A stretch of 64,000 nt of DNA, taken from a virus. Every line of letters begins with the position of its first letter. Positions within the stretch are counted from its first letter, which is position 1. This document shows, one piece after another, positions 1-64,000 of the stretch. Under the pieces are notes generated by a model. It was given only the letters and a program-made list of their open reading frames with translations. It searched no databases and was not told where the DNA came from. The DNA lies in IMG/VR virus record IMGVR_UViG_3300007735_000795, positions 34,767 to 98,766 of that record; one strand, written 5' to 3'. The position numbers and the translations under genes are program-made.

Positions 1-174
1 ATCAAATCCTATTTTTTTAGGAACAAATTTCAAATAACCTGGTTTATCAGGATCCTTAACTGCTTTTCTAGGATAGAAGTATGGTGTTCCTATTTTAGTT
101 TTACCAACATACCATTTTACTTTAAATGGGTTGAATGGTGACCAAAGTGCTTTTACATATTTGAATTTATTCAT
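1..174 (-). CDS. hypothetical protein (5' part; runs off window start)
   Basis: ATG at 174 downstream of a class-1 promoter; open frame MNKFKYVKALWSPF...KKIGFD to window edge (translated by hand). Confidence 0.7.
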   Translation of the reverse strand, partial: MNKFKYVKALWSPFNPFKVKWYVGKTKIGTPYFYPRKAVKDPDKPGYLKFVPKKIGFD

Positions 175-190
175 GTTTTTAATTTATACC

Positions 191-222
191 TAAATATACG
201 AATAAAATTTTGGGAAGCCAAA
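191..222 (-). promoter_or_regulatory. class-1 (early/host-sigma) promoter TTTGG-N17-CGTATATTTA
   Basis: Resembles the Bacteroidota -33 TTTG / -7 TAnnTTTG consensus; the same motif with the same spacing recurs in many intergenic gaps. Confidence 0.75.
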
Positions 223-233
223 TAGAAGGTGAA

Positions 234-806
234 TTACTTTAAATTATAGTATTCTTTTATTTCATCCAATTGTGACGGATCAACCATGAACGATTCCCAA
301 TCATCCTTTGCTATTTCAACATCTTTCACATCAATGTAAAATGTTTTAGGTGTGAATGGAAATGATTTGACATATCCTCTACTGCTGATCATCTTACTTT
401 GGTCTCCTGTTTTATAGTCTTCTTCATTAATCCAACACCTACCTGTCCAACAAACACCATTTTGGTCTCGTTTCACTATAGCATCAATGTAATATGCTTC
501 TCCATCTTCACCATCTTTAAATAAAGCAGAGCAACGTTTGTTTTGATACCAAGGTTTTCCATTGCCTAAGTCTCTTACATCACCCCATTCTTCATCCTTA
601 CCTGTGATTGGTAGTAGTGGTTCATAGTTTGCTAGTTTATGGAATATATTAGCAACTATAGGAGCTGAGTGGCCTGAATGGCCTTGTTTAGCAAATACTT
701 CCATTAGTTGCATTACTGCTTCTCCTATCATTCCTCCATAGAAAGAGTCTTTATCAAAGAAGCCTGCTGTTTGCAGTTCTAGTTTTGCGTGGTCGATTGA
801 GTTCAT
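234..806 (-). CDS. hypothetical phage protein
   Basis: 190 aa ORF, ATGA-coupled to upstream gene. Confidence 0.8.
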   Translation of the reverse strand: MNSIDHAKLELQTAGFFDKDSFYGGMIGEAVMQLMEVFAKQGHSGHSAPIVANIFHKLANYEPLLPITGKDEEWGDVRDLGNGKPWYQNKRCSALFKDGEDGEAYYIDAIVKRDQNGVCWTGRCWINEEDYKTGDQSKMISSRGYVKSFPFTPKTFYIDVKDVEIAKDDWESFMVDPSQLDEIKEYYNLK

Positions 807-1003
807 AGGTAACTTTGTTGAGGTTTATCGTTAGGTGTTTTTAGTGATTCGTGATGAAAAATATGCTTATTTGATTCAATACGTTCTAGATTGTCCAATT
901 GTTTTTTATAAGCATTCAATTCAGCTTCAAGTATTAGTTTTTCTGTTTGTAAATTTTTAATATGTTCTTTACAATCAGCTATTGCTCTTTCTATTTTATT
1001 CAT
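803..1003 (-). CDS. coiled-coil hypothetical protein
   Basis: Likely start MNKIERAIADC at 1003, which avoids overlap with the upstream gene. Confidence 0.65.
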   Translation of the reverse strand: MNKIERAIADCKEHIKNLQTEKLILEAELNAYKKQLDNLERIESNKHIFHHESLKTPNDKPQQSYL

Positions 1004-1007
1004 ATTT

Positions 1008-1223
1008 TTATTTTTTGTATGTTTCGTTGTAGTATTCAGATGCCATATCTTGATACCCAATTAGTCTTGTTGACTCTACTTGGCATCCTACGCCAAAGGC
1101 ATCAATAATCTGCTCACGCTCCATTTCCAAATACATGTCCCAGTTAACCACCATTTTAGTCCCTAATTTTATTTCAGAGTCTATACTTTCTCTTAAAAGT
1201 TGGATTGCTGTTTGTTTACTCAT
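1008..1223 (-). CDS. small hypothetical protein, KQTA/MEREQII family
   Basis: MSKQTAIQLL...MEREQII; shares blocks with 2096..2317. Confidence 0.7.
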   Translation of the reverse strand: MSKQTAIQLLRESIDSEIKLGTKMVVNWDMYLEMEREQIIDAFGVGCQVESTRLIGYQDMASEYYNETYKK

Positions 1224-1389
1224 TATTTTTTTCTTTATTTTCATTTAATTTAATTACTTCATTTACAATTTTTTCAAGTAATTGTAATGTGTATGTTTGG
1301 TTATGGTAAATTAATCCGCGCCCATCATCTGAAGCGTTATTATCTGAAATCTCAATTTCAGTTGTAAAATACTTGACTACTATTTTCAT
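1216..1389 (-). CDS. 57 aa hypothetical protein
   Basis: MKIVVKYFTTEIEISD...; ATG within junction repeat (hand-translated, below ORF-track cutoff). Confidence 0.65.
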   Translation of the reverse strand: MKIVVKYFTTEIEISDNNASDDGRGLIYHNQTYTLQLLEKIVNEVIKLNENKEKNNE

Positions 1390-1559
1390 TGCTCACCTCC
1401 TTCATTTGATTGAATTAAAAAGAAAATCAAACATAAAATAGTTATACACCAACGATGCAACTCAATATCTTCCTTGTATTTGAATTGAGACGCACTATAT
1501 ATACCAATAGTCATTGCTGATACGTAACTTAGAATTTTGAATATTATTTGTTTACTCAT
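1386..1559 (-). CDS. 57 aa small membrane protein
   Basis: MSKQIIFKILSYVSAMTIGIY...WCITILCLIFFLIQSNEGGEQ*; two hydrophobic stretches; ATGA-coupled at both ends. Confidence 0.65.
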   Translation of the reverse strand: MSKQIIFKILSYVSAMTIGIYSASQFKYKEDIELHRWCITILCLIFFLIQSNEGGEQ

Positions 1560-1813
1560 TGCTCACCTCCTTTGATTTTATCTCTCATCCATTTAGCACC
1601 TTGTACAAAACATCTTCTATAATTTTGCACATCTATTGAAAGACCTATATGTTTTTCTTTGGCAAACTTTTCTATCTCTTCATCTGAGATTTCAGGAATA
1701 ATCGGTTTTTCCGATTTTTCTGGTACATGGTCAAGAAAAGTATTGGAGACTTTGGTGTCACTGCTTGTTATGGTTTCCGCGTGTTCATAGCGGCTGAATT
1801 CTTTGTTATTCAT
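1556..1813 (-). CDS. hypothetical protein (EISDEEIEK...GAKWMR...KGGEQ)
   Basis: ORF track 1556..1828; likely start MNNKEF at 1813 (TAATG coupling). Confidence 0.7.
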   Translation of the reverse strand: MNNKEFSRYEHAETITSSDTKVSNTFLDHVPEKSEKPIIPEISDEEIEKFAKEKHIGLSIDVQNYRRCFVQGAKWMRDKIKGGEQ

Positions 1814-1923
1814 TATCTTGTTCTCCAAATATTTAAAATTATTTTAAATCTGAAAAAAGGAGAGTCTTTAAATACCTCTGACTTATCAAAAAGGATATTA
1901 AGAGTTCTTCTTATTTTACTCAT
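1813..1923 (-). CDS. 36 aa hypothetical peptide
   Basis: MSKIRRTLNILFDKSEVF...IWRTR*; coupled at both ends. Confidence 0.5.
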   Translation of the reverse strand: MSKIRRTLNILFDKSEVFKDSPFFRFKIILNIWRTR

Positions 1924-2099
1924 TGCTCACTTCCTTTAATTTCAGTAAATGTTGCTTTTGCCTTGAGGATTCCGTACTTACCCCCAATAATTTCTCTTTG
2001 GTACCTACCGCTAAGAATGTCGTTTTTCAATTCAGCAATTTCTTGCTCTCCCTTTTCATCAACGGTAATAACAAGTTTGATTTCGTACACCTTATTCAT
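1920..2099 (-). CDS. 59 aa hypothetical protein
   Basis: MNKVYEIKLVITVDEKG...KGSEQ*; coupled by junction repeats. Confidence 0.7.
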   Translation of the reverse strand: MNKVYEIKLVITVDEKGEQEIAELKNDILSGRYQREIIGGKYGILKAKATFTEIKGSEQ

Positions 2100-2317
2100 T
2101 GCTCACCTCCTTTGTATGTTAGAATCAAATACTCAGCAGTAAGTCCTGTGGCTCTGCTTTTTTCCACGATTTCAATAATCTGCTCACGCTCCATTGCTTT
2201 CGCTTGTTCAAATAGCTTCTCAACATTATTCAAATAGCTATTTTTATCTAATGGATTAAAATCAATTCCTTTTTTTAGCTGCTCTTGCAACCATTCTACT
2301 GCTGTTTGTTTTTTCAT
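2096..2317 (-). CDS. small hypothetical protein, KQTAVEWL family
   Basis: MKKQTAVEWL...MEREQII...KGGEQ. Confidence 0.75.
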   Translation of the reverse strand: MKKQTAVEWLQEQLKKGIDFNPLDKNSYLNNVEKLFEQAKAMEREQIIEIVEKSRATGLTAEYLILTYKGGEQ

Positions 2318-2577
2318 AGGTCTCCTCTATTGATTTTATAATTATAACCTTTAGTTTCTAAACACTTATTGATCCTATCAACAAAATGCCATTCCGGTTC
2401 TGTATCATGTACCTCTGGGTGTACTGATGCTACTTGAGCAATTTGCTCTGCTACTAATTGTTTTAATTCTTTTTCAGAAACAAATTTGTCTCCAAAAATA
2501 ACATCCTTAATGTTTTGGTAAGCATGAGTACACGCCTCATTACCTTCTTCTGTGAACATTTCAAATTCTACTATCAT
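2314..2577 (-). CDS. hypothetical protein
   Basis: 87 aa ORF, coupled to downstream gene. Confidence 0.7.
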   Translation of the reverse strand: MIVEFEMFTEEGNEACTHAYQNIKDVIFGDKFVSEKELKQLVAEQIAQVASVHPEVHDTEPEWHFVDRINKCLETKGYNYKINRGDL

Positions 2578-2591
2578 AACCTTTATTTGTT

Positions 2592-2870
2592 TTATTTAGT
2601 TTTTGGTGAACATCCTAACATGAAACTAGTCAGGAATGCTTGATGTCTGCGTTTTGGAATTTTGTTTTCTTTTAACACATCTTTAACAATTTGCTCCATT
2701 ACTTCTTGCTCACATTCATATTCTAGAAATGGAATAATTTTTTGTCCAAACTCATTGAGCGGAGCATCTTCTAATAATTGATCAAAATCACCTTTAGGTG
2801 TACTCGCAGCAAATGCTCTACGATACATTTCAGTTAATACATTGTAGTCTTTTCGTTCTTGTTTTGTCAT
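2592..2870 (-). CDS. hypothetical protein
   Basis: 92 aa ORF directly after class-1 promoter. Confidence 0.75.
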   Translation of the reverse strand: MTKQERKDYNVLTEMYRRAFAASTPKGDFDQLLEDAPLNEFGQKIIPFLEYECEQEVMEQIVKDVLKENKIPKRRHQAFLTSFMLGCSPKTK

Positions 2871-2887
2871 AACGTTTTAATTACAGT

Positions 2888-2926
2888 TAAATATACGACA
2901 AAAGACCTGGAAATCCAAGTCTTTTG
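2888..2926 (-). terminator. hairpin terminator overlapping a class-1 promoter
   Basis: CAAAAGACTTGG-ATTT-CCAGGTCTTTTG stem; CTTGG..CGTATATTTA promoter embedded. Confidence 0.65.
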
Positions 2927-2946
2927 CGCAAGAAATTGTAGTTTTT

Positions 2947-3084
2947 TTATTTTGACCAGCCGCAGCCACCATTTTGATGAACATTTGTTCTAGAAATGCT
3001 TCCTGGTCTATACCATGCTGGTTTTTGGGCTACACATGAATAAAACAAAATTGAAATTAAAATAAGTTTAAGTGCTGTTTTCAT
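2947..3084 (-). CDS. 45 aa putative lipoprotein
   Basis: MKTALKLILISILFYS-C-VAQKP...; signal peptide with lipobox-like Cys. Confidence 0.6.
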   Translation of the reverse strand: MKTALKLILISILFYSCVAQKPAWYRPGSISRTNVHQNGGCGWSK

Positions 3085-3806
3085 AATTTATTAATTTTTA
3101 TTTGTTTGTTTTCGTATACTAAATATTGTGGTTGGTTGTCTAATACATCAATAAAGTAATAACGTCCACCAGTTGCTTTACCTTTAGTATCAATTTCATT
3201 TACACTAGTATGACCAACTACTTGAATGTATTGTTTTTTCATTGGGTGTCGTTTTAACACTTTCATTAGACTTCTAGGACGAATCCAAATCGGTGTTTGA
3301 AATGTATCATCACCATAAGGATCACTATGTCCATATCCATTATCTGCAAATTTGAATTTATGTGGTTGAAAATACCATAAGTCATTTATAAATTCAACCA
3401 CGTCTTGTCCATCCCATCCACAATTTTTTAACCATTCAGGACTAACACCAGCATGACTAAATAACAAATCATCATACTGATAAGTCATTTGTAAATGGTG
3501 TCTGTTTGTTTCTAGTATGTTACCAATTTCCAAATAAAGACTATGTTGGAATCCACTATAACGTTCATTACAAATATTCATATAATGAAAGTCATGATTA
3601 CCAATTAGCATTATCACTTCACATTGTGGGTTTTCTAATTTCCAACGTACAATGTTTTTGAAGTTATGGATTTGGTCTATACCTGGAATGTCAAAACTAT
3701 CAAAGTAGTCTCCTACAAATACAACAGTATTTGGTTGTTCTTTTTCTAGAATTTGTTCCCAAACATTACGACCATGAATGTCTCCTATTGCTACTAACTT
3801 ATGCAT
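3081..3806 (-). CDS. calcineurin-like metallophosphoesterase
   Basis: GDIHG, GDYFD, GNHD, SHAG and GHT motifs. Confidence 0.92.
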   Translation of the reverse strand: MHKLVAIGDIHGRNVWEQILEKEQPNTVVFVGDYFDSFDIPGIDQIHNFKNIVRWKLENPQCEVIMLIGNHDFHYMNICNERYSGFQHSLYLEIGNILETNRHHLQMTYQYDDLLFSHAGVSPEWLKNCGWDGQDVVEFINDLWYFQPHKFKFADNGYGHSDPYGDDTFQTPIWIRPRSLMKVLKRHPMKKQYIQVVGHTSVNEIDTKGKATGGRYYFIDVLDNQPQYLVYENKQIKINKL

Positions 3807-4365
3807 AATACCATCTGTTATTATTATACTCTGCTACTGAATTGTATTCAGCCATTTCACTATAAAGTGATTTTACTGTTTGATGAATTTCGTTTAATGG
3901 TTTATTAGTTGCTAATTGTTCACCTAACAAATAAGCAAATAAATTATTTGATTCCGTTACTTGTATTTGATTTGCTTTTACTCTACAGTAACGTGCTTCA
4001 CCAGTTTCACTGATAAACATACCTGAGTATAAACCTTTCAATTTATGATAATTTACAAATCGATCAGCATTACACCACAAGTACAATACATTGTCTTTTT
4101 TTCTTAATGCTTCAACACATCCATCTCCTATAACATAAGATGAACTAAGCATACCTGGTGTATTAAATTCAAACTGTCCTGCTGTAAACAAACCATTTGG
4201 CGAACCATGTCCCATAAGTAAAATACGATCATGCATTCCTATTAGTTGGATGATGGATTGTTTATCTGTTCCACCAGTAATAACTGTTTTATTAGGAATG
4301 TCTTTGTAGATTCGTTTTAAGAAATCTGTTGTTCTGTCTTTTGGATGAATTACCAGTGTTGTCAT
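3799..4365 (-). CDS. hypothetical protein, possible caspase/gingipain-fold cysteine peptidase
   Basis: LLMGHGS...LYLWCNA His/Cys pattern; start set at 4365 because the promoter lies at 4381-4412. Confidence 0.5.
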   Translation of the reverse strand: MTTLVIHPKDRTTDFLKRIYKDIPNKTVITGGTDKQSIIQLIGMHDRILLMGHGSPNGLFTAGQFEFNTPGMLSSSYVIGDGCVEALRKKDNVLYLWCNADRFVNYHKLKGLYSGMFISETGEARYCRVKANQIQVTESNNLFAYLLGEQLATNKPLNEIHQTVKSLYSEMAEYNSVAEYNNNRWYYA

Positions 4366-4380
4366 AACCTTAATTTTGTT

Positions 4381-4412
4381 TGAATATACGAACAAATTTG
4401 TGAACAGCCAAA
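4381..4412 (-). promoter_or_regulatory. class-1 promoter TTTGG-N17-CGTATATTCA
   Basis: Same motif and spacing as 191-222. Confidence 0.75.
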
Positions 4413-4414
4413 TT

Positions 4415-4744
4415 TTAACGCAGAAGTGTTACATTTCCTTTGATTTTCTTTTCAGTTATGGCTGGTTCTGTTTCTAACCATGTTAACAAATACACATATT
4501 TGTCTGATTGAGAATAGTATTCATTTCCACCTAACCATGGTTCGTTTTGGTTTTGTGATTCAAAAACCAATTCACCATAACAATTATAAATTCTAAGATG
4601 ATAACGGCTTAATGTGTCTTGAGACGAAACCATAAACACATCGTTGTGTCCATCACCATTAGGTGAAAATGCATTTGGAACGTATACTTGAGAACAAGTA
4701 GTAAAACTAAGGAATAATAATAAAGAAGTTAAATAACATTTCAT
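4415..4744 (-). CDS. signal peptide + gliding-motility-associated (T9SS type B) C-terminal domain protein
   Basis: VYVPNAFSPNGDGHNDVF...IYNCYGELVFES...W.G...YVY...KGNVTLLR signature. Confidence 0.88.
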   Translation of the reverse strand: MKCYLTSLLLFLSFTTCSQVYVPNAFSPNGDGHNDVFMVSSQDTLSRYHLRIYNCYGELVFESQNQNEPWLGGNEYYSQSDKYVYLLTWLETEPAITEKKIKGNVTLLR

Positions 4745-5184
4745 AAAAAGTAAAATAGAGCTGCTACTCCTAATATAAGTGTTCCTTCACCAATAGCAAT
4801 TCTTCTCCAAATTCTTTTTCGATTGTTTTCTTTTTCCAAATCAACTTGAGACTTTTTTAACAACACAGAACATTCTATGGCTTCATTTTTCCAATCATTG
4901 GCCTTTACTTCTAATTGATTGTATTTTATATTCAATTGATTATAAGAGTCTAATGAATGTATTAAAGCATCAGTACATGCTTCTGAGTACTTAAACATTG
5001 AGTCAAGATTTGACTTGTATATTTCTTTATACTTATAAGTCTTTAGGACTTCGTCCTCCTGTTTTTTGTTTAAGAATATCCCAGTATCCCCCTGGTATAC
5101 TATCCTCACTGGTATTAATTTTTGTCCAAATACTGTCACGTTCAGGATTATTAAGCTTAGGAATATCAATAATTTTTTTAGCAT
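4741..5184 (-). CDS. putative spanin-like component (signal peptide, coiled coil, C-terminal TM helix)
   Basis: Overlaps upstream TM/coiled-coil gene by 152 nt, within the lysis cluster. Confidence 0.5.
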   Translation of the reverse strand: MLKKLLIFLSLIILNVTVFGQKLIPVRIVYQGDTGIFLNKKQEDEVLKTYKYKEIYKSNLDSMFKYSEACTDALIHSLDSYNQLNIKYNQLEVKANDWKNEAIECSVLLKKSQVDLEKENNRKRIWRRIAIGEGTLILGVAALFYFL

Positions 5185-5419
5185 CTTTTTTATTTTGTTT
5201 TACTGTGTTGTCTATTAAAGCCGTTTGTTTATTATTAAAGTCAGTTTGAAGAGCAATATGTGCTTTAGTTAAACTGTCAACTGTGCGTCCTAAACGATCA
5301 ATTGCTCCTGTGTCTTTAACTTCAATTGTAACTGGTGGTTTATTATAAAGCATAACAATAACAACTAACATTGCTATCATAATTAAATAATACCAGTTTT
5401 TTGTAAAAAATGTTTTCAT
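5033..5419 (-). CDS. putative i-spanin (Rz-like)
   Basis: N-terminal TM helix followed by helical periplasmic domain; follows holin-like gene. Confidence 0.55.
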   Translation of the reverse strand: MKTFFTKNWYYLIMIAMLVVIVMLYNKPPVTIEVKDTGAIDRLGRTVDSLTKAHIALQTDFNNKQTALIDNTVKQNKKDAKKIIDIPKLNNPERDSIWTKINTSEDSIPGGYWDILKQKTGGRSPKDL

Positions 5420-5688
5420 TGTCCAGATTCGTTTGTTGTATTAGTAGTATCAGTTGGTGGTGTAGATGGTTTTCTGAATATGTTTTCAAATGTAGTAATA
5501 CCAAGTAAACTACCAGCCAATAAGCAAATTGCTTCAAACATGTATTCAGGTAATTCTATGTCTCTTAATAAAGCAGCATAACAAAAAATAACTATGTTTA
5601 CTAGTATAAAAATACCAGCAACACGTTTTGATGATACACCACTATTACTTGACACTACTTTGTCAATCCAGTATTTTTTAGTTTTCAT
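5416..5688 (-). CDS. putative holin (2 TM)
   Basis: SSKR motif plus two TM helices; between endolysin and spanin candidates. Confidence 0.6.
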   Translation of the reverse strand: MKTKKYWIDKVVSSNSGVSSKRVAGIFILVNIVIFCYAALLRDIELPEYMFEAICLLAGSLLGITTFENIFRKPSTPPTDTTNTTNESGQ

Positions 5689-5689
5689 A

Positions 5690-6235
5690 TTAAAATTCTT
5701 TTAAAAGTGTATATGTAAATTGGTTTAATCCTGATGCTTCACAAGCATTAATTAATGTTTTGAAATTAGTTGGGTTGTTTATTACTTGACAACCAGCAGA
5801 CCATTTATCAACAAATTTACTAATAAAATTTGGATTTGCTCTGTGAATATTAATACCAAAAATACCAGTATCAGTAATTGCTGTTTCTTCAGCAATTGCA
5901 TCCCTGTCTTTGTCTCTAAACACAGTAATTGGTTTGCATTGTACTAATGCTTTGTATTGGTTACGGTGTAATCCTAATTTCCAAGAATTAATGTATTGGC
6001 CTGGTTTTAGTAAAGCAGTGCCTTTAGGATTCATCAAATTTTTTAACCAATGTGTTCCTGGATTAGTTGTTCCTGTAAACCAAGACACATTGGAATTATT
6101 TATTAAACCAATTAAGTCATCAAATTCATTTGGTTTATTAGCATTTGAACGTATTCCAACGATATGAAAACTCGGGAATTGGTACCCGAGTCTATCAAAT
6201 TGGTTTTTTAATTCTAAATAACTGTATAATCGCAT
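5690..6235 (-). CDS. putative endolysin, YkuD/L,D-transpeptidase-like fold
   Basis: GINIHRA-x12-SAGCQV resembles the YkuD H..SxGC motif; first gene of lysis-like operon after a class-2 motif. Confidence 0.6.
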   Translation of the reverse strand: MRLYSYLELKNQFDRLGYQFPSFHIVGIRSNANKPNEFDDLIGLINNSNVSWFTGTTNPGTHWLKNLMNPKGTALLKPGQYINSWKLGLHRNQYKALVQCKPITVFRDKDRDAIAEETAITDTGIFGINIHRANPNFISKFVDKWSAGCQVINNPTNFKTLINACEASGLNQFTYTLLKEF

Positions 6236-6249
6236 AGCCTGTTGTTTGT

Positions 6250-6258
6250 TATAAATAT
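6250..6258 (-). promoter_or_regulatory. class-2 (putative late) promoter motif ATATTTATA
   Basis: Recurs a short distance upstream of lysis, fibre, HNH and cassette genes. Confidence 0.6.
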
Positions 6259-6278
6259 CAACAGGTTATGAAGAATAA

Positions 6279-6611
6279 TCAGTGGATTATTTTGTAAAAT
6301 TTTATTCTAATACGACGCTTGAAACAGTTGAGTTTAGTCCATGTTTTTCTAATAGTAGTTTCATATTCATTACTATGGATATGTTCAAAAGCATTTTTTA
6401 TATATTTTTTTATTCTAGAATGCTTTTTGGCCAATTCAAAAAACTGTCCACCATTAAAACAATTCATATTCCATTTTCCACTTCTCCAAGTTGATAATAA
6501 GGTGTTTTTGTCACCACTATCATCCGTTAACCATACATAAATGGCTTTGTCCCAATTGTCAGCAACGATTTGCAACGAATAGTTGTCTTTAAGTGTAATT
6601 GTGTTTGTCAT
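6279..6611 (-). CDS. hypothetical protein
   Basis: Likely start MTNTITLK at 6611. Confidence 0.65.
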   Translation of the reverse strand: MTNTITLKDNYSLQIVADNWDKAIYVWLTDDSGDKNTLLSTWRSGKWNMNCFNGGQFFELAKKHSRIKKYIKNAFEHIHSNEYETTIRKTWTKLNCFKRRIRIKFYKIIH

Positions 6612-6636
6612 AACTTTTATTTTACGTAAATATAAT

Positions 6637-7191
6637 TTACTTACTTTTATTATCAAAATTTACTACCATTAAAGTGTCCCCAAAGTGTGAACCAGTGTCT
6701 GGTTTTATCCAAAAGTCTAAATAGTTATGTTTCACTGCATTTTTAGCATACTTATTCATGACTGGTTTACCTGTGTTGTATGCTCCAGCGGCTTTACCCC
6801 AATCCTTATAACGTTTATACCATTCCTGTAGCATTTTCATAGAAATTTCTACATTTAATTCTATACTGTCCCTTAACATTGATTTTGGTACTTTGAAACC
6901 AGCATAGTAAGAAGCATATTGAGGCATAATTTGCATTGCTCCTAATGCTCCAGCACTTGACTTTTGTTTATGGTTATAATTTGTGTGATGTGGGCCTAAG
7001 TATCCTGTTTCTATACGAGCAATGTTAAAAGCAACGTGTATAGGAATGTCGTATAATGAGGCATAAGTTGTAATTGATTTGTATAGTCGTTGAGCAGGTG
7101 TTTGTTGTACGGGAACTTCAATTCTGTTTTTGGCGGTGATAATAATTATTAAAATTAGACAAGTGACAAGAAATAATAATAACTTTTTCAT
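6637..7191 (-). CDS. lytic transglycosylase (SLT domain) with N-terminal membrane anchor
   Basis: IETG, SSAGALGAMQIMP, AYN.G motifs. Confidence 0.9.
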   Translation of the reverse strand: MKKLLLFLVTCLILIIIITAKNRIEVPVQQTPAQRLYKSITTYASLYDIPIHVAFNIARIETGYLGPHHTNYNHKQKSSAGALGAMQIMPQYASYYAGFKVPKSMLRDSIELNVEISMKMLQEWYKRYKDWGKAAGAYNTGKPVMNKYAKNAVKHNYLDFWIKPDTGSHFGDTLMVVNFDNKSK

Positions 7192-7207
7192 GGTTTTTAA
7201 TTTTCCA

Positions 7208-7240
7208 TTAATATAATAAAAAAAGGCCCGAAGGCCTAGT
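7208..7240 (-). terminator. intrinsic terminator with cUUCGg tetraloop, overlapping next promoter
   Basis: AGGCC-TTCG-GGCCT-T-run then TATATTAA. Confidence 0.85.
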
Positions 7241-7241
7241 T

Positions 7242-7520
7242 TTATTTATGTAGAGGGGGGGGGGGGGGAATTGCTGATGAAAACACGGATGGATTTGGGT
7301 TATAAGGAATAATTTTATCATTTGTTATTTTAAATTCATTCTTAAACTTCCCTGCATTTACAAATGATTCTTTCCAAGCATTAAATACTGCTTCATTATT
7401 TATCAGTATATATTTATTCTGAACGTCTTCAAAGGTTATTTTAGTTATATCTTTAATTACATTTTCATTTTCAGTTAAATGTTCACGTCTCCATTTGTAT
7501 GTGCTAAAATTGTCTTTCAT
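7242..7520 (-). CDS. hypothetical protein with DNF..LTE leader (putative packaged protein)
   Basis: MKDNFSTYKWRREHLTE; own class-2 motif (7535-7543) and terminator. Confidence 0.7.
   Translation of the reverse strand: MKDNFSTYKWRREHLTENENVIKDITKITFEDVQNKYILINNEAVFNAWKESFVNAGKFKNEFKITNDKIIPYNPNPSVFSSAIPPPPPLHK
7255..7268 (+). repeat. G14 homopolymer
   Basis: 14 consecutive G, encoding poly-Pro at the C-terminus of 7242..7520. Confidence 0.95.
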
Positions 7521-7568
7521 AATTGTTTATTTATTATAAATATATGAAAATAAATTAAATTATCCAAA

Positions 7569-7748
7569 TTAAATTAAACCAGTTTTTAACCATTTATATG
7601 CACAAACCAAAGCATCAGCACGGTTCATAATTAATTCATACCTGGACACCAGTTTTTGAAATTCAACCAGTTTATTACGGGAATGTGCTTCCCACAACAG
7701 TTTTTCTGCTTCAATTTCGTAATTGTAGTTATGTTTAATTTTAATCAT
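7569..7748 (-). CDS. 59 aa hypothetical protein
   Basis: MIKIKHNYNYEIEAEKLLWEAH...; preceded by AAAGGAGGTG. Confidence 0.6.
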   Translation of the reverse strand: MIKIKHNYNYEIEAEKLLWEAHSRNKLVEFQKLVSRYELIMNRADALVCAYKWLKTGLI

Positions 7749-7911
7749 AGCACCTCCTTTTTGGTTTTTTCCAAATTGAAGGTTTAGGACGAGGATTAGC
7801 TGTAACCCAAGTTGTTTTTTTAAGTCTTTTTTTGTCTGCTACTGTGATGCCTTTATACGGCACACAAGACGGTATCAGCAGTAACATAACCATTACTACT
7901 AATTTTTTCAT
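7741..7911 (-). CDS. 56 aa basic putative lipoprotein
   Basis: MKKLVVMVMLLLIPS-C-VPYKG...; hand-translated. Confidence 0.6.
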   Translation of the reverse strand: MKKLVVMVMLLLIPSCVPYKGITVADKKRLKKTTWVTANPRPKPSIWKKPKRRCYD

Positions 7912-7923
7912 TTTAAAGTGTTG

Positions 7924-8589
7924 TTACTGGTTCTGCTTAATTAAATTAGCAACTGATTCACCATTTAACAATAAATGCTCTTTAAATTCATCTGTAAAGC
8001 AGCATCCATTTTCTTCTTTAGATTTAATAAATTCTTTAGGTACATCACTAAATACCCAGTCAACTACTAATATTCCTATTAAATTACCATTTGGTGTTCC
8101 AAATTTAGAACTGCCCCTGTCATAAATTGGAATAGCAGCTGATGCTTGGGTGCTTGTTTTTCTGAGTAATGCCTTAGTGGTTATGTCTTCTATTTTTTCT
8201 ATGTCATTATAGAAAAATTTATTTTCAATTGTAGACTTGATAAGTGAAGTATAGTGACTTACAAAGAAATTTATCATGTTGTTTGATAGTGGTTCTAAAC
8301 CATCAGATGTTCTTTCGTAAGTAACAGATGCTTTCTGCATTGGAGAGTTAGTATAAAACGTTCCACCATTGTGAAACTGAATTAAGTATACTCTGTCTGC
8401 TTCATATTCGTTTTTAATTTCCTCAACTGTAAGATGAATGATTTCATCTTTATTAATTTGAGTCATTAATTTTTTTCTAGAACTGGATTGGTGTTTTTCG
8501 TCTAACCATTTCTTAAAATACCCCGCCGTTATTAGTGTAACTATTATTGACGTGACTGAAGTAATCACAGTTATAATAATACTTTCCAT
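7924..8589 (-). CDS. single-TM protein with GAF-like domain (T4 holin T-like architecture)
   Basis: N-terminal TM; ADRVYLIQF...IPIYD...LIGILVVDW GAF pattern; class-2 motif at 8620-8628. Confidence 0.65.
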   Translation of the reverse strand: MESIIITVITSVTSIIVTLITAGYFKKWLDEKHQSSSRKKLMTQINKDEIIHLTVEEIKNEYEADRVYLIQFHNGGTFYTNSPMQKASVTYERTSDGLEPLSNNMINFFVSHYTSLIKSTIENKFFYNDIEKIEDITTKALLRKTSTQASAAIPIYDRGSSKFGTPNGNLIGILVVDWVFSDVPKEFIKSKEENGCCFTDEFKEHLLLNGESVANLIKQNQ

Positions 8590-8651
8590 TTATTCCTTCT
8601 CTTGTTTTTGGTTTACAAGTATAAATATGTTCAACTGAAGGAAAAGTCCTA

Positions 8652-9548
8652 TTAGAATTTTATTCCTATAACAGTAATGTCATCTGTTTGTTCAAATCCG
8701 TGTTTCCATTTATTAATTTCAAATTCTATTTTTTTATACTGTTCAAGTATAGGTTCATAGTGAATTGATTGTAATAATTCATAGAACTGTTTTGTAGTAA
8801 ATTTTTTATCATTTTCACCTCCAAACTGGTCTACATACCCATCTGTATACAAATACAATGTATCATCCTCTTCATATTCAATTTTGGTTTGAGTAAATGT
8901 TTTTTCACCTACACCTCCAATTCCAAATCGATTACCTTTTAATTCATGGATTTGGTCTTTTTTAAATAAAACTGATTTGTGTTTTGCTCCTGCAAAGTGT
9001 AATTGTTTATTTTGTTTATCAATTTTAATTATAGCCATGTCCATACCGTCTTGTATGGATTGGTTTATTCTATTTTGTTTTAGAGTTGTTTTTACCAGTC
9101 TATCCATTTCAAATAGTATTTGAGGCAAATCATATATTTTATTCTCAACCACAATTTGATTTAAAAAACTATTCCCCAGCATAGTCATAAATGCTCCTGG
9201 TATTCCATGTCCTGTACAGTCTGCACAAACAATAATGTAATTGTGTTCATTTATTTTGTGAAACCAAAAAAAGTCTCCACCAACAATGTCTTTTGGTTTA
9301 TAAAAGAAAAATGAAAGAGGAAGATATCTTTTGATAAATTCCTCTCCTGGTAGTAATACTTTTTGAATTTCGTGAGCGTACTTTAGACTTAAAACCAATT
9401 CATGTTTTCGGAATTCAAGTACTTTATTTTTATTTTCTAATTCAGTTTTTATTTTTGAAAGTTGAGTAACAACAGATTGTGTTTTCTTTTTGTATGAAAA
9501 AGACACAATAAAAAGAATTAGTAAAAACAAACATATTATTCCAACCAT
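8652..9548 (-). CDS. membrane-anchored PP2C/SpoIIE-family Ser/Thr phosphatase
   Basis: YA..IQ..LLP, VGGDFF, ADCTGHGIPGA, DGMD, YTDG..DQFGG, QTDDIT motifs. Confidence 0.92.
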   Translation of the reverse strand: MVGIICLFLLILFIVSFSYKKKTQSVVTQLSKIKTELENKNKVLEFRKHELVLSLKYAHEIQKVLLPGEEFIKRYLPLSFFFYKPKDIVGGDFFWFHKINEHNYIIVCADCTGHGIPGAFMTMLGNSFLNQIVVENKIYDLPQILFEMDRLVKTTLKQNRINQSIQDGMDMAIIKIDKQNKQLHFAGAKHKSVLFKKDQIHELKGNRFGIGGVGEKTFTQTKIEYEEDDTLYLYTDGYVDQFGGENDKKFTTKQFYELLQSIHYEPILEQYKKIEFEINKWKHGFEQTDDITVIGIKF

Positions 9549-9760
9549 TAACTGTTCTTTTTCTTACTACGTTTAATTCTCCATTTCTTTTGTTTGGCAG
9601 GTAAGTCTCCGTAACGAAAATAAGGATCAGTGTAAGGATAATTTATACCTCTTCTACTTTTTATCCTGCCCTTTCCATCTTTATCATACTTAACATATGT
9701 TACTGAATGACAACTTATTAGTAGTAAACAAAGGATTACAATGCTAATTATGCGTTTCAT
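9548..9760 (-). CDS. small basic putative lipoprotein
   Basis: MKRIISIVILCLLLIS-C; TAATG-coupled to PP2C gene; class-2 motif at 9765-9772. Confidence 0.65.
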   Translation of the reverse strand: MKRIISIVILCLLLISCHSVTYVKYDKDGKGRIKSRRGINYPYTDPYFRYGDLPAKQKKWRIKRSKKKNS

Positions 9761-9793
9761 AACAATAAATATGTTACTAATTGTATAAGTGGG

Positions 9794-10168
9794 TTATGGC
9801 TTGGTTCTAAGACTTTCTAAAAATTCCCACAATGATTCAAAACTGTAACAAATTGGGTTTCCATTTTCGTCTGTTGCTCCCCATCTTACTTCTCCAGCCT
9901 CTTTTACAATTTCCATTGTTCCATCTTCTTTTTTTTCGTATACAGCAGTTTTACTCCAATCTTTAGTACCATAATCAGATTCATAAATAAACCAAGACCA
10001 CCAGTCTAAACCTTCCTTACCATAAATTTCTTCAATTAAAGTGGAAATCATTTGATGATATGGGTCTACAAATTCAAGTAAGTCAACATTGTTTTTATAC
10101 AAGTTGTTTACAACTTGTTCTTGTTTTTGTAACTGTAAAATTACTTTTAAGAAATTTTCGTATGTCAT
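9794..10168 (-). CDS. hypothetical protein
   Basis: 124 aa ORF (DWWSWFIYE motif). Confidence 0.75.
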   Translation of the reverse strand: MTYENFLKVILQLQKQEQVVNNLYKNNVDLLEFVDPYHQMISTLIEEIYGKEGLDWWSWFIYESDYGTKDWSKTAVYEKKEDGTMEIVKEAGEVRWGATDENGNPICYSFESLWEFLESLRTKP

Positions 10169-10174
10169 AACTTT

Positions 10175-11446
10175 TTAATTTGATAAAGGTGCTTTAAGGG
10201 TTGGGTGTGATTGATAGTTTCCTAACTGAATATCCTCCTCCAACAAACACTTACAGAAGTTATCATTCTTAAATGAATTGAATACTGCTACAGCATCCAA
10301 AGGACCTTCACCACAAGATCCATTTTCGGTTGGCCAAAACTCTGTATTGATGTTTAGTTTAGGCAACTCATAAGGTGTTCTACTAATTTGTTCCTTTGCT
10401 TGCTCGATGTGGTTGCTGTAAAGGTGTACATCACCTAAGTTACCAATCAATTCATCAGGTACCATATTAACTGCTTTAGCAATGATTTCAAGTAATAAAC
10501 CATAACTAGCAATGTTAAATGGTAATCCTAAGAATGTATCTACGCTGCGTTGATTCCACATTAAAGAGATTGCTCTACGGGGTATTTTATAAGGTGTGTT
10601 GTCCACATTTGTTGGCACCATAGCATCAGCTAGTGGGCCATACTTTTCTTTCCAAATAGGTAAAGCTAACTTATGTCTCTCTTCCAAACTCAACTCTCTT
10701 GTATAAACTTGAAATCCATAATGACAAGGTGGAAGTACCATTTGGTCTAATTCACCTACATTCCAAGCTGAAACCATTAGTCGTCTTGAGTCTGGGTTTG
10801 TTTTGAGTTCGGAGATTAGGTTTGCGATTTGGTCTATTGGATTAGTTAAATAATCTGATGGGTAAGTTGACCAACTTCTCCATTGCTTACCATATATCGG
10901 TCCTAACTCACCCCACTCCTTAGAAAACTCATCATCAGTTTTGATTTTATTGATGAATTCTTCTTGTGATAAAATGTCAATGCCTTGATTTATCAGAAAA
11001 TTGTTTTTTAACTTATAGTTCTTATACGCATCACCATCCCAAATATGACAATCATTATCAACAAGGTATTTAATGTTTGTGTCGCCTCTTAAAAACCATA
11101 GTAATTCAGTTACCATTGTTTTCCAAGCCATCTTCTTAGTTGTGAGCAATGGAAAGCCAGATTGCATATCATGTCTGATTTGATAACCAAAGATTGATTT
11201 GGTTCCAGTTCCTGTTCTGTCTTTCTTTTCTACTCCATTACCAAGGATATATTCTAGTAGGTCTTGGTATGCTATATCTAAATCATTACCTACACGTTCA
11301 TAAGCACCATTAGGTCCAATTTGGAAGTCGTCTGAGATAATTGGTAGGTTATTAATTTCTCCCCACTTACTAAACCATTCATCATAGGTAAGATAGTGTC
11401 CTGGGTTTTCTGCTAACCACTGTCTGTATTGTGATTCTAAAAGCAT
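10175..11446 (-). CDS. thyA: thymidylate synthase with N-terminal extension
   Basis: DRTGTGT, FPLLTTKK, ELLWFL, DSRR, PPCH, QRSVDTFLGLPFN, HLYSNH; likely start 11446. Confidence 0.96.
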   Translation of the reverse strand: MLLESQYRQWLAENPGHYLTYDEWFSKWGEINNLPIISDDFQIGPNGAYERVGNDLDIAYQDLLEYILGNGVEKKDRTGTGTKSIFGYQIRHDMQSGFPLLTTKKMAWKTMVTELLWFLRGDTNIKYLVDNDCHIWDGDAYKNYKLKNNFLINQGIDILSQEEFINKIKTDDEFSKEWGELGPIYGKQWRSWSTYPSDYLTNPIDQIANLISELKTNPDSRRLMVSAWNVGELDQMVLPPCHYGFQVYTRELSLEERHKLALPIWKEKYGPLADAMVPTNVDNTPYKIPRRAISLMWNQRSVDTFLGLPFNIASYGLLLEIIAKAVNMVPDELIGNLGDVHLYSNHIEQAKEQISRTPYELPKLNINTEFWPTENGSCGEGPLDAVAVFNSFKNDNFCKCLLEEDIQLGNYQSHPTLKAPLSN

Positions 11447-11447
11447 A

Positions 11448-11645
11448 TTATTGTTCGTCTTCAATTTGTTTTTCAGGTACACTTGTTACTTGAGGATTAT
11501 CATTTGGTTGATCTGCTTGATTCATGTATTCTCCATTTTGGTCATAAATTTGTTTATTTATTTGACGATACAAATTGTAAAATACAAGAACTATCATGAC
11601 TATTAGTCCTGCTATTACTAAAAGGGTTGTTGTAAAAGTACTCAT
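11448..11645 (-). CDS. small single-TM protein
   Basis: N-terminal hydrophobic helix. Confidence 0.65.
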   Translation of the reverse strand: MSTFTTTLLVIAGLIVMIVLVFYNLYRQINKQIYDQNGEYMNQADQPNDNPQVTSVPEKQIEDEQ

Positions 11646-12022
11646 TTTTTAATTTTTAATGTTTGTTGATATTCAAAATATTCATTTAACCATACTGTTG
11701 CTAAACGGATAGCATCATCTTCATTCATATATCCTGCTTCAAATGTTTTACCATATTTTAATTCACGATAAAAAACATAAGGTTCATTTCCAAAGTCTTT
11801 TTCAGATAAATAAACAACTAAACTAACATTAGTGCCTCTTGCTCTAAAATAGTACCATTTACCATCTTTAAGAGTACCTTCTGCTTGTACAGGACACATT
11901 CCATCTGGTTTTATGTTGTATGGATTGAATCCGTTAATTCTTTGCCATTTGTGTTTTAGAAACCGTTTGGCAATTTTAATTTTCCATTTAATCCCACCAA
12001 GAATCAATTTTTTTTGCAACAT
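11642..12022 (-). CDS. hypothetical protein
   Basis: CPVQAEG..YYFRARG motif; start uncertain. Confidence 0.6.
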   Translation of the reverse strand: MLQKKLILGGIKWKIKIAKRFLKHKWQRINGFNPYNIKPDGMCPVQAEGTLKDGKWYYFRARGTNVSLVVYLSEKDFGNEPYVFYRELKYGKTFEAGYMNEDDAIRLATVWLNEYFEYQQTLKIKK

Positions 12023-12503
12023 ATTTGTAAGTGTTTATTTTGTCTGTTAAGTATTGTTTTCTTGCTTCTTTTAATGCTTTTCTAAATTCCTTTGAATACT
12101 GTTTCTCCTCCTCCTCAGTATTTACTTTTTCAGTTTTTGATACCATTTCATATGAAAGCACATTTCCTTTATCATCATAACTGTATGGAACACTAGTAAA
12201 CGTTGTCTTGCCCCATTTTTGTTCAAGCAATTCTATAGCTGGTGATTCATAAAATTCAAAACTGTCTCTGGTTTGGTGTAGTCGATTGATTGCTTCTTGA
12301 ATTTCAGCAGCAACTTTCTCAGCTTGAGCAATGTGAGTTTTATCAGACAAAAAGAAATCTCGAGTGTGTTCTAATTTTTTGATTAGAATTTCTACAATAA
12401 AATGGTTGTCATAGTCTTGGTCTTTCCAAATTACTGGAAACCAACGCCAAAGGTTTTTTACTCTGTTAAAAAATGATTTAATAGGCCAAAATATTCTTCT
12501 CAT
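11988..12503 (-). CDS. hypothetical protein
   Basis: 171 aa, NLWRWFPVIWKD...WWD. Confidence 0.75.
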   Translation of the reverse strand: MRRIFWPIKSFFNRVKNLWRWFPVIWKDQDYDNHFIVEILIKKLEHTRDFFLSDKTHIAQAEKVAAEIQEAINRLHQTRDSFEFYESPAIELLEQKWGKTTFTSVPYSYDDKGNVLSYEMVSKTEKVNTEEEEKQYSKEFRKALKEARKQYLTDKINTYKYVAKKIDSWWD

Positions 12504-13042
12504 ATTGTTTCGTGTATAATTTGGTGTTTTAAAGCATCGTTAATACCAAAATACCAATCAGTTTTCTTATTCTTGACTTTATTTAGTTGTTTTTGAGTAA
12601 GAAGTGTTCTTGAAGTAATATATTCATCATACATTGCCATTAATCGATCTGATTCTTCTAAATTTTCTTTTAGAATAGACATTTTATCATAAGGCATACT
12701 GTCTAAACATTCATGATACATAAATGTAGCTAAATGGTGGGCAAAACGTTTGTGTCCTGCTATTAAAACAGGTAAAGCCATAGACATTACTGAACCATAA
12801 CCATAAGTATGAACAGGTACTAATGAATTTTCTATAATACCAATTAAAGCAAAACCATCAAGTATACTACCACCTACACTATTGATAATTAACTTTATAG
12901 GCTCAACTTCGTCTTTTTCACTATCAATTTCATTTATAAATGAGATTGTTTGAATAGTATCTCTTACAGATAATTCATCTATATCACCACTTAGAACAAT
13001 TGTTCTAAACAGTTTGTTGTTCGGGTTGTAACTGTTCTTCAT
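12500..13042 (-). CDS. clpP: ClpP-like protease subunit
   Basis: LIINSVGG, SMA (Ser), FMYH (His), DWY (Asp). Confidence 0.85.
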   Translation of the reverse strand: MKNSYNPNNKLFRTIVLSGDIDELSVRDTIQTISFINEIDSEKDEVEPIKLIINSVGGSILDGFALIGIIENSLVPVHTYGYGSVMSMALPVLIAGHKRFAHHLATFMYHECLDSMPYDKMSILKENLEESDRLMAMYDEYITSRTLLTQKQLNKVKNKKTDWYFGINDALKHQIIHETI

Positions 13043-13250
13043 TTTCTGTTATTTCAGTCCACTCCGGTTCTTTAAGGCTTTCAACCATTAAAAAGTGAGT
13101 GTCGGTTTTTAAAATATGTTCTGCTCCTAAATAATCTTTCCACGTATTAAGCAGTTCCCGATTCAGTTCTTCTTTTTTATAAAAGTAACTTGTCCGTAAC
13201 TTTCTTATAACCAGATAAGCATTATCATTATAAAAAAATAACTCTTTCAT
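13005..13250 (-). CDS. hypothetical protein
   Basis: 81 aa ORF. Confidence 0.65.
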   Translation of the reverse strand: MKELFFYNDNAYLVIRKLRTSYFYKKEELNRELLNTWKDYLGAEHILKTDTHFLMVESLKEPEWTEITENEEQLQPEQQTV

Positions 13251-13384
13251 TCGTCTCCTTCTCCGTAGTCTTTTTTATTTCGTTTATATACTTTTCCTGA
13301 AGGTTTAGCCTTTTGGATCATTTTCCTTCTGATGATCTGAGCAACGTGTCGCTCTGATAATCCGTTAAATTTGTTTTTGTCCAT
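13247..13384 (-). CDS. 45 aa basic peptide
   Basis: MDKNKFNGLSERHVAQIIRRKMIQKAKPSGKVYKRNKK...; first gene after promoter 13407-13438. Confidence 0.65.
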   Translation of the reverse strand: MDKNKFNGLSERHVAQIIRRKMIQKAKPSGKVYKRNKKDYGEGDE

Positions 13385-13406
13385 AGTGTTTTGTTTTTTA
13401 TATGCT

Positions 13407-13438
13407 TAAATATACGACAAAATTTTAACAAAACCAAA
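13407..13438 (-). promoter_or_regulatory. class-1 promoter
   Basis: TTTGG-N17-CGTATATTTA. Confidence 0.75.
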
Positions 13439-13446
13439 TTTTTATA

Positions 13447-13611
13447 TTAATGATTTACAAATAACTGTATTAAGGCGTATTCGTAGTGTTCAATCCTAGG
13501 GCAATATGGTGTTTCTTTTTCACGTTTATTTACTAATTCCAGTAATTTTTCATATACCCCATTTTCGTATGCTTCATATAAAATTTCTTCTATTCTTTTT
13601 TCGTTACTCAT
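13447..13611 (-). CDS. 54 aa hypothetical protein
   Basis: MSNEKRIEEILYEAYENG...; hand-translated. Confidence 0.6.
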   Translation of the reverse strand: MSNEKRIEEILYEAYENGVYEKLLELVNKREKETPYCPRIEHYEYALIQLFVNH

Positions 13612-13819
13612 TTATGACCCGTTTTTGATGATTATACAACACTGAAAAATATGTTAAATACACTTGTATGTTTACTGGTTTGTTATTCCAGTATTTTACA
13701 AAATTATTAATTATTTTTTTAGCACACAAAAGGTGTTCATCTGTCCTACACGACTTTATTACTTTAGCAATTTTTTTTATATGTAAAGTAAACAAGTCCT
13801 CCATCAGCCCTTTTACCAA
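13604..13819 (-). CDS. hypothetical protein
   Basis: KVIKSC motif; start may be 13804. Confidence 0.6.
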   Translation of the reverse strand: MVKGLMEDLFTLHIKKIAKVIKSCRTDEHLLCAKKIINNFVKYWNNKPVNIQVYLTYFSVLYNHQKRVINE

Positions 13820-13837
13820 TACATATTGTAAAATGCA

Positions 13838-14056
13838 TTAGTTTAGGCTGTATTTATAAGTAAAATCTAAATCTTCTTCGTTAAGAAGTGTCAATTCGTA
13901 TAACATGTCCTCTAAAGACTGAATGTATCCTTTTATGTAGGCAATTTCCAATTCAGTGTATATTCTAGAAGGTTGGATTAACTCCATTTTGTTTTCCTGA
14001 ATAGCAGTCTTGAGAATGAGTTCCATTGTCAAGCTGACTGGGTTTGTGGGTGACAT
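13838..14056 (-). CDS. hypothetical protein
   Basis: 72 aa; class-2 motif at 14066-14074. Confidence 0.6.
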   Translation of the reverse strand: MSPTNPVSLTMELILKTAIQENKMELIQPSRIYTELEIAYIKGYIQSLEDMLYELTLLNEEDLDFTYKYSLN

Positions 14057-14082
14057 GGTTTTATTTATAAATATTTTTATTT

Positions 14083-14376
14083 TTATCCTCCAAATGGACG
14101 TGGTTTAGGTTTAGGCATTGTGTCATGAGGGTAAACATATCCTTTTTTATTCATATCCTTTAACGGAATGTTTGTTTCAAACAAGTAAACAGGACCCTTG
14201 TATTCTTCATAGAATGGTTCGTTTTTAGGATTGAATTTCAAAATGCGTCTTGGTCCATTAAAACTTCTAAAACTTTTACAAGTTACTCTTATCCATTCAT
14301 CCATAAACACTTCAGTGCATAGTTGAGTAGGAAAGTCATAAACTAATTTTACTGTAAGTCCTCTTTTTTCTCCCAT
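14083..14376 (-). CDS. hypothetical protein
   Basis: 97 aa ORF. Confidence 0.7.
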   Translation of the reverse strand: MGEKRGLTVKLVYDFPTQLCTEVFMDEWIRVTCKSFRSFNGPRRILKFNPKNEPFYEEYKGPVYLFETNIPLKDMNKKGYVYPHDTMPKPKPRPFGG

Positions 14377-14377
14377 A

Positions 14378-14716
14378 TTATTTCATAAATAATTGAATGC
14401 ATAAAATACAAATACTTAATAATAAACAGATACCCGTCTTCATACTAATAGGTTCATTAAACCAGTTTATTGACATAAATGTAAAAACAACAGTTCCAAT
14501 AGCAAAACCTATTAATCGAGAAGGCCACAGTTGTCCACCAAAATGTTCAACCATGCACTGAACAGAATACATGAACAAATAGGAAATAGGAATACCCAAC
14601 CAAACAACCATATGAGGATGGTCTTTCATCCATTGGAATTTCCATCGGCCTTGTAGTTGAAGGAATGTTAGCAATTGTGCTAATACTCCAATTCCTATTC
14701 CTATTAACAGTTTCAT
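14378..14716 (-). CDS. 4-TM membrane protein, SMR/DMT-like
   Basis: Four hydrophobic helices, FNEPIS..GI.L pattern; likely start MKLLIG at 14716. Confidence 0.6.
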   Translation of the reverse strand: MKLLIGIGIGVLAQLLTFLQLQGRWKFQWMKDHPHMVVWLGIPISYLFMYSVQCMVEHFGGQLWPSRLIGFAIGTVVFTFMSINWFNEPISMKTGICLLLSICILCIQLFMK

Positions 14717-14931
14717 ATGTATTCTTTTTCTAATTTTAATGTTGTTAAGCGTTGTAAACACTTAAATTGTTCTTCATATTTCAATGGTTTAGCATCATCA
14801 TAGTTATCTGAAAATGCTATTGATCGTCCTCCTTCTCTTAAACCAATCCATACTTGTAAGTACTCGTTGTACACAATGTATGGTTTAGCATCAGGGTCTT
14901 CGGATGTGTGTCGTTTAGATTTTTTCATCAT
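14713..14931 (-). CDS. hypothetical protein
   Basis: 72 aa ORF. Confidence 0.6.
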   Translation of the reverse strand: MMKKSKRHTSEDPDAKPYIVYNEYLQVWIGLREGGRSIAFSDNYDDAKPLKYEEQFKCLQRLTTLKLEKEYI

Positions 14932-15148
14932 AAAGCGGAACAGCGTCTAGTTCTTCAAGTTTAACCCATACTCTAGTTTTCCACAAATCAACACTTACAT
15001 TGTCAATTGTTTCAGTTTCATCTTCAGTTGCTAATGCTAAAAGCAATAAACATTCATCTAGTGTTTCAATAGCTTCATTGAATTGTTCAGCTTCAATTTG
15101 TTGGAGAGCACGTTTCCAAGTGTTTGTAATTTTTCCTACTTTTTTCAT
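14915..15148 (-). CDS. helical hypothetical protein
   Basis: 77 aa ORF. Confidence 0.65.
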   Translation of the reverse strand: MKKVGKITNTWKRALQQIEAEQFNEAIETLDECLLLLALATEDETETIDNVSVDLWKTRVWVKLEELDAVPLYDEKI

Positions 15149-15152
15149 AACT

Positions 15153-15482
15153 TTAATTTATTATTTGTTTAATATGTTTACAAATACGATCCTTACTCCT
15201 CCAGTAACCTGGACAATTACATTTGTAGGTATTACCAATTTTTTGAATTTGGTATTTTCCTTCACCTGATGATGAAGACACCTCTATAATGTTTGAGATT
15301 GGTTTTGGTTTGGTATCAACACTTTTAGTCCAAACAATATCATCAAGAGTTGTATTGCTTGGTACATCAATCCAAAATGGTAGTATAACTGATCTGTCTA
15401 GTAAATGGGCAATTGCAGGATACACATTGCCTCCAGTAATGTAATGTTTTCCGTCTTTGAATTGATATACGTGTTTGTCCAT
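15153..15482 (-). CDS. SWIM zinc-finger protein
   Basis: C-terminal CNCPGY..CKH. Confidence 0.8.
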   Translation of the reverse strand: MDKHVYQFKDGKHYITGGNVYPAIAHLLDRSVILPFWIDVPSNTTLDDIVWTKSVDTKPKPISNIIEVSSSSGEGKYQIQKIGNTYKCNCPGYWRSKDRICKHIKQIIN

Positions 15483-15499
15483 GTTTTTTAACTTACACG

Positions 15500-15531
15500 T
15501 AAATATACGACAAAGGCTTTACAAAGCCAAA
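15500..15531 (-). promoter_or_regulatory. class-1 promoter
   Basis: TTTGG-N17-CGTATATTTA. Confidence 0.75.
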
Positions 15532-15538
15532 TAAAATG

Positions 15539-15974
15539 TTAAGAAAATTGCTTTTCTTGGCGGGAAATTTCCAAGTCTAATGTGAGGAGTGTACATAGTT
15601 CCTCTAAATTCTCCCAACTGTACATTGCCATTATTAGCAATGTACTGTCGGGAATTTTGTTAAAGTACCTTAATACATTACTCTCCATTATACTTTAGAG
15701 CAGGATGGTACTTTTTAGTTGCTTGCCTTGGTTGACGAGCAGCTTGTTGTTGTTGGTTTTTTCTTCTTTTAGTCTCCATTATTTGAATGTAAGACTTTAA
15801 GCACTCGTAGTTGCTTTGGGGTGAATTTTTACTCATAACTTATCTTCCTTGTCCTTTATAAATTTTTTTATAATTTTTGCTTGTTTTTAGCTTGCTTGAC
15901 TTTTTTTTAGAATGGATGTTAGGCCTTTTTCTTCGGGGTTTCCTTTCTGAGTGGGTTTGTGTTTTTAATGCCAT
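15539..15974 (-). other. three tandem micro-ORFs (49, 51 and 44 aa)
   Basis: MESNVLRYF..., MSKNSPQSNY... and MALKTQ...NYKKIYKGQGR* fill the gap head-to-tail. Confidence 0.55.
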
Positions 15975-16275
15975 CTTCTTTTTCTTTTAATTTGTTTATA
16001 GCTTCTACTATTCTGGTACAGTCCTCATAGAGTTCTTTCTCAACATAGTATTTTAGGTTTTCTTGTAACGTTTCACAAAAATATTTTTTTTCTAGTGTTA
16101 TGTCGTATGTAGCATCATCTTCTAAACAAGTAACTGATAGTACGTGTAAATGTTTTTTACGGGTGTTTAGGTTTTCTAGAAGTGTCTCTACAACAGCGGC
16201 GGCTATTGCAAAATCCTTCCTATCAATCATGTCTTGGAATTCATCAACATTATTTAAGATTATTTCAACAGCCAT
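15919..16275 (-). CDS. hypothetical protein with UVR-like C-terminal hairpin
   Basis: ELYEDCTRIVEAI resembles the UvrB/C E-x-Y-E-x-C/A pattern. Confidence 0.6.
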   Translation of the reverse strand: MAVEIILNNVDEFQDMIDRKDFAIAAAVVETLLENLNTRKKHLHVLSVTCLEDDATYDITLEKKYFCETLQENLKYYVEKELYEDCTRIVEAINKLKEKEDGIKNTNPLRKETPKKKA

Positions 16276-16276
16276 A

Positions 16277-16432
16277 TTAGAATAAGTCTAAAAATTTAGG
16301 ATTAATTTCTTTGCCTTTAAGTTGATTCATTTTTTCATCATTAGCAAGCATTTGGGTTGCTAATTTTTCTAAATGTTTTGCCTTAATAGCATCATAATCA
16401 GTAATAATATCTTGATGTTTTTTGCTTTTCAT
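16277..16432 (-). CDS. 51 aa hypothetical protein
   Basis: MKSKKHQDIITDYDAIK...; class-2 motif at 16439-16446. Confidence 0.6.
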   Translation of the reverse strand: MKSKKHQDIITDYDAIKAKHLEKLATQMLANDEKMNQLKGKEINPKFLDLF

Positions 16433-16446
16433 CTACTAATAAATAT

Positions 16447-17091
16447 TTAAAGTCTACTAATAAACTCAGAACCATCATCAGTTGGAGGTTGAGTTTTTTC
16501 TAACCCCAATTCTTTTAAACGTTGAAGTGTATAATCATCTACTTCCCAATCTACTTCACTTTGAGACATGGGACGATGGTCTTCTAAACCTTCAATTTGT
16601 TTATTAGAAAACAAATCACCAACAGTCAAATAATAACAATTATAACACAGCATTTCCATATTTTCAATAGTATAATACTGTTTATTACCGTTTTTAAAAT
16701 GAAGAACAAGTGGAATTTTGTAATCTAATACCCTACGTTCATGGAATCCACAATTATAACATTCTTCTTTTAAATACCCCTCTTGTATCATTCGATACTT
16801 TATTTTTTGAGGGTTGAAGTGAGCAGGATTTATTTTTCCTTCTAATATGTCTAATAAGGCTGGTTCTTTTTTACCAAATGGTGCTTGTGATAGGAATTTA
16901 GGGATGCCTTTTCCTGCTTGGTTTTTATGTGATTCGAATAAACTAACCCCATTTTCATCCTGATACAGTTTCATCCATTTTTTAAGGTGCTGGTATGAAA
17001 CATTCAAATAGCGGGCTGCGGCTCGGACCGATTTTGTCTTGTCCATAGCCGCAATTGCCATTTCTTTTGATATGGGTTTAGGTTTAGGCAT
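16447..17091 (-). CDS. HTH + degenerate HNH/zinc-finger protein
   Basis: SVRAAARYLNVSY HTH; CYNC...LHFKNG...N..MLCYNCY. Confidence 0.7.
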   Translation of the reverse strand: MPKPKPISKEMAIAAMDKTKSVRAAARYLNVSYQHLKKWMKLYQDENGVSLFESHKNQAGKGIPKFLSQAPFGKKEPALLDILEGKINPAHFNPQKIKYRMIQEGYLKEECYNCGFHERRVLDYKIPLVLHFKNGNKQYYTIENMEMLCYNCYYLTVGDLFSNKQIEGLEDHRPMSQSEVDWEVDDYTLQRLKELGLEKTQPPTDDGSEFISRL

Positions 17092-17498
17092 TAGTCTTCG
17101 TCTTCTTCACCTTTCCAATCATCATAACTCCAGTCTTCATCTTCTAAACCATCTTCTAAAGTAGCATCCCATTCTTTAAGATCATCTTCATCTTCAATAA
17201 GAATATTTGAATCGTCTTCTGCAAAGGCAAATTCTTCTTCTTCCTCTTGTGTTTTTTTCTTTTTAGGTTTGGGATTAGACTGTTTTCTAAAGTTTTTTTC
17301 TGCTTCTTGAATTTTGTCATACACCTCTCTGTCCACAGCATACGTTTCAATCCATGTATGATCACCTTCCCCCATTTGAACCACCATTGCCACTTTCTTT
17401 TCAGCAGTTGAATGCTGAGTACATGTTTGGGTGTCTGGGAGGATTTTTATCCTACGTGGGTCAATTACCACATCACATACTTTACATTGTCTACTCAT
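17091..17498 (-). CDS. DksA/TraR-type zinc-finger protein with acidic tail
   Basis: CKVC..I...R...LP.T..CTQH; D/E-rich C-terminus. Confidence 0.7.
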   Translation of the reverse strand: MSRQCKVCDVVIDPRRIKILPDTQTCTQHSTAEKKVAMVVQMGEGDHTWIETYAVDREVYDKIQEAEKNFRKQSNPKPKKKKTQEEEEEFAFAEDDSNILIEDEDDLKEWDATLEDGLEDEDWSYDDWKGEEDED

Positions 17499-17877
17499 AA
17501 TTTTGGTTTGCTTTATTTATTTTTTCTATTAAATTCCAAAGTTCAAGGGCTGATTTTAATTTATAAAGTTTTTTCGGTTTACCAGGTATTGTTACTTCTA
17601 GTCCTAGAATAGAACCATCATTGTCGAACCTGTCATATACATACCATAAAACTAAATTAGCTATGTCTTCCCCGTATTTTAAAAAAAGTAAATCTTCAAT
17701 TACATTGTAGTAATGTTCCTCATAAACATAAAAATCAATGTGTAAATGATCATGAAGGAAATTAGTTCGTATCCAGCATTGATCAAGAGTTTCTACTATA
17801 GAAACAAAAATATCTTTTTCTGAGTTTTTATGGTTCTGGTTTATCCTAAGATGAGAACCAAAGTTATTTATGTTCAT
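17491..17877 (-). CDS. hypothetical protein
   Basis: 128 aa ORF. Confidence 0.7.
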   Translation of the reverse strand: MNINNFGSHLRINQNHKNSEKDIFVSIVETLDQCWIRTNFLHDHLHIDFYVYEEHYYNVIEDLLFLKYGEDIANLVLWYVYDRFDNDGSILGLEVTIPGKPKKLYKLKSALELWNLIEKINKANQNYE

Positions 17878-18046
17878 TTTTTACTCCTACTGAATATAGT
17901 TTTATAAAATTTTCCGTACTCATTGCTTTCATTGAAGCAAAATGTATAACAGCTATACCTATTGTGCCTGCGGTGCATGTCCCAATTGGTTCTTGGTATG
18001 CATCCGTGTTTGAATAAAAGTAATAGTCTTTAAATTCGTATTCCAT
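17864..18046 (-). CDS. hypothetical protein
   Basis: 60 aa ORF after class-1-like promoter 18052-18083. Confidence 0.6.
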   Translation of the reverse strand: MEYEFKDYYFYSNTDAYQEPIGTCTAGTIGIAVIHFASMKAMSTENFIKLYSVGVKNEHK

Positions 18047-18078
18047 TGGTGTAAATATAATAACAGAGAATTAAAGAA

Positions 18079-18957
18079 TCAAATTATTTCGTATTCTATT
18101 TCAATGTCTGAAAAACCCCATGTATCTGAATTTTCAGTTTTGTTTTGATAAATTACAGCTCTATATTGATCATTCATTTTTTTATTAACTCCATCTGCTA
18201 TACCACCTCCTCCCCATCCTTTAGAACCATGGTTGATATGAAACATAGGAGGTTCAAATATAGCTTTTAATCCAAAACCATGCATAGCTGCTTTTTTCTG
18301 TACATTTGTATCTGAAAATAAAGCATAAATTAGTTCTTCTTCAAATCCTCTAATTTCATTCCATATATGTTTAGGAGCAAATTGGAAATCACCACAACAG
18401 TTAATTAAACTATAATCATCTCCAGACACTATTTTTTCATATACTTCTCGTTTTTCTGAGTTAATTGAGATATAATCTCTTAATTTATCCCAGTCTTGGT
18501 ATTTTAAGTCACCTCCATGAAATTTTTTAATTTCATCCCATGTTGTTTCTCTTCTACTAAGAGTGATCATTGTATTATCACCATTGATTTTAATGATATT
18601 TTCAACATCTTCTCTTTTAGGATGTATAATATCAATATTAGTAGAAACAATCCAATCACCTTCAGCTCGTCTAATACCAATATTACGTCCTAATACTTCA
18701 CAACATTTTTGAGCATCAGGATCATGATATGTTAAATAAGAGGTTGCTGAAGGTGGAATTACAAAATGTTTTAGATTACCTTTTAATTGAAGATTATCTT
18801 TAACATCATAAAGTAAACTATGAGTCTCTGAATTCCAGTCAACATATATTACTTCATCATAGGTATGGATAGCTGAGTTAAGGGCATATGTGGCTCTTTC
18901 TAAAAGATTACCACCATAATTATCATTTCTTGATACTACTACTGCTGATATTTTCAT
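18079..18957 (-). CDS. glycosyltransferase (GT-A fold)
   Basis: VVSRND, VDWNS, RNIGIRRAEGDWIVSTNID, GFEE. Confidence 0.8.
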   Translation of the reverse strand: MKISAVVVSRNDNYGGNLLERATYALNSAIHTYDEVIYVDWNSETHSLLYDVKDNLQLKGNLKHFVIPPSATSYLTYHDPDAQKCCEVLGRNIGIRRAEGDWIVSTNIDIIHPKREDVENIIKINGDNTMITLSRRETTWDEIKKFHGGDLKYQDWDKLRDYISINSEKREVYEKIVSGDDYSLINCCGDFQFAPKHIWNEIRGFEEELIYALFSDTNVQKKAAMHGFGLKAIFEPPMFHINHGSKGWGGGGIADGVNKKMNDQYRAVIYQNKTENSDTWGFSDIEIEYEII

Positions 18958-18958
18958 A

Positions 18959-19735
18959 TTAATCTTGTTTTATATTCCATTTATTTTTAATAACATCAAT
19001 TTGGTTTAAACTTACTTGGTATTTTTCATTATCAGGATGAATTAAAATACAATCTTCATTATTTCCAATAAAATATCTATAGTTTTTATACCCCATATTT
19101 TTTAGAAAGTTTAAAGCTTTTTTATCTATTTCTGTATTACTATTTTCTAATAAAACAACAGGTTTATTTTTATTTAAAGTTTCTTTAGCTCCTAAAAAAG
19201 CATAATATTCATATCCTTGTATATCTATTTTGATTAGATCAGGATTGATATTTATTGAATCTAAAGGTATGACTTCTATTTGATCATGTTCTCTAATTTC
19301 ATTTGAATTATATGAGGCTTCTTTATGTTCAATTCCTCTTCCTCCCCAGTTATAACATCCATTACCAACCCAGCTTTCATTTTCAATATCCCACATCTGT
19401 TGTATTTCATTTTTTTCACCTAAAGCTAATCTGTAAGGTATTACTGTGTTGTCTAAATCATTAAATAATATGTTAGTACATAGCTGGTTATATATCATAG
19501 GTTGGGGTTCAAATGCGTGGACTTTTTTGGTTAATCTTCCAAATTGGACAGCATGAAATCCTAAATTTGCCCCAGCATCTATACAAATATCATCTTTAGT
19601 TAATATATTAGAGTAAAAATCATATAAATGGGATTCCCATGATTTATATCGAAGGATATTAATTCCTATAAGATCATATTCATTAACTAAAAAATTACCA
19701 AGATTAGTTTGTACTATTTCAAATGATTTATTCAT
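18959..19735 (-). CDS. FkbM-family SAM methyltransferase
   Basis: IDAGANLG, AFEP, IKIDIQGYE. Confidence 0.92.
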   Translation of the reverse strand: MNKSFEIVQTNLGNFLVNEYDLIGINILRYKSWESHLYDFYSNILTKDDICIDAGANLGFHAVQFGRLTKKVHAFEPQPMIYNQLCTNILFNDLDNTVIPYRLALGEKNEIQQMWDIENESWVGNGCYNWGGRGIEHKEASYNSNEIREHDQIEVIPLDSININPDLIKIDIQGYEYYAFLGAKETLNKNKPVVLLENSNTEIDKKALNFLKNMGYKNYRYFIGNNEDCILIHPDNEKYQVSLNQIDVIKNKWNIKQD

Positions 19736-20561
19736 TATAATATTTTTTAAAGTTATTCCAAAAATTTTCCGCTATGTTTTCTTTATCTAAAAGTATTCCA
19801 CCTAAATGATATATCATAGCTTCATTCACGAATTCAAAAGTGTTTATTAATTTAGTGAATTCATTCCAATCCTCCCAAAATATCCATCCTCTTTTGCCTG
19901 GGTATATATAAGATAATTGGAGGTTAAATATTTTAGAAATCCAACTTATTTTATCAGAATATAATTCTTGTAAAGCAATACAAACCGCAGTATTATCCAT
20001 AGCATCTAATCTTTTTCCTCCTTCCTTGCCTATTCCTTTAACATGACAATTTATATCTTTTTCTTTATAGTAATATTCCCTATAAGGAATTAAAGCAGTT
20101 TGAAAATCTTTAAGATATTCAGCTTTCATTGAAACAAATCCAGCGTTAAAGAATCCTTTAACAAAAGAATATATTTTAGGATTAAAATCTAACCATTGAT
20201 TAAAATGATAAGGAGGTGTTCCTGTTCCTGATTGGTCAGAAACTACAGCTATTTCAATGTTATTTTCATCAAAGATCTTATTGAAATCAAAAGCATCCCA
20301 TCTAATTATAGTATCAGCATCTATAAATGTTACTCTATTATATTCCAATGGTGAAAAGTCAACTTCTAACCATCTATCATAACACATAGCAGCATAATCA
20401 AATTCATTAGTATCATTTATATATTTATCTCCTTCAATTAAGTGAAGATATATATTGTATTTATCACAATAAAATTTCCATGTGTTAATACAAGCACTAT
20501 ATTCTTTACTTTTTAATAAAGAATTATAGGTTGCTATTACTATAGCGTTTTTTTTACTCAT
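19728..20561 (-). CDS. glycosyltransferase (GT8-like, DxD)
   Basis: FIDADT, FNAGF, YH motifs. Confidence 0.75.
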   Translation of the reverse strand: MSKKNAIVIATYNSLLKSKEYSACINTWKFYCDKYNIYLHLIEGDKYINDTNEFDYAAMCYDRWLEVDFSPLEYNRVTFIDADTIIRWDAFDFNKIFDENNIEIAVVSDQSGTGTPPYHFNQWLDFNPKIYSFVKGFFNAGFVSMKAEYLKDFQTALIPYREYYYKEKDINCHVKGIGKEGGKRLDAMDNTAVCIALQELYSDKISWISKIFNLQLSYIYPGKRGWIFWEDWNEFTKLINTFEFVNEAMIYHLGGILLDKENIAENFWNNFKKYYNE

Positions 20562-20575
20562 TTTGAAACTAAATT

Positions 20576-21142
20576 TTATTTAAATCTCAAAGCCATAATT
20601 TCATCTATATTATTCACATTCATTCTTAAATCTAAGATATGCATGTTATTAAGTTGTTTTTTTAAATAAAAAAGATTCATACAATAATTTTCTAAAATAT
20701 CTTCACATACTAACACACCTCCCTCATTTAAAAGAGAATAATAGTTTCTTAAAAAATATTCTTGAGACTCCCAAGTATGAGGTCCATCATCTATAATAAT
20801 ATCAAACATCCCCTCCTTTTCTATAAGCATATCAATCATATCTTTAGTATAAGCATCATACTCAGAACCAGCATATAAAGTTACTTTATCATTAGGAATA
20901 GATCCTTTATATATTTGATTATCAAGTCCTACATATTTTTCTACATAAGATATGTTTGAAAAAGGACCTACAGATCCTTCTCCAAATAAACTAACTCCTA
21001 TTTCTAACACTTTAAGAGGTCTATTAAATTTTAAGTATTGAGAATTAAAAATTAAATCATATACTATTCCGTATTGATGAGTGGTATTCTTATCAGAAGT
21101 ACCAGTTAAAAGAATTTTTCCTACATTACAATAATTTTCCAT
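20576..21142 (-). CDS. class I SAM methyltransferase (sugar O-methyltransferase-like)
   Basis: VLEIGV, FDIIIDDGPH, GGVLVCED. Confidence 0.85.
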   Translation of the reverse strand: MENYCNVGKILLTGTSDKNTTHQYGIVYDLIFNSQYLKFNRPLKVLEIGVSLFGEGSVGPFSNISYVEKYVGLDNQIYKGSIPNDKVTLYAGSEYDAYTKDMIDMLIEKEGMFDIIIDDGPHTWESQEYFLRNYYSLLNEGGVLVCEDILENYCMNLFYLKKQLNNMHILDLRMNVNNIDEIMALRFK

Positions 21143-21158
21143 ATTATTTTATTTTTTA

Positions 21159-22166
21159 TCATTTATTTTTTAAGTAATTAATAACTTCATTAACTGATTC
21201 TTCTAATGAGATTTTAGCTTCAAATCCTAATACTTCTTTTGCTTTAGTCACATCTGGGATTCGTTTTTGAACATCATATTCAAATGGCTCATCATGAATA
21301 ATTTTAAATTCTTCATTTGGGTTAATAGTGTTCCATACTATTTTAGCTAATTCTAAAACACTAGTAGATTGAGGAGTAGAGATATTAAAATCTTCATTAA
21401 TAGCCTTTTCAGATTCCATTACCATTCTAATTCCTCTAGCTAAATCTTTACCATTTGTGTAACATCTAACTTGATTTCCTTCTCCTAGAATATGAAGTGG
21501 GTTTTGTCCTTTTAAAACTTTATTAATTAAATCTGGTAGTACATGTGATAACATAAGTTTTATGTTTCCTGATGTTATTTCATGTTCTGAGATAGATTCT
21601 TCTTCTCCAATGCCTACACAATTAAAAGGTCTGACTATTGAATAAGGCAAACCATATTGCTCCCAGGCTCCTTTAGCAAAATATTCAGATGCTAATTTCT
21701 GGAATCCATAAGTTGATGATGGTGGTGGGCAAACTTTTATTTCAGTTTCAGGAGTTGGGTATAAAGTTGTTTCTTCAAATACCATAGAACTTGATAAGAC
21801 AATAATACGTTCCAAATATCCTTCTTTATATCCTTTAATAGCAGCATCAAAGGTTTGAGCTAATATTCTTTCATTTGTAGCTAATAAATCATAAGCAAAT
21901 TTATGAAAATAAGATATACCTCCAATCATAGCAGCACCAGCTATAATCATATCAGGACGCTCTTTATCTACAACATCTAAAAATTCAGATGATAATACAT
22001 CTATATTATAAAGTTTAAAATTAGGATGATTATCATGTGGTCTACTAATTTTACCATATTTTTGATAATTATCAATTCCAATTACTTTATACCCATTATT
22101 TAATAATTCATTGCATATGTAACTTCCAATGAATCCTTGGCTGCCTGTTAATACTATTTTTTTCAT
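21159..22166 (-). CDS. NAD-dependent nucleotide-sugar epimerase/reductase (extended SDR)
   Basis: TGSQGFIG, SSS, YGFQK, RPFN. Confidence 0.92.
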   Translation of the reverse strand: MKKIVLTGSQGFIGSYICNELLNNGYKVIGIDNYQKYGKISRPHDNHPNFKLYNIDVLSSEFLDVVDKERPDMIIAGAAMIGGISYFHKFAYDLLATNERILAQTFDAAIKGYKEGYLERIIVLSSSMVFEETTLYPTPETEIKVCPPPSSTYGFQKLASEYFAKGAWEQYGLPYSIVRPFNCVGIGEEESISEHEITSGNIKLMLSHVLPDLINKVLKGQNPLHILGEGNQVRCYTNGKDLARGIRMVMESEKAINEDFNISTPQSTSVLELAKIVWNTINPNEEFKIIHDEPFEYDVQKRIPDVTKAKEVLGFEAKISLEESVNEVINYLKNK

Positions 22167-22954
22167 AATCTCATTCCTTCAAAAACTGTTTTAGTGAATT
22201 TATTGTTTTCTTTATCTATAATATAAAATAATTCTAAATCTAAGCCTAACTCTTTTACTAAAGAATCTAAAGCTTTAGTATCTTTTGGTAAACACATTCC
22301 AGCGTATCCTCTAAAATTATCATTAACATCTAAATATATATCTTTTGTTGTTCCTCTTTTAATAAAAGCATTTTTAATGTCACTATAATTAACATTTAAC
22401 TTTTGACATATTTCATATACTTCATTAGCAAATGTTATTTTTAAAGCATTATATACATTAGAATAATATTTTAATAGTTCTGCTTCTGTTGGTTTTAATT
22501 GAACAATATTTTTAGGATAATTCCCATGACATTTTTTAACTAAATTAAATATATGTTCTGATTCAGTACCTATAGCTAATAAATCATGATTTTCAGTAAA
22601 ATCAGTTATAGCACATCTTTCTCTAAGAAATTCAGGAACAAAACATATTTTTAAATTAGTTTGTTCAATTAATTTTTGAGTTGTTGTTGGTTTAACTGTT
22701 GATTTTATTGCTATTACTCCTTGATAGTTTAACTCTTTTAAATCTAATACTACTTGTTCAACTATAGAAGTATCACATGATCCATCTTCATTACTAGGAG
22801 TTGGAACACACACATAAATTATTTCACAATTTATAAGATCATTCAATTTAGTTTCCATAATGATATCATGAACTAATACTTTATGTCCTAATTTTTCAAA
22901 ACCAAATTTACAAGCTGAGCCTATAATACCTAAGCCTACTATTCCAATTTTCAT
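22163..22954 (-). CDS. short NDP-sugar 6-dehydrogenase family protein (lacks C-terminal domain)
   Basis: GLGIIG, CVPTP, KST, PEFL, GMCLPKD; only 263 aa. Confidence 0.85.
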   Translation of the reverse strand: MKIGIVGLGIIGSACKFGFEKLGHKVLVHDIIMETKLNDLINCEIIYVCVPTPSNEDGSCDTSIVEQVVLDLKELNYQGVIAIKSTVKPTTTQKLIEQTNLKICFVPEFLRERCAITDFTENHDLLAIGTESEHIFNLVKKCHGNYPKNIVQLKPTEAELLKYYSNVYNALKITFANEVYEICQKLNVNYSDIKNAFIKRGTTKDIYLDVNDNFRGYAGMCLPKDTKALDSLVKELGLDLELFYIIDKENNKFTKTVFEGMRL

Positions 22955-22960
22955 ATTGTT

Positions 22961-23878
22961 TTATTTTTGAGGTAAATTATTTATTCCTTTTTCTAAAAAC
23001 ATCTGCATGTTAGCTTCAAATTTTTGTCTTTGAATTGGTGGGGTAAAATCTGGGATTAGTTTCATAAATTTTCTATAGTATGAATTAAATTCCATTCCTT
23101 TCAAATTCATATCAGCCATATCTAATACAGTTTGGCCTTTTAATAGATACTGTTGGAAATCATATCCTTTATTTTTAGCATACTCACTTAACATCATTGA
23201 ATACCAATCCCAAGGCCCATATCCTTTCCAGTCATCATGTACTGGGCATAGGTTTTCATAGAATTCTTTATTATATAGATCAAACCACCATGCCCATTTA
23301 CTTCTAGAAGTGGGTATTAAAGACATTTCTTCATTGTTTATTTTTAATTGATGTCTAACTTCATAAAGATCATACTTTTCCCATTCAGAATAAGGTACAT
23401 TTAAATAATTAGAATTTGTTATTTCATCCCATGTTGAGTCCCATCTTTTATATATTTGGGGTGTTACAACAAAATATTTGTTTGTTATTACTCTAGTTGA
23501 TTCTATTAATAATGCTAATAAATGTTCACTAAAATAAAAATCAGGACATACACCAATATAATAATCTATTTCAGATGATATGCTTTCTCTTTGTAAATTC
23601 AAATAACCATATATTTCATCTCCTTCATATGTTCGTTTTATATGAGTGTAATTATTTAACAGTAAAGAAATATCATCATATTTAGTTTTAAAAAAATCTT
23701 TAGATAATTGACTTTCATTCCAATTAACAAATTTACTAGATAAATTTAATACTGTTTCTATAATAACATTAGCATCTTTAGGAAGATAATAATATGACTT
23801 TTTCAATTGACTAAAAGTTAATAGAGCATTGTCTATCTCCCAAGGCATTATATGGATTTTTAATTTAATATTCATCAT
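22961..23878 (-). CDS. putative glycosyltransferase-like protein
   Basis: Position in sugar cluster; CPD and GYGPWD motifs. Confidence 0.5.
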   Translation of the reverse strand: MMNIKLKIHIMPWEIDNALLTFSQLKKSYYYLPKDANVIIETVLNLSSKFVNWNESQLSKDFFKTKYDDISLLLNNYTHIKRTYEGDEIYGYLNLQRESISSEIDYYIGVCPDFYFSEHLLALLIESTRVITNKYFVVTPQIYKRWDSTWDEITNSNYLNVPYSEWEKYDLYEVRHQLKINNEEMSLIPTSRSKWAWWFDLYNKEFYENLCPVHDDWKGYGPWDWYSMMLSEYAKNKGYDFQQYLLKGQTVLDMADMNLKGMEFNSYYRKFMKLIPDFTPPIQRQKFEANMQMFLEKGINNLPQK

Positions 23879-25068
23879 ATAATATTAATAAATTTTCCTA
23901 CAAATCCCAAATTTCTTAAATAAGATTCTATTTCAAAAGAAATATGCCAAGCGTTATTTAATATTCCCTTTTCATTTTTTATTGATTCATTATCACTAAT
24001 AATAGGAATACGTGTGCCTGGAATAAAGCAACCAATTTTTAATGATCCTGGTTTCTCATATACACACTCAATATGTTGTTCATTTAATCCTAATAAAGCA
24101 ATAGGAATAGCTGCTCTAGCGGGAAATGCTTTTGCTTTTATTTTTCCATTTTCTTTAATATACTCTAATACTTCATTTCTTTTTTCTTGTTTCCATATTT
24201 TAATAAAATTATTCATTTCATTAAATTTATTAAAAAATCTACTTTCATTATTTAATATTTCTTTTATATTTGAAGGAACAACTTTATGATATTTTTTATC
24301 TCCTATTATAACTCTAATGTTACCACCATATCGAGATGGGAATTCAACTGACAATACATCTAGATTTAATGTTTTAGCAATGTGTATAAAACTATTTAAA
24401 CTATATGTTCTAGGATGTTCATGATAAAATGTATCAAATTGATTTTTATCTAAAACACCTCCTAAATAATGATTTTCAATCACTAATAATGTTTCTGGTT
24501 TAGATACATTAGAAATTGCTTTTAATAAATTGTTTAGATCTTCAATGTGAGCAAACACATTAGTAAAAGTAATTATATCTGCTTTAATATGATTTTCAGC
24601 TAACTCTGGGGTAAAATAATCTTTTACTATGTAATGATGTTTATTAATAGCATCATGAGCAGCATCTGTTGGCTCAACACCAAAAGTAATAGCTCCTTTA
24701 TTTTTAAATATATCTAATAAACTACCATCATTGCATCCAACATCCAGTATATTTTTTCCTTTTAAATCAATAAAATTTATTTCTAAATATTCTACTAGTT
24801 TTTCCATACCTTTTATTACATCAGCTGTAAATCTAGCTCGATAATGGTAATCAGAAGGAAATAGTTTCTTTTTAGGTATTTGATATGTTTGATGTGCTGT
24901 GTAGCATTTTTCACAGTAATGTATATCTATGGGATATTTCTCATTTATATCATTTGAGGTTGTAGGAATTAATTCATCACATATAGGGTGCAATCCAAGA
25001 TCTAACACAGGGGTTAAAGTTTCATTTCCACATACCTCACAGGTGTTTATTCTAATTACATCATTCAT
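23875..25068 (-). CDS. NDP-sugar C-methyltransferase
   Basis: N-terminal CEVCG..LDLG.HP..CEKC Zn domain, DVGCNDG, NVFAH, FDTFYHEH. Confidence 0.9.
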   Translation of the reverse strand: MNDVIRINTCEVCGNETLTPVLDLGLHPICDELIPTTSNDINEKYPIDIHYCEKCYTAHQTYQIPKKKLFPSDYHYRARFTADVIKGMEKLVEYLEINFIDLKGKNILDVGCNDGSLLDIFKNKGAITFGVEPTDAAHDAINKHHYIVKDYFTPELAENHIKADIITFTNVFAHIEDLNNLLKAISNVSKPETLLVIENHYLGGVLDKNQFDTFYHEHPRTYSLNSFIHIAKTLNLDVLSVEFPSRYGGNIRVIIGDKKYHKVVPSNIKEILNNESRFFNKFNEMNNFIKIWKQEKRNEVLEYIKENGKIKAKAFPARAAIPIALLGLNEQHIECVYEKPGSLKIGCFIPGTRIPIISDNESIKNEKGILNNAWHISFEIESYLRNLGFVGKFINII

Positions 25069-26414
25069 ATTTTAGTATATCCAAAGGTTAAGTAATTAAT
25101 ATTTTCTATTTCTATTGTTGTAAATAATCTTTTAGTATCAAATAAGAGTATATTTTTTGCTTTAATTAAAGAAAAATAATTTCTTAATTTTAAATACTCT
25201 AGCCAGTTTGTACCCACTACAATTATATCAGTTGTAGCTATTTCTTTAATCCAATCATCAGTGAAAGTTAAATTAGGATTATTATATTGTTTTTTAGTAT
25301 GTTCAATAGCTATAGGATCATGAGCTACAACTTTAATATTATTTTCTAATAGTGAAGATAATATTTTTAATGAACTAGACTCTCTAATATCATCTGTTTC
25401 AGGTTTAAAAGCTAATCCAAGTAATAAAATATTTTTATTAGTTAAATTATTATATCTTTTTTTAAGCATGTTTATTACTTGAGATGGCTGTTTTTCATTA
25501 GTGTTTAAAACAGCATTAGTCACATTCATGTTTAGTCCTAAACTTTCACCTTGAGTTCTAATAGCTTGAACATCTTTAGGGAAACAACTTCCTCCAAATC
25601 CAGCCCCTGGGGTGAAATAAGCAGATATAGGAGGGGTTATTCTTTTATTTTCAATTATAGGACTCCATCTTTTATCACTAATAACTCCTTTAATAACATC
25701 ATTATAATCAATATTACTAATTTCTGAAGCTAGATTAGCTAGTTCATTATTTATGGAGATTAAATTAGCTAATAAGGTATTATTAGTGTATTTAATCATT
25801 TCAGCAGTTCGAGTATTAGTATAAATTTTATCACAATTCCATGGATAATAAATTTCTTCTAGATATTGTTTTGTAGTTTCATCTTCATAACCTATAACAA
25901 TTCTATCTGGGTTGGTAAAGTCTAATACTGCTTCTCCTTCTTTTAAAAATTCAGGATTCATTCCTAATCCAAACTCACCTAATTTTTTGCCTGATGTTTT
26001 TTCAATAATATTTTTAACAAAAGTATCTGTTGTAGTAGGTATAACTGTGCTTTTTATTATTACTGAAAGGAATTTATTGGATTCTTTAATGTAGTTTCCT
26101 ATTTCAATACTAGCATTTTTAATTTGAGTTAAATCAATTTTCCCATTTTCAGATGGAGTTCCAACTGCTAATATCACTACATTACTTTGATCTAATGCTT
26201 CACTAATATTAGTAGTAGCTCTAAAGTGATTGTTTTTTATTACTTGATATAATAATAATTCTAATCCGTTTTCATATATATGTAAAATACCTTTATTAAG
26301 ATTTTCAACTATATCTTTACGAAGATCTACACAAGTAACATTATGACCTTTACTAGCCAAACATACTCCTGATACTAGCCCAACATATCCTGTACCTACT
26401 ATTGTTATATTCAT
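25065..26414 (-). CDS. ugd: NDP-glucose 6-dehydrogenase (UDP-glucose/GDP-mannose dehydrogenase family)
   Basis: GTGYVG, AVGTP, KST, NPEFLKEG, GFGGSCFPKD, GLAFKPETDD.RES. Confidence 0.93.
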   Translation of the reverse strand: MNITIVGTGYVGLVSGVCLASKGHNVTCVDLRKDIVENLNKGILHIYENGLELLLYQVIKNNHFRATTNISEALDQSNVVILAVGTPSENGKIDLTQIKNASIEIGNYIKESNKFLSVIIKSTVIPTTTDTFVKNIIEKTSGKKLGEFGLGMNPEFLKEGEAVLDFTNPDRIVIGYEDETTKQYLEEIYYPWNCDKIYTNTRTAEMIKYTNNTLLANLISINNELANLASEISNIDYNDVIKGVISDKRWSPIIENKRITPPISAYFTPGAGFGGSCFPKDVQAIRTQGESLGLNMNVTNAVLNTNEKQPSQVINMLKKRYNNLTNKNILLLGLAFKPETDDIRESSSLKILSSLLENNIKVVAHDPIAIEHTKKQYNNPNLTFTDDWIKEIATTDIIVVGTNWLEYLKLRNYFSLIKAKNILLFDTKRLFTTIEIENINYLTFGYTKI

Positions 26415-27472
26415 TATTGATGATTTTTATAATAATTGTATATTCGAGTTAATCCTTCTTCTAAACTAACTTGAGGATTATATTTTAATAAAGTTTTAGA
26501 TTTAGTAAGGTCAGGACATCTTTTTTGTGGGTTATCTGTTAAATAATTTTTATCAGAACTCACTTTATATTCATATTCAAATTCATCATTCCCTTTAACA
26601 ATTTTAGAAATTGTTTTAGCTAAATCTAACATTGTTATTTCAGGACCATCTGTGCCAATATTAAATGCTTCACCATTATAATCTGAAAGTAACATCTGTA
26701 AATAACCAGTAACAGCGTCTGAAATGTAACAGAATGTTCTTGTCACATGACCATCTGATAAAATTTCTATTTTATTCCCATTTAATATATTACTAAAAAA
26801 ATCAGGAATAACTCTCTTATCTCCAAGTCTTAATCCAGGTCCATAATTGTTAAAAGGTCTAGCTACTTTAATTGGGATACCATATTGTTGATAAAAATTG
26901 ACACAAAGTGTTTCTCCATATCTTTTAGATTCATCATAACAAGCTCTTGGACCTGTACAACTTACATTACCTCTATATGTTTCTTTAGTTGGAATATTCT
27001 CAGGATCAGGATCACCATATATTTCACTTGTTGAGAAAAATAAGAAACTTTCACATGGGTTTTCTTTAACAAAATCTAATAAATTTCTAAGTCCTATTAC
27101 ATTAGCATCCATGGTTTCTATAGGATGTAATCTATAATAAGTTGGAGAAGCAATTGTAGCCGCATGGATAATAAAATCAGATTTTGGAAGAGATGATATC
27201 TTATTAATATCTGCTTCTATAATATCTATATCTTTTCTGTCTTTAATAGATTCATACCAATCTGGTACTCCTCTAATAAAGTTTTCTATAACATATAATT
27301 TACAAGGTTTAGATAATATATTTAAATCATTTAATAATGAAAAATAATAAACAAAATATGTACCTAAAAATCCTCCTCCTCCAGTTAATAGAATATTTTT
27401 TCCTTCAAATCGAGAATTATCTATTCTACTTATAATTTCTTTAATGTCTTGTTCTATAATACTGTCTACCAT
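26414..27472 (-). CDS. NDP-glucuronate decarboxylase (UXS-like SDR)
   Basis: TGGGGFLG, IASP..Y, STSEIYGDP, GPRACYDESKR; likely start MVDSII at 27472. Confidence 0.9.
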   Translation of the reverse strand: MVDSIIEQDIKEIISRIDNSRFEGKNILLTGGGGFLGTYFVYYFSLLNDLNILSKPCKLYVIENFIRGVPDWYESIKDRKDIDIIEADINKISSLPKSDFIIHAATIASPTYYRLHPIETMDANVIGLRNLLDFVKENPCESFLFFSTSEIYGDPDPENIPTKETYRGNVSCTGPRACYDESKRYGETLCVNFYQQYGIPIKVARPFNNYGPGLRLGDKRVIPDFFSNILNGNKIEILSDGHVTRTFCYISDAVTGYLQMLLSDYNGEAFNIGTDGPEITMLDLAKTISKIVKGNDEFEYEYKVSSDKNYLTDNPQKRCPDLTKSKTLLKYNPQVSLEEGLTRIYNYYKNHQ

Positions 27473-28233
27473 ACTTTCCATTCTGCTTGATTTTTGTTCC
27501 ATAAATTATTTAAATTGTTTTTTTCTTTAGCTGTATCCATACATTCCCAAAATCCATAATGTTTATAGCTAGTTAACTCATTTTCATTAGCTATTTGTTC
27601 AAGGACATCTGATTCAAATATAGTCTCATCTCCTTTAATATAATTAAATACTTCTGGTTCGCAAACAAAAAATCCACCATTAATCCAAGGACTGTCACTT
27701 CTTCTTTTCTCAATAAAGGATTTAACTAAAATATCATCTTTAATTTCTAACCCACCAAATCTTCCAGCTGGTTGGACAGCTGTTACTGTTATTTTTCTTT
27801 TATATTCTTTATGATGATGAACTAATTTATTAATATCAATATCTGCTACTCCATCTCCATATGTTAATAAAAAAGTATCATTTATATGTGGTTGGATTCG
27901 TTTTATTCTCCCTCCAGTCATTGATTCTAAACCAGTGTCTATTAATGATACTTTCCAAGGCTCATTAATTTGATTATGAATTTGAATATCATTAGTAGTA
28001 TAATCAATAGTGACATCTAGATCATATTTAAATCTATTTAGGAAATATTCTTTAATAACATATCCTTTATATCCTAAACATATAATAAAATCATTAAATC
28101 CATAATATGAATATGTTTTCATGATATGCCAAAGTATAGGTTTACCCCCAATTTCTACCATTGGTTTAGGGATTAAATCTGTATATTCAGCTAATCTAGT
28201 TCCATAACCTCCCGCTAATATTACAACTTTCAT
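27466..28233 (-). CDS. rfbF: glucose-1-phosphate cytidylyltransferase
   Basis: LAGGYGTR, PKPMVEIG, MTGGRIKR, TYGDG, GFWECMDT, AEWKVW end. Confidence 0.93.
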   Translation of the reverse strand: MKVVILAGGYGTRLAEYTDLIPKPMVEIGGKPILWHIMKTYSYYGFNDFIICLGYKGYVIKEYFLNRFKYDLDVTIDYTTNDIQIHNQINEPWKVSLIDTGLESMTGGRIKRIQPHINDTFLLTYGDGVADIDINKLVHHHKEYKRKITVTAVQPAGRFGGLEIKDDILVKSFIEKRRSDSPWINGGFFVCEPEVFNYIKGDETIFESDVLEQIANENELTSYKHYGFWECMDTAKEKNNLNNLWNKNQAEWKVW

Positions 28234-28259
28234 TATATTAAATTATTAAACTTAAATGT

Positions 28260-28883
28260 TTATAATGTACTATAAAAATTATTTTGTTTTTCTTGTCTTT
28301 CTATTGTTTTAGGGTGATATAAAGATAAACTTTCATAAGCTGGTATTTGGGCCATTACTTTATAACCTTCTATCACTTCATGTACTTTATTCTTCCATTT
28401 AATTTCAGGAGTATTTTTATAAATTCTCCATTGATAATCAGGAAAGTTTACCCATCCATTCTCATTTACATTCCATCCCCATTTTTGTATATGTTCTTGG
28501 GTTAAACCTTCTACGGTGTTTACTCTTGGAACAACAAACGCTTCTACAGTTGGGTTATCTCTAATAAATTCAGGTAACGATTCAATCAAATATTCATTGG
28601 GAACTTCATCTGCATCAATTTGGAAAATATAATCACCAGAACACATATCCGTTAGTTGATTTTTCCAATCAGCAAAATGTCCTTGAAATGCACTTTCTTT
28701 TAAAGTAATCCAATCATTTGATGACCACCAATAGAGTATATCTAATAATGATTGAGACGCTTTTGGCTTATCCAGTAAAACACAAATTTCATCTTCAGGA
28801 CGTTTACGTTTATGAAGAAATGGAACTAAACGTTTTATCTCTTCTAATTCATTACAAACTGTAATAGCGTAACTGATTTTCAT
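28260..28883 (-). CDS. glycosyltransferase family 2
   Basis: ISYAITVCNE, FQIDADE, KVHE. Confidence 0.88.
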   Translation of the reverse strand: MKISYAITVCNELEEIKRLVPFLHKRKRPEDEICVLLDKPKASQSLLDILYWWSSNDWITLKESAFQGHFADWKNQLTDMCSGDYIFQIDADEVPNEYLIESLPEFIRDNPTVEAFVVPRVNTVEGLTQEHIQKWGWNVNENGWVNFPDYQWRIYKNTPEIKWKNKVHEVIEGYKVMAQIPAYESLSLYHPKTIERQEKQNNFYSTL

Positions 28884-28902
28884 ATAACTGTAATATAATA
28901 AA

Positions 28903-29361
28903 TTATCCTAATAGGCCAACGTATTCTAAAGCATCTATAAATTCTCTTTCTTCAAAATGCTGGAGTGTATCCATGTTCATTCTGTATTCATAGAATTTAC
29001 CTGGCTGTTTTGGAATTGGGTATTTTTCTTTTTCCTCTTCGGTTACTTTGGTTGCTTTAACAGCTGACCATTTCCATTCATTAGGATTAGTACCATTTGC
29101 AAATACCATACCTTGAGTTGGATGGTTAATAGTTTGCGGTAACCAAGTTAAACCAGTGTTTGGGTCTTCCCAGGCTAATGCTTTGTATAATTCAGGAAGT
29201 ACTTCCATTTGTTCATTATAGAATTCACTATCTTTAGTCATTAAACTGTTAGTCCAAAAACCACAGGATAAAGACATCCAACTTGTAATATCAGCTGTTA
29301 CTTGTGTTTCGTAGCATAAGTCACCACCTGATTTGGGGCATGTTACAATTTTATCATTCAT
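28903..29361 (-). CDS. hypothetical protein
   Basis: 152 aa ORF with N-terminal Cys residues. Confidence 0.75.
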   Translation of the reverse strand: MNDKIVTCPKSGGDLCYETQVTADITSWMSLSCGFWTNSLMTKDSEFYNEQMEVLPELYKALAWEDPNTGLTWLPQTINHPTQGMVFANGTNPNEWKWSAVKATKVTEEEKEKYPIPKQPGKFYEYRMNMDTLQHFEEREFIDALEYVGLLG

Positions 29362-29367
29362 AATCTT

Positions 29368-29910
29368 TTATTTTTTTCTTATTACAAATTCATTTGATCT
29401 TTTTTCTATATCAAATGTATTTTTATCTACAAACTTATCAACTATTTTAGTAAAAACCTTCATTCTTAAATTTCCATAACTATCATTAGAATATGCTTTA
29501 AAATATAGTATAGGGTATTGATTTTTTTCTATATAAGGCAATATTTCATCTTTAGATATTTTAGAAACAGTATCTAGATAATTTTTTCCTTTTAATTCTT
29601 TTTGTTTACTAAATCCATTATCTTTTTCAGGAAAGTAAAAATCTAAGATCCAATAATGGTTTTTATCTAATCCACCTTTTTTTAATGTTACAACAAAATA
29701 AGGATCATCTTCATATTTTACTTTAAACATCATTTCACCATTATCCCTTACAATTTTTTCATAATCATAACTTAACTCCGGGTTTAAAAATTCTGTAAGT
29801 AAGGTATTAGCAGAAGAATAATATTCTTGTAGTCCTTTATTTTTTAATAGTTTTATATCTTCATGGTATAAAATCTCAATAAGTTTCCATTCATTAAATT
29901 GATTACCCAT
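29368..29910 (-). CDS. hypothetical protein (similar in pattern to 59671..60201)
   Basis: KLIEIL..LLTE leader; low GC. Confidence 0.7.
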   Translation of the reverse strand: MGNQFNEWKLIEILYHEDIKLLKNKGLQEYYSSANTLLTEFLNPELSYDYEKIVRDNGEMMFKVKYEDDPYFVVTLKKGGLDKNHYWILDFYFPEKDNGFSKQKELKGKNYLDTVSKISKDEILPYIEKNQYPILYFKAYSNDSYGNLRMKVFTKIVDKFVDKNTFDIEKRSNEFVIRKK

Positions 29911-31213
29911 TTAATTCTACTTTTTGTAATTTAGGTAATTCAATTTTCTTTAGTTGGGGGAGTTTTAGTTGAACTTGTTTTGGAAATTCTGGGATGTATT
30001 GGGTAAGAATACTGTCTAGTTTTTCTTTCATTTTATCCCAACTAAATTCGTTTTTACTTTTGTATGCTTGACGTTTTGCTCCATCAGTATACTCTTTATA
30101 ATTTTCAAATATGTTTTTCATATGATGACCAGCATGTCCTGTATCAACTGAAAACCATTGTGATTCTTTTAATAACCAATTATTAGCAGCACTTGGATGA
30201 ACATTTGTCATAGTACCAGGAAGCATAGTAACAAATTTTTCATCTAAAAAGTCTTTATGACCACTCCAGTTAGTAGTAATAATTGGTTTTTTAACTAAAC
30301 TGAATTCTAGTAATGGACGTCCAAACCCTTCACCTTTAGTTAAGTTAATCATTGTTTTTACTTTAGGATGATTATATAATTCATTTATTTCTGAATCTGT
30401 AAATTCACCATGAAGTAAATAAACATTAGGAAGGTCTTTTGAATTGACAGTCTTTCTAATCATTTTAATTTTCTTTAGAATTTCGTCTCTGTCAACATAT
30501 GAAGAACCTACTTGGGATGTTTTTAAAATAAGTGCAGGTTTGTTCTTTTTATTTTTAAATGTTTCAAAGAATGCTTTTACAAGTAAACCTGTATTTTTTC
30601 TATCCTCACCTAAATCACCATTAATCCAGTGTCCTAAAAACAAGAAACAGAATTGTTCTGGAATTGAGTCTAGGTTAATGTTTTTGATTTGGTCTTTTTC
30701 TATTACTTTATAAATGTCTGTATTTGCACCTTCAAATAATACTTCAATAGGTTTTTCAATTTTAGCTTCTCCTATCTGTTGATTTGTACGTTGGTCTATT
30801 TTTTGAAATACAGTATCAAGGAATGTTTTCTTTGAATGTTCAGAAGAAGTTAATGTTAAATTCATTCTATTAATTCCTTCAATCCAGTCACCCGGAGACA
30901 AAGTTGATTCAATTCCTGCTGTTACTCCAATATTATATTTACCAACAGGCTGGAATTCACTTGGAATTGTAATTTGCATCCAAATTTCGGGTTGTTTTGG
31001 AAGTTGAGGATGTTCCCAAATATGGCTATTCAAAAATGACCATTCAGGATTGTCTTCAATAAAACCCCAAGGTGTATTACCCCACATTTGAGGAAGAATT
31101 TTAACATCATATTTGTCTGTCTCAATGATTGCTTTAACTAGGTCTCGAGAACGTGCTCCGTATCCACTGTATGTGTCAATTGGGCAACTAATAAAAAATA
31201 ACGGTTTACTCAT
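29903..31213 (-). CDS. glycosyltransferase GT-B (GT4-like)
   Basis: SGYG, RKN, KGEGFGRPLLE, WSGH.DF. Confidence 0.88.
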   Translation of the reverse strand: MSKPLFFISCPIDTYSGYGARSRDLVKAIIETDKYDVKILPQMWGNTPWGFIEDNPEWSFLNSHIWEHPQLPKQPEIWMQITIPSEFQPVGKYNIGVTAGIESTLSPGDWIEGINRMNLTLTSSEHSKKTFLDTVFQKIDQRTNQQIGEAKIEKPIEVLFEGANTDIYKVIEKDQIKNINLDSIPEQFCFLFLGHWINGDLGEDRKNTGLLVKAFFETFKNKKNKPALILKTSQVGSSYVDRDEILKKIKMIRKTVNSKDLPNVYLLHGEFTDSEINELYNHPKVKTMINLTKGEGFGRPLLEFSLVKKPIITTNWSGHKDFLDEKFVTMLPGTMTNVHPSAANNWLLKESQWFSVDTGHAGHHMKNIFENYKEYTDGAKRQAYKSKNEFSWDKMKEKLDSILTQYIPEFPKQVQLKLPQLKKIELPKLQKVELNG

Positions 31214-31214
31214 T

Positions 31215-32651
31215 TTAGTATACTATTTGGTGTTTGATTGTTCTAAGTTCTGCTTTAGTAGCATTTATAAGTTCATATTTTTCTCTTGGTTTCCAAGTTT
31301 TAAATAAATTGTCTAATGTATTAATAACATTTTCTCCCATTTTTTCACTTGTAAAACCAGCTTCTTCTGATAAAGCCCATTCACGTCCTTTCAAACCACG
31401 AGCTTTTCTTTCTTCTTTAGACAAATCATAAACTGCTTTAATTTGAGCAGCCGCGTCTTCAGCATTGCATCTGTCATCCCAAATGTAAGGTGTTAGTGGT
31501 GAACCTTGAATTGAGCGGTTTGTTGGGTAAACTGGAAATGCCCATTCACCATGTTCTTTAACTTTACCAGTATGGTTAGAAGGGAATTTATCATCAAAAT
31601 CAATCCATTTACCTTTTATACTGAAACGCATTTGGTCTTGCATTCCACCAGTAACGTTAGCAATAATTGGATTACCACATAGGATTGCTTCAGTTAAACT
31701 TAGTCCCCATCCTTCATTGTTTGTTAATAAAATCTGACAATCAGTACTGTTATAAAGCAAATTCATTTTGTCAGGTGGAAGCATATGTTGAGAGAAAATA
31801 ATATTATATTTTTCATCTTCACCAAATAATAATTCTCTTACTGCTTCTAAGTCAGTTCCATGTTCGTCTATTACTTGAGTATGGAGAACAAAGGCACAAC
31901 GTTTTGCTTTTTCTTCAGGTAAACCATCAATGAAAATTTTATATGCAAGTAAAGCATCTGGAATTTGTTTTCTACGAATGTTTCTTGAATTAAAGAATAA
32001 AGCAAAATCATATTCTTTGTTTCCAAACAATTGCTTTTTAAATTCTACCAATTCAGGTGATTTAGTGTCCATAGGTTTAAAAATATCATGATTCAAACCA
32101 TGAGGAACATATTGTAGTATTTTATTTTTTGCTTTATCACCTAACACTAATTTATTAATGTTTAGTGTTTGTTTAGAAATTGCTAATAAAGCATCACAAG
32201 ACTCATAATAAGGCTTATTATACATTGGAGCTGGATAGTCATCCCAAATGTTAAGGTAAATAATTGGAATGTTTTTTCTAATTTCATTCTCAATTTGGAA
32301 TAACCAAATAAAATATCTCGGGTCTGTAATCAAAAAGATGGCATCTGGTTTTTCCATTTTGATTAAATGTCTAACTAATCTAGCATCTCCGTATCCATTA
32401 GTTGGATACAAAATAACTGAAGAATCAGTTAAACCAGTATTAGTGTTAGTATCTGGAGATAGATCTAATCGTTTACCTTGTTCAGGATGATTAATGGCTC
32501 CTCCAATGTTTACCCAATTAAAATGTTGGGCTGTGTTTAATACTAATTCTCGAGCAACTGTAGCTATACCTGAATGTACTCTAATGTCATCGCAGATAAG
32601 TAAGATTTTTTTACGCTCATTTTGAGGCAAATACGCAAAACTTGAATTCAT
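31215..32651 (-). CDS. glycosyltransferase GT-B (GT4-like)
   Basis: HSG.A, VPHG, RN.RRK, NEGWGLSLTEA, TGG..DQ. Confidence 0.88.
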   Translation of the reverse strand: MNSSFAYLPQNERKKILLICDDIRVHSGIATVARELVLNTAQHFNWVNIGGAINHPEQGKRLDLSPDTNTNTGLTDSSVILYPTNGYGDARLVRHLIKMEKPDAIFLITDPRYFIWLFQIENEIRKNIPIIYLNIWDDYPAPMYNKPYYESCDALLAISKQTLNINKLVLGDKAKNKILQYVPHGLNHDIFKPMDTKSPELVEFKKQLFGNKEYDFALFFNSRNIRRKQIPDALLAYKIFIDGLPEEKAKRCAFVLHTQVIDEHGTDLEAVRELLFGEDEKYNIIFSQHMLPPDKMNLLYNSTDCQILLTNNEGWGLSLTEAILCGNPIIANVTGGMQDQMRFSIKGKWIDFDDKFPSNHTGKVKEHGEWAFPVYPTNRSIQGSPLTPYIWDDRCNAEDAAAQIKAVYDLSKEERKARGLKGREWALSEEAGFTSEKMGENVINTLDNLFKTWKPREKYELINATKAELRTIKHQIVY

Positions 32652-32658
32652 AGATTTT

Positions 32659-32844
32659 TTATAATTCTAAATTATTATGATTGTGAATTGATTTTCTAAA
32701 ATCTTCGTCTGTAAGATATAAATGAATTGTGCGGTCAACAAGTTTTTGTAAAGAAAATTTTCTTTTAACACACTCTAGTTTAAAATCTTCAAATAAATTG
32801 CTTTGAATCTTGACGCTTGTTAATGTCATATCCTTTTTATCCAT
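32659..32844 (-). CDS. ribbon-helix-helix DNA-binding protein
   Basis: LTSVKI strand followed by two helices; class-2 motif at 32858-32866. Confidence 0.6.
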   Translation of the reverse strand: MDKKDMTLTSVKIQSNLFEDFKLECVKRKFSLQKLVDRTIHLYLTDEDFRKSIHNHNNLEL

Positions 32845-32877
32845 AACTTGATTTGTATATAAATATATACGAGATTA

Positions 32878-33807
32878 TTACTTTTTACAAAGGTCTTTCC
32901 TTTCATTAAAAGGACACCATTGACAGTTTTTATTAGGGTTTATAGGGTGGGTTACAGGTTTGTGCGTACCATCCAAATTAAAACATTCGTTTAAAAAATT
33001 ATCTATAGCATTTATTGCTTTATTCATTTTAATTTTTCCACTTGGTGGAATGTATTCTTGAATGCGACTTTGAGGGTATTCACTTTCTTCCCATATTTTT
33101 CTTTTTAGTATGATAAATTCTACTTCTATATTGTCTTCAGGAACATCATACAGTTTACTGAAGTATTTTTTATAAAACAACAATTGGAATTGTTTACGTT
33201 CATCTTTTTTTGCATCATCATTCCAACCACGAGTTGATGTTTTAAAATCGTAAATTTTGTATACATTATTAGGTTCATGGTATAGTACCATATCAATATA
33301 ACCTTTGTATAATATATTTGTAAATGTATTATTTACAGGTACAACTATAGGCAATTCACAGTCTATTAAATGCCAACCACGTTTACTGAAGTAACCATTT
33401 CGTTTCTTTTTTAAAAAATTCAAAATTGCTATTCCATCATCAAAAAATTCTCTCATTTCAGTTGCACTACTAAAATGGGTATTTTTATTTGTTTCGTATT
33501 CTTTTAAATATACTTTTCTAAATTCGTCTTCAAAAAATGTTTCTATGTCAAATTTATCAGCTGCAACTCCACTTTCATTATACATTAAAGTGAGATAATG
33601 CTGAATGGCACTATGCATAGCGGTTCCGAACACAGTGTGGATACTAGGTTCATATTGTTGTAAATTGTCTTTGTATTGTAATTCCCATTTATGAGGACAT
33701 TCATAATACGTAGCAAATTGACTATAAGAAATTGTTTTATGGTAAGCATAGTTTACCTCTATTAAAGGTTTATTTTTAATAAGTTTTACAGCAGGATGTA
33801 TTTTCAA
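32878..33807 (-). CDS. PD-(D/E)xK exonuclease, RecB/Cas4-like
   Basis: SYSQ..CP, GYID, DFKTS, QL.FY, CQWCPF..C. Confidence 0.88.
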   Translation of the reverse strand: MKIHPAVKLIKNKPLIEVNYAYHKTISYSQFATYYECPHKWELQYKDNLQQYEPSIHTVFGTAMHSAIQHYLTLMYNESGVAADKFDIETFFEDEFRKVYLKEYETNKNTHFSSATEMREFFDDGIAILNFLKKKRNGYFSKRGWHLIDCELPIVVPVNNTFTNILYKGYIDMVLYHEPNNVYKIYDFKTSTRGWNDDAKKDERKQFQLLFYKKYFSKLYDVPEDNIEVEFIILKRKIWEESEYPQSRIQEYIPPSGKIKMNKAINAIDNFLNECFNLDGTHKPVTHPINPNKNCQWCPFNERKDLCKK

Positions 33808-34061
33808 AACGGAGAATATTTTTTTCTTATAGCACGTCCTAATTCTGTATCATTAGGATACTGTTTTATAAAGTCCTGAATTTCAGGAATGATTGAATTT
33901 TCTTTTTTAATATATTGAGCAGCGTCTAACAATTCTTCATACAAATGATTCATAAAATCATCTTTGCTGTTTTGGTCTAAAGTAGTATTGTATTTTTTTA
34001 TACCACGTTCACTTCTAGACTTTAAATCATTTATAACTGCTTCTGTAACTTTGTCTGTCAT
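33804..34061 (-). CDS. small MazG-like / all-alpha NTP pyrophosphatase-like protein
   Basis: GIKKY.TTL...EELLDAAQY (EExxD). Confidence 0.5.
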   Translation of the reverse strand: MTDKVTEAVINDLKSRSERGIKKYNTTLDQNSKDDFMNHLYEELLDAAQYIKKENSIIPEIQDFIKQYPNDTELGRAIRKKYSPF

Positions 34062-34062
34062 T

Positions 34063-34740
34063 TTAATAATTTATATCTTTTATTTTTTCTATTGCTTGTG
34101 GAGGTATATTATTTAATGTGTAATATCCTTGTTTATAATTAGGATCAGTATACAATTTTAAATAATCTCCAGGAACCATATCTGTCCCTATTTTTAATAT
34201 TGTCCAGTTTTTTATTCCTGTTTTTTGATAAAACATTTCTCCTAAATTTTCTATATCTTCTAAATCTTTAGATAAATAAACTCTATCAGGATGATATGAT
34301 GCTTTTGATCTTGATTTAGGTACTAATCCTGTATTTAATATTTTATTGGCGTTTTGAGTTGGAGTAATATGATATAAAATAGAAGGAATATTTTCAACTA
34401 TTTCTTCATCAAATTTAGCTTCAAATCTTAATTTAATTTCACCTTCTTTAAAATATTTTTCATCCCATTTACCAGTATACTCTTTAGTTTCCATAAATGA
34501 AGGAAACCATCCTAAAGTATTAGCATCTTTAATAATACCATTTAATAAAGTATTAATGTTTGTACTAAATGTTTTAATATAAAATGAATTTTTACTTTTA
34601 GTGAATATAAATTTTGATGAATATTTCTTTTCTAAAATGTTTAATGTTTTCCCAATATTAGTTGTTTTAATTAAACCCTCTTGAAGATTCAATTCATATT
34701 CTTCTTTATATACTTCTAATAGTATATTTAATAACTTCAT
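34063..34740 (-). CDS. ADP-ribosyltransferase-fold (Tpt1/KptA-like) protein
   Basis: LYHIT...KIL..GLVP...RVYLS...NIPP; MKLLNILLE leader. Confidence 0.65.
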   Translation of the reverse strand: MKLLNILLEVYKEEYELNLQEGLIKTTNIGKTLNILEKKYSSKFIFTKSKNSFYIKTFSTNINTLLNGIIKDANTLGWFPSFMETKEYTGKWDEKYFKEGEIKLRFEAKFDEEIVENIPSILYHITPTQNANKILNTGLVPKSRSKASYHPDRVYLSKDLEDIENLGEMFYQKTGIKNWTILKIGTDMVPGDYLKLYTDPNYKQGYYTLNNIPPQAIEKIKDINY

Positions 34741-35147
34741 TTCAATAACTTTTTAATTTCTTTATCATCAACACCCCTTTTCTTTAAAATGTTCTTAATA
34801 GTATCTGTGTGGTGAGCATGATAATATTCTTGTGCTTCACGCAGTGAACATTCATAGTGGTCTGCTAAATGTTTTAACAACACATCATGAGTTTTTGGTT
34901 TAGATGATTTAATGTATTTTAGAAACATATTTTTCTTTGGTATCATATATAAATATAATTTATATATTTTTTCCTTTTCAGTGTAAGGAATTGTTTGAAT
35001 CAGATTTACAAATTCAATATAATCTGGGTTCATACTGAGGAAACGATGCACCATATAAGGGTTAAATGATGCTTTGTCCTCCTCAGTAAATGAATCCCAA
35101 GATTGTTTTTCGTAAGTAATCTGTTTAAGCCAATCAAAGATTTGCAT
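34737..35147 (-). CDS. clamp loader small subunit (T4 gp62-like)
   Basis: FNPYMVHRFLS, PKK..F.KY, YECSLREA; near clamp-loader ATPase. Confidence 0.7.
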   Translation of the reverse strand: MQIFDWLKQITYEKQSWDSFTEEDKASFNPYMVHRFLSMNPDYIEFVNLIQTIPYTEKEKIYKLYLYMIPKKNMFLKYIKSSKPKTHDVLLKHLADHYECSLREAQEYYHAHHTDTIKNILKKRGVDDKEIKKLLK

Positions 35148-35376
35148 ACTCGTCCCTAATGTCTTTAGGAAGCAATTCAGTTAATACTTTACCTGTTTTC
35201 ACATCATAAAAACAAGGAATAGGAATAATTGCATCCTCAGCTGTTCCAGCTACGAATTTAGAAATTTTTCTAATAATTACTCCTTCAGCAAAGATGTGAT
35301 TACCATCAGTAGATGTTAATGGTGTTGATGATTTAATGTCAACGTTAATGTTGAGTGGTTTTTCGGTTTTATTCAT
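35134..35376 (-). CDS. hypothetical protein
   Basis: 80 aa ORF between the loader subunits. Confidence 0.7.
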   Translation of the reverse strand: MNKTEKPLNINVDIKSSTPLTSTDGNHIFAEGVIIRKISKFVAGTAEDAIIPIPCFYDVKTGKVLTELLPKDIRDEYANL

Positions 35377-35377
35377 T

Positions 35378-36298
35378 TTATTGTATAATTTTTAAAATTG
35401 CACATATTAAAGCCATAACTGAGATCTCTTTATCAATTCTGAAATTGGCATGATACATATAGTTTTCTATTTCAATAATAATCAATGCTTTAGACAAATC
35501 ATTTTTACCATACTCGTCTAAAGTATCATATAAGAATCTATAAACTTCTTCAAAATCATCCAAATTACTATCAGCAAGTATTTGTCTAATGTTTTTAAAA
35601 CTATTTTTAGATGGTGATTTAAGTTCTTTTAGAATAGCATCTTTATAACTACTTGATGTTAAAATTGAATTATCAACTGTTAATTTATTATCAACTGTGT
35701 TTACCTGACAGGTATTAAGTATTTTTCTAATATCAGGGTAATGTTTGTTAACTATTGAAGCCAAATCAGATACTTCATAATAAATATTTTCTTGGTCTAA
35801 AATAGTAGAAACATGTTGTGCTAATTCTTTTTTAGATGGAGGAGTAATTTTTAATACTTGACAACGTGATTGAAGCGGATCAATAATGCGTTCAAGGTAA
35901 TTACAAGTTAATATGAATCGAGTGGTACGAGAATATGTCTCAATAATGTTTCGAAGTGATGCTTGTGCTTGAATTGTTAAAAAATCAGCTTCATCTAAAA
36001 TAATAACTTTAATAGACTTGAATGTTGCTGAGGAAGCAAATCCTTGTACTTTGTCTCGAATTGTATCGATGCCTCTTTCATCTGAAGCATTAATGTAAAG
36101 GTAATCACAGTTTATGTTATTAACAATTAGTTTTGCTAATGTAGTTTTACCTGTACCAGGTGTACCATAAAATAACAAATTTTGAATGTCATTGCTTTTT
36201 ATGTATTGGTGAATGATTTGTTTTAGTTGATCATTACCAACATATTCATTTAATGCTTTAGAACGATACTTTTCTACAAATAAACTATTTTCTTTCAT
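35378..36298 (-). CDS. clamp loader AAA+ subunit (RFC/gp44-like)
   Basis: VEKYR, GTPGTGKTT, INASDERG, DEAD, SRC. Confidence 0.95.
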   Translation of the reverse strand: MKENSLFVEKYRSKALNEYVGNDQLKQIIHQYIKSNDIQNLLFYGTPGTGKTTLAKLIVNNINCDYLYINASDERGIDTIRDKVQGFASSATFKSIKVIILDEADFLTIQAQASLRNIIETYSRTTRFILTCNYLERIIDPLQSRCQVLKITPPSKKELAQHVSTILDQENIYYEVSDLASIVNKHYPDIRKILNTCQVNTVDNKLTVDNSILTSSSYKDAILKELKSPSKNSFKNIRQILADSNLDDFEEVYRFLYDTLDEYGKNDLSKALIIIEIENYMYHANFRIDKEISVMALICAILKIIQ

Positions 36299-36302
36299 AA
36301 CT

Positions 36303-36337
36303 GTAATATAATAAAAAAGGCTTGCATTTGCAAGCCT
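36303..36337 (-). terminator. intrinsic terminator overlapping class-1 promoter
   Basis: AGGCTTGC-AAAT-GCAAGCCT-T-run, then TATATTAC. Confidence 0.85.
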
Positions 36338-36351
36338 AATTTGAAATATGT

Positions 36352-36834
36352 TTAAAAATAATCATCCTGATCTTTCTGGGTTGGGTCTGTATTGTGACCA
36401 AACTCATCATAATCATAGTCATCCTCTTCATCACTATCATTATCTTCTCTACCAAACAATACCTTTAATTCATCTAATACTTCATCTACAATATTTTTTA
36501 AATCAGGATTATCAGAAGCTATTTGCTCTAGTTGAGGCATTACCTCTTCATCAAAAGTATCTTCTGGGTAGTCTATAAGTTTATTTATTGTGTCATCTAT
36601 TTCTTTAAGAGCAGATGCTAGTTCTTTTACTGTTCCTACTTTAGGAGGTGTTTTAAGTTTGTTTAAATATAATGCTACTTTTACTCTGTCGGCAGGATCA
36701 TAAACATTATTAGCATCCTGAGTGTTTATGTATAATTTTAAAATATGTTGGTATGGATTGTCAGCTAATTGTTTAAATTGGCTTTCAGTAATCAAACCAG
36801 CCAATTTTTGCATTTTAAGGAACTCTTTATTCAT
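36352..36834 (-). CDS. hypothetical protein with MQKLAGLITE leader and acidic tail (putative packaged protein)
   Basis: Own class-2-like motif (36853-36861) and terminator. Confidence 0.7.
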   Translation of the reverse strand: MNKEFLKMQKLAGLITESQFKQLADNPYQHILKLYINTQDANNVYDPADRVKVALYLNKLKTPPKVGTVKELASALKEIDDTINKLIDYPEDTFDEEVMPQLEQIASDNPDLKNIVDEVLDELKVLFGREDNDSDEEDDYDYDEFGHNTDPTQKDQDDYF

Positions 36835-36872
36835 TATATTAGTATGTTTTATTATACATATTACTACTCTTA

Positions 36873-37127
36873 CTAATAGTCTCCGTACAAATTAAATTTC
36901 TTAGGTGGAGGTGCCTGTACTTCAACTGTTTTTTCTACTAATGAATACAATTCACCTTTTCTAGGGGACAATTTAAAGTCACAAACGTTTTGTACTTTTT
37001 GATAATATGCTTCTAAAGTGTCAGTTAATGAATTGTAAACAGTATCATCATTCAACAGTGACCACCTGTCACCAGGTGGTACACGTTGAGCGATTAGTTC
37101 TTCTATTAGTTTAATTTCAGTTGACAT
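36873..37127 (-). CDS. hypothetical protein
   Basis: 84 aa, coupled to groEL. Confidence 0.7.
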   Translation of the reverse strand: MSTEIKLIEELIAQRVPPGDRWSLLNDDTVYNSLTDTLEAYYQKVQNVCDFKLSPRKGELYSLVEKTVEVQAPPPKKFNLYGDY

Positions 37128-38743
37128 TAAAACATTCCTCCCATTCCACTAAGGTCTTCTTGTTTAGTTTCTTCAGGTTTATCTACAACAGTACATTCAG
37201 TTAATAGAATTGTTCCTGCTACTGAAGCGGCATTTTCAATTGCTGTACGAGTTACTTTAGTTGGATCAATGATTCCAGCTTGTTTCATATCAACAAACTT
37301 TTGTGTTTCGAGATTATAACCTCTCCAGTTATCACGAACAACAAACAAGTTATTGATTACTTGATATGATTCCATTTCTTCATAACCAGCATTAGTGAGA
37401 ATTTTTATAAATGGTGAAGCACATGCTTTCCAAACAATGTTACCACCTACAGTGTCTCGGTTTGTAATTGATTCACGTGCATATAGTAAAGCAGATCCAC
37501 CACCAGGTACAATACCTTCTTCAATTGCGGCTTTAGTTGCTTGCAAGGCGTCATCCACGCGGTCTTTCTTTTCTTTGACCTCGGTTTCAGTATTACCACC
37601 GACATGAATTATTGCTACTCCTCCGACGAACTTCGCAAGCCTTTCTTGTAATTTTTCTTGTTCGAAAGGGGTCTTTGCTTTTTCGATTTGTTGTTGAAGT
37701 TCTTCAATACGTGTTTGTATTCTCTCAGATTGTCCTTTTCCATCAACTATTGTTGTTTGGTCTTTAGTAACTGTTATTAAACGGGCTTCGCCAAACCACT
37801 TCCAATCGAATTTGTCTAGCTTCATGCCCTTATCAGTACTAAATACCTCACCTCCTGTCAAAGTCGCAATGTCTTCTAAAAGTAGTTTTCTGCGATCACC
37901 AAAGTCAGGTGCTTTTACAGCACACACCTTAATAGTACCCCTCATTTTATTTACAATAAGTGTAGCAAGTGCTTCACCATCAACGTCTTCTCCTATAATA
38001 AGAAGCGGTTTGTTCTGATTAGACACTGCTTCTAATACTGGGAGTAATTCTTTAATAGTAGTAAAACGTTTGTCAGCAATGAGAATCAATGGATTCTCAA
38101 GGGTACAAGTCATTGTGTTGTTATCAGTAACAAAGTAATGTGATTTGTATCCTCTGTCAAATTGCATACCTTCTACTGTTTCAAGGTATGTTTCACCTGA
38201 TTTTGATTCTTCAATGTGTACTACACCTTCACGTCCTACTTTTTGCATTGCTGTAGCAATCAATTCTCCAATTTCAGGGTCATTATTTGCTGAAATGGTG
38301 GCTACTTGTTTAAGTTGGTCTTCAGAACTAATGTCTTGAGAAATGTTTTTACGTAATTCTCTAACAACTTCTTTAACAGCAGAATCAATTTCACGTTTGA
38401 TTTTAACTGCATTAATACCATTATTTAAATGTGTTAATCCATTTTTAACCATTTCTTGGGCCAACAATGTAGAAGTAGTTGTACCGTCACCTGCTCCATC
38501 AGCTGTTTTAATAGCTGCTTGTTTAACAAGTTGTGCTCCTAATTCTTCAATTGGGTCTTCAAGTGAAATATTCCTTGCTACTGTTACCCCATCTTTTGTA
38601 GATTGAGGGTAATCATTGTTTTTTGAAATTACAACATTACGACCATTAGGGCCTAATGTTGATGTAACGGCATTTGCTAATTTATCAATACCACTTACTA
38701 GTTTTTTTCTTGCTTCAGGTCCGAATTCGATAATTTTACTCAT
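37127..38743 (-). CDS. groEL: chaperonin GroEL
   Basis: [45 protein letters not shown] tail. Confidence 0.98.
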
Positions 38744-38749
38744 ATTTTG

Positions 38750-39043
38750 TTATTCTGTTATAATTGCTAATACTTGGTTTTCTGGGCATACCCAGTATTC
38801 TTGGCCATCAAATTCAATTTTGTTTGGTCCCATAGCTGGAAGCATTACTTCCATACCTACTCTTAGACTTGTGTCTATCCAAACACCTGTTGCTGAATGA
38901 TAGCCTTCACCTATTGATACAATTGTTCCAATAAGTGCTTTTTCTTTACCCAAATCGGGTACTATGATTGAGCCGTATAGTGACTCTTCTGATTCGCGGG
39001 GTTTAACTATAACCGCGTTAAATGTTGCTTGTAACTTTTTCAT
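38750..39043 (-). CDS. groES: co-chaperonin GroES
   Basis: GSIIVPD..KEK...G.IVSIGEG; directly upstream of groEL. Confidence 0.92.
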   Translation of the reverse strand: MKKLQATFNAVIVKPRESEESLYGSIIVPDLGKEKALIGTIVSIGEGYHSATGVWIDTSLRVGMEVMLPAMGPNKIEFDGQEYWVCPENQVLAIITE

Positions 39044-39366
39044 AATTCTGGGTTAATAATTTGCATAATTTCTTCTTTTACACGTTTCCATTCATTCACA
39101 TATTCTGAAAGTGATTCATAAACAGGTCTGTTATCAATTTTAAGTTTAGCAATTGATGAAACAGCTGAACCAAATGATGAATGATGGGTATGGGCTTTAA
39201 GGCCTTCTGTGGCACGAGTTTGTCGTCCTCTTCCACCTTTGTTGGTGCCAGGTTTTAGTGTTTCATAAACAGTGTAACTACTAGCATCCTTACCAATAAA
39301 ATAAGGTTCAATGAGTGGGTCTTTAATTAGCGTCAAAGACGACAACGCTTGTTTTTCTTTTTTCAT
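39040..39366 (-). CDS. hypothetical protein
   Basis: 108 aa; first gene of groES/EL unit. Confidence 0.75.
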   Translation of the reverse strand: MKKEKQALSSLTLIKDPLIEPYFIGKDASSYTVYETLKPGTNKGGRGRQTRATEGLKAHTHHSSFGSAVSSIAKLKIDNRPVYESLSEYVNEWKRVKEEIMQIINPEL

Positions 39367-39380
39367 AACTATTATTTGTT

Positions 39381-39439
39381 TGAATATACGAACAAAATTT
39401 TAAATAACCAAATAAAATACAACTTTTGTTTATAAATAT
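39381..39439 (-). promoter_or_regulatory. tandem class-2 (39431-39439) and class-1 (39381-39412) promoters for the groES/EL unit
   Basis: Both motifs in one intergenic gap. Confidence 0.65.
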
Positions 39440-39445
39440 GTGTAC

Positions 39446-40168
39446 TTATTGTTCTTTTGCAACAATATAGTAAGTACTTTGCAGATTAGTAACAGAAAAT
39501 GTAAGTTTCATCAATCCATTACTTTTTACAAACAATTGACCATTAGTCATATTTTTATTACACACTAGTATTTCTTTTAGTAATTCAGCATTGTACACCA
39601 ATTTAAAGGTGTTTTCTGAAGGTGTTATATTCTGGATGAAGTATGATACTTTATTTGCATACTCAACGTCTCCTCCAAATGTAAATCCTAATCCTAATTC
39701 ATCCGGTTCAACAACAACATTTTCTACGTTGGGAAGTGCATTTTTTGCTTTAACCAATGCACTGATAATTTCGTTGTTTAGATTTGCTTCCACATCATAT
39801 TCTTCAGGACCATTATATTCACCAGGTTTAGGAATGGTAAGTAAGTCTGCTAAAGTATAATTTAAATTAAATTGTTCATCAGCAATTAGTAATTTGGTAA
39901 TGATTTTGTTTTCCTTAACATAGTCAAGTACTAAATCACCACTTGTAATTGCTAATAATTTATCAAGTTGAGTAGTATTACTAATACCAATTGATGATTC
40001 GGGGAGTGGAAAATTATCATAAACAACTTTACCAATCATTTCTCTAGTAGGAGACATGAAGTTAATGGTGAGTTGTTTGTCTTTATTTATTTCCCATTTA
40101 ACATTTTCTACTAAACCATTTAAATGGTACTTTTCAATAATGGATTGTAATACTAGTTTTGATATCAT
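39446..40168 (-). CDS. DNA sliding clamp (gp45/PCNA-like)
   Basis: 240 aa two-domain beta/alpha pattern ending GLMKLTF...STYYIVA; next to PolB and near clamp loader. Confidence 0.7.
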   Translation of the reverse strand: MISKLVLQSIIEKYHLNGLVENVKWEINKDKQLTINFMSPTREMIGKVVYDNFPLPESSIGISNTTQLDKLLAITSGDLVLDYVKENKIITKLLIADEQFNLNYTLADLLTIPKPGEYNGPEEYDVEANLNNEIISALVKAKNALPNVENVVVEPDELGLGFTFGGDVEYANKVSYFIQNITPSENTFKLVYNAELLKEILVCNKNMTNGQLFVKSNGLMKLTFSVTNLQSTYYIVAKEQ

Positions 40169-40206
40169 ATAACCTTAATATAATAAAATCTTTAGTAAAA
40201 ACCAAA

Positions 40207-41115
40207 TTAAAAACTAAAAAATTTAGTCACATTTGCATTTAACGGCGGAAATTCCCATTTTAAATCACTATAAAGTTCCTTTAATTTGTTTAATAGTAAT
40301 GACTCAAAAATTTCATCTATATCAATATACATTTTAACAAATTTTTCTATCTCATCAGGTACTTTAGCATTTGGTAAACCAATTGTATCTAGTTTGTACA
40401 TGTTTGGTTTTAGGTTAATAATAAAGATTTTATCACCTTCAATTATAGATTCGTATTTTTTATCTAGTTTTTTAAACTTTAATAAGTCATTATAACGAAC
40501 AGCTGCTTTAGTGTTTGAAGGTGCTTTTAGTCTGAAGTTGCTAAACATTTCTCCTGCTCTAGCAGGTACAATGTATGCTTTTATTTGTTTTACTCCAGTA
40601 GGTTTACCTAATTGTCTAATGTCTGTTGTTTTAAGTGATTTGTAAAATTCAATGATTGAATTGTCAATTTCAGTTTTAGTTTTACCAAACAATATGTTTT
40701 TGATAAGTTGTTCTCCAAACGATTTAAACAACTTATTCATGTTAGACTTCATTAGTTCAAGTCCTTTCATATCCAATTCATCAACAGCAACACCTTCTTT
40801 ATTAGTAATATACATAGCATACCTTCGTTTACCAGTAACAAGAATACCCTTAGCAATTACTTCTTGTTTTAACTGAAAGTAGTGTTTTTTAGGGTCAATG
40901 TTAAATAATTCTTTACAAAGAGTATTCAGGTGAGTATTTGATTCGTTTTGAATTTGATTTGCTAATTTTAATATGATTTCATTTTTATTGGTATCATTGA
41001 TTTCAATACCTTGAGATTTCATATGTTCTAGTACAGGACGTAATCCTATAAAAAGACTATCCGTATCTGATATTTTAATATGATTTGTTTCCTTTGTTTC
41101 TGTTTCCGATTTCAT
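40207..41115 (-). CDS. DNA polymerase family B, C-terminal fragment (motif C + thumb)
   Basis: ISDTDS, KRRYA, MKGLE motifs; ATG directly preceded by in-frame TAA. Confidence 0.9.
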   Translation of the reverse strand: MKSETETKETNHIKISDTDSLFIGLRPVLEHMKSQGIEINDTNKNEIILKLANQIQNESNTHLNTLCKELFNIDPKKHYFQLKQEVIAKGILVTGKRRYAMYITNKEGVAVDELDMKGLELMKSNMNKLFKSFGEQLIKNILFGKTKTEIDNSIIEFYKSLKTTDIRQLGKPTGVKQIKAYIVPARAGEMFSNFRLKAPSNTKAAVRYNDLLKFKKLDKKYESIIEGDKIFIINLKPNMYKLDTIGLPNAKVPDEIEKFVKMYIDIDEIFESLLLNKLKELYSDLKWEFPPLNANVTKFFSF

Positions 41116-41842
41116 TTATATAACCGTGTTTTTCTGCTATTTCTGTTGTTTTAAATAATGGTTGTAGATTTGTATAGTGAAAGCATTGTTTTTGTTCTTC
41201 TAGTTTAGTTAAGTCAAAGTTTGAACAAGCTTTAATATGATCTATTTCCCATACTGTTCCATGGTTTTCCCAAGTCATTTCAGGTTTAAATTGTTGTTCT
41301 AAATATAATTTAAGTTCTTCAATAGAACAATTTATTAATTCAAGTACAGATTTTATTTTATATCCTCTAATTACAGCACTATAAAATCTATTTCTTAAAG
41401 TAACTTCAATTTTGTATTGAATATTGTTATTATATCTATCATTCTGGTATGGTCTATCTCTTTCAGCTATGTAGCCATATTTTGAATTATATTCTTTTGT
41501 ACATTCTTTGCACTTGTTTTGTAAACCATGAGGTGCTTTTTTATCAGGATAAAATTCTGTTTTGTTTTTTATATTAAAACATGTGTTGCATTTTTTTATA
41601 TTTTTGTATTTTTCCTCTAAAAGTAACCATTTATATTTGTATTGTTGGAATGTTTCTTTTAATGTTTTACCTTTACGTTTTTCTCTAAACCATAATGCCC
41701 AACATCCATTACAGTAACCGCTTGATTGTAGTTGTTCAAATTCTTCTACACAACCAGTACATCTTTTTCTTAAACCATCTTCAGAATATTTTATTAAATC
41801 TATGTTATGTTTATATTGTTTTCTATTTTTTGTTTTACTCAT
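41075..41842 (-). CDS. HNH homing-type endonuclease
   Basis: CxxC pairs, MTWENHG.VWEIDHI...FHYTNLQPL. Confidence 0.88.
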   Translation of the reverse strand: MSKTKNRKQYKHNIDLIKYSEDGLRKRCTGCVEEFEQLQSSGYCNGCWALWFREKRKGKTLKETFQQYKYKWLLLEEKYKNIKKCNTCFNIKNKTEFYPDKKAPHGLQNKCKECTKEYNSKYGYIAERDRPYQNDRYNNNIQYKIEVTLRNRFYSAVIRGYKIKSVLELINCSIEELKLYLEQQFKPEMTWENHGTVWEIDHIKACSNFDLTKLEEQKQCFHYTNLQPLFKTTEIAEKHGYINEIGNRNKGNKSY

Positions 41843-41883
41843 AATGTATTATTTTATTATAAATATACATAGAGTCTGTCTTC

Positions 41884-41919
41884 TCAATATAAAAAAGAAA
41901 GCTTAGTTTCCCAAGCTTT
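41884..41919 (-). terminator. intrinsic terminator overlapping class-1 promoter, between the polymerase halves
   Basis: AAAGCTTGG-GAAA-CTAAGCTTT-CTTTTTT; CTTGG..TATATTGA at the standard spacing. Confidence 0.8.
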
Positions 41920-41949
41920 ACTTTAAATAGTTTGTTTTAATTAGTTTAA

Positions 41950-42237
41950 CTATGAATTTCCACCTTGGTATTCACCATCCAAGAACCAAAGCACTTCTCC
42001 TTCCTCCATACCATTAACAGCTATATCTAAAGAACCCTTATTAGGATTTAACGTATCTTCTTGATTTTCAATACTGTAAGAAGTATTTGTTTTTTCTAAA
42101 AACTTAATGAATTTAGAAGCTTGTAGTTTCCTTGCTGCGTCTACTATTTCGCTATGAGTTAGTGCCTCATTTAATACTTTAGAATTAGTAGTCATTTTGT
42201 TTTCTACTAAATATTTTTTTAAATCAAAATTATCCAT
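41950..42237 (-). CDS. hypothetical protein with MDNFDLKKYLVE leader (putative packaged protein)
   Basis: Own class-2 motif (42254-42262) and terminator. Confidence 0.75.
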   Translation of the reverse strand: MDNFDLKKYLVENKMTTNSKVLNEALTHSEIVDAARKLQASKFIKFLEKTNTSYSIENQEDTLNPNKGSLDIAVNGMEEGEVLWFLDGEYQGGNS

Positions 42238-42271
42238 GTTATTATAGTTTTATTATAAATATATGTTTTTT

Positions 42272-44020
42272 TTAAAGGTTAAATTTCTTTATTAATTCTT
42301 CTTTACTTAACTGTAGATATTCATTATTTATTTCATTATTTACAAAATCAATAGTATGTCTTGTGAGGGACTGTCCTGTATTAGTAATAGCAGCACTACA
42401 AATTAAATGCCCATCAGTATAACGCCATCCACTTTTAGCAAATGTACCATACATTGCGTTTTGTAGAATTTTAAATGCGTGTTGGAACAAATCATATAGT
42501 TTATAATTAGCCCAATCTTCTTCTTTACCAGCTTTTTTCTTAAGTGCCCTATAATGTTCTCGTTTATCAAACCAGCCTTCTAGAATTTTAGCAACAACAC
42601 TTTGTTCATCTGTTCTAAACATTGCCCCTGAAGCAGAAACTGTAAAGTTATTGTCTTCAATAATTTTAATTAGGTCTCCTAGTTTAATTTTTGCTTGGTT
42701 TAAACTATAATTCTTTTTATTTACTTTTTCAATTACAACTTCTTCGTTTGGGTCTCGTTCTTTAAGTTTTTCTAGACTATGATTTTGTTCATATGTTGGT
42801 CTATGATCAACTTTAATTCTACCTACTAATGTTTCAATACCTAAATTAAGTGATTTAATAATTGAAGGGTATAGTGAAGTAAAGTCTAAGTCAATTACGT
42901 CAAAGTATAAGCCAGGGATTGGTTCTAATAAATAACCACCAGCATATGTTTCCTTAAAGTTTTTAAGTGATGGGTTATGAGTAGTTGGTTTATTAGGTGA
43001 AATTATATTTTCTCGTTTTAGGTGTTTTAAAATAGCACCTTCATTCATAACTGTATTCCAATAAATTGATTCATAAGGAATGTTACAAATGTGAGAAATC
43101 ATAATTGTTAAGTCAATAAACTTAAGTTTAGCCTCTAATGCTTCAATGATTTCAACGTCTCGTAAGTTATAATCTATAAATTTATTTATGTCGTCTCTGA
43201 ATAATGTGTTTAAATTACCTTCATATTCAATTTTACCTAGGTTAACATATTTGGTTCCAATGTCTCCTAATTTATATGATGGTTCTTCCTTCATAATGTA
43301 TTTTTTATGAAGCAACATATAGTCCAAACAATTTATACCTCCAATAGTGATTTGATTTTCACCATTAAATTCTCTAGCATCTACCTTTCTAATTGGAGAC
43401 AAACGTTTAACTTCATCCTCACCTGCAATTTGTTTGATACGGTAATAAAGGTAAGGCATATCAAAGTAGTCTGAATTGTATCCTACTAGAATTGTAGGGT
43501 CTAATTCTTCAAATTTAGATAAAAATTTACCTATCAGTTCTATTTCGTTTCTACAAGGAATGATGTGTTTGTTATCTTGGTTAATTTCCTTAATTTGACC
43601 TGATGGGTCAACAACAAGACATATTTTTTGTTTTGTAGTCACATCTATAAGAGCAATAGATGTAAGAGGCATAGGTGCTTGTTGGACGTATCCTGGTGTT
43701 AAAGCACCTCCCATTTCAATTTCTATATCAATGTAAACAATGTTGTGCCATTCAGGGACAACATCGTCTTCTTTATAGTATAATTCTCGTAATATTAAAA
43801 GTGATTTGTCAATGTCTTTTTCTAACAAATCAGGATCATCTTTATCATACTTTTTAGTTGGAACAGCCCATCCACCTGTTAATACAGGTCTTGCTTTTTC
43901 ACTCCATTCATTGGTGCGTTTCCAAAATGTAGGTTGAAATTGAAACTGCATCCAACCTTGTTTGTCGTCTCGTAAGTAATAGGTATAATTACAACGGTCG
44001 TAGTATATTGCTTGGTACAT
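42272..44020 (-). CDS. DNA polymerase family B, N-terminal fragment (3'-5' exonuclease, motifs A and B)
   Basis: DIEIE, GYNSDYFD, YNLRD, DLDFTSLYPSII, KILQNAMYG; stops before motif C. Confidence 0.93.
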   Translation of the reverse strand: MYQAIYYDRCNYTYYLRDDKQGWMQFQFQPTFWKRTNEWSEKARPVLTGGWAVPTKKYDKDDPDLLEKDIDKSLLILRELYYKEDDVVPEWHNIVYIDIEIEMGGALTPGYVQQAPMPLTSIALIDVTTKQKICLVVDPSGQIKEINQDNKHIIPCRNEIELIGKFLSKFEELDPTILVGYNSDYFDMPYLYYRIKQIAGEDEVKRLSPIRKVDAREFNGENQITIGGINCLDYMLLHKKYIMKEEPSYKLGDIGTKYVNLGKIEYEGNLNTLFRDDINKFIDYNLRDVEIIEALEAKLKFIDLTIMISHICNIPYESIYWNTVMNEGAILKHLKRENIISPNKPTTHNPSLKNFKETYAGGYLLEPIPGLYFDVIDLDFTSLYPSIIKSLNLGIETLVGRIKVDHRPTYEQNHSLEKLKERDPNEEVVIEKVNKKNYSLNQAKIKLGDLIKIIEDNNFTVSASGAMFRTDEQSVVAKILEGWFDKREHYRALKKKAGKEEDWANYKLYDLFQHAFKILQNAMYGTFAKSGWRYTDGHLICSAAITNTGQSLTRHTIDFVNNEINNEYLQLSKEELIKKFNL

Positions 44021-44064
44021 AACATTTTAATATAATAAAAAATGTTTGTAGAGGCAAGGGATTA

Positions 44065-46014
44065 TTAAACTGCTCCAAAAGAAGCAGTATACCATCCTCC
44101 ATCCCAAATATATAATTTATTAGTACTTGTATTAAAATACATTGAACCTGTTTTTGGGTTGGATGGGTTGACTGTATTTGTAGGTATCATGATTGAACCC
44201 CTACTACTACCATCTACATCAACAGTAAATCCATCTTTTTCGGTACCTAATGCTCCTCCTATTCCTACTACAAACAATGAAGTATCATTACCGTGTTCAT
44301 TAAATTTACCAACTACAGTTTGATACGAACCCGAAGCTATAGCATATCCTCCTAAAGCAGTTGAATAAGCGCCTTCTGTTTCTGAATATGTTCCTCCTGC
44401 AAATGAATAAATACCTTTAGCAACTGTATTTGCTCCTTGAGTATGTGAACCATTACCATATGCTAATGTGTTCTCCCCCTCAGCATGAGAATATGAGCCT
44501 GAAGCAATTGAATTATATCCTTCAGCGTGGGAAAAATCACCTCGAGCATCTGTGTCATTACCTTCAGCATGAGAACCGGTACCTCTAGTATATGTTCCCA
44601 AACCTTCAGCATGAGAAAAAGGACCTTCTGTTAGAGAACCTGAACCTTCAGCATGAGAATGTTGTCCTGAAGTCTGTGTGTCTTTACCTTCAGCATGTGA
44701 ATATCCACCTAAAGCCCATGTGTTATAACCTTCAGCATGAACATAAAAACCTGAAGCGGTTGTTTGAGAACCTTCAGCGTGTGAATATTGTCCTGAAGCA
44801 GTTGTTTGATAACCTTCAGCATGTGAGTATTGACCTAAAGCAATTGTTTGATAACCTTCAGCATGTGAATAAGAACCTGAAGCAACTGTTTGAGAACCTT
44901 CAGCATGTGAATATAAACCTAAGGATAAAGTTTGTTGTCCTTCTGCATGTGAATAAGAACCTGAAGCAACTGTTTGAGAACCTTCAGCGTGTGAATATTG
45001 ACCTGAAGACGTTGTTAAATAACCTTCTGCGTGAGACCATGAACCTGATGCTAATGTTTGATATCCTTCAGCATGTGAATAATCACCTAAGGATAAAGTT
45101 TGCCATCCTTCAGAATGAGAGCCTTGTCCTACAGCATCTGTTTGATAACCTTCAGCATGAGAAGAATTACCAGAGGATGTTGTTTGATAACCTTCAGTGT
45201 GTGAATAACCACCTAAAGCAAGTGTAGCTTGACCTTCAGTATGGGAATAATTACCTTGAGCTAATGTTTGATAACCTTCAGCATGAGCTGCTAAACCTAA
45301 AGCAGTTGTTTGCAATCCTTCGGCATGTGAAGAAATACCTGATGCTAATGATGATGAACCTTCTGCGTGTGAAGTAATACCAATTGAGTCGGTTGATCTG
45401 CCTTCAGCATGTGAATAAAGACCTGAAGCTGTTGTTTGAAAACCTTCAGCGTGAGAAGTAGAACCTGATGCTAATGTTTGGTATCCTTCTGCATGTGAAT
45501 AAGAACCTGAAGCAAATGAACCTGAACCTTCAGCATGGGATGCAAAACCATAAGCAGTAGTTTGAGAACCTTCAGCATGTGAATATGAACCGGATGCTAA
45601 TGCTTGATAACCTTCAGCATGAGAAGCAGATCCAATAGCGTCTGTTTCTCGTCCTTCTGAATGGGCATATAAACCTGAAGCTGTTGTTTGATAACCTTCA
45701 GCATGAGTAGAAGTAGTTTTAGCCCATGTTTGCCATCCTTCGGCGTGTGCTGTATAACCAGTTGCTTGTGAATCTCTACCTTGTGCGTGTGAATAATTAC
45801 CTGATGCTGTTACGTTGTCTCCTTGAGCAAATGTATATTCATTGAAAGCAGTAGCATTTACTCCAATCATTATAGAGCCACTAAATTTATTGCTACCTGA
45901 TAGGAAAGCATATGATTTAGAGACATGAAAAAAATTATTGTCTAATTGTTCATAACTAAGAGCAGAACCAGTAACTGTTCTAAATGTAAACGATCCTGAA
46001 TTTAAAAGAGGCAT
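44065..46014 (-). CDS. fibre/adhesin-like protein with YadA-head (Hep_Hag)-type beta-roll repeats
   Basis: About 35 x 14-aa repeats xxTxAxGxxSHAEG; class-2 motif at 46031-46039. Confidence 0.8.
   Translation of the reverse strand: MPLLNSGSFTFRTVTGSALSYEQLDNNFFHVSKSYAFLSGSNKFSGSIMIGVNATAFNEYTFAQGDNVTASGNYSHAQGRDSQATGYTAHAEGWQTWAKTTSTHAEGYQTTASGLYAHSEGRETDAIGSASHAEGYQALASGSYSHAEGSQTTAYGFASHAEGSGSFASGSYSHAEGYQTLASGSTSHAEGFQTTASGLYSHAEGRSTDSIGITSHAEGSSSLASGISSHAEGLQTTALGLAAHAEGYQTLAQGNYSHTEGQATLALGGYSHTEGYQTTSSGNSSHAEGYQTDAVGQGSHSEGWQTLSLGDYSHAEGYQTLASGSWSHAEGYLTTSSGQYSHAEGSQTVASGSYSHAEGQQTLSLGLYSHAEGSQTVASGSYSHAEGYQTIALGQYSHAEGYQTTASGQYSHAEGSQTTASGFYVHAEGYNTWALGGYSHAEGKDTQTSGQHSHAEGSGSLTEGPFSHAEGLGTYTRGTGSHAEGNDTDARGDFSHAEGYNSIASGSYSHAEGENTLAYGNGSHTQGANTVAKGIYSFAGGTYSETEGAYSTALGGYAIASGSYQTVVGKFNEHGNDTSLFVVGIGGALGTEKDGFTVDVDGSSRGSIMIPTNTVNPSNPKTGSMYFNTSTNKLYIWDGGWYTASFGAV
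44350..45840 (-). repeat. coding tandem repeat, 42-bp period
   Basis: Recurrent ccttc(a/t)gc(a/g)tg on + strand every 42 nt. Confidence 0.9.
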
Positions 46015-46059
46015 ATTATAATAGTTTTATTATAAATATTGTCCTATTTTAGATTTTAC

Positions 46060-46401
46060 TTAAGATATAGTTAAAGAAAAACGACCTGTCCCTCGTAAAT
46101 AGTAATTAGTTCCAGTTACATTAGCTGAAGGGACAAATGTTATTGAAGTATTACCTGGTGGTACTACTACAGATGTTATAAAGGGTGATTGTATTAATCC
46201 AGGATTAGAAGTAGCAGTCCATGTTCCAGCAGCGCAAGAAGGTTGATTCGTAAAATTACCATTATTGTTCCTTAATGTCTCTAAAGTGAAATAAGATGAA
46301 TCACCAGGATTAGTAAAAGCAAAGGTATATGTCACTCCGGAAGTTAGGTTTTCACCTAAAACTCCAGCTCCATATAATTGTGCTGCTGTATAAGTTGCCA
46401 T
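46060..46401 (-). CDS. small beta-rich putative virion protein
   Basis: T/G/N/S-rich; class-2 motif at 46413-46420; adjacent to fibre gene. Confidence 0.6.
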   Translation of the reverse strand: MATYTAAQLYGAGVLGENLTSGVTYTFAFTNPGDSSYFTLETLRNNNGNFTNQPSCAAGTWTATSNPGLIQSPFITSVVVPPGNTSITFVPSANVTGTNYYLRGTGRFSLTIS

Positions 46402-46424
46402 TATATTTTTTAATAAATATTGTC

Positions 46425-46946
46425 TTATTCGAAAAACTGCTCTAAGTTTGGTTTAAAATAATTAACTGATTTCATTACTTTACGATCATGAGTACGATAC
46501 ACTACCCAATAATCACCTTGTTTTTCATAATGACAAGCAGTACCTTGTTCTTGTTCTCTAATACGAACAGTTAAATTAGCTTCTTCTTCGGTTTTACAAA
46601 CCTTACTCATATTTGATGCTTGTACTTCAGCATATGCATCTTGAATTTGGCCTTTTAAACCATGAAGCATAGTTCCATTTCCTAATGAAACATATGTTAT
46701 GTCACACAATGCGTCTAATACCCCTACAATATCTCCTTTTTGACATGCTTCTTTATATTCCTCTAGTTCCTCTAGAATAAAATTATAAACAAACATCCAT
46801 TCTTTTTCATCTGGAATGACTGGGGAATAATTGTTTGGTTTACCCATTGTTTTGTTAAATGTTTCTACTTCATCAACAAATGGAACAGATTGCATTGCTT
46901 TTCTAATTGTTTCGTAGTTTACTGTTTTAGATTGAGACATGACCAT
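46425..46946 (-). CDS. MazG-like nucleoside triphosphate pyrophosphohydrolase
   Basis: EELEE...DALCD..YV...EVQASNMSK...KVMKS..Y..P. Confidence 0.85.
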   Translation of the reverse strand: MVMSQSKTVNYETIRKAMQSVPFVDEVETFNKTMGKPNNYSPVIPDEKEWMFVYNFILEELEEYKEACQKGDIVGVLDALCDITYVSLGNGTMLHGLKGQIQDAYAEVQASNMSKVCKTEEEANLTVRIREQEQGTACHYEKQGDYWVVYRTHDRKVMKSVNYFKPNLEQFFE

Positions 46947-47622
46947 TATTTATTTTAAGTGAATCAAAAAATTCTTTACGTGCTTGATTATTATTATCCA
47001 TAAACACACCTGATGCTTTGGTAGTAACCATTGCAGCACCTTGGTGTTTTACTCCTCTACATGAAACACATGAGTGTGATGCTACAACAGATACAATAAC
47101 ACCCAAATTACCTTCACAAACTTTATTTACTGCTTGATGAATAGCGGCTGTTAATTGTTCTTGAATAGCACCTCTACGACCAAAGTGTTCTACAATGCGG
47201 TTTAGTTTTGACAAACCAATTACTCTACCCTCAGCACCTGAAACATATCCTATGTGTACTACACCTCTAATTGTTTGGTGGTGATGTGAACACATTGAAG
47301 TTAATTCAATGTTACGTTCAATAATTACACCATCATATCCGTCTGATGGGAATGAAGTAATGTCTGTAAAACCATTATAACGACCTGCCCACAAATCATT
47401 TACATATGCTTTTGCTACACGACGAGGTGTGTCAGCAGAATTAGGATCATTTTGCCAGTCACATTTTAATGCTGTTAGAAAGTTACCAAAATGCTCAGCA
47501 GCTTCTTCAATCATTTTTAATTTTTCTCGTTCTGTAAATGGTGCTCCAGGAGCAGAACCATTAGCAAAACCTGTAGGGACACATTCAATGTCGTTGTGAA
47601 ATTTTCTTCTATTGTTTTCCAT
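46927..47622 (-). CDS. folE: GTP cyclohydrolase I
   Basis: TPRRVAK, SMCSHH, GLSKL.R, IQE.LT, HSCVSCRG. Confidence 0.96.
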   Translation of the reverse strand: MENNRRKFHNDIECVPTGFANGSAPGAPFTEREKLKMIEEAAEHFGNFLTALKCDWQNDPNSADTPRRVAKAYVNDLWAGRYNGFTDITSFPSDGYDGVIIERNIELTSMCSHHHQTIRGVVHIGYVSGAEGRVIGLSKLNRIVEHFGRRGAIQEQLTAAIHQAVNKVCEGNLGVIVSVVASHSCVSCRGVKHQGAAMVTTKASGVFMDNNNQARKEFFDSLKINNGHVSI

Positions 47623-47646
47623 ATAACCTTAATATAATAAATTTTA

Positions 47647-48159
47647 TTAAACTGCCAAGATGTAAGGTAAACTTCTTTTTTTACCATTATCATCATCCAT
47701 ACCATAGCCTACAACCCATTCTGATTTGATTTCAAATCCATAAATTGATCCTATAGGTATGTTTATTTCGTTAATTTCTCTTTTTATTAAAGTAACAATG
47801 TTTACTCCAAAAGCACCTTTTTCTGTAAATTGATTTTTTAAAATATTCATTGTTACACCTGTATCATAAATGTCGTCTATAATGTAAACAAATTTACCTT
47901 TTACATCTAAAGAAGCAGGAATAATCATTTCAGGTGTTTCATGTTCTCTACCCTTATAAGACTTTACTTTAATAAATTCACATTCAGGGTCTAAATGTGA
48001 TAATTGATCCATTAGTTTAGAATAAAACATAAAACCACCACTTAAAACACATACCATAACAATTGGTACTTCTTTTTCTGATTTGTGGCGGTTGTGAATT
48101 TGGGTAGAGATTTCTTTAATTCTCTTTTCAATTGTTTCTTTTTCAAATAATACTTTCAT
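47647..48159 (-). CDS. hpt: purine phosphoribosyltransferase (HPRT-like)
   Basis: VLSGGFMF, VKSY, IIDDIYDTGVT PRPP loop, VVGYGMD. Confidence 0.9.
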   Translation of the reverse strand: MKVLFEKETIEKRIKEISTQIHNRHKSEKEVPIVMVCVLSGGFMFYSKLMDQLSHLDPECEFIKVKSYKGREHETPEMIIPASLDVKGKFVYIIDDIYDTGVTMNILKNQFTEKGAFGVNIVTLIKREINEINIPIGSIYGFEIKSEWVVGYGMDDDNGKKRSLPYILAV

Positions 48160-48418
48160 ATAGAGATTTTATTTCGTTTCCGCCTGGGTAATGTTTTGTT
48201 TTGCCTTTGCTTGCTAGTATTAGGTGAGGGTAATAGTCTACACCATATTCTTGTTCTAATTCTTCGTTTTCTTCAATTTTAATGAATTTGAATCTTAATC
48301 GTTCAACTATTTTTTGAACATATGGGTTAGCTGCTTTACAAGCACCACACCAGTCAGCACTAAACAAAATGATAACATTTTCGTTATTAATTGTTTCTTT
48401 TAATAGTTGTTTATTCAT
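48143..48418 (-). CDS. thioredoxin
   Basis: FSADWCGAC; likely start MNKQLL. Confidence 0.88.
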   Translation of the reverse strand: MNKQLLKETINNENVIILFSADWCGACKAANPYVQKIVERLRFKFIKIEENEELEQEYGVDYYPHLILASKGKTKHYPGGNEIKSLYESII

Positions 48419-48419
48419 A

Positions 48420-49202
48420 TTAAACTTCTCTTTTAGTATCAAAGGCTATAATGTGTTCTCTACCTGTAAAATTATAACCATTGTCTCTACAAAAATCCAT
48501 TACCATAGGATAAACTCGAATTAATTCTTCTCTAGTATCACCTGGAGGCATAAGCCAAGTTTTGCTTTTAGGGATATTTAAATCACACATAAATTGTTTT
48601 ATTTCTTCCCACACTTCAGGCATTTCAATAGGATTACATACTGGTTTAAAGTGAAAATCATTATGATATTCAATCATTTGTTTAATATTTTCTTTATGAA
48701 GGCGGAACTTATTGTGTTGGTCCACCATTTTTTGGTCCACTTCTTTCCCCTGCGGTGTATTAATTCCAATCCTAGGTACACTATTACTGAACTTAGGAGA
48801 CAATGATACCAAGCCAATTGGATAATCTGTTTCAATAAAATGTGAACCTTCAGTTTCTATTGTTATAAATATACCTCGTTGGTAAGCAAAATGAGTAAGT
48901 TCATTTACCAAATCAGGATGCATTGTTGGTGATCCTCCTGTTAACATCATTTCTGTAATAAATGGATTTTGATTATAGATTTCAATGATGTCATTAAATG
49001 TATATTTACCTTTTTCAGGGTGAATACTTGTATACCATGAATCACACCAACCACCTTCTCCAAACCAGCAACGATGAGTACAACCTGTGGTTCTTATTGC
49101 TACTGTAGGTCTTCCTGCTCTACTACCTTCACTTTGTACACATGTATAAAGTTCAACTATAGGTAGAGTTTTAGTATAATCAGTTATTCTTCCTGGTTTC
49201 AT
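48420..49202 (-). CDS. queE: 7-carboxy-7-deazaguanine synthase (radical SAM)
   Basis: QSEG..G.P, CTHRC..CD, TGG.P, IETEG, SPK. Confidence 0.93.
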   Translation of the reverse strand: MKPGRITDYTKTLPIVELYTCVQSEGSRAGRPTVAIRTTGCTHRCWFGEGGWCDSWYTSIHPEKGKYTFNDIIEIYNQNPFITEMMLTGGSPTMHPDLVNELTHFAYQRGIFITIETEGSHFIETDYPIGLVSLSPKFSNSVPRIGINTPQGKEVDQKMVDQHNKFRLHKENIKQMIEYHNDFHFKPVCNPIEMPEVWEEIKQFMCDLNIPKSKTWLMPPGDTREELIRVYPMVMDFCRDNGYNFTGREHIIAFDTKREV

Positions 49203-49252
49203 TGTAAATGTAAATATAATTTATGTTGTATGTTGGAGTTGATGTCCAGTAG

Positions 49253-49717
49253 TTATTCTCCGTAACTAGCACTGTTTCTTTCGTTTTCATATACTTCTAC
49301 TTTTGCTACTTGTACTCGACCATTAGTTTCTTCTACTAAAAATGTATTTAGTTTTAAATATAAATACTTTGCAAACTGTTCTGCTCCAGTAGCAGGTATA
49401 ATTCGTAGTTGAATAAGACCATTACTATGCATTTCTTTAAATTGTTCCAAATATGGATCGTCTTCTGCTATAATTGTAGTATGATCAAACATATGATCCA
49501 TCCATGCTTTAGGATTCATACCACCAATGGTTCCTTTAGCACGTTTCATGCCTCCAAAGTCCCATACCCAATTACGTTCGTCCAATTCACCTTTGAACCA
49601 TACTCTAAATGATACAGCATATCCATGTAAAAATTTACAATGAGTATCTTCTGCTCTCCATTGACGAAAACATGTACTGAATCCGTCAAATAATTTTGTT
49701 GATTTAAATGTTTCCAT
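49253..49717 (-). CDS. queD: 6-carboxy-5,6,7,8-tetrahydropterin synthase
   Basis: C..LHGY, DFG, FDH, G.E, VYEN. Confidence 0.92.
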   Translation of the reverse strand: METFKSTKLFDGFSTCFRQWRAEDTHCKFLHGYAVSFRVWFKGELDERNWVWDFGGMKRAKGTIGGMNPKAWMDHMFDHTTIIAEDDPYLEQFKEMHSNGLIQLRIIPATGAEQFAKYLYLKLNTFLVEETNGRVQVAKVEVYENERNSASYGE

Positions 49718-49721
49718 GTTG

Positions 49722-49982
49722 TTAGTTTATCACTTCACTAAATGTTTTCCAATTTACTTCATCAACATGCATTCCATTTTCATCTACTTCAGATTTACCT
49801 GTAGGTATACCTAACACAATGTCTCCGTTTCCATCTTTAGCTATGGCAATAAAACCAAAACCTTCACAAATGTACGAAGAATAATGATTAGGTTCAAGAG
49901 TATCTGCAATTTCTAAAATGTCAAAATCCCAGGGCATTTCGGGATCATTTTTTTCAGCCCATTGTTTACTAAATTCAGCCAT
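49722..49982 (-). CDS. hypothetical protein
   Basis: 86 aa, MAEFSKQ..ICEG.G. Confidence 0.7.
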   Translation of the reverse strand: MAEFSKQWAEKNDPEMPWDFDILEIADTLEPNHYSSYICEGFGFIAIAKDGNGDIVLGIPTGKSEVDENGMHVDEVNWKTFSEVIN

Positions 49983-50229
49983 AATTCAACCAGTCTATAA
50001 TTTGATTAAAAGTTTTTATTCCTGTAAATCTACGAACTTCCTTTTCATTCTCCACGAGAACTACAGTAGGAATGTTTCTTACTTGTGCTTCTGTAAGCAC
50101 AGCTGGGTCAGCATAATCAATGTTAATTTTACGAACAGGAATTTGTTTATTAACTTGATCCATGATTGGTCCTAGTGTTTCACAAGGGTTACACCATGGT
50201 GCTGAATAGTAATATAACTGTTTGCTCAT
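49975..50229 (-). CDS. thioredoxin
   Basis: SAPWCNPC, VRNIPT. Confidence 0.9.
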   Translation of the reverse strand: MSKQLYYYSAPWCNPCETLGPIMDQVNKQIPVRKINIDYADPAVLTEAQVRNIPTVVLVENEKEVRRFTGIKTFNQIIDWLNYG

Positions 50230-50381
50230 ACTAATTCCTCCACTATACCTAAAATTTCACTTGCTACTAAAAGTATAACTCCAATTACTGGGTCTGGTAG
50301 TAAGGCTATGTATCCTACAATTCGTAGTGAAGATTTAGCTAGACTAATTTTCTGATGTTTCTTCGGATCCGGGTGTTGCAT
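50226..50381 (-). CDS. 51 aa small membrane protein
   Basis: MQHPDPKKHQKISLAKSSLRIVG...SEILGIVEELV*; ATGA-coupled to thioredoxin. Confidence 0.65.
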   Translation of the reverse strand: MQHPDPKKHQKISLAKSSLRIVGYIALLPDPVIGVILLVASEILGIVEELV

Positions 50382-50532
50382 TTTCTTCTAAATTTAAGTT
50401 TTCTAATTGTTTTTTCATTACTTCAGTAAATACTTTTTCATACGCACGTTCCATGTTTTTGAAATTAATATTACGTTTTTTAATTCGTTTGTTGTGGGCT
50501 TTTTTACCACCTCGTTTTCTAGATGTTGGCAT
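50344..50532 (-). CDS. small basic protein
   Basis: MPTSRKRGGKKAHNKRIKKRN. Confidence 0.6.
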   Translation of the reverse strand: MPTSRKRGGKKAHNKRIKKRNINFKNMERAYEKVFTEVMKKQLENLNLEENATPGSEETSEN

Positions 50533-51412
50533 GGTTTTTTAATATTTGTTGTACATGATTTGTTACTACTCTCCAAGTTGTAGGACCTTCTTCATTAGCA
50601 TATTCTACTGGATCTGGTTTTCCTAGTTTCATAAATGCTTCAATACGTTCTACAGATGATGCTGATTTGTAATCTGAATACCATTTACTTCTAAATTCAC
50701 CATTTATATCTTGCCAAGTCCAATGGATTGGTTTATATGATGTATTAGTACGGTAATATACTTCATTAAAGTCTAAGCCAAGTTTACCTAAACATTTATC
50801 ACCATCTTTTAGAATACCAAACTTATCAGTATCAAGATAAGGCGTATAATGATATACTTTTTCAGCTCCCCAATTTCCCATTTTGAATGCTTCAAAATCA
50901 GCATCTCTAAATTCTTGACGACAATCAGGGTAAATAGCATGATCACCAGCATGAATACCCATTGCAATAGCACATTCAGTATTATTTTGTTCAGCAATTG
51001 ATAATGCTACTGCTTGAATAATAGAACTAAAGATTTTATTACGATTAGGAACTACTGTTGCTTTCATATTCTCTTCAGCGTAGTGTCCTTCAGGTACATC
51101 TTCACCTCCAGTTACTAAAGCTGAATTGAGTAGTTCAGATAATCCATCAAGTTTAATTACTTGGTGTTTTACTAGTGGATAAATTTCTTCAAATCCATTA
51201 GGTGCATGATCATGATGGAATAGACGAGTTGGGTTATTATTAATGTACTTAACTAAATCCTTAGCACGTTCTAATTCAACATTGTGTTTTTGACCATAGT
51301 CAAAACTTAAACATGTAACCTCATAGTTGTTAGCTAACAGGTGTAGTAGTAGTGTACTTGAATCTAATCCCCCAGATAGGCTAAGTACTGCTTGTTTTTT
51401 GTTTATATTCAT
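50519..51412 (-). CDS. queC: 7-cyano-7-deazaguanine synthase
   Basis: LSGGLDS, FDYGQKH, TVVPNRN, YPDCR. Confidence 0.95.
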   Translation of the reverse strand: MNINKKQAVLSLSGGLDSSTLLLHLLANNYEVTCLSFDYGQKHNVELERAKDLVKYINNNPTRLFHHDHAPNGFEEIYPLVKHQVIKLDGLSELLNSALVTGGEDVPEGHYAEENMKATVVPNRNKIFSSIIQAVALSIAEQNNTECAIAMGIHAGDHAIYPDCRQEFRDADFEAFKMGNWGAEKVYHYTPYLDTDKFGILKDGDKCLGKLGLDFNEVYYRTNTSYKPIHWTWQDINGEFRSKWYSDYKSASSVERIEAFMKLGKPDPVEYANEEGPTTWRVVTNHVQQILKNHANI

Positions 51413-51435
51413 AACTTTAATATATAAAATTTTTT

Positions 51436-52095
51436 TTAATTTTCAAATTTATTTCCTTTTTTTAAATTATCTTCCCACCATAGTGGCTGGAGATTTGTGT
51501 AATGGCATGCTTTTTTTACTTCATCCTCTATAGTTAGATCAAATGAAGATAATGGAAGAATATGATCTATATGCCATCCTTTTAAACCATAATTTTCCCA
51601 TGTCATCCCATCAGTAAATTGTTTTTCAATATGAGACATGAAAGTTTCTCGATCACATCCTATAAGTTCAAGGGTAGTAGCACCTAAATTTCTTTTATTA
51701 ATTAAATCAGATAACCTTCCAGACATGTTTCCTTTTATTTTAAAGAACATATCTTCTTTTCTACGATTGTGTCTATATTCTCTTTCATACTTTCTCCACC
51801 AATTTAGATTTTCAGCTACATATTTTTTTCTATATTGTTTAGCCTTATCTGTTTTATCTCTTTCAGCCCTAGTATTAGTTTTAGTTTGGAAATGTTTATC
51901 ATATACTAAATCACATGATTTACATTGAGATTTTAATCCCATAAATCCTTCTTTTTGAGGAGTAAAAAAATTAAAATCTTTTATTTCTAAACATTTAGTA
52001 CAACGCTTTTTACTTTCTTTAGCTAAATCTTCTTTTTCTTTAAGTTTAGGATTATTTTTTCTCCTATATTCTTTCATGTATTCTTTACTAGGCAT
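51436..52095 (-). CDS. HNH homing-type endonuclease
   Basis: CTKC..CKSC, MTWENYG..WHIDHI.P...HYTNLQPLW..DN..K; same family as 41075..41842. Confidence 0.9.
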   Translation of the reverse strand: MPSKEYMKEYRRKNNPKLKEKEDLAKESKKRCTKCLEIKDFNFFTPQKEGFMGLKSQCKSCDLVYDKHFQTKTNTRAERDKTDKAKQYRKKYVAENLNWWRKYEREYRHNRRKEDMFFKIKGNMSGRLSDLINKRNLGATTLELIGCDRETFMSHIEKQFTDGMTWENYGLKGWHIDHILPLSSFDLTIEDEVKKACHYTNLQPLWWEDNLKKGNKFEN

Positions 52096-52105
52096 ATTTA
52101 TATAA

Positions 52106-52142
52106 TTTTATGGCGGTTATAAATATTATAACCACCATAAAA
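52106..52142 (-). promoter_or_regulatory. 17-bp RNA hairpin enclosing class-2 promoter upstream of HNH gene
   Basis: TTTTATGGTGGTTATAA-TAT-TTATAACCGCCATAAAA (one G:U pair in - strand RNA). Confidence 0.8.
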
Positions 52143-52153
52143 AAACATAAAAA

Positions 52154-52471
52154 TTAGAAAGATACTGTATGAATTGTTTTAATAGAAAGATCAGACATTT
52201 CATATTTAGCTAAATCTTTATCTCTAGCTACTTGAAAATCTACTGATTGTCCGTTTTTTGTTTCTACCCAAAGTTCTTTAATAAACTCGGTTTTGATGAT
52301 TTTTTCATCTTCGTCTCTTGTAATTTTAAAAACTGCTACTTTGTTTTGCATAACTTGTTGGTTATTTAAATTGTTATAAGTTAATGTTGTTCCAGTACTA
52401 TATGAAGTACCGATGCCTGTGGGTGATGTTGATAAAACACAACCGTTGATGTTATTTATTAATGTTGACAT
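52154..52471 (-). CDS. hypothetical protein
   Basis: 105 aa ORF. Confidence 0.65.
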   Translation of the reverse strand: MSTLINNINGCVLSTSPTGIGTSYSTGTTLTYNNLNNQQVMQNKVAVFKITRDEDEKIIKTEFIKELWVETKNGQSVDFQVARDKDLAKYEMSDLSIKTIHTVSF

Positions 52472-52476
52472 AATTA

Positions 52477-52746
52477 TTAATTGTATTTTTTATATAAGGT
52501 TTCTAATACTTGAGTATCTTCATTACTCATTTGGTAAAAATTTTTAGACAAAGCATCACACATGTTAATATGTTCTTGTTCTAACAATGATACTTGAGAT
52601 GCTCTGTGTTTGAAAACTTGAGTCTGTTTTAAATGACCATCTTTAATAAGAGCATCAACAAGAGTTTTAATGTCTCTTTCCTGACATTCAGATAGGAATT
52701 CGTTTACTGAAATTTCTAATTCGGCGTCTGTACAAAAATAGGGCAT
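52477..52746 (-). CDS. hypothetical protein
   Basis: 89 aa ORF. Confidence 0.7.
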   Translation of the reverse strand: MPYFCTDAELEISVNEFLSECQERDIKTLVDALIKDGHLKQTQVFKHRASQVSLLEQEHINMCDALSKNFYQMSNEDTQVLETLYKKYN

Positions 52747-52757
52747 AACTTTTATTT

Positions 52758-52943
52758 TTATTTGTTAAAGTAATTAGCAAGCCAATCTGAAGGATACAAC
52801 ATTACTACTCCATCATATTTTGGGTTAGACACTTGGCGAGTTTGAATTTTTACTCTATCTCGCATTGCAGCCTCGGCTACTTGTTTTCCTAGTTGACTAC
52901 CTGCGGCCTTGCCTAAGTAGTCATAAAGTGATTTATATTCCAT
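52758..52943 (-). CDS. hypothetical protein
   Basis: SLYDYLG.AAG..LG..V motif. Confidence 0.7.
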   Translation of the reverse strand: MEYKSLYDYLGKAAGSQLGKQVAEAAMRDRVKIQTRQVSNPKYDGVVMLYPSDWLANYFNK

Positions 52944-53718
52944 TTATTATTTTGAATTGTTTAGTATTAAAAAGAATTTTTGTTAATTGTGGTTTTTCTA
53001 AATCTGCTTCTATTACATCATCAATTTTAGTAGTTGGTTTTTTGTCTAAACCCCACTCATTGTATCTTGTATTTTCAATAGCAGCCATAATAGGATTTGA
53101 TGTGTCAATTGTAGTAACAAAAGGCATATTTTTATAATATACAAACTCTTGTGGTATAGCACACCCTAATAAATGAATATTATCAATTTCTTTAATTATA
53201 CCTTGATGATACAATTTACTTACAACATGTACTCGTCCCATTGCTGTAGCAACGTCTGGAGTTGAATGAGGGAATTCATGTTTATAATAAGCAGCACCAT
53301 ATGAAAATGCTATTTTTCGGTATCCTAATGCTTTATATTTTTGGTAGCATTCTGCTGCTTCATAAAAACTTTTAGCTTGTACTACTGCTACTTTTATAGT
53401 ATGTGCAGGTAATTCTATTTTAGCCCATTCAGCAGCGTTTTTAAGTGATGCTTCCATGTCTTCCCACACATCAGGAACAATAAATTCATTAGGTTGTAAT
53501 TCATTTATCCAATGCATCAAACGATCAGTATCGTATGCTTGTCCTAATTCATGTAATGAATTGTCCATTATTACATATCGATTATTTTCTTTAGCCCATC
53601 TAAAATACTTCTCGTATCGATCGTATTTGTCTAATAGGTGGGGCAGACAATAGTCATAGTCGTTAAAACTTTTTGACCATTCTAAAACACATAAGGGAAC
53701 TTCGTGAGATATTTTCAT
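52933..53718 (-). CDS. TGT/DpdA-like guanine transglycosylase
   Basis: IMDNS, VPD, AVVQ, IHLLG, IDTS TGT-barrel pattern; upstream of queC/D/E/folE. Confidence 0.7.
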   Translation of the reverse strand: MKISHEVPLCVLEWSKSFNDYDYCLPHLLDKYDRYEKYFRWAKENNRYVIMDNSLHELGQAYDTDRLMHWINELQPNEFIVPDVWEDMEASLKNAAEWAKIELPAHTIKVAVVQAKSFYEAAECYQKYKALGYRKIAFSYGAAYYKHEFPHSTPDVATAMGRVHVVSKLYHQGIIKEIDNIHLLGCAIPQEFVYYKNMPFVTTIDTSNPIMAAIENTRYNEWGLDKKPTTKIDDVIEADLEKPQLTKILFNTKQFKIINGI

Positions 53719-53763
53719 AACGTGTTAAATATAAATATAAAATTTTAATAAAACAAATGTATT

Positions 53764-54282
53764 TTAAAAAGGAGAATTATCTTCTGTTAATTTGGCTCGT
53801 ATAGCCCTGTAACTTCGAATTACTTCATCAGTGGTACCACAAGCAAAATTGTCTATAAAATCATTAACTTCCTCTATTGTACCACCAAACGATGAACGAA
53901 GACTATTTTTAAGATTTTTTATACGTTCAAATTCGTCTCGTTCAAAGTCTTGTCTAAGGTTTTTGATGCGTTTATTGTAATTTGATCTTATGTCTCGTTC
54001 TTTTTCTTCTTTCACATCATCATTGCTATTACTGTTGCGAATATTAGCAATTTCTTCAGCCATCCACCAATACTCATAATTAATGTACTTGGCATAAGGT
54101 GAATATTCAAAATCACCATTTTTGCATTTATCCCATATACTCGAATTGCTTGGTAAAAATTTATGAGTAGGATAACGTCTATGGTAATAGAATATATTAA
54201 ATTTAAGTGGTTTGGGTTTTGGTGGTGCTTTGATACCAAAAACCGGATTCACTTCTTTCAAAACTTCTTCAACTGTAACCAT
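53764..54282 (-). CDS. hypothetical protein
   Basis: 172 aa, NGDFEYSPY. Confidence 0.75.
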   Translation of the reverse strand: MVTVEEVLKEVNPVFGIKAPPKPKPLKFNIFYYHRRYPTHKFLPSNSSIWDKCKNGDFEYSPYAKYINYEYWWMAEEIANIRNSNSNDDVKEEKERDIRSNYNKRIKNLRQDFERDEFERIKNLKNSLRSSFGGTIEEVNDFIDNFACGTTDEVIRSYRAIRAKLTEDNSPF

Positions 54283-54575
54283 TATATTTCTGTTAATTCT
54301 TCTGCAAATACTTCATCTAATAATGCTTGAATATCAGGCATGTCTTCCATTTCTCTGAAACGTTCAATATTAAAACTTGGTTCTATTGTCCCATACTTTT
54401 TAGAGGGTATGTGAGAATTACTAATTTCTTCAAGCAATACCCCAGTATTTGTATCAAACACTATAATTTCTCTAATAGTATAATATTCATTAAGTTTGGG
54501 GCGGTTTGGAATTTTTAATAACTGTTCAGGATTGAACACATCATTAATGCATTGTACAAATGAACCTACTTTCAT
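54282..54575 (-). CDS. hypothetical protein (SH3-like)
   Basis: MKVGSFVQCIND...YTIREI...RF; follows promoter 54580-54611. Confidence 0.7.
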   Translation of the reverse strand: MKVGSFVQCINDVFNPEQLLKIPNRPKLNEYYTIREIIVFDTNTGVLLEEISNSHIPSKKYGTIEPSFNIERFREMEDMPDIQALLDEVFAEELTEI

Positions 54576-54613
54576 ATTCTAAATATAATAAAAAAGTTTT
54601 ACAAAGCCAAATT

Positions 54614-55582
54614 TTAAGTGTACTTTATTATAGTATCATCATCATCTTTTTCTTGTTGAATTTTTTGAATCAACGGGGCGGAAGGAAATATGTATGGTTC
54701 TTGAGGAACGGGTTGTGGTTCAGGTTGAGGTTGTTCATAAATCTGATATTCCTTAACAGGTTCATCTTCTGGTTGCGGTTTAGGCTTTAATTGATTAAAA
54801 GCAATATTTGCCGCAATTACTAAACATATAGCTAAAGGGTCAAACACAAATATAATTACAAGTAAAAACCAATTTATAATTTTATCCATTGGTTTACCTG
54901 TAAGGTTACTTAAGTATTTGAGTGGTCCCAACTCACCTGCTAATTCTGCTTTAGATTCAATTTCTAGTATTTTCATATCTAAAGCTGTTATACTGTCATT
55001 TGCAGCTATAATTTTATTGTCTACTGCTTCTTTATTTTGTAAAGCAGTGTTTAATTGTGCTTCAAATGTTTTTCTATTAGCATTGTTAGCACGAGTAACA
55101 ACTTGACCTGTTTTAGCATCTACAGATTGAGTGGTACTACCTGTAGCTAAAGCATTTCGCAACTGACTAATGTCGTTGTCTAGTCTTTGTTTTTCAGTTG
55201 TATAGTCCGCTTTAGTTTGTTCAAAACGTTCTTTTTTAACTTTATACACTTGAGTTTCTTTATCTACAACACTTGCTTTATTAGCTGTGTCTTGATAAGC
55301 ACCACTTAAGAAACCATAAATACCGGCTGAGGTAATACCAATTAATGTTAGTAATGCTATGGTTAAATATAATCTTAATAATTTACCTAATTTATCCCAA
55401 TATTGATAAAGCAAAGAAGCCATTACTAATTTAGCTGCTTCTAAACTAGAAGCCATAATAATTACTTCAGTACTTGCTCCAGCAAATAATTTAGATAAAC
55501 CAGTTATAGAATAGAAAGCAGCACTACCGCTAACGGCAAGTGCTGATAATGCTATTAAGAATGGGAATATTTTTTGTTTCAT
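54614..55582 (-). CDS. membrane protein with long coiled coil
   Basis: Three N-terminal TM helices, coiled coil, GPLKY..IIFVFDPLA TM. Confidence 0.8.
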   Translation of the reverse strand: MKQKIFPFLIALSALAVSGSAAFYSITGLSKLFAGASTEVIIMASSLEAAKLVMASLLYQYWDKLGKLLRLYLTIALLTLIGITSAGIYGFLSGAYQDTANKASVVDKETQVYKVKKERFEQTKADYTTEKQRLDNDISQLRNALATGSTTQSVDAKTGQVVTRANNANRKTFEAQLNTALQNKEAVDNKIIAANDSITALDMKILEIESKAELAGELGPLKYLSNLTGKPMDKIINWFLLVIIFVFDPLAICLVIAANIAFNQLKPKPQPEDEPVKEYQIYEQPQPEPQPVPQEPYIFPSAPLIQKIQQEKDDDDTIIKYT

Positions 55583-55584
55583 AT

Positions 55585-57309
55585 TTATCCTTCACATGAA
55601 ACGCAATCTGATAAGCGTTGTAAATTGTCTCCTCTTAGAACACTTTCAGTGCGTAAGTAATACAATGTTTTAATACCTTGTTTCCAAGCCTCTTTATGTA
55701 CTTGACTAATCCATTTAGGTGTGTCATTTGGATCAAAGGTCAAGTTTAATGAAATTGCTTGATCAACATATTTTTGTCTAATACCATTTTGACGAACAAT
55801 TTCTAACTGATTAATTTCTTTAAATGTTAAGAATACTTCTTTTTCTTCATCAGTTAAAATATAATCAGGAACATTTACTACTGAACCTTGATCTTTTAAA
55901 ATTTGATCCCAAACACTGTCAATGTTGTATCCTTTTTTAGTAAGCAATTCTTCTAAAATTTTATTTCGCTTAATAAATACACCTTTAGCTGTTTTTAAGT
56001 TATAAACATTAGCAGGAATAGGTTCAATTGAAGGTGATACACCTCCTGAAATGTGAGCGTTTGATACAGTTGGTGCAGGTGCTAAATGATGGGTATGTCT
56101 TAAACCTGTACCTTTACACCATTCTGGTTCACCATATAATACTGCTTGGTCACGAGATGCTTTTAATACTTCTTGTTCAATAAAATCAAACATCATTCTA
56201 GTGTAAGAATTTGCTTGAATACCTACAAACGGCAATCCTTTTTGTTGTAGGAAAGTATGCCAACCTAAAACACCAACTCCAATTGCTCTACCTTTAGTAG
56301 CTGAGCGAACTGTGTTTTCCATGAATTTAATGTTTTTAGCTCTATCAATAAATTCTTGAAGTACACCTTCTAAAAACCAACAAGATAATTCAGGTAATGT
56401 CATTCCATTTTCAAACTTAAAATCTTTCCATTCATCCCATCTTGCTAAGTTTAAAGATGATAAACAACAAATAAATGAATGTAATTCATCAGTATAAAGA
56501 GCAATCTCAGTACAAATGTTAGTCATTGATACTTTTAAGTTGTTCTTTTTATATGCTTCAGGATTAGCATTATTAATATTATCCTCAAACATAATATAAG
56601 GTTCACCTGTTTCAAGACGTGTCTTAAGAATTTCACCCCAAATCTTTAATGATTTAGGATCTTTATTCTCAAGTTTATCCATAAATTCATCATCAATAAC
56701 AACACACTGATGAAGATTTAAACACTGTCTGTTAACATCACCTTTTGGTCTACGAATTTGTAAAAATTCTTCAATGTCTGGGTGGTTAATGTTTAAGTTA
56801 ACAGATGCTGCTCCTCTACGAACACTACCTTGATTAGTAGCTAAGATTGTAGAGTCATAAATTTTACACCATGGAACTACACCTTCTGATACTCCATTGT
56901 CTTTAATGGCTTTACCTCGTCCTCTAATACGAGATACACCAATACCAACACCTCCACCTTGAGATGATAATCTCATTAGTTCTGAGTTAGCATCAGCAAT
57001 ACCTTCAATACTATCACCTACATCAATACCAAAGCATGAAATAGGCATTCCACGTTCAGTACCCATGTTTGATAATACAGGTGATGCTAAGCATAACCAA
57101 TTTTTAACCATTGCTTCATAAAACAATGGTTGTAAGTCTTTACGTCTTAGACGGCGAGCAGCAGCTTTACTTACTCTTTTATATGCGTCAAATACATCTT
57201 CATCAGGTAATAAATAACCTTTTGAAATCATACTAACAGCAATTTCATCCATCCATTCTGGGTAGTGTTTACCCTTAATCCAATTTGTTGTATCTATTTG
57301 TGAACTCAT
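55585..57309 (-). CDS. nrdA: ribonucleotide reductase class Ia alpha subunit (no ATP cone)
   Basis: PISCF, GGGVG, RRGA, TNICTEI, APT.S, DQAISLNL, KTLYY.R, C-terminal CVSCEG. Confidence 0.96.
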   Translation of the reverse strand: MSSQIDTTNWIKGKHYPEWMDEIAVSMISKGYLLPDEDVFDAYKRVSKAAARRLRRKDLQPLFYEAMVKNWLCLASPVLSNMGTERGMPISCFGIDVGDSIEGIADANSELMRLSSQGGGVGIGVSRIRGRGKAIKDNGVSEGVVPWCKIYDSTILATNQGSVRRGAASVNLNINHPDIEEFLQIRRPKGDVNRQCLNLHQCVVIDDEFMDKLENKDPKSLKIWGEILKTRLETGEPYIMFEDNINNANPEAYKKNNLKVSMTNICTEIALYTDELHSFICCLSSLNLARWDEWKDFKFENGMTLPELSCWFLEGVLQEFIDRAKNIKFMENTVRSATKGRAIGVGVLGWHTFLQQKGLPFVGIQANSYTRMMFDFIEQEVLKASRDQAVLYGEPEWCKGTGLRHTHHLAPAPTVSNAHISGGVSPSIEPIPANVYNLKTAKGVFIKRNKILEELLTKKGYNIDSVWDQILKDQGSVVNVPDYILTDEEKEVFLTFKEINQLEIVRQNGIRQKYVDQAISLNLTFDPNDTPKWISQVHKEAWKQGIKTLYYLRTESVLRGDNLQRLSDCVSCEG

Positions 57310-57318
57310 AATCTTGTT

Positions 57319-58269
57319 TTATAAATCATCCCAATCTGCTGTAGACTTAGCATATGCTGTTACTCTACCTGCAAAGAAATCTTGATGTGTTTTACCTGAT
57401 GTTAAATGTCCAAACCATTCAATTTGTTTTAAAAGATTAGGATCAATATCATTATAAATTGCTTTATAACCTAATTCAATCATTTTTTCATTAGCACGGG
57501 CTTTAATAAAGTTTTTTAATTGTTCTTTATTTAAACCTTCAACACTACCCATCTCAAACGCTTTATCAATAAAGTCAAATTCAAGCTGTACTGATAAATG
57601 ACATGCTTCAATTATTTTTTCTCTTAACTCGTCAGTGTTTAATTCTGGTTGTTCCTCTAATAGTGTTCTAAATAACCAGCAACCTGCTTTGGAGTGTAGT
57701 GATTCATCTCTAACACTCCATTCTACAATTTGGCCTGTACCTTTCATTAAGTTTCTTAATTGGAAACTCATCAACACAGCAAATGAAGAAAACAAATTTA
57801 CACCTTCAGTGAATGCTGAAAATATAGCTAATGAAATTGCTCTGTCTTCTATTGTTTCACCTGGTGTTTCAATCAAACGTTCGATTTTAGCTTTAGATAC
57901 TTCGTCTTCTAAAAATGCTTTAAAGTCATCTAAACCTAATTCTTCATTTAACCTAGCATATGCTTCAGCATGGATGCTTTCAAAATCAGCAAATACACGA
58001 GCCATAGCTTGGATTTCGGGTTTCGGAAACCAAACTGATACTTTTGTGGACCAATAATCGTTAACATGTACTTCTGTTTGAGCAAATGATTTTAATATGT
58101 TTCCAATTAAATTCTTTTCAGGTTCTGTTAATTTTAATTTCCAATCGTTCAAATCTGATGCGAGTGGAACTTCATCTGCTAACCAATGTGCTCTATGTTG
58201 ATCTTTATAGAAATCAAATGCTGTTTGGTACTCAAATGGTTTATAAAAATTTCTTGCGTCGGTAATCAT
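57319..58269 (-). CDS. nrdB: ribonucleotide reductase class Ia beta subunit
   Basis: W...EV, ESIH.EAY, EGV.LFSSF, RDESLH, DFFA. Confidence 0.96.
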   Translation of the reverse strand: MITDARNFYKPFEYQTAFDFYKDQHRAHWLADEVPLASDLNDWKLKLTEPEKNLIGNILKSFAQTEVHVNDYWSTKVSVWFPKPEIQAMARVFADFESIHAEAYARLNEELGLDDFKAFLEDEVSKAKIERLIETPGETIEDRAISLAIFSAFTEGVNLFSSFAVLMSFQLRNLMKGTGQIVEWSVRDESLHSKAGCWLFRTLLEEQPELNTDELREKIIEACHLSVQLEFDFIDKAFEMGSVEGLNKEQLKNFIKARANEKMIELGYKAIYNDIDPNLLKQIEWFGHLTSGKTHQDFFAGRVTAYAKSTADWDDL

Positions 58270-58286
58270 ACTCCTAATATAATAAG

Positions 58287-59651
58287 TTATTTACTTAATT
58301 CAAAGAATTTCTGCTGAAGAAGATCTCTGTCTAGATTGTTGATGTCACTAAACTCGTTTACGGGTTTAGAAGGAGTATATTGATCTGGGTCGTCCTCATA
58401 ATTATCAAAGATTTCCATATGACCAGTAGAGGTATCGATTTTGGCTCCAAATGTTAAGCCATCTATACCATATCTATTTTTCATTATATGAAAACGACCT
58501 GTTCCTTTCACTTTATCTTCTTTTTTACGTGAGAGAGAAATAGCCACATCTGTAATCATGATTTTGTCATAGCTACCTGCGGCTTTATCACCCTCGATGA
58601 TATCATCTTTGGCTCCAGCACGGTTTACCTGTGATACACTCCAAATTGGAATTTTTAACTCACGAGCTAAACCCTTTGTGCTTACATAAATATCATCTAT
58701 TTCATCTTTCCTTTCACGATTGTTCTTCTTTGAACGAAGAAGATCTACATAGTCAATAATAATTAAATCGGGTTTAAAGCCTTGATCAATACATTTTTGT
58801 ACGTGTGCTTCTAATGTTGAGATTGATGCTTTACCTGGGGAGTATTCTTTAACTACTAATTTGCCTGGTAATTGAGTAATAACTGATTCAACTTTAGTTT
58901 TGTGTTTCATAATTTCATTTACAGGCACACCAGTAAAGAAAGCATCATATCGTCTACCAACATAATCCTCTCCTAATTCAAGTGTATAGTGAATAACATT
59001 AAACCCTAATTCAACAGCTGTACCTCCTAAAGCAATTAATGTCCATGATTTACCACCACCAGGATTACCAAATATTAAACCGAAATCTCCATTTCCTAAA
59101 CCACCTTGCATTAGGTTATTAAACAATATCCAAGGTGTAGGTATAGTAATTCTGTGTTCTTCTCTGTATCGGGTTTCAATATCTTTATCATATTCTAGAC
59201 CAATATTTTTGTCACCACCTGCTTTTAAAGCATTATCAACTAATCCTCTAATTGAGTCATAATCACCTGCTTTTAATAAATCTACAGATGTAAGTAGTGC
59301 TTTTTTAAGCTGTTGGTTTTTACAGAAGTTAGAGAATTCTTCTTCTACATAAGCTAGATCTTCATCTGATGCTTTGTATGCTTCTTTAAGTTGTTCTTTT
59401 ACTGAAAGTTGTAGTACTTCGTTTTCTAGTTTTTTAACTTCTACTTTTAATACTTCCATACTAGGTGTAGTATGGTATTTTTCATAATAATTAAGAATTT
59501 CTTTAATAACCCACTTATGTGCACTGTTATCAAAATATTCTTCACTTAAAATATCATGTATATTAGTTAAAAATTCCTTATGTGTTAATAAGGATGATAA
59601 TACTTTAATTTGAAAATGCGTCCCGTACTGGGAAAGTGTGCTTAATGTCAT
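58287..59651 (-). CDS. replicative DnaB-like helicase (gp41-like)
   Basis: GNPGGGKS, TLEL, IIDYVDLL, SQVNR, KNRYG. Confidence 0.93.
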   Translation of the reverse strand: MTLSTLSQYGTHFQIKVLSSLLTHKEFLTNIHDILSEEYFDNSAHKWVIKEILNYYEKYHTTPSMEVLKVEVKKLENEVLQLSVKEQLKEAYKASDEDLAYVEEEFSNFCKNQQLKKALLTSVDLLKAGDYDSIRGLVDNALKAGGDKNIGLEYDKDIETRYREEHRITIPTPWILFNNLMQGGLGNGDFGLIFGNPGGGKSWTLIALGGTAVELGFNVIHYTLELGEDYVGRRYDAFFTGVPVNEIMKHKTKVESVITQLPGKLVVKEYSPGKASISTLEAHVQKCIDQGFKPDLIIIDYVDLLRSKKNNRERKDEIDDIYVSTKGLARELKIPIWSVSQVNRAGAKDDIIEGDKAAGSYDKIMITDVAISLSRKKEDKVKGTGRFHIMKNRYGIDGLTFGAKIDTSTGHMEIFDNYEDDPDQYTPSKPVNEFSDINNLDRDLLQQKFFELSK

Positions 59652-59670
59652 AACTTATTTATTTAAAAAC

Positions 59671-60201
59671 TTATTTTTTTACTAATATAAAACCATCTCT
59701 ATAAGTATCAAAACCAAAATTAGGAATTTGTTGAAGTTGTTTTGATATAAAGGCTTTATATAAATTTGATTTTTGAGAAATATCATCACTATCTATTTCC
59801 TTTGATGATCCTCTAATATATAATCCGTTAATGTCGTCTAAATAACCATCTTCATTTTTTAAAAAATCTTTTACAATATCTACTATAGTTGATAAGATAG
59901 TAAGTAATGTTTTTAAATCTGTTTTAGCAAATTGTTTTTCAACACCTTCTACATCATAACTTACATTATACACATCATCTAATTTTCGATACTTTGGTGG
60001 AAAATAATACTGTTGTTCAATGTCATCAAACATTGAAAATGCTACAGTTACTATTTTTTTACCTTTTTCTATCTTAATTGGAAATTCATATATAGTAGAA
60101 GAACGTTTTTTCCATTTTAAAGGAGAAATATTTGCTTCCCCGATTTCTTTTACAAGAATTTCCTGAATTAAGGGTACAAGTAATGTTTTATGAGATGCCA
60201 T
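59671..60201 (-). CDS. hypothetical protein (putative packaged protein)
   Basis: LIQEILVKEIGE leader; class-2 motif at 60206-60213. Confidence 0.7.
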   Translation of the reverse strand: MASHKTLLVPLIQEILVKEIGEANISPLKWKKRSSTIYEFPIKIEKGKKIVTVAFSMFDDIEQQYYFPPKYRKLDDVYNVSYDVEGVEKQFAKTDLKTLLTILSTIVDIVKDFLKNEDGYLDDINGLYIRGSSKEIDSDDISQKSNLYKAFISKQLQQIPNFGFDTYRDGFILVKK

Positions 60202-60212
60202 GCTGATAAATA

Positions 60213-61256
60213 TTACTTAAAACTGCTTAGTGTTGTAAATGTATTTCTAATCCAAAATTCTACATTTTTTAATGTATGTCCTAATCCGTCTTCATTGTAT
60301 AGTTTTGTAAAATCAGCCGCTTTAATTTTTTCTAACGGAGACATTGTTAACTGTTCTATACATTTTTTTTCTTCATCATCTACTAAAGGATTACTCAAAT
60401 CCATTATTTTATAATGTTTTTGTAGTGTTTCATAGTCATATATTACTCTTGAGTATATAACGTGTTCTTTATATTTGCTTTCACAAATATTATGTAAATC
60501 ATCTAATGACATTTCCCTTTCAGCTAATTCAGGAAAAAATTTGAATAACTTTTTAGGCCCTAATCCTTTTAATCCTGGTATTTTATCTGAATTGTCTCCC
60601 ATAAGTGTTTTATATAAAATAAAATTCTTAGCAGGGAGACCAAATTTTTCTTTTACTAAAGATGGAGTATAGTGTTCTTTAACCATAGGACTATAAACAG
60701 TAATGTTGTCATTTACTAATTGTAAAAAGTCCTTATCCGCAGACACTATGGTACATTTAGAGTTATGTGTAGTTGTTAAGTAGTGAGTTAAATATGCTAT
60801 AATGTCATCTGCTTCTACTTTATCAAGTACAATAAGTTTAATAGGTAAACACTTTAGATAGTGAATGAGTCTAGATATCTGATTTATTTTAGATTCATTT
60901 TCTTCATCTAAGTCTTCAAATGTAGAACTTCTATTAACTCTAGAAAGATTACGACCTGATTTGTATTCGGGGAGAAGGTTCTTCCTGTTTATGGTTGAAC
61001 CTACTCCGTCAAATACAATGTATACAGAGGTGGGGGTGTTTTGGTTAATTAAAAAACTTAATGAACGTAAAAATCCTCCTAAGCCTCCTACATGGACACC
61101 CTCCTGATTAACATAATTTATAACAGCAAAGTTTCTTAAAAACAGATTTAAACCATCAATAATTAGAACCCTATCATGTTTTTTAAACGTTGCTTGTTTT
61201 GGTTCGTTACCAGGAGTAATATTGTTTAGTAATTTAAACAATTCATCTTTATCCAT
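60213..61256 (-). CDS. 5'-3' exonuclease / flap endonuclease (T4 RNase H-like)
   Basis: IDGLN, VFDG, YK..R, EADD, SADKD, GDNSDKIPG.KG.GPK. Confidence 0.94.
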   Translation of the reverse strand: MDKDELFKLLNNITPGNEPKQATFKKHDRVLIIDGLNLFLRNFAVINYVNQEGVHVGGLGGFLRSLSFLINQNTPTSVYIVFDGVGSTINRKNLLPEYKSGRNLSRVNRSSTFEDLDEENESKINQISRLIHYLKCLPIKLIVLDKVEADDIIAYLTHYLTTTHNSKCTIVSADKDFLQLVNDNITVYSPMVKEHYTPSLVKEKFGLPAKNFILYKTLMGDNSDKIPGLKGLGPKKLFKFFPELAEREMSLDDLHNICESKYKEHVIYSRVIYDYETLQKHYKIMDLSNPLVDDEEKKCIEQLTMSPLEKIKAADFTKLYNEDGLGHTLKNVEFWIRNTFTTLSSFK

Positions 61257-61257
61257 G

Positions 61258-62343
61258 TTATTCTTCGTCTATTAAGGTAATATTTTCTTTACTTTCTTCC
61301 CATTCTGATTTGTCTTCAGTAAGACCAATACCGTCGAGACTTCCTAAAATATGTACCCATTCATGAGCATGTTGTTTTTTATACTCATTAATGTCTTTAG
61401 TATCATCACTAATAAAACCATGAACTGTAGCTACAACTGTGTTTTTAGTTTGTAGACCAGTAACGTGGTTTTTATCTACTGATACTTTGGTACGAACTGC
61501 AAATTCTACTTCTCTGCCATCTTTAGTTGCTTTTAATTTGCTGGTTCCACTATTGGTAATATTACCAAATGTAAGAACAATTGAAGCATCTAAAAACATT
61601 GTTTCACCATTTTTCATTTTCATTTTAGGTTGAGCAAATATATTTTCAGCTGGTGCGATCCAGATTTTATTAATTGCTACCATTGAATTAGTAAATGGTG
61701 AACTTTCTTTACGTGATAGTGGAAAACGTTGATTAATAAAATTTCCAAATTGTTGTGACATTGCACCTGCATTCCACATTGGATTATTTTTATTTGCTTC
61801 AACACTCATTTTACAAGGTATAGAACCTATTGAATCCCAAAAGAAACATAAATCATAAGGTAAATTACCTTTCTTTTGTTCATCTAATAAGTCAGCTATA
61901 AATTCTGCTACATCTTCAATAGTACCTAATGCACTTCTGTCGTTGTATAAGAAGAAACCTTTATAGTCTATAATTTCACCTGTTGTTTTGTCAACAACGT
62001 CTTCAACTTGAAAACCCATTTGTTTAGCATGTTCCCAAGACCATTTCATCTCTGTAATAATGAACACAGGCAAAATGCCCATTTTCTGGGCATTAATTGC
62101 CAATTCAAGTAAAGCTGTTGTTTTACCTGTATTACTGTGTCCTCTTAAAAGGTTGATATGGCCTATAGCTGCGCCTGGAAGTGAAGTTGAATCTTGTAAT
62201 GCTTCTGAGAAGGGGATCCATCTTTGTTCTTTAAACTTAACTGTACTGTTAAGTAGTTTTTTCTCTTTGAATTTATCAAGGTTGAAACTTGCTTTAATTT
62301 CTTCAGAGACTGCTGTCATTAAAGATTCTTTCTTTTTAGCCAT
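61258..62343 (-). CDS. RecA/UvsX-like recombinase
   Basis: GHSNTGKTT Walker A, WDSIG Walker B, KNH. Confidence 0.85.
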   Translation of the reverse strand: MAKKKESLMTAVSEEIKASFNLDKFKEKKLLNSTVKFKEQRWIPFSEALQDSTSLPGAAIGHINLLRGHSNTGKTTALLELAINAQKMGILPVFIITEMKWSWEHAKQMGFQVEDVVDKTTGEIIDYKGFFLYNDRSALGTIEDVAEFIADLLDEQKKGNLPYDLCFFWDSIGSIPCKMSVEANKNNPMWNAGAMSQQFGNFINQRFPLSRKESSPFTNSMVAINKIWIAPAENIFAQPKMKMKNGETMFLDASIVLTFGNITNSGTSKLKATKDGREVEFAVRTKVSVDKNHVTGLQTKNTVVATVHGFISDDTKDINEYKKQHAHEWVHILGSLDGIGLTEDKSEWEESKENITLIDEE

Positions 62344-62361
62344 AATCTGTTTTAATTAAAA

Positions 62362-63207
62362 TTAATCTTCATCCTCAAACAAAGCATCAAATTTAGCTGC
62401 TTTAGATGTTTTTGCAGGAGTTGTTTTTAAAGCATAGTTTGCTTTTGCTTGTGGAGCAGGTGATTCATCCTCGTCTTTCCAAGGCAAATCATTTGGTGTT
62501 TCGTCTTCAGTATCAACGTTTTCACCACCTTCTTCAGCTTCAGGATTTAAGAATTTTTCTAACACACTTTTAATTTCTTCAAATGTCATTTTTCTTTGAA
62601 GTTCCAAAATGTTAGGCTGTTCAGATAACCATGACTTGATAGTGTCTTTATCTGTACCCAAAACAGATGTTTTTGGTTTAACACGAATTGATGATTTTAA
62701 TCCTTGACGTCCACCAATGTCTCCAGTTACAGTTTCAACTGTAAAATCACGACCATCATTGATGTCTGTAAAGTCTCCATAATCTTCATCTTCGGCTATA
62801 CCTAAAAGTTGAATATAAATTTCTTTACCAAATTCCCAAAGGCGAACACCTTTGTCTTCTTCACCACGCACAATTACAGGAGCAAAAACTCGCATTTTTG
62901 GGTCTAGTTTTTTAGCTAGTCTCCAGTTTTCTTTGTCGCTTGTACTACGAAGTTGTTTAGCAAATTCAACAATAGGGTCTTTTTCACCCCAATTTGTTAA
63001 TGCATAAATAGGGAATTTAGACAATCCATAGTGTACATACACTTCTTGAAATGGATTTTCTTTGTTAATAGCTGAAGGAACAATTCGGATTTGAAATTTA
63101 CCTTCTTGTTTTGGTTTCCAAATGTATTTGGAGTAATCAACTTTTTCTTTCTTTTGCCCAGTTGATTGTAAGGCATTCAGTTTTTGTTTAATAGCGTTAA
63201 TGTCCAT
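62362..63207 (-). CDS. single-stranded DNA-binding protein (gp32-like)
   Basis: WKP, IRIVP, VRLWEFGK, D...GRDF, acidic FDALFEDED tail. Confidence 0.82.
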   Translation of the reverse strand: MDINAIKQKLNALQSTGQKKEKVDYSKYIWKPKQEGKFQIRIVPSAINKENPFQEVYVHYGLSKFPIYALTNWGEKDPIVEFAKQLRSTSDKENWRLAKKLDPKMRVFAPVIVRGEEDKGVRLWEFGKEIYIQLLGIAEDEDYGDFTDINDGRDFTVETVTGDIGGRQGLKSSIRVKPKTSVLGTDKDTIKSWLSEQPNILELQRKMTFEEIKSVLEKFLNPEAEEGGENVDTEDETPNDLPWKDEDESPAPQAKANYALKTTPAKTSKAAKFDALFEDED

Positions 63208-63233
63208 AAAAACTTGGTTTTAAATTGTTATTA

Positions 63234-63265
63234 TTAATATACTACATTTTTTTAATAAGGCCAAA
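63234..63265 (-). promoter_or_regulatory. class-1 promoter for ssb operon
   Basis: TTTGG..AGTATATTAA at standard spacing. Confidence 0.7.
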
Positions 63266-63343
63266 TTATACTGCCTTTTTGTTCGTAGTGTTTTCCTTAA
63301 CTTGTTCTAACCTAAATGACACCGTTGTGTCTATTATAAATAC

Positions 63344-63787
63344 TTACAACTCTACAATTTTATACACTTTTGTATTAAGTTGTTTTAATTCGTTGTGTTG
63401 AGTAAGTAGAATACAATTTCTATAATGCTGCCAATTGATACGGTATGATACATCTACTACGCCTCCGTTTAATTTTTTAATTAATTCATTTAAGGCATTA
63501 ATTGTATAAAGAGTATTTGTTTCTTTTTTACGATGTACCAAAATTGTATTTTCTGGAATGTCATTTAAGTTATCATAGTCAATGTTATATGTGCAAACAT
63601 ATTCATTGTTGCTCTTAACTTGTAAGACAAAAATTTTATTATACAATACTGTATATTTATACTTTATATCCTCTATAAGACTGTCCACCTCATCTAGTTC
63701 TGAGAATGTACAAAACAGTTTATTTCCACTCACGTCATCAAAGTTTAAAAATGTTGTATCAAACCCGTAGTAGGGTTTGTCATACAT
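63344..63787 (-). CDS. hypothetical protein
   Basis: NKLFCTF..HRKKETNTLYTINALN; likely start MYDKP at 63787. Confidence 0.75.
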   Translation of the reverse strand: MYDKPYYGFDTTFLNFDDVSGNKLFCTFSELDEVDSLIEDIKYKYTVLYNKIFVLQVKSNNEYVCTYNIDYDNLNDIPENTILVHRKKETNTLYTINALNELIKKLNGGVVDVSYRINWQHYRNCILLTQHNELKQLNTKVYKIVEL

Positions 63788-64000
63788 ATGGGGTGAATGG
63801 TTTAAGGTCATGGTATGTTTTTCCATATTTCATTTTAAATTTCAAATTATTAGATGCGAATACTTCGCATATTTTTTCTAATAATTCAGATTCGTTTTTA
63901 TCAATGTCAAATAAAAAGGCATCGTAAGTATATAAAACAAGTTTACTATTACATCCTTTTAATATAGGTAGCATATCTTGTAATAACAAAATATTTTGTG
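63780..64000 (-). CDS. family A DNA polymerase-like protein, C-terminal end (partial)
   Basis: Frame open to window edge; LVLYTYDAFLFD resembles PolA motif C and ends KYGKTY. Confidence 0.65.
   Translation of the reverse strand, partial: QNILLLQDMLPILKGCNSKLVLYTYDAFLFDIDKNESELLEKICEVFASNNLKFKMKYGKTYHDLKPFTPYV

Follow-up and report, generated by a model that had tools for sequence, protein, structure and literature searches.

A predicted two-subunit DNA polymerase, split by a portable module, in uncultured T4-like phages

We describe here a gp43-type DNA polymerase gene that is broken into two open reading frames (ORFs) and very probably encodes a two-subunit enzyme, in which the split was brought in by an imported, portable module of about 1.4 kb with a single origin and the chains assemble non-covalently. 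The gene lies in a stretch of 64,000 nucleotides from IMG/VR virus record IMGVR_UViG_3300007735_000795, which we refer to as the window, and was compared with its counterparts in about 50 related IMG/VR contigs. In the mechanism that we propose, an N-chain (exonuclease, motifs A and B) and a C-chain (motif C, thumb) would be translated separately and would come together, without a covalent bond, to form one active site. The split would have been imported rather than created in this genome, with the module replacing the junction of an L005-like intact polB. From its upstream end, the module would consist of a 15-aa helical tail followed by a stop codon; a cargo bay with exchangeable content (orf95 here), headed by a late-type promoter; a terminator fused to an early-type restart element; in this instance, an HNH-like homing endonuclease with a late motif of its own; and a new ATG with about 50 split-specific codons. 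The likeliest route of import would be endonuclease-initiated double-strand-break repair (intronless homing) at co-infection, with co-conversion of the flanks.

Results

The polymerase gene is broken just ahead of the catalytic aspartates

The features of the locus are collected in Table 1; all four ORFs lie on the minus strand. An initial annotation, made from the letters of the window, had proposed a family B polymerase split between motifs B and C, and both ORF calls and Pfam matches bear this out. The N-half runs through the N-terminal and 3'-5' exonuclease domains, palm motif A (DFTSLYPS), fingers motif B (KILQNAMYG) and a palm helix into the 15-aa tail and a TAA, while the C-half consists of a leader (MKSETETKETNH), a beta-hairpin with motif C (ISDTDS), the remaining palm and the thumb. 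The N-half matches DNA_pol_B_exo1 (PF03104, E 8e-16) and DNA_pol_B (PF00136, E 1.8e-26), covering positions 14-204 of the 453 in the latter profile, and the C-half covers positions 257-389. The locus as a whole thus has the layout of T4 gp43-type family B polymerases, with an exonuclease domain followed by a polymerase domain and motifs A, B and C all found. The best PDB match of the N-half is RB69 gp43 (E 4e-43), and the C-half is 33% identical to the C-terminal part of the intact PolB of Mel-JY01.

The gap separating the halves measures 1156 nt, in agreement with the initial estimate of about 1.15 kb. The ATG of the C-half stands directly behind an in-frame TAA and is overlapped by the last 41 nt of the endonuclease ORF, both as first described, apart from a miscount: sixteen residues, rather than 15, precede the first D of DTDS. 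Alignment to intact homologues, which had been suggested as a way to map the breakpoint, gave the exact site. With the motifs of the window's polB aligned to K560 and D621/D623 of RB69 gp43, and the intact relative L005 aligned to the same protein, the break falls in the loop at residues 609-616, eight residues ahead of catalytic D621/D623. The assignment of motifs A and B to one polypeptide and motif C to another holds, as far as sequence evidence can show.

Among 51 distinct relatives, 40 have a contiguous polB, including the two closest, L005 (92% protein identity) and L004 (91%); the intact ORF in G005 is 863 aa long. Fourteen contigs are split at exactly this site, and in two more distant lineages an orthologous endonuclease interrupts polB at the same position. 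Neither polB ORF is damaged in any of the 14 split loci or in the two distant lineages, and every C-half starts at its own ATG directly behind a stop. Mis-assembly, which had been named as a possible source of the arrangement, is unlikely, since the order N-half, endonuclease, C-half recurs in contigs from other samples (L066, L117, L158 and L159).

Table 1. Features of the split polB locus (positions in the window)
Feature	Position	Strand	Basis
polB N-half, 582 aa	42272..44020	minus	ORF, Pfam
N-half tail-coding segment, residues 568-582, YLQLSKEELIKKFNL	42275..42319	minus	junction alignment
Late-type promoter-like motif TATATTTATAATAAAA, first copy	42248..42263	minus	11 nt upstream of orf95 ATG
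orf95, cargo gene	41950..42237	minus	ORF
Terminator hairpin and T-tract fused to early-type promoter-like element (TTG ... TTTTTTATATT)	41885..41919	minus	
Late-type motif TATATTTATAATAAAA, second copy	41852..41867	minus	9 nt upstream of endonuclease ATG
Free-standing homing-endonuclease-like gene, 255 aa	41075..41842	minus	ORF, PHROG
polB C-half, 302 aa	40207..41115	minus	ORF, Pfam
Imported split module, approximate extent	40965..42365	minus	sliding nucleotide identity

The split behaves as a single-origin module on scattered backbones

The window matches intact L005 and L004 on both sides of the junction, upstream until about 90 nt before the stop of the N-half and downstream once about 150 nt of the C-half have passed. 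Between these flanks it is 90-98% identical to the split alleles and about 50% identical to L004 and L005. The imported tract is accordingly taken to stretch from some 90 nt short of the N-half stop, across everything between the two cistrons, to some 150 nt inside the C-half. On both the N core tree and the C core tree, the split label requires 11 changes for 11 rows. At junction residues 13-64, the split alleles form one clade (SH-aLRT 93), with none of 500 shuffles giving as low a value. Distances at the junction track the backbone among intact alleles (r 0.54, p 5e-4); those of the split module do not (r 0.20, p 0.12), which points to the split version as the one that moves. Three pairs of split and intact alleles (L011/L016, L013/L017 and L006/L009) have flanks that are 97-100% identical in most 30-nt windows, a sign of recent transfer. 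A single junction clade, scattered polB backbones and near-identical flanks together indicate, at the level of sequence, a portable module that arose once, and the related phages show what appear to be repeated jumps of the same cassette into intact polymerase genes. The split as such may have arisen more than once: in L159, where an orthologous endonuclease occupies this same position, the N-half ends in a different tail, and the 15-aa tail is for that reason not indispensable.

A predicted HNH-like endonuclease shares the opened site with varied cargo

The 255-aa protein carries two CxxC pairs and a predicted C-terminal His-Me/HNH-like domain. It matches PHROG 1035, 'endonuclease VII' (E 1.5e-13), and is without a match in Pfam, NCBIfam or PDB sequence searches; among its 698 homologues, none has a Pfam domain. 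Invariant residues are C85, C88, C111, C114, E199, D201, H202, N225 and N247. The AF2 model (mean pLDDT 88.9) gives weak fold matches to Gme HNH (Z 4.2, 75 aa, rmsd 3.6), GVE2 HNH (Z 4.0, 81 aa, rmsd 4.9) and Hpy99I (Z 4.4, 39 aa, rmsd 1.7). The name HNH originally given to the gene is backed by the PHROG match, the invariant motifs and the weak fold matches, though not by Pfam or NCBIfam; we regard the protein as a predicted HNH-like homing endonuclease whose nuclease fold is weakly suggested by the model (Z at most 4.4).

Copies of this endonuclease in L066 and L117 are 92-96% identical, even though polB there is 74-81% identical, and full-length orthologues are found at this position of polB in lineages whose polB identity is 57% and 50%. 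What else occupies the site is variable. Three endonuclease families occur among the cargo of the split alleles, with GIY-YIG plus NUMOD and phrog_559/9084 endonucleases in sister alleles, and the cargo between the halves ranges from 0.64 to 4.2 kb, the 4.2-kb insert including the gene for a 1037-aa collagen-like protein. The product of orf95 has no Pfam, PHROG or NCBIfam match; its N-terminus (MDNFDLKKYL) is common to a 75-aa cargo ORF of L062. Across the split loci, what is conserved of the gap is confined to its edges, about 20 nt behind the stop codon and about 50 nt ahead of the start codon.

At least six split alleles (L006, L014, L015, L025, L074 and L080) have no recognisable endonuclease, and homing is therefore not the sole route by which the module could have spread. 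The two subunits might instead have been disseminated by ordinary homologous recombination together with selection for cargo or for resistance to cleavage, with the endonuclease a later lodger, an account that we consider unlikely but to which we give appreciable weight. The alleles lacking an endonuclease would be expected under it, the bay is edged by recurring promoter and terminator elements that are possible recombination sites, and the same bay holds three unrelated endonuclease families. Against it, orthologues of the endonuclease sit at this polB site across 50-57% polB divergence, even in L159, which lacks the usual tail, so that the endonuclease is the likely agent opening the site. 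It is, moreover, far better conserved than its flanks, and the replaced tracts are short, with end points that are similar without being identical, in the manner of co-conversion tracts. In the homing account that we favor, the endonuclease would cut intact alleles.

Junction peptides are under purifying selection

The 15-aa tail is common to the split alleles of the window's lineage and missing from intact relatives, and the split alleles also have distinct first ~50 codons in the C-half. Both segments are under purifying selection (tail, dN/dS 0.15 at dS 0.93 over 66 pairs; C-half segment, dN/dS 0.11 at dS about 1). AF2 predicts a helix at N-half residues 573-579, in a block of mean pLDDT about 86. 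The C-half aligns to intact polB from residue ~12; its leader is 3-12 aa long across the split alleles, most of which have just three residues (MQN) before the shared sequence. We infer that the chains assemble with help from the tail and the co-transferred C-segment.

These rates also weigh on the possibility that the split has disabled polB in genomes that are defective or decaying, with replication performed by another polymerase or a co-infecting helper. Selfish endonuclease insertions can be harmful, and the window's own record is 61% complete. However, both ORFs have stayed intact throughout the split loci, and a junction that has diverged to dS about 1 in the split state still shows dN/dS of 0.11-0.15. 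The contigs on which split alleles reside are long (115-155 kb) and normal in other respects; a 95%-complete split genome contains the two polB pieces and no other PolB, and PolA was not found in the window's record. We consider a disabled gene improbable, and the split polB appears to be the phage's sole DNA polymerase, as judged from that 95%-complete genome and from a record for the window itself that is 61% complete.

Promoter-like elements and a terminator lie in the gap, and signals for splicing do not

The terminator that the initial annotation had placed in the gap is recovered as a hairpin at 41898-41919 (-12.8 kcal/mol, z -3.7, with none of 200 shuffles as stable). Promoter-like motifs are likewise present, but not as two classes serving one gap ORF each: both gap ORFs follow an identical late-type 16-mer, TATATTTATAATAAAA, which occurs exactly at these two places only within the window. 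Six ATGs in the window, that of a tail-fibre-like gene at 46014 among them, have its core, TATTTATAATAAA, 9-15 nt upstream. In at least five split loci (the window, L011, L013, L014 and L074) the core comes straight after the N-half stop or no more than 12 nt behind it, and most of the others have close variants. The supposed class-1 promoter turns out to be a recurring unit (TTG, ~15-19 nt, then TTTTTTAT(T)ATATT). In the gap it is joined to the terminator; further copies lie at 54595, 36318 and 7224, and one at 44042 precedes the polB N-half. The combined terminator and early-type element is kept with stem-preserving changes in L006, L066, L080 and L117; it marks the end of the orf95 cassette and plausibly sets transcription going again in the direction of the endonuclease and C-half. 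The second late-type copy lies in a weak hairpin pairing the ATG region of the endonuclease (-6 to -8 kcal/mol), which is conserved in the window, L066 and L117 and is no better than shuffles (z -1.26). A generic sigma-70 scan gave sites no more numerous than in shuffles, and the late and early assignments, with the transcription scheme built on them, are suggested by motif resemblance. The halves do look separately transcribed; to call them separately controlled, as was done at first, is an overstatement, because the element before the endonuclease/C-half unit and that before the N-half belong to the same promoter-like class, which suggests similar control.

The expectation that no splicing takes place was upheld in searches for intron models (in the gap of the window and in 14 split loci) and for Hint/intein domains. 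Were the gap a group I or II intron with an endonuclease ORF, a spliced mRNA would yield one full-length polymerase; group I introns that carry an endonuclease do occur in polymerase genes of phages, gene 43B of phage 25 among them, and the insert does lie in a conserved catalytic region, a frequent location for introns. Rfam nevertheless gave no match in the gap up to E 10 (search over 39500-44500, with two chance matches outside the gap) and none at the gathering threshold in the 14 split loci. The variable size and poorly conserved content of the gap, the strong intrinsic terminator inside it, the evolution of the tail before the stop as protein, and the fact that every C-half brings its own start codon right after a stop all speak against an intron, which we regard as highly improbable. 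Protein trans-splicing by split intein halves, typical or atypical, can be dismissed almost entirely: naturally split inteins do exist in T4-like PolB genes (PMC11923092), the PolB of huge phage LR756508.1 is fractured at Hint/intein halves (Hint and Intein_splicing matches), and the 15-aa tail is as long as an atypical N-intein fragment, but neither half has a Hint/intein Pfam match, the first position of the tail is not Cys or Ser, the C-half junction lacks HN followed by C/S/T, and a C-half that aligns almost from its start leaves no room for a C-intein of ~100 aa.

Discussion

The split polymerase is a new variant among known endonuclease-split phage genes, with a break site that differs from that of the Aeromonas phages 25 and 44RR. 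The reviews PMC2988022 and PMC2677866 summarize work on Aeromonas salmonicida phages 25 and 44RR2.8t, whose gp43 is split into 43A and 43B (Petrov, Ratnayaka and Karam 2010, J Mol Biol 395:457); the phage 25 chains co-purify and show polymerase activity. As in those phages, the window has a T4-type PolB in two cistrons, with motifs A and C on different chains, and the cistrons are separated by a short untranslated spacer, to which a free-standing endonuclease gene may be added. The resemblance drawn by the initial annotation is therefore apt for the split polymerase itself, but not for its position: 43B of 44RR carries both KILINSLYG and DTDS, which places that break in the fingers, between motifs A and B, whereas the window's lies between motifs B and C. 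The 25/44RR endonuclease is of the GIY-YIG/seg type, unlike the Pfam-less His-Me/HNH-like protein of the window and the two further families in sister alleles, and the two reviews make no mention of a portable single-origin module spread over many backbones.

In the nrdA-a/mobE/nrdA-b arrangement of Aeromonas phage Aeh1, the gene of an essential enzyme is broken at a functionally critical region by a free-standing endonuclease of the HNH type, much as polB of the window is by its predicted HNH-like one. The 'genes in pieces' of Aeh1 nrdA reassemble without splicing (Friedrich et al. 2007 PNAS; Crona et al. 2011, PMC3045599), and mobile-element-derived sequences serve as interaction domains according to the title of PMC3045599. 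Two features of genes in pieces are seen here as well, an uninterrupted gene in close relatives and a putative homing endonuclease gene between the pieces; that the pieces would be translated separately and reassemble is indirectly suggested by purifying selection on both junction peptides and by the lack of another PolB in the 95%-complete split genome. Aeh1 nrdA, however, encodes another enzyme and is the only such case known; in the window the element-derived tail and C-segment would be assembly aids, and the module appears to persist without the endonuclease and with other cargo.

The T4 gene 39/mobA/gene 60 mobile cassette (Bonocora et al. 2011 PNAS; bioRxiv 10.1101/2022.08.31.505936) similarly combines an endonuclease with adapted coding sequence, turns a one-gene enzyme into a two-gene one and spreads among related phages; it brings a 50-nt translational bypass. 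The window has no bypass and makes do with an ordinary stop codon, a promoter-like restart element and a fresh ATG. In genes fractured with split inteins (Dassa et al. 2009, PMC2677866; the Aes123 PolB1 split intein, PMC11923092), a replication gene is likewise broken with endonuclease or other genes between the pieces, and PolB is a recurrent target, but the halves end in Hint/intein fragments and are trans-spliced, while those of the window have no intein sequence. For Methanothermobacter thermautotrophicus, too, two chains encoded apart from each other are described that jointly act as a family B polymerase (Kelman et al. 1999 JBC, cited in PMC2677866). That split is archaeal, and its genes are unlinked and have no associated mobile element.

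The cargo bay of the window ends in a hairpin-plus-promoter element of the kind that flanks PeSL (promoter-early stem-loop) regulatory cassettes. These gene cassettes, with recurring stem-loop/promoter elements at their borders, are reportedly shuffled between related T4-type genomes (Arbiol et al. 2010, Genome Biol Evol). PeSL cassettes sit between genes, whereas the bay described here sits inside an essential coding sequence.

We tentatively propose, as a possibility with somewhat less than even prospects, that a self-contained gene-splitting module of single origin homes through uncultured T4-like phages (probably of Bacteroidota), with the tail and the C-segment of about 50 co-adapted codons as a built-in assembly adaptor and the opened site as a landing pad for endonucleases and cargo. 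If this is true, one module would turn an intact essential polymerase gene into a two-subunit enzyme, and the site that it opens would receive three endonuclease families and unrelated cargo of up to 4.2 kb.

A polymerase gene divided between motifs B and C

The gp43-type polB gene of the window lies in two ORFs (table below), and their boundaries, Pfam matches and motif positions agree with the initial annotation in placing the break between motif B and motif C. The upstream ORF (N-half) carries the family B exonuclease domain, DNA_pol_B profile positions 14–204 and motifs A and B, and the downstream ORF (C-half) carries profile positions 257–389 and the DTDS motif. The gap between them, put at ~1.15 kb in that annotation, measures 1156 nt, and the C-half ATG does sit directly behind an in-frame TAA and is overlapped over 41 nt by the end of the 255-aa endonuclease ORF. 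The parent IMG/VR record of 98.8 kb (rated 61% complete) gave no match to a second PolB or to a PolA. A two-chain polymerase is a reading well supported by sequence comparison. Megablast of window positions 40000–44100 against the phage collection returned no match; among named phages, Microcystis phage Mel-JY01 comes closest, with an intact polB that is only 32% identical.

Among the neighboring genes, the 649-aa protein contains dozens of S/YSHAEG.QT repeats, and its gene lies behind a late-type motif at 46025–46040. The 240-aa ORF has no match in Pfam, NCBIfam or PHROGs, so its "sliding clamp" label derives only from synteny with Mel-JY01.

Features of the window and of related loci (window coordinates unless a locus is named)
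Feature	Location	Strand	Description
polB N-half	42272-44020	-	ORF, 582 aa
orf95	41950-42237	-	ORF, 95 aa
255-aa endonuclease	41075-41842	-	ORF
polB C-half	40207-41115	-	ORF, 302 aa
240-aa ORF	39446-40168	-	downstream of C-half; GroES-like, GroEL-like genes next
GroEL-like (538 aa) and GroES-like (97 aa) genes	37127-39043	-	three genes downstream of polB C-half
649-aa repeat protein	44065-46014	-	directly upstream of polB; phrog_25468 match, weak tail-fibre family matches
Recurring element, TTG, ~15-19 nt, TTTTTTAT(T)ATATT	54595, 44042, 41896, 36318, 7224	-	often behind hairpin
Cargo: 255-aa endonuclease	window, L066, L117
Cargo: GIY-YIG + NUMOD endonuclease	L011, L013, L060, L062
Cargo: 308-aa endonuclease	L027		matches phrog_559 and phrog_9084
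Cargo: small ORFs	several loci		no assigned function
Cargo: 1037-aa collagen-like (collagen-repeat) protein, 132-aa ORF, two small ORFs	L025:7749-11953		4.2 kb
LR756508.1 PolB piece 1	L157:364-3417		ORF, 1017 aa; Hint-like segment at end
LR756508.1 PolB piece 2	L157:6423-8288		ORF, 621 aa; Intein_splicing match at start

The two halves could in principle be rejoined after transcription or translation. The initial annotation had argued against splicing, and its position held when covariance models were applied: a permissive Rfam scan of window positions 39500–44500 found no match within the gap, and 14 related split loci, scanned at the gathering threshold, returned zero families. A split intein, atypical forms included, is rejected on the basis that Pfam finds no Hint or intein domain on either half and that the extra peptides (15 aa on the N-half, 3–12 aa on the C-half) are too short. 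Translational bypass is ruled out because the intercistronic bays of the split loci, 0.64–4.2 kb long, hold whole genes. As a contrast case, the PolB halves of LR756508.1, an uncultured huge phage of 484 kb, lie 5 kb apart around four genes, one encoding a dCMP deaminase (locus L157, positions 259000–267600 of that record), and carry Hint and Intein_splicing matches; this looks like a split-intein "fractured gene."

Split alleles as a putative portable module

Two IMG/VR scans (~150 loci) yielded, once duplicates were dropped, 51 distinct sequences spanning both halves; polB is contiguous in 40 of these and split in 11, and three further partial contigs outside this set are also split. The intact junction reads ...NTELKSDKQYICISDTDS..., and split N-halves end in ...NNEYLQLSKEELIKKFNL followed by a stop; the C-half restarts as MQN-IIISDTDS, with a longer leader where an endonuclease gene abuts the start. 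Alignment of the intact protein of locus L005 to RB69 gp43 confirms the breakpoint between motifs B and C and maps the replaced stretch to residues 609–616, the loop joining the palm helix to the strand that bears D621/D623.

The window polB is 92% identical to intact L005, 91% to intact L004 and only 74–84% to other split genomes. Sliding nucleotide identity follows L005 until ~90 nt before the N-half stop; across the tract that follows, identity is 90–98% to split loci L066, L117 and L014 versus ~50% to intact L004 and L005, and this split-like tract reaches ~150 nt into the C-half, beyond which the window returns to L005 at 88–97%. In three split/intact pairs (L011/L016, L013/L017 and L006/L009), both flanks are 97–100% identical in most 30-nt windows and the difference is confined to the same tract. 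Split and intact alleles occur together in IMG samples 3300032331, 3300017917 and 3300007734. In the N-core (residues 1–540) and C-core (65–290) trees, the split state takes 11 changes over 11 rows and does not improve on label shuffles; in the tree of C-half residues 13–64, all split alleles group in a single clade (SH-aLRT 93; 0/500 shuffles as low). Junction distance follows the backbone among intact alleles (Spearman 0.54, p 5e-4) but does not track it among split alleles (0.20, p 0.12), indicating that the split junction is a foreign, moving allele. From these comparisons, we infer that it is a portable module of single origin that moves between backbones.

The putative 255-aa endonuclease and the polB site

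The 255-aa ORF has no Pfam or NCBIfam match, none of its 698 homologues carries a Pfam domain, and it matches PHROG 1035, "endonuclease VII." Its invariant residues are two CxxC pairs, E199, D201, H202, N225 and N247. AF2 models the protein with confidence (pLDDT 88.9), and in a wide VIA search the model matched HNH nuclease folds weakly (Z 4.0–4.4, all Z <= 4.4); sequence comparison with the PDB gave chance matches only, and Foldseek against the PDB gave none at E <= 0.001.

The copies in L066 and L117 are 92–96% identical to that of the window, within polB genes that are 74–81% identical. In two distant lineages, full-length orthologues (52–57% identity) occupy the polB site used in the window. 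One is L158, whose polB is 57% identical to the window's and whose tail (the 15 aa ending the N-half) is related; the other is L159 (738–4187), whose polB is 50% identical and split at the same loop, but whose tail differs (IQNTPPGQGNKKI) and whose C-segment is of the intact type, and which may represent an independent split. Among loci collected with the endonuclease alignment as query, the other 77 examined match only from residues ~40 to 140 onward and are not flanked by a polB piece; L210 is the exception, its homologue adjoining an intact polB. The full-length lineage is therefore tied to the polB site. This distribution suggests that the endonuclease opens that site, possibly more than once.

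Cargo and transcription signals between the halves

Bay content differs by locus (table). The collagen-repeat cargo of L025 probably places structural genes within an essential replication gene; orf95 has no match in Pfam, NCBIfam or PHROGs. A late-type motif core, TATTTATAATAAA, lies 3' of the N-half stop in the window, L011, L013, L014 and L074, with near variants in most remaining split loci. Within the window, the core precedes six ATGs, one of them that of a tail-fibre-like gene, and the exact 16-mer occurs only twice, 5' of orf95 and 5' of the endonuclease. Where no endonuclease adjoins the C-half, the bay of split alleles closes with a hairpin, a T-tract, ATATTTAnnnAAATAAAAGTT and then the ATG.

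The internal terminator proposed in the gap is borne out by a hairpin at 41898–41919 that is significant against shuffles (z -3.7). The element fused to it consists of TTG, ~15–19 nt and TTTTTTATATT, and similar elements recur in the window with an ATG 1–15 nt after (T)ATATT, including a copy at 44042 ahead of the N-half; they are a candidate terminator-plus-early-promoter unit of this phage group. The hairpin-fused element would end the late cassette and let early-type transcription start afresh towards the C-half. Between this restart element and the C-half, the window, L066 and L117 would have received the endonuclease gene with its own late motif, which supplies a new C-half start codon and leader. 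A hairpin over the endonuclease start is conserved in these three loci and no stabler than shuffles (z -1.26); it could plausibly mask that start on read-through transcripts. A generic sigma-70 scan found sites no more numerous than in shuffles, and so is uninformative on promoters here.

Several bays show other irregularities. L080 carries a tandem duplication of the tail-coding N-half end and the sequence after it (700–1410), and its bay holds a fragment similar to the C-terminus of polB (...FPSLNPNIKKFFAF); these look like recombination scars. In L074, a 66-aa cargo ORF directly 5' of the C-half (8275–8475) ends in ...EEELIKRFDNFVENL, resembling the N-half tail (..KDELIKRFNI), and may be a duplicated or borrowed copy. 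The small late-motif-driven ORFs fall into families alike only at an N-terminal motif (MDNFDLKKYL.E.K; ..EEFKRMQKLAGL..; MKKSELRQIIKEE) and divergent thereafter; members include orf95, cargo ORFs of L006, L015, L062, L074, L080, L117, L158 and L159, and a 160-aa window ORF (36355–36834, minus strand) that starts at 36834 and belongs to the second family (..EEFKRMQKLAGL..).

Maintenance of the split form

Both polB ORFs are open in every split locus. Across twelve split alleles, dN/dS at dS ~1 is 0.15 for the tail and 0.11 for the first ~50 C-half codons (the C-segment), and these peptides are therefore maintained by selection in the split state. The L015 contig (155 kb, rated 95% complete) contains polB solely as the two pieces; the L004 contig (100% complete) has a single 863-aa polB. 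When AF2 models the N-half by itself from a 31-row alignment, the tail is predicted as a short helix at 573–579 (pLDDT ~86) and the motif A region (361–380) stays at pLDDT < 50, which is weakly suggestive of a palm incomplete without the C-chain.

Relation to known split genes and implications

Reviews describe a split gp43 in Aeromonas phages 25 and 44RR whose chains co-purify and are active (PMC2988022, PMC2677866). The parallel drawn in the initial annotation applies to the split polymerase itself but not to its position: in the 44RR2.8t record the break separates motif A from motif B, leaving motif B and DTDS together on 43B, whereas the window breaks between B and C. Nearest in mechanism are the Aeh1 nrdA/mobE and T4 mobA/gene 60 cassettes. 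We found no report of this polB split in the literature searched, whose coverage was incomplete. What is new here is where the gene is broken, beside the catalytic aspartates, together with a module, apparently of single origin, that passes from backbone to backbone, is retained where the endonuclease is missing and hosts varied cargo.

A natural polymerase active site divided eight residues before its catalytic aspartates bears on how much breakage a family B palm domain tolerates, and is useful for split-polymerase engineering. With dozens of split and intact alleles on near-identical backbones, these phages are an exceptionally tidy natural setting in which to follow intronless homing and co-conversion tracts, and to see how a split persists once the endonuclease is lost. 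If the tail and C-segment do act as an assembly adaptor, this would be the second case, Aeh1 NrdA being the first, in which a mobile element provides the glue for the gene that it breaks. Automated annotation will label such split polymerases as truncated or duplicated, and phylogenies built on core genes will be distorted for these uncultured, abundant phages.

What the first reader, a model, noticed from the sequence alone, without database searches (positions are those of the whole stretch)
46425..53718. 7-deazaguanine cluster with phosphoribosyltransferase, MazG-like enzyme and compact TGT: possible nucleotide-level guanine replacement
Seen: folE, queD, queE, queC and a 261-aa TGT/DpdA-like gene, with an HPRT-like gene and a MazG-like gene flanking folE. 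No queF, arcS or gat-queC lies in the window. Known: FolE-QueD-QueE-QueC make preQ0 (or ADG), and DpdA exchanges such bases into DNA as anti-restriction. Inference, model (a): the PRTase activates preQ0/ADG with PRPP, the nearby NrdAB reduces it, MazG removes dGTP and the phage polymerase incorporates the analogue before replication ends. Model (b): the PRTase recycles guanine released by the transglycosylase back to GTP for FolE.
Basis: partly seen in the sequence, partly recalled or inferred. Interest (0 to 1): 0.8.

Follow-up and report, generated by a model that had tools for sequence, protein, structure and literature searches.

The report
Phage guanine-replacement cluster with guanine-salvage enzyme
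This uncultured T4-like phage carries a known kind of gene set for swapping the guanine in its DNA for a 7-deazaguanine base, and next to the pathway's first enzyme sits a guanine-salvage enzyme that most likely recycles the ejected guanine, a helper step that the papers I could read do not mention.

Summary
On the minus strand of window 46425-53718 lie a MazG-like gene, FolE, an Hpt-type phosphoribosyltransferase (PRTase), thioredoxin, QueE, QueD, thioredoxin, QueC and a 261-aa gene. That last gene is a DpdA3-family transglycosylase: the model has pLDDT 97.9, Z is 17.7 to ArcTGT and 17.6 to DpdA, and identity to CP220 gp056 is 37%. NrdAB and PolB flank the cluster. A complete 163-kb relative has no QueF, formyltransferase or ArcS, so the predicted base is dPreQ0 or dADG.

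The PRTase is a fixed part of the module. All 39 DpdA3-anchored viral loci that include FolE carry a purine PRTase, 32 of the Hpt type and 7 of the Gpt type, and never both. In 36 of 39 it lies within 150 bp of FolE. The Gpt type also sits beside FolE in phage immuto, whose guanine is fully replaced, and is fused to FolE in DpdA1 phages such as VpKK5 and Baskent_P4_1.

Model (a), PRTase activation of preQ0, is disfavoured. CP220 reaches 100% replacement with no detectable PRTase.

The MazG-like enzyme is closest in fold to the dUTPase DR2231, and its substrate is unresolved. The scan has noted Gpt-type PRTases in such clusters on other DNA. The Hpt-type variant and the in-situ displacement are new here.

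The parts
46425..46946 (-). MazG-like all-alpha NTP pyrophosphohydrolase (173 aa). Its start overlaps the end of FolE by 20 nt.
   Evidence: PF01503 2.8e-9 and phrog_671 1e-28. The metal-binding residues E59, E60, E63, D78 and D82 are invariant in 21 homologues. The AF2 model has pLDDT 91.5, and its nearest PDB fold is DR2231, a MazG-like dUTPase. It is 73% identical to immuto gp208.
46927..47622 (-). GTP cyclohydrolase I (FolE), the first enzyme of the pathway
   Evidence: PF01227 6.7e-42. It is 62% identical to immuto FolE.
47647..48159 (-). Hpt-type 6-oxopurine phosphoribosyltransferase (170 aa), 24 nt upstream of FolE
   Evidence: PF00156 1.2e-17 and TIGR01203 3e-36. The best PDB sequence matches are HGXPRT/HPRT enzymes, e.g. 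1hgx at 2e-20. D95, D96, D99, G101, T103, S67, Y68, D155 and R162 are invariant, and W148 nearly so, in 18 viral homologues that diverge to 34% identity. The gene is syntenic with FolE in 69 of 75 HPRT-anchored loci.
48143..48442 (-). Thioredoxin-like protein 1, overlapping both HPRT and QueE
   Evidence: PF00085 3e-16. It is conserved in the cluster in 41 and 49 loci of the two locus sets.
48420..49202 (-). QueE, the radical-SAM 7-carboxy-7-deazaguanine synthase
   Evidence: PF04055 and TIGR03365. It is 68% identical to immuto QueE.
49253..49717 (-). QueD, 6-carboxytetrahydropterin synthase
   Evidence: PF01242 5e-17. It is 68% identical to immuto QueD.
49975..50229 (-). Thioredoxin-like protein 2
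   Evidence: PF00085 2e-12. It is conserved in 55 and 56 loci of the two locus sets.
50519..51412 (-). QueC variant (297 aa) with a long C-terminal part and no Gat domain
   Evidence: PF06508 1e-36, matching model positions 1-184 of 210 only. It is 61% identical to immuto QueC, which must supply preQ0 to QueF.
51436..52095 (-). HNH/EndoVII-like homing-endonuclease-type gene, a mobile insertion that is not part of the pathway
   Evidence: phrog_1035 5.6e-23. It is present in only 2 of 87 related loci.
52758..52943 (-). Small conserved protein (61 aa) overlapping the end of DpdA3, function unknown
   Evidence: It is conserved next to DpdA3 in relatives and is 55% identical to an immuto ORF.
52933..53718 (-). 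DpdA3-family guanine transglycosylase (261 aa), a minimal TGT TIM barrel
   Evidence: phrog_19058 3e-50, with weak DpdA and DUF6610 hits. It is 37-39% identical to CP220-group gp056 and 35% to the immuto 'DNA guanine transglycosylase'. The model has pLDDT 97.9, with Z 17.7 to 1iq8 and 17.6 to 7ui4. D52, D83 and D205 are invariant in 70 family representatives.
53764..54282 (-). Conserved 172-aa protein next to DpdA3, function unknown
   Evidence: It has no family match. It is syntenic with DpdA3 in 43 loci.
55585..58269 (-). Class I ribonucleotide reductase: NrdA (55585-57309) and NrdB (57319-58269)
   Evidence: PF02867 1.6e-95 and PF00268 2.5e-64.

Best explanation
This is a DpdA3-type 7-deazaguanine DNA-modification module, set inside the replication and nucleotide-metabolism region of an uncultured, AT-rich, T4-like phage.

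Inferred from family assignments: FolE, QueD, QueE and QueC turn GTP into a free 7-deazaguanine base. This is most likely preQ0, and possibly ADG, because no QueF, formyltransferase or ArcS exists in a complete relative.

Inferred from homology to the only three tested DpdA3 phages, all of which are 100% replaced: DpdA3, a minimal TGT-fold transglycosylase, exchanges guanine for that base, probably in most or all G positions.

Inferred from comparative genomics: the Hpt-type PRTase beside FolE converts the released guanine to GMP with PRPP. This removes a competitor of the incoming base at the transglycosylase. After host kinases act, it also returns one GTP to FolE for every G excised, so the replacement costs no net guanine.

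The MazG-like enzyme is an active all-alpha NTP pyrophosphohydrolase that travels with the module. Its substrate is unresolved and could be dUTP housekeeping, dGTP, or another guanine nucleotide. The two thioredoxins probably serve the RNR and/or the radical-SAM step.
For: DpdA3 phages CP220, phiST and immuto are completely modified (PMC10516641).

QueF, Formyl_trans_N and DUF5591 are absent from G000 and from the complete relative G001. QueC is 61% identical to immuto QueC, which works upstream of QueF.

Linkage of the PRTase:
- All 39 DpdA3-anchored IMG/VR loci that include FolE carry a purine PRTase: 32 Hpt-type, 7 Gpt-type, never both. It lies within 150 bp of FolE in 36 of 39.
- Of 75 HPRT-anchored loci, 69 have FolE and QueE.
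- At least 471 viral contigs encode this HPRT.
- HPRT homologues in isolated phages look like bacterial contamination only.

PRTase in other lineages:
- Immuto has a Gpt-like gene next to FolE.
- PhiST has a PRTase beside a dNMP-kinase-like gene and the RNR.
- Brevundimonas phage MaInes has FolE followed by XPRT.
- The PA5oct-like phage MIJ3 has gpt next to queE.
- A Gpt-like domain with intact PRPP motif is fused to FolE in Baskent_P4_1 and VpKK5, next to DpdA1.

The catalytic residues of 6-oxopurine PRTases stay invariant in viral sequences that are only 34% identical. These include the Asp that acts on purine N7 in HGPRTs, here D99.
Against: No biochemistry exists for any of these phage PRTases, for DpdA3 or for the MazG-like enzyme.

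TubE, a PF00156 purine-type PRTase, does use a 7-deazaguanine (CDG) with PRPP (PMC6112128). The fold and motifs therefore cannot exclude preQ0, ADG or CDG as the substrate. I could not obtain TubE or ToyH sequences to compare.

The loop needs GMP and NDP kinases and PRPP. The phage has no Gmk and no PRPP synthetase, so it would depend on the host.

The salvage model gives the MazG-like enzyme no obvious job, although it is the best-conserved protein of the module shared with immuto (73%).

The many loci come from related phages and are not independent events. The independent support is about six lineages or contexts.

The extent of replacement in this phage is extrapolated from three other phages.
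Confidence: 0.55

Rival explanations
1. Reader's model (a). The PRTase attaches PRPP to preQ0, ADG or CDG. Kinases and NrdAB convert the product to the dNTP. The MazG-like enzyme destroys dGTP, and the polymerase incorporates the analogue, so replacement happens before replication.
For: TubE shows that a purine-type PRTase can use CDG with PRPP. NrdAB and PolB flank the cluster. An active NTP pyrophosphohydrolase is part of the module. Post-replicative exchange would have to achieve 100% replacement, which is demanding. From my own knowledge, 7-deaza-dGTP is a good polymerase substrate.
Against: This route makes DpdA3 unnecessary, yet DpdA3 is present in all of these clusters.

Two different guanine-salvage families occupy the same slot. 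That would require two independent shifts to a deazapurine substrate.

The same Gpt-like domain is fused to FolE in DpdA1 phages. In that group, published modification is partial and motif-specific, which a nucleotide-pool route cannot produce (PMC10484667).

CP220 is 100% modified with no PRTase that I could detect.

The N7-directed Asp is invariant.

The MazG-like gene is absent from 6 of 34 loci that have room for it.

No GMP kinase or T4-type dNMP kinase was found in the complete relative.
Confidence: 0.1
2. Hybrid model (c), a T4-style nucleotide-level pathway centred on DpdA3. The MazG-like enzyme (an HD enzyme in CP220) converts dGTP to dGMP. DpdA3 swaps the base on the mononucleotide. 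An AAA_28-type or dNMP kinase and host NDK rebuild the dNTP. The PRTase recycles the free guanine.
For: An NTP phosphohydrolase lies in or beside the DpdA3 cluster in four lineages and comes from different families: MazG-like here and in immuto, MazG/dUTPase-like in phiST, and an HD domain in CP220.

An AAA_28 P-loop kinase is directly adjacent to DpdA3 in CP220, in immuto and in locus L011, and is present in G001.

DpdA3 is a bare TIM barrel.

DpdA3 gave no result in an E. coli DNA-modification assay, and the ADG nucleoside was seen in the cytoplasm of CP220-infected cells (PMC10516641).
Against: No TGT-family enzyme is known to act on mononucleotides. The authors of the DpdA3 paper read the family as post-replicative.

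The MazG-like gene is not universal, and its nearest fold is a dUTPase.

The AAA_28 kinase also occurs in about 89 Streptomyces phage records, which I did not check for que genes.

Overall pI does not separate DpdA3 from the DNA-acting DpdA1.
Confidence: 0.17
3. The PRTase and the MazG-like gene are general auxiliary nucleotide-metabolism genes of the replication module (purine salvage, dUTPase), with no specific tie to the deazaguanine pathway.
For: They lie between NrdAB and PolB, among nucleotide and replication genes. The MazG-like family occurs in many phages not known to carry que genes. The complete relative has no trimeric dUTPase, so the MazG-like enzyme could fill that role.
Against: For the PRTase:
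- Linkage to FolE is 39 of 39 loci, with displacement in place.
- Physical fusion to FolE occurs in other phages.
- Co-transfer happened between a PolB phage lineage and a PolA one.
- The Hpt type is absent from isolated phages outside such clusters.

For the MazG-like gene: it is the most conserved protein of the module shared with immuto.
Confidence: 0.08

Closest known systems
[quoted passage not shown]
   Same: FolE, QueD, QueE and QueC occur together with a compact DpdA3. DpdA3 is 35-39% identical. FolE, QueD, QueE, QueC and the MazG-like protein are 61-73% identical to immuto. Immuto also has a PRTase next to FolE and the same MazG-like gene.
   Different: Here the PRTase is a full-length Hpt-type enzyme, not the short Gpt-like one. 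There is no QueF, DpdN or DpdL, so a simpler base is predicted. The backbone is a T4-like PolB phage. The AAA_28 kinase is not adjacent to DpdA3 and was found only in the complete relative. The DNA of this phage has never been analysed.
Cellular hypoxanthine-guanine phosphoribosyltransferases (Hpt; TIGR01203; e.g. PDB 1hgx, 1g9s, 3o7m)
   Same: The PF00156 fold is shared, along with the PRPP motif, the loop-II Lys-Ser-Tyr, the GYG-x-D purine pocket and the C-terminal Arg.
   Different: The score is below the TIGR01203 cut-off (124.6 against 150 bits). The motif reads DDIYD(T/S)G where the solved bacterial HPRTs aligned read EDIIDxG. A nearly invariant Trp replaces the stacking Phe/Tyr. The PPi-loop Lys is Asn or Ser. 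The gene is phage-encoded and welded to FolE.
TubE/ToyH, the PRTases of tubercidin and toyocamycin biosynthesis (PMC6112128)
   Same: They are PF00156 purine-type PRTases encoded next to FolE/QueD/QueE homologues.
   Different: Those clusters have no TGT or DpdA. They carry GMP-reductase, PurA/PurB-like, Nudix/HAD and decarboxylase tailoring genes, and they make free nucleosides rather than DNA. I could not test sequence similarity to TubE or ToyH.
Phage systems that fully replace a base at the nucleotide level: T4 gp56 dCTPase, gp42 and gp1 for hmC, and MazZ, PurZ and DatZ for the Z-genome (from my own knowledge)
   Same: An all-alpha NTP pyrophosphohydrolase is encoded with base-modifying enzymes beside the polymerase and RNR.
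   Different: Nothing shows that the enzyme here acts on dGTP. The modifying enzyme belongs to a family known only as a transglycosylase of nucleic-acid polymers.
DR2231 of Deinococcus radiodurans, a MazG-like dUTPase (PDB 2yeu, 5hva)
   Same: It is the nearest solved fold to the MazG-like protein (Foldseek E 1e-4, TM 0.58/0.70), and it shares the acidic metal-binding motif.
   Different: Identity is only 16%. The phage protein has an extra conserved C-terminal beta-hairpin region, and its substrate is unknown.

Membership tests
DpdA3 subfamily of the TGT/DpdA superfamily | TGT-type TIM-barrel fold | tested here: met
   The AF2 model has pLDDT 97.9. Every top Foldseek hit is a TGT, ArcTGT or DpdA at probability 1.0. 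VIA gives Z 17.7 (1iq8), 17.6 (7ui4) and 17.3 (Z. mobilis TGT), with rmsd about 3.1 A over about 230 residues.
DpdA3 subfamily of the TGT/DpdA superfamily | Sequence homology to the founding members (CP220 gp056, phiST CGPG_00065, immuto DpdA) | tested here: met
   tblastn over the full length gives 37-39% identity to CP220-group proteins (E 6e-48) and 35% to immuto (E 7e-45). PhiST itself was not hit at E 1e-5.
DpdA3 subfamily of the TGT/DpdA superfamily | Catalytic aspartates of TGT enzymes retained (general acid/base and nucleophile) | tested here: met
   D52 (motif DNS), D83 (PDV) and D205 (DTSNP) are invariant in 70 representatives. hhalign places D52 and D205 on the DSG and DSS motifs of VpKK5 DpdA1, though with low probability (33%). 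The mapping onto Z. mobilis D102, D156 and D280 is my inference.
DpdA3 subfamily of the TGT/DpdA superfamily | Encoded with FolE, QueD and QueE (with or without QueC) | tested here: met
DpdA3 subfamily of the TGT/DpdA superfamily | Complete replacement of dG in virion DNA | not testable with these tools
   This needs LC-MS of virion DNA, and no isolate of this clade is known to me.
Hypoxanthine-guanine PRTase (Hpt, TIGR01203) | Type I PRTase domain with a PRPP-binding acidic motif followed by (T/S)G-x-T | tested here: met
   PF00156 scores 64.1 bits against a 26.3-bit cut-off. The motif is VYIIDDIYDTGVT, with D95, D96, D99, G101 and T103 invariant.
Hypoxanthine-guanine PRTase (Hpt, TIGR01203) | Score above the curated equivalog cut-off | tested here: not met
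   TIGR01203 scores 124.6 bits against a cut-off of 150. It is a divergent member of the family, not an equivalog.
Hypoxanthine-guanine PRTase (Hpt, TIGR01203) | 6-oxopurine pocket: O6-binding Lys, stacking aromatic, GYG-x-D, and the flexible-loop Ser-Tyr | tested here: inconclusive
   S67, Y68, G151, G153 and D155 are invariant. The stacking residue is Trp148 rather than Phe or Tyr. The Lys aligns ambiguously with K128 or R129.
Hypoxanthine-guanine PRTase (Hpt, TIGR01203) | Guanine/hypoxanthine + PRPP -> GMP/IMP activity | not testable with these tools
   This requires an enzyme assay.
TubE/ToyH-type 7-deazaguanine PRTases of nucleoside-antibiotic clusters | Cluster lacks any TGT or DpdA and carries GMP-reductase, PurA/PurB-like and phosphatase tailoring genes | tested here: not met
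   DpdA3 is present. The Pfam scans of the ORFs between 40.2 and 63.8 kb showed no such tailoring genes. PF00478 was not searched genome-wide.
TubE/ToyH-type 7-deazaguanine PRTases of nucleoside-antibiotic clusters | Sequence relatedness to TubE or ToyH | not testable with these tools
All-alpha NTP pyrophosphohydrolases (MazG / HisE / dimeric dUTPase superfamily) | Helical fold with the E-x2-E-E-x2-E ... D-x2-D metal-binding motif | tested here: met
   PF01503 scores 37.7 bits against a 21.3-bit cut-off. E59, E60, E63, D78 and D82 are invariant. The fold is nearest DR2231.
QueC (7-cyano-7-deazaguanine synthase) | QueC domain, including the C-terminal four-Cys zinc site | tested here: inconclusive
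   PF06508 scores 126.8 bits, but only model positions 1-184 of 210 are matched. Read by eye, the sequence has no Cys after about residue 210. The placement of the zinc site in the unmatched part is from my memory of B. subtilis QueC.

The most novel reading that the evidence does not exclude
DpdA3 does not work on finished DNA. It is the centre of a T4-style nucleotide-level pathway. The MazG-like enzyme (HD in CP220) turns dGTP into dGMP. DpdA3 exchanges the base on the mononucleotide. An AAA_28 or dNMP kinase re-phosphorylates the product. The polymerase builds fully substituted DNA, and the PRTase returns the freed guanine to FolE. This would explain how only DpdA3 phages reach 100% replacement.
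Probability: 0.15. Interest if true: 0.9.

Novelty: new variant of a known kind. Interest (0 to 1): 0.55.

Why it matters
Complete replacement of guanine by a 7-deazaguanine protects phage DNA from restriction and other DNA-targeting defences. How DpdA3 phages reach 100% remains an open question.

A purine PRTase is a fixed component of these clusters. It is supplied by either of two salvage families, or it is fused to FolE. This points to a missing step, handling of guanine, that the pathway papers I could read do not mention. The step is directly testable with a handful of enzyme assays and with knock-outs in the cultured phages immuto and phiST.

The work also delimits a large, abundant and uncultured group of T4-like phages that probably have fully modified DNA. 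This matters for sequencing bias, for host-defence studies and for enzymes useful in making modified DNA.

Tried and rejected
- **Nucleotide search.** Megablast of the cluster against isolated phages found nothing.
- **Hpt-type PRTase in isolated phages.** tblastn gave only records that look like bacterial fragments. It was therefore not useful for context.
- **MazG-like protein against PDB sequences.** phmmer and a profile search gave only spurious hits. Only the fold search was informative.
- **Overall pI of DpdA3 against DpdA1.** I tried this as a hint for a DNA or a nucleotide substrate. Both are acidic, so it tells nothing.
- **DpdA3 fusion partners.** They are homing endonucleases (probably read-through ORF calls) and a DpdN-like formyltransferase. 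Neither separates the models.
- **Nucleotide-metabolism genes.** G000 and the complete relative G001 have no Gmk, PRPP synthetase, T4 dNMP kinase or trimeric dUTPase.
- **PRTase in CP220.** tblastn with both PRTase types and a PF00156 search of the whole record found none. I could not confirm an earlier scan note that all three fully modified phages carry one.
- **Literature gaps.** The J Virol 2019 CP220 paper (PMC6854489) is not held. TubE and ToyH sequences could not be obtained for comparison.

Full report
**Source.** The window is bases 34767-98766 of a 98.8-kb IMG/VR viral contig that CheckV rates 61% complete. GC is about 30% and almost every gene lies on the minus strand. The finding sits in a replication and nucleotide-metabolism block with T4-like content. 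In transcription order this block holds gp32-like SSB, a 5'-3' exonuclease, a DnaB-like helicase, NrdB, NrdA, the cluster itself, and a family B polymerase split in two.

**Observation.**
- MazG/PRA-PH-like, 46425-46946
- FolE, 46927-47622
- an Hpt-like PRTase, 47647-48159
- QueE, 48420-49202
- QueD, 49253-49717
- QueC, 50519-51412
- a 261-aa gene, 52933-53718

The genes overlap or lie a few dozen bases apart, so the cluster reads as one operon.

**The 261-aa protein.**
- It gives only weak hits to DpdA and DUF6610, but it belongs to phrog_19058.
- Over its full length it is 37-39% identical to CP220-group gp056 and 35% identical to the annotated DNA guanine transglycosylase of Flavobacterium phage immuto.
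- These are members of the DpdA3 subfamily (PMC10516641).
- An AlphaFold model built on 70 diverse representatives has pLDDT 97.9.
- All top structural matches are TGT, ArcTGT or DpdA, with Z 17.3-17.7 over about 230 of 261 residues.
- D52, D83 and D205 are invariant in the family. They fall on the TGT-type DSG and DSS motifs of a DpdA1.
- The family is large: 1506 clusters at 50% identity have E below 1e-3.

**Predicted base.**
- QueF, formyltransferase (DpdN-type) and the ArcS domain are absent from the contig and from a 163,030-bp relative that CheckV rates complete.
- QueC has no amidotransferase domain.
- QueC is 61% identical to immuto QueC, which must deliver preQ0 to that phage's QueF.
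- I therefore predict dPreQ0, with dADG as the alternative.
- All three DpdA3 phages analysed so far replace 100% of G. High or complete replacement here is an extrapolation from that.

**The PRTase is a fixed part of the module.**
- The same gene order, PolB / MazG-like / FolE / HPRT / Trx / QueE / QueD / Trx / QueC / DpdA3 / ... / NrdA / NrdB, recurs in relatives.
- In 87 DpdA3-bearing loci from IMG/VR, 39 also include FolE. All 39 carry a purine PRTase: 32 of the Hpt type and 7 of a short Gpt-like type that is 47-55% identical to immuto gp211. No locus has both.
- The PRTase lies within 150 bp of FolE in 36 of the 39.
- Starting instead from the PRTase, 69 of 75 HPRT-anchored loci carry FolE and QueE.
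- The viral Hpt-type proteins diverge to 34% identity. They still keep the PRPP motif, the loop-II Ser-Tyr, the GYG-x-D pocket and the C-terminal Arg. A nearly invariant Trp stands where cellular enzymes have Phe or Tyr.

**Other lineages show the same association.**
- Immuto, which is 100% fdPreQ1, has QueD / QueE / ... / Gpt-like PRTase / FolE / ... / MazG-like / ... / DpdA3 / DpdN / AAA_28 kinase / QueF.
- PhiST has a PRTase beside a dNMP-kinase-like gene and the RNR.
- Brevundimonas phage MaInes has NrdBA / dNMP kinase / FolE / XPRT.
- PA5oct-like jumbo phages have gpt next to queE.
- In Pseudomonas phage Baskent_P4_1 and in Vibrio phage VpKK5 (Queuovirinae), and by the placement of the tblastn hit under the annotated GTP cyclohydrolase gene also in Stenotrophomonas and Sphingomonas phages, the Gpt-like domain is fused to the N-terminus of FolE, directly upstream of a DpdA1-type gene. 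In Baskent_P4_1, the one I read residue by residue, the domain keeps the PRGG, DDIIDSG and WVVFPWE motifs.
- CP220 has no PRTase that I could detect.
- Neither the two main phage papers, nor the iggy paper, nor a targeted full-text search mentions a PRTase.

**Which model?** Three points favour guanine as the PRTase substrate.
1. Two different 6-oxopurine salvage families fill the same slot. What they share is guanine phosphoribosylation, and a shift to a deazapurine would have had to happen twice.
2. The enzyme is fused to FolE, the consumer of GTP. This occurs in DpdA1 phages, a group in which published modification is partial and motif-specific, and so is made on DNA (PMC10484667).
3. CP220 replaces all G without a PRTase, so a PRTase-based nucleotide route is not what gives completeness.

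The logic of the loop is simple. Each exchange frees one guanine, and each new deazaguanine costs one GTP. Free guanine also competes for re-insertion at TGT-type enzymes (my own knowledge). A PRTase therefore both clears the competitor and balances the guanine budget.

**The MazG-like enzyme.**
- Its metal-binding residues are invariant.
- It is the best-conserved protein of the module shared with the unrelated, PolA-type phage immuto. Identity is 73%, against 61-68% for the Que enzymes and FolE and 35% for DpdA3.
- Its nearest solved fold is the dUTPase DR2231, and the complete relative has no trimeric dUTPase.
- The family is common in phages not known to carry que genes.
- It is missing from 6 of 34 cluster loci that have room for it.
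- Its substrate is therefore open. It may be a housekeeping dUTPase, or it may act on guanine nucleotides.

**The most novel reading not excluded.** DpdA3 clusters in four lineages carry an NTP phosphohydrolase, drawn from three different families (MazG-like, MazG/dUTPase-like, HD). In three lineages an AAA_28 kinase abuts DpdA3. DpdA3 is a bare barrel that gave no result in an E. coli assay. A T4-like route in which DpdA3 swaps the base on dGMP would fit these facts. There is no direct evidence for it, and I give it about 15%.

**Relation to earlier scan notes.** After I had formed this reading, a look-up showed that the scan has repeatedly noted Gpt-like PRTases in phage deazaguanine clusters on other DNA and reached the same recycling hypothesis. 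This window adds three things:
- the full-length Hpt-type variant;
- the mutually exclusive Hpt/Gpt displacement among related phages;
- the 39-of-39 count.

**Verdict.** This is a real and well-conserved module. It is a member of the known DpdA3 kind, with an accessory guanine-handling gene that the literature I could read has not described. Its model (b) is favoured, model (a) is disfavoured, and the role of the MazG-like enzyme is unresolved.

Noticed in passing
window 40207-44020: The family B DNA polymerase is split into 42272-44020 (exonuclease domain and N-terminal palm) and 40207-41115 (C-terminal part). A 255-aa ORF (41075-41842) and other sequence lie between them. In relatives L003, L004 and L007 the two polymerase parts abut. 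An earlier scan note (e1-6012335) describes the same split.
   Followed up: partly
window 44065-46014: A 649-aa gene with YadA-head repeats and raised GC (0.39 against about 0.31) sits between the MazG-like gene and PolB. It is absent from relatives L003, L004 and L007 and only 48% conserved in L005. It looks like an inserted adhesin or fibre-like gene.
   Followed up: partly
window 51436-52095: An HNH/EndoVII-like gene lies between QueC and DpdA3. It is present in only 2 of 87 related loci (L091 and L093, 82-84% identity) and is probably a homing endonuclease.
   Followed up: partly
window 50519-51412: QueC is 297 aa. The Pfam match stops at model position 184 of 210, and the C-terminal third contains no cysteines, so the usual zinc site seems to be missing. 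Immuto QueC is 61% identical and works upstream of QueF, so this variant is presumably functional.
   Followed up: partly
G001:C1:29191-29712 (L013:9191-9712); L001:12819-13361; L175:23570-24094; L011:9383-9904: An AAA_28 (NadR-like) P-loop kinase, annotated as 'thymidylate kinase', abuts DpdA3 in CP220, in immuto and in locus L011. It is present elsewhere in the complete relative G001. It also occurs in about 89 Streptomyces phage records.
   Followed up: partly
P0205, P0230 (representatives): These are natural fusions of DpdA3 with a Formyl_trans_N (DpdN-like) domain.
   Followed up: no
loci L004, L021, L023, L042, L049, L064, L069, L079, L092, L093 against L005, L007, L025: QueD homologues fall into two identity classes relative to the window (about 41-46% and about 60-79%) among otherwise similar clusters. 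This may be a QueD-paralogue swap of the DpdL kind.
   Followed up: no
window 52758-52943 and 52154-52471: Two small proteins of unknown function (61 and 105 aa) in the cluster also occur in immuto, at 55% and 34% identity. They appear to travel with the module.
   Followed up: no
window 37127-38743 and 18079-32651: The phage encodes a GroEL-type chaperonin (PF00118, 2e-67) and a run of glycosyltransferase genes. Earlier scan notes describe the sugar island.
   Followed up: no
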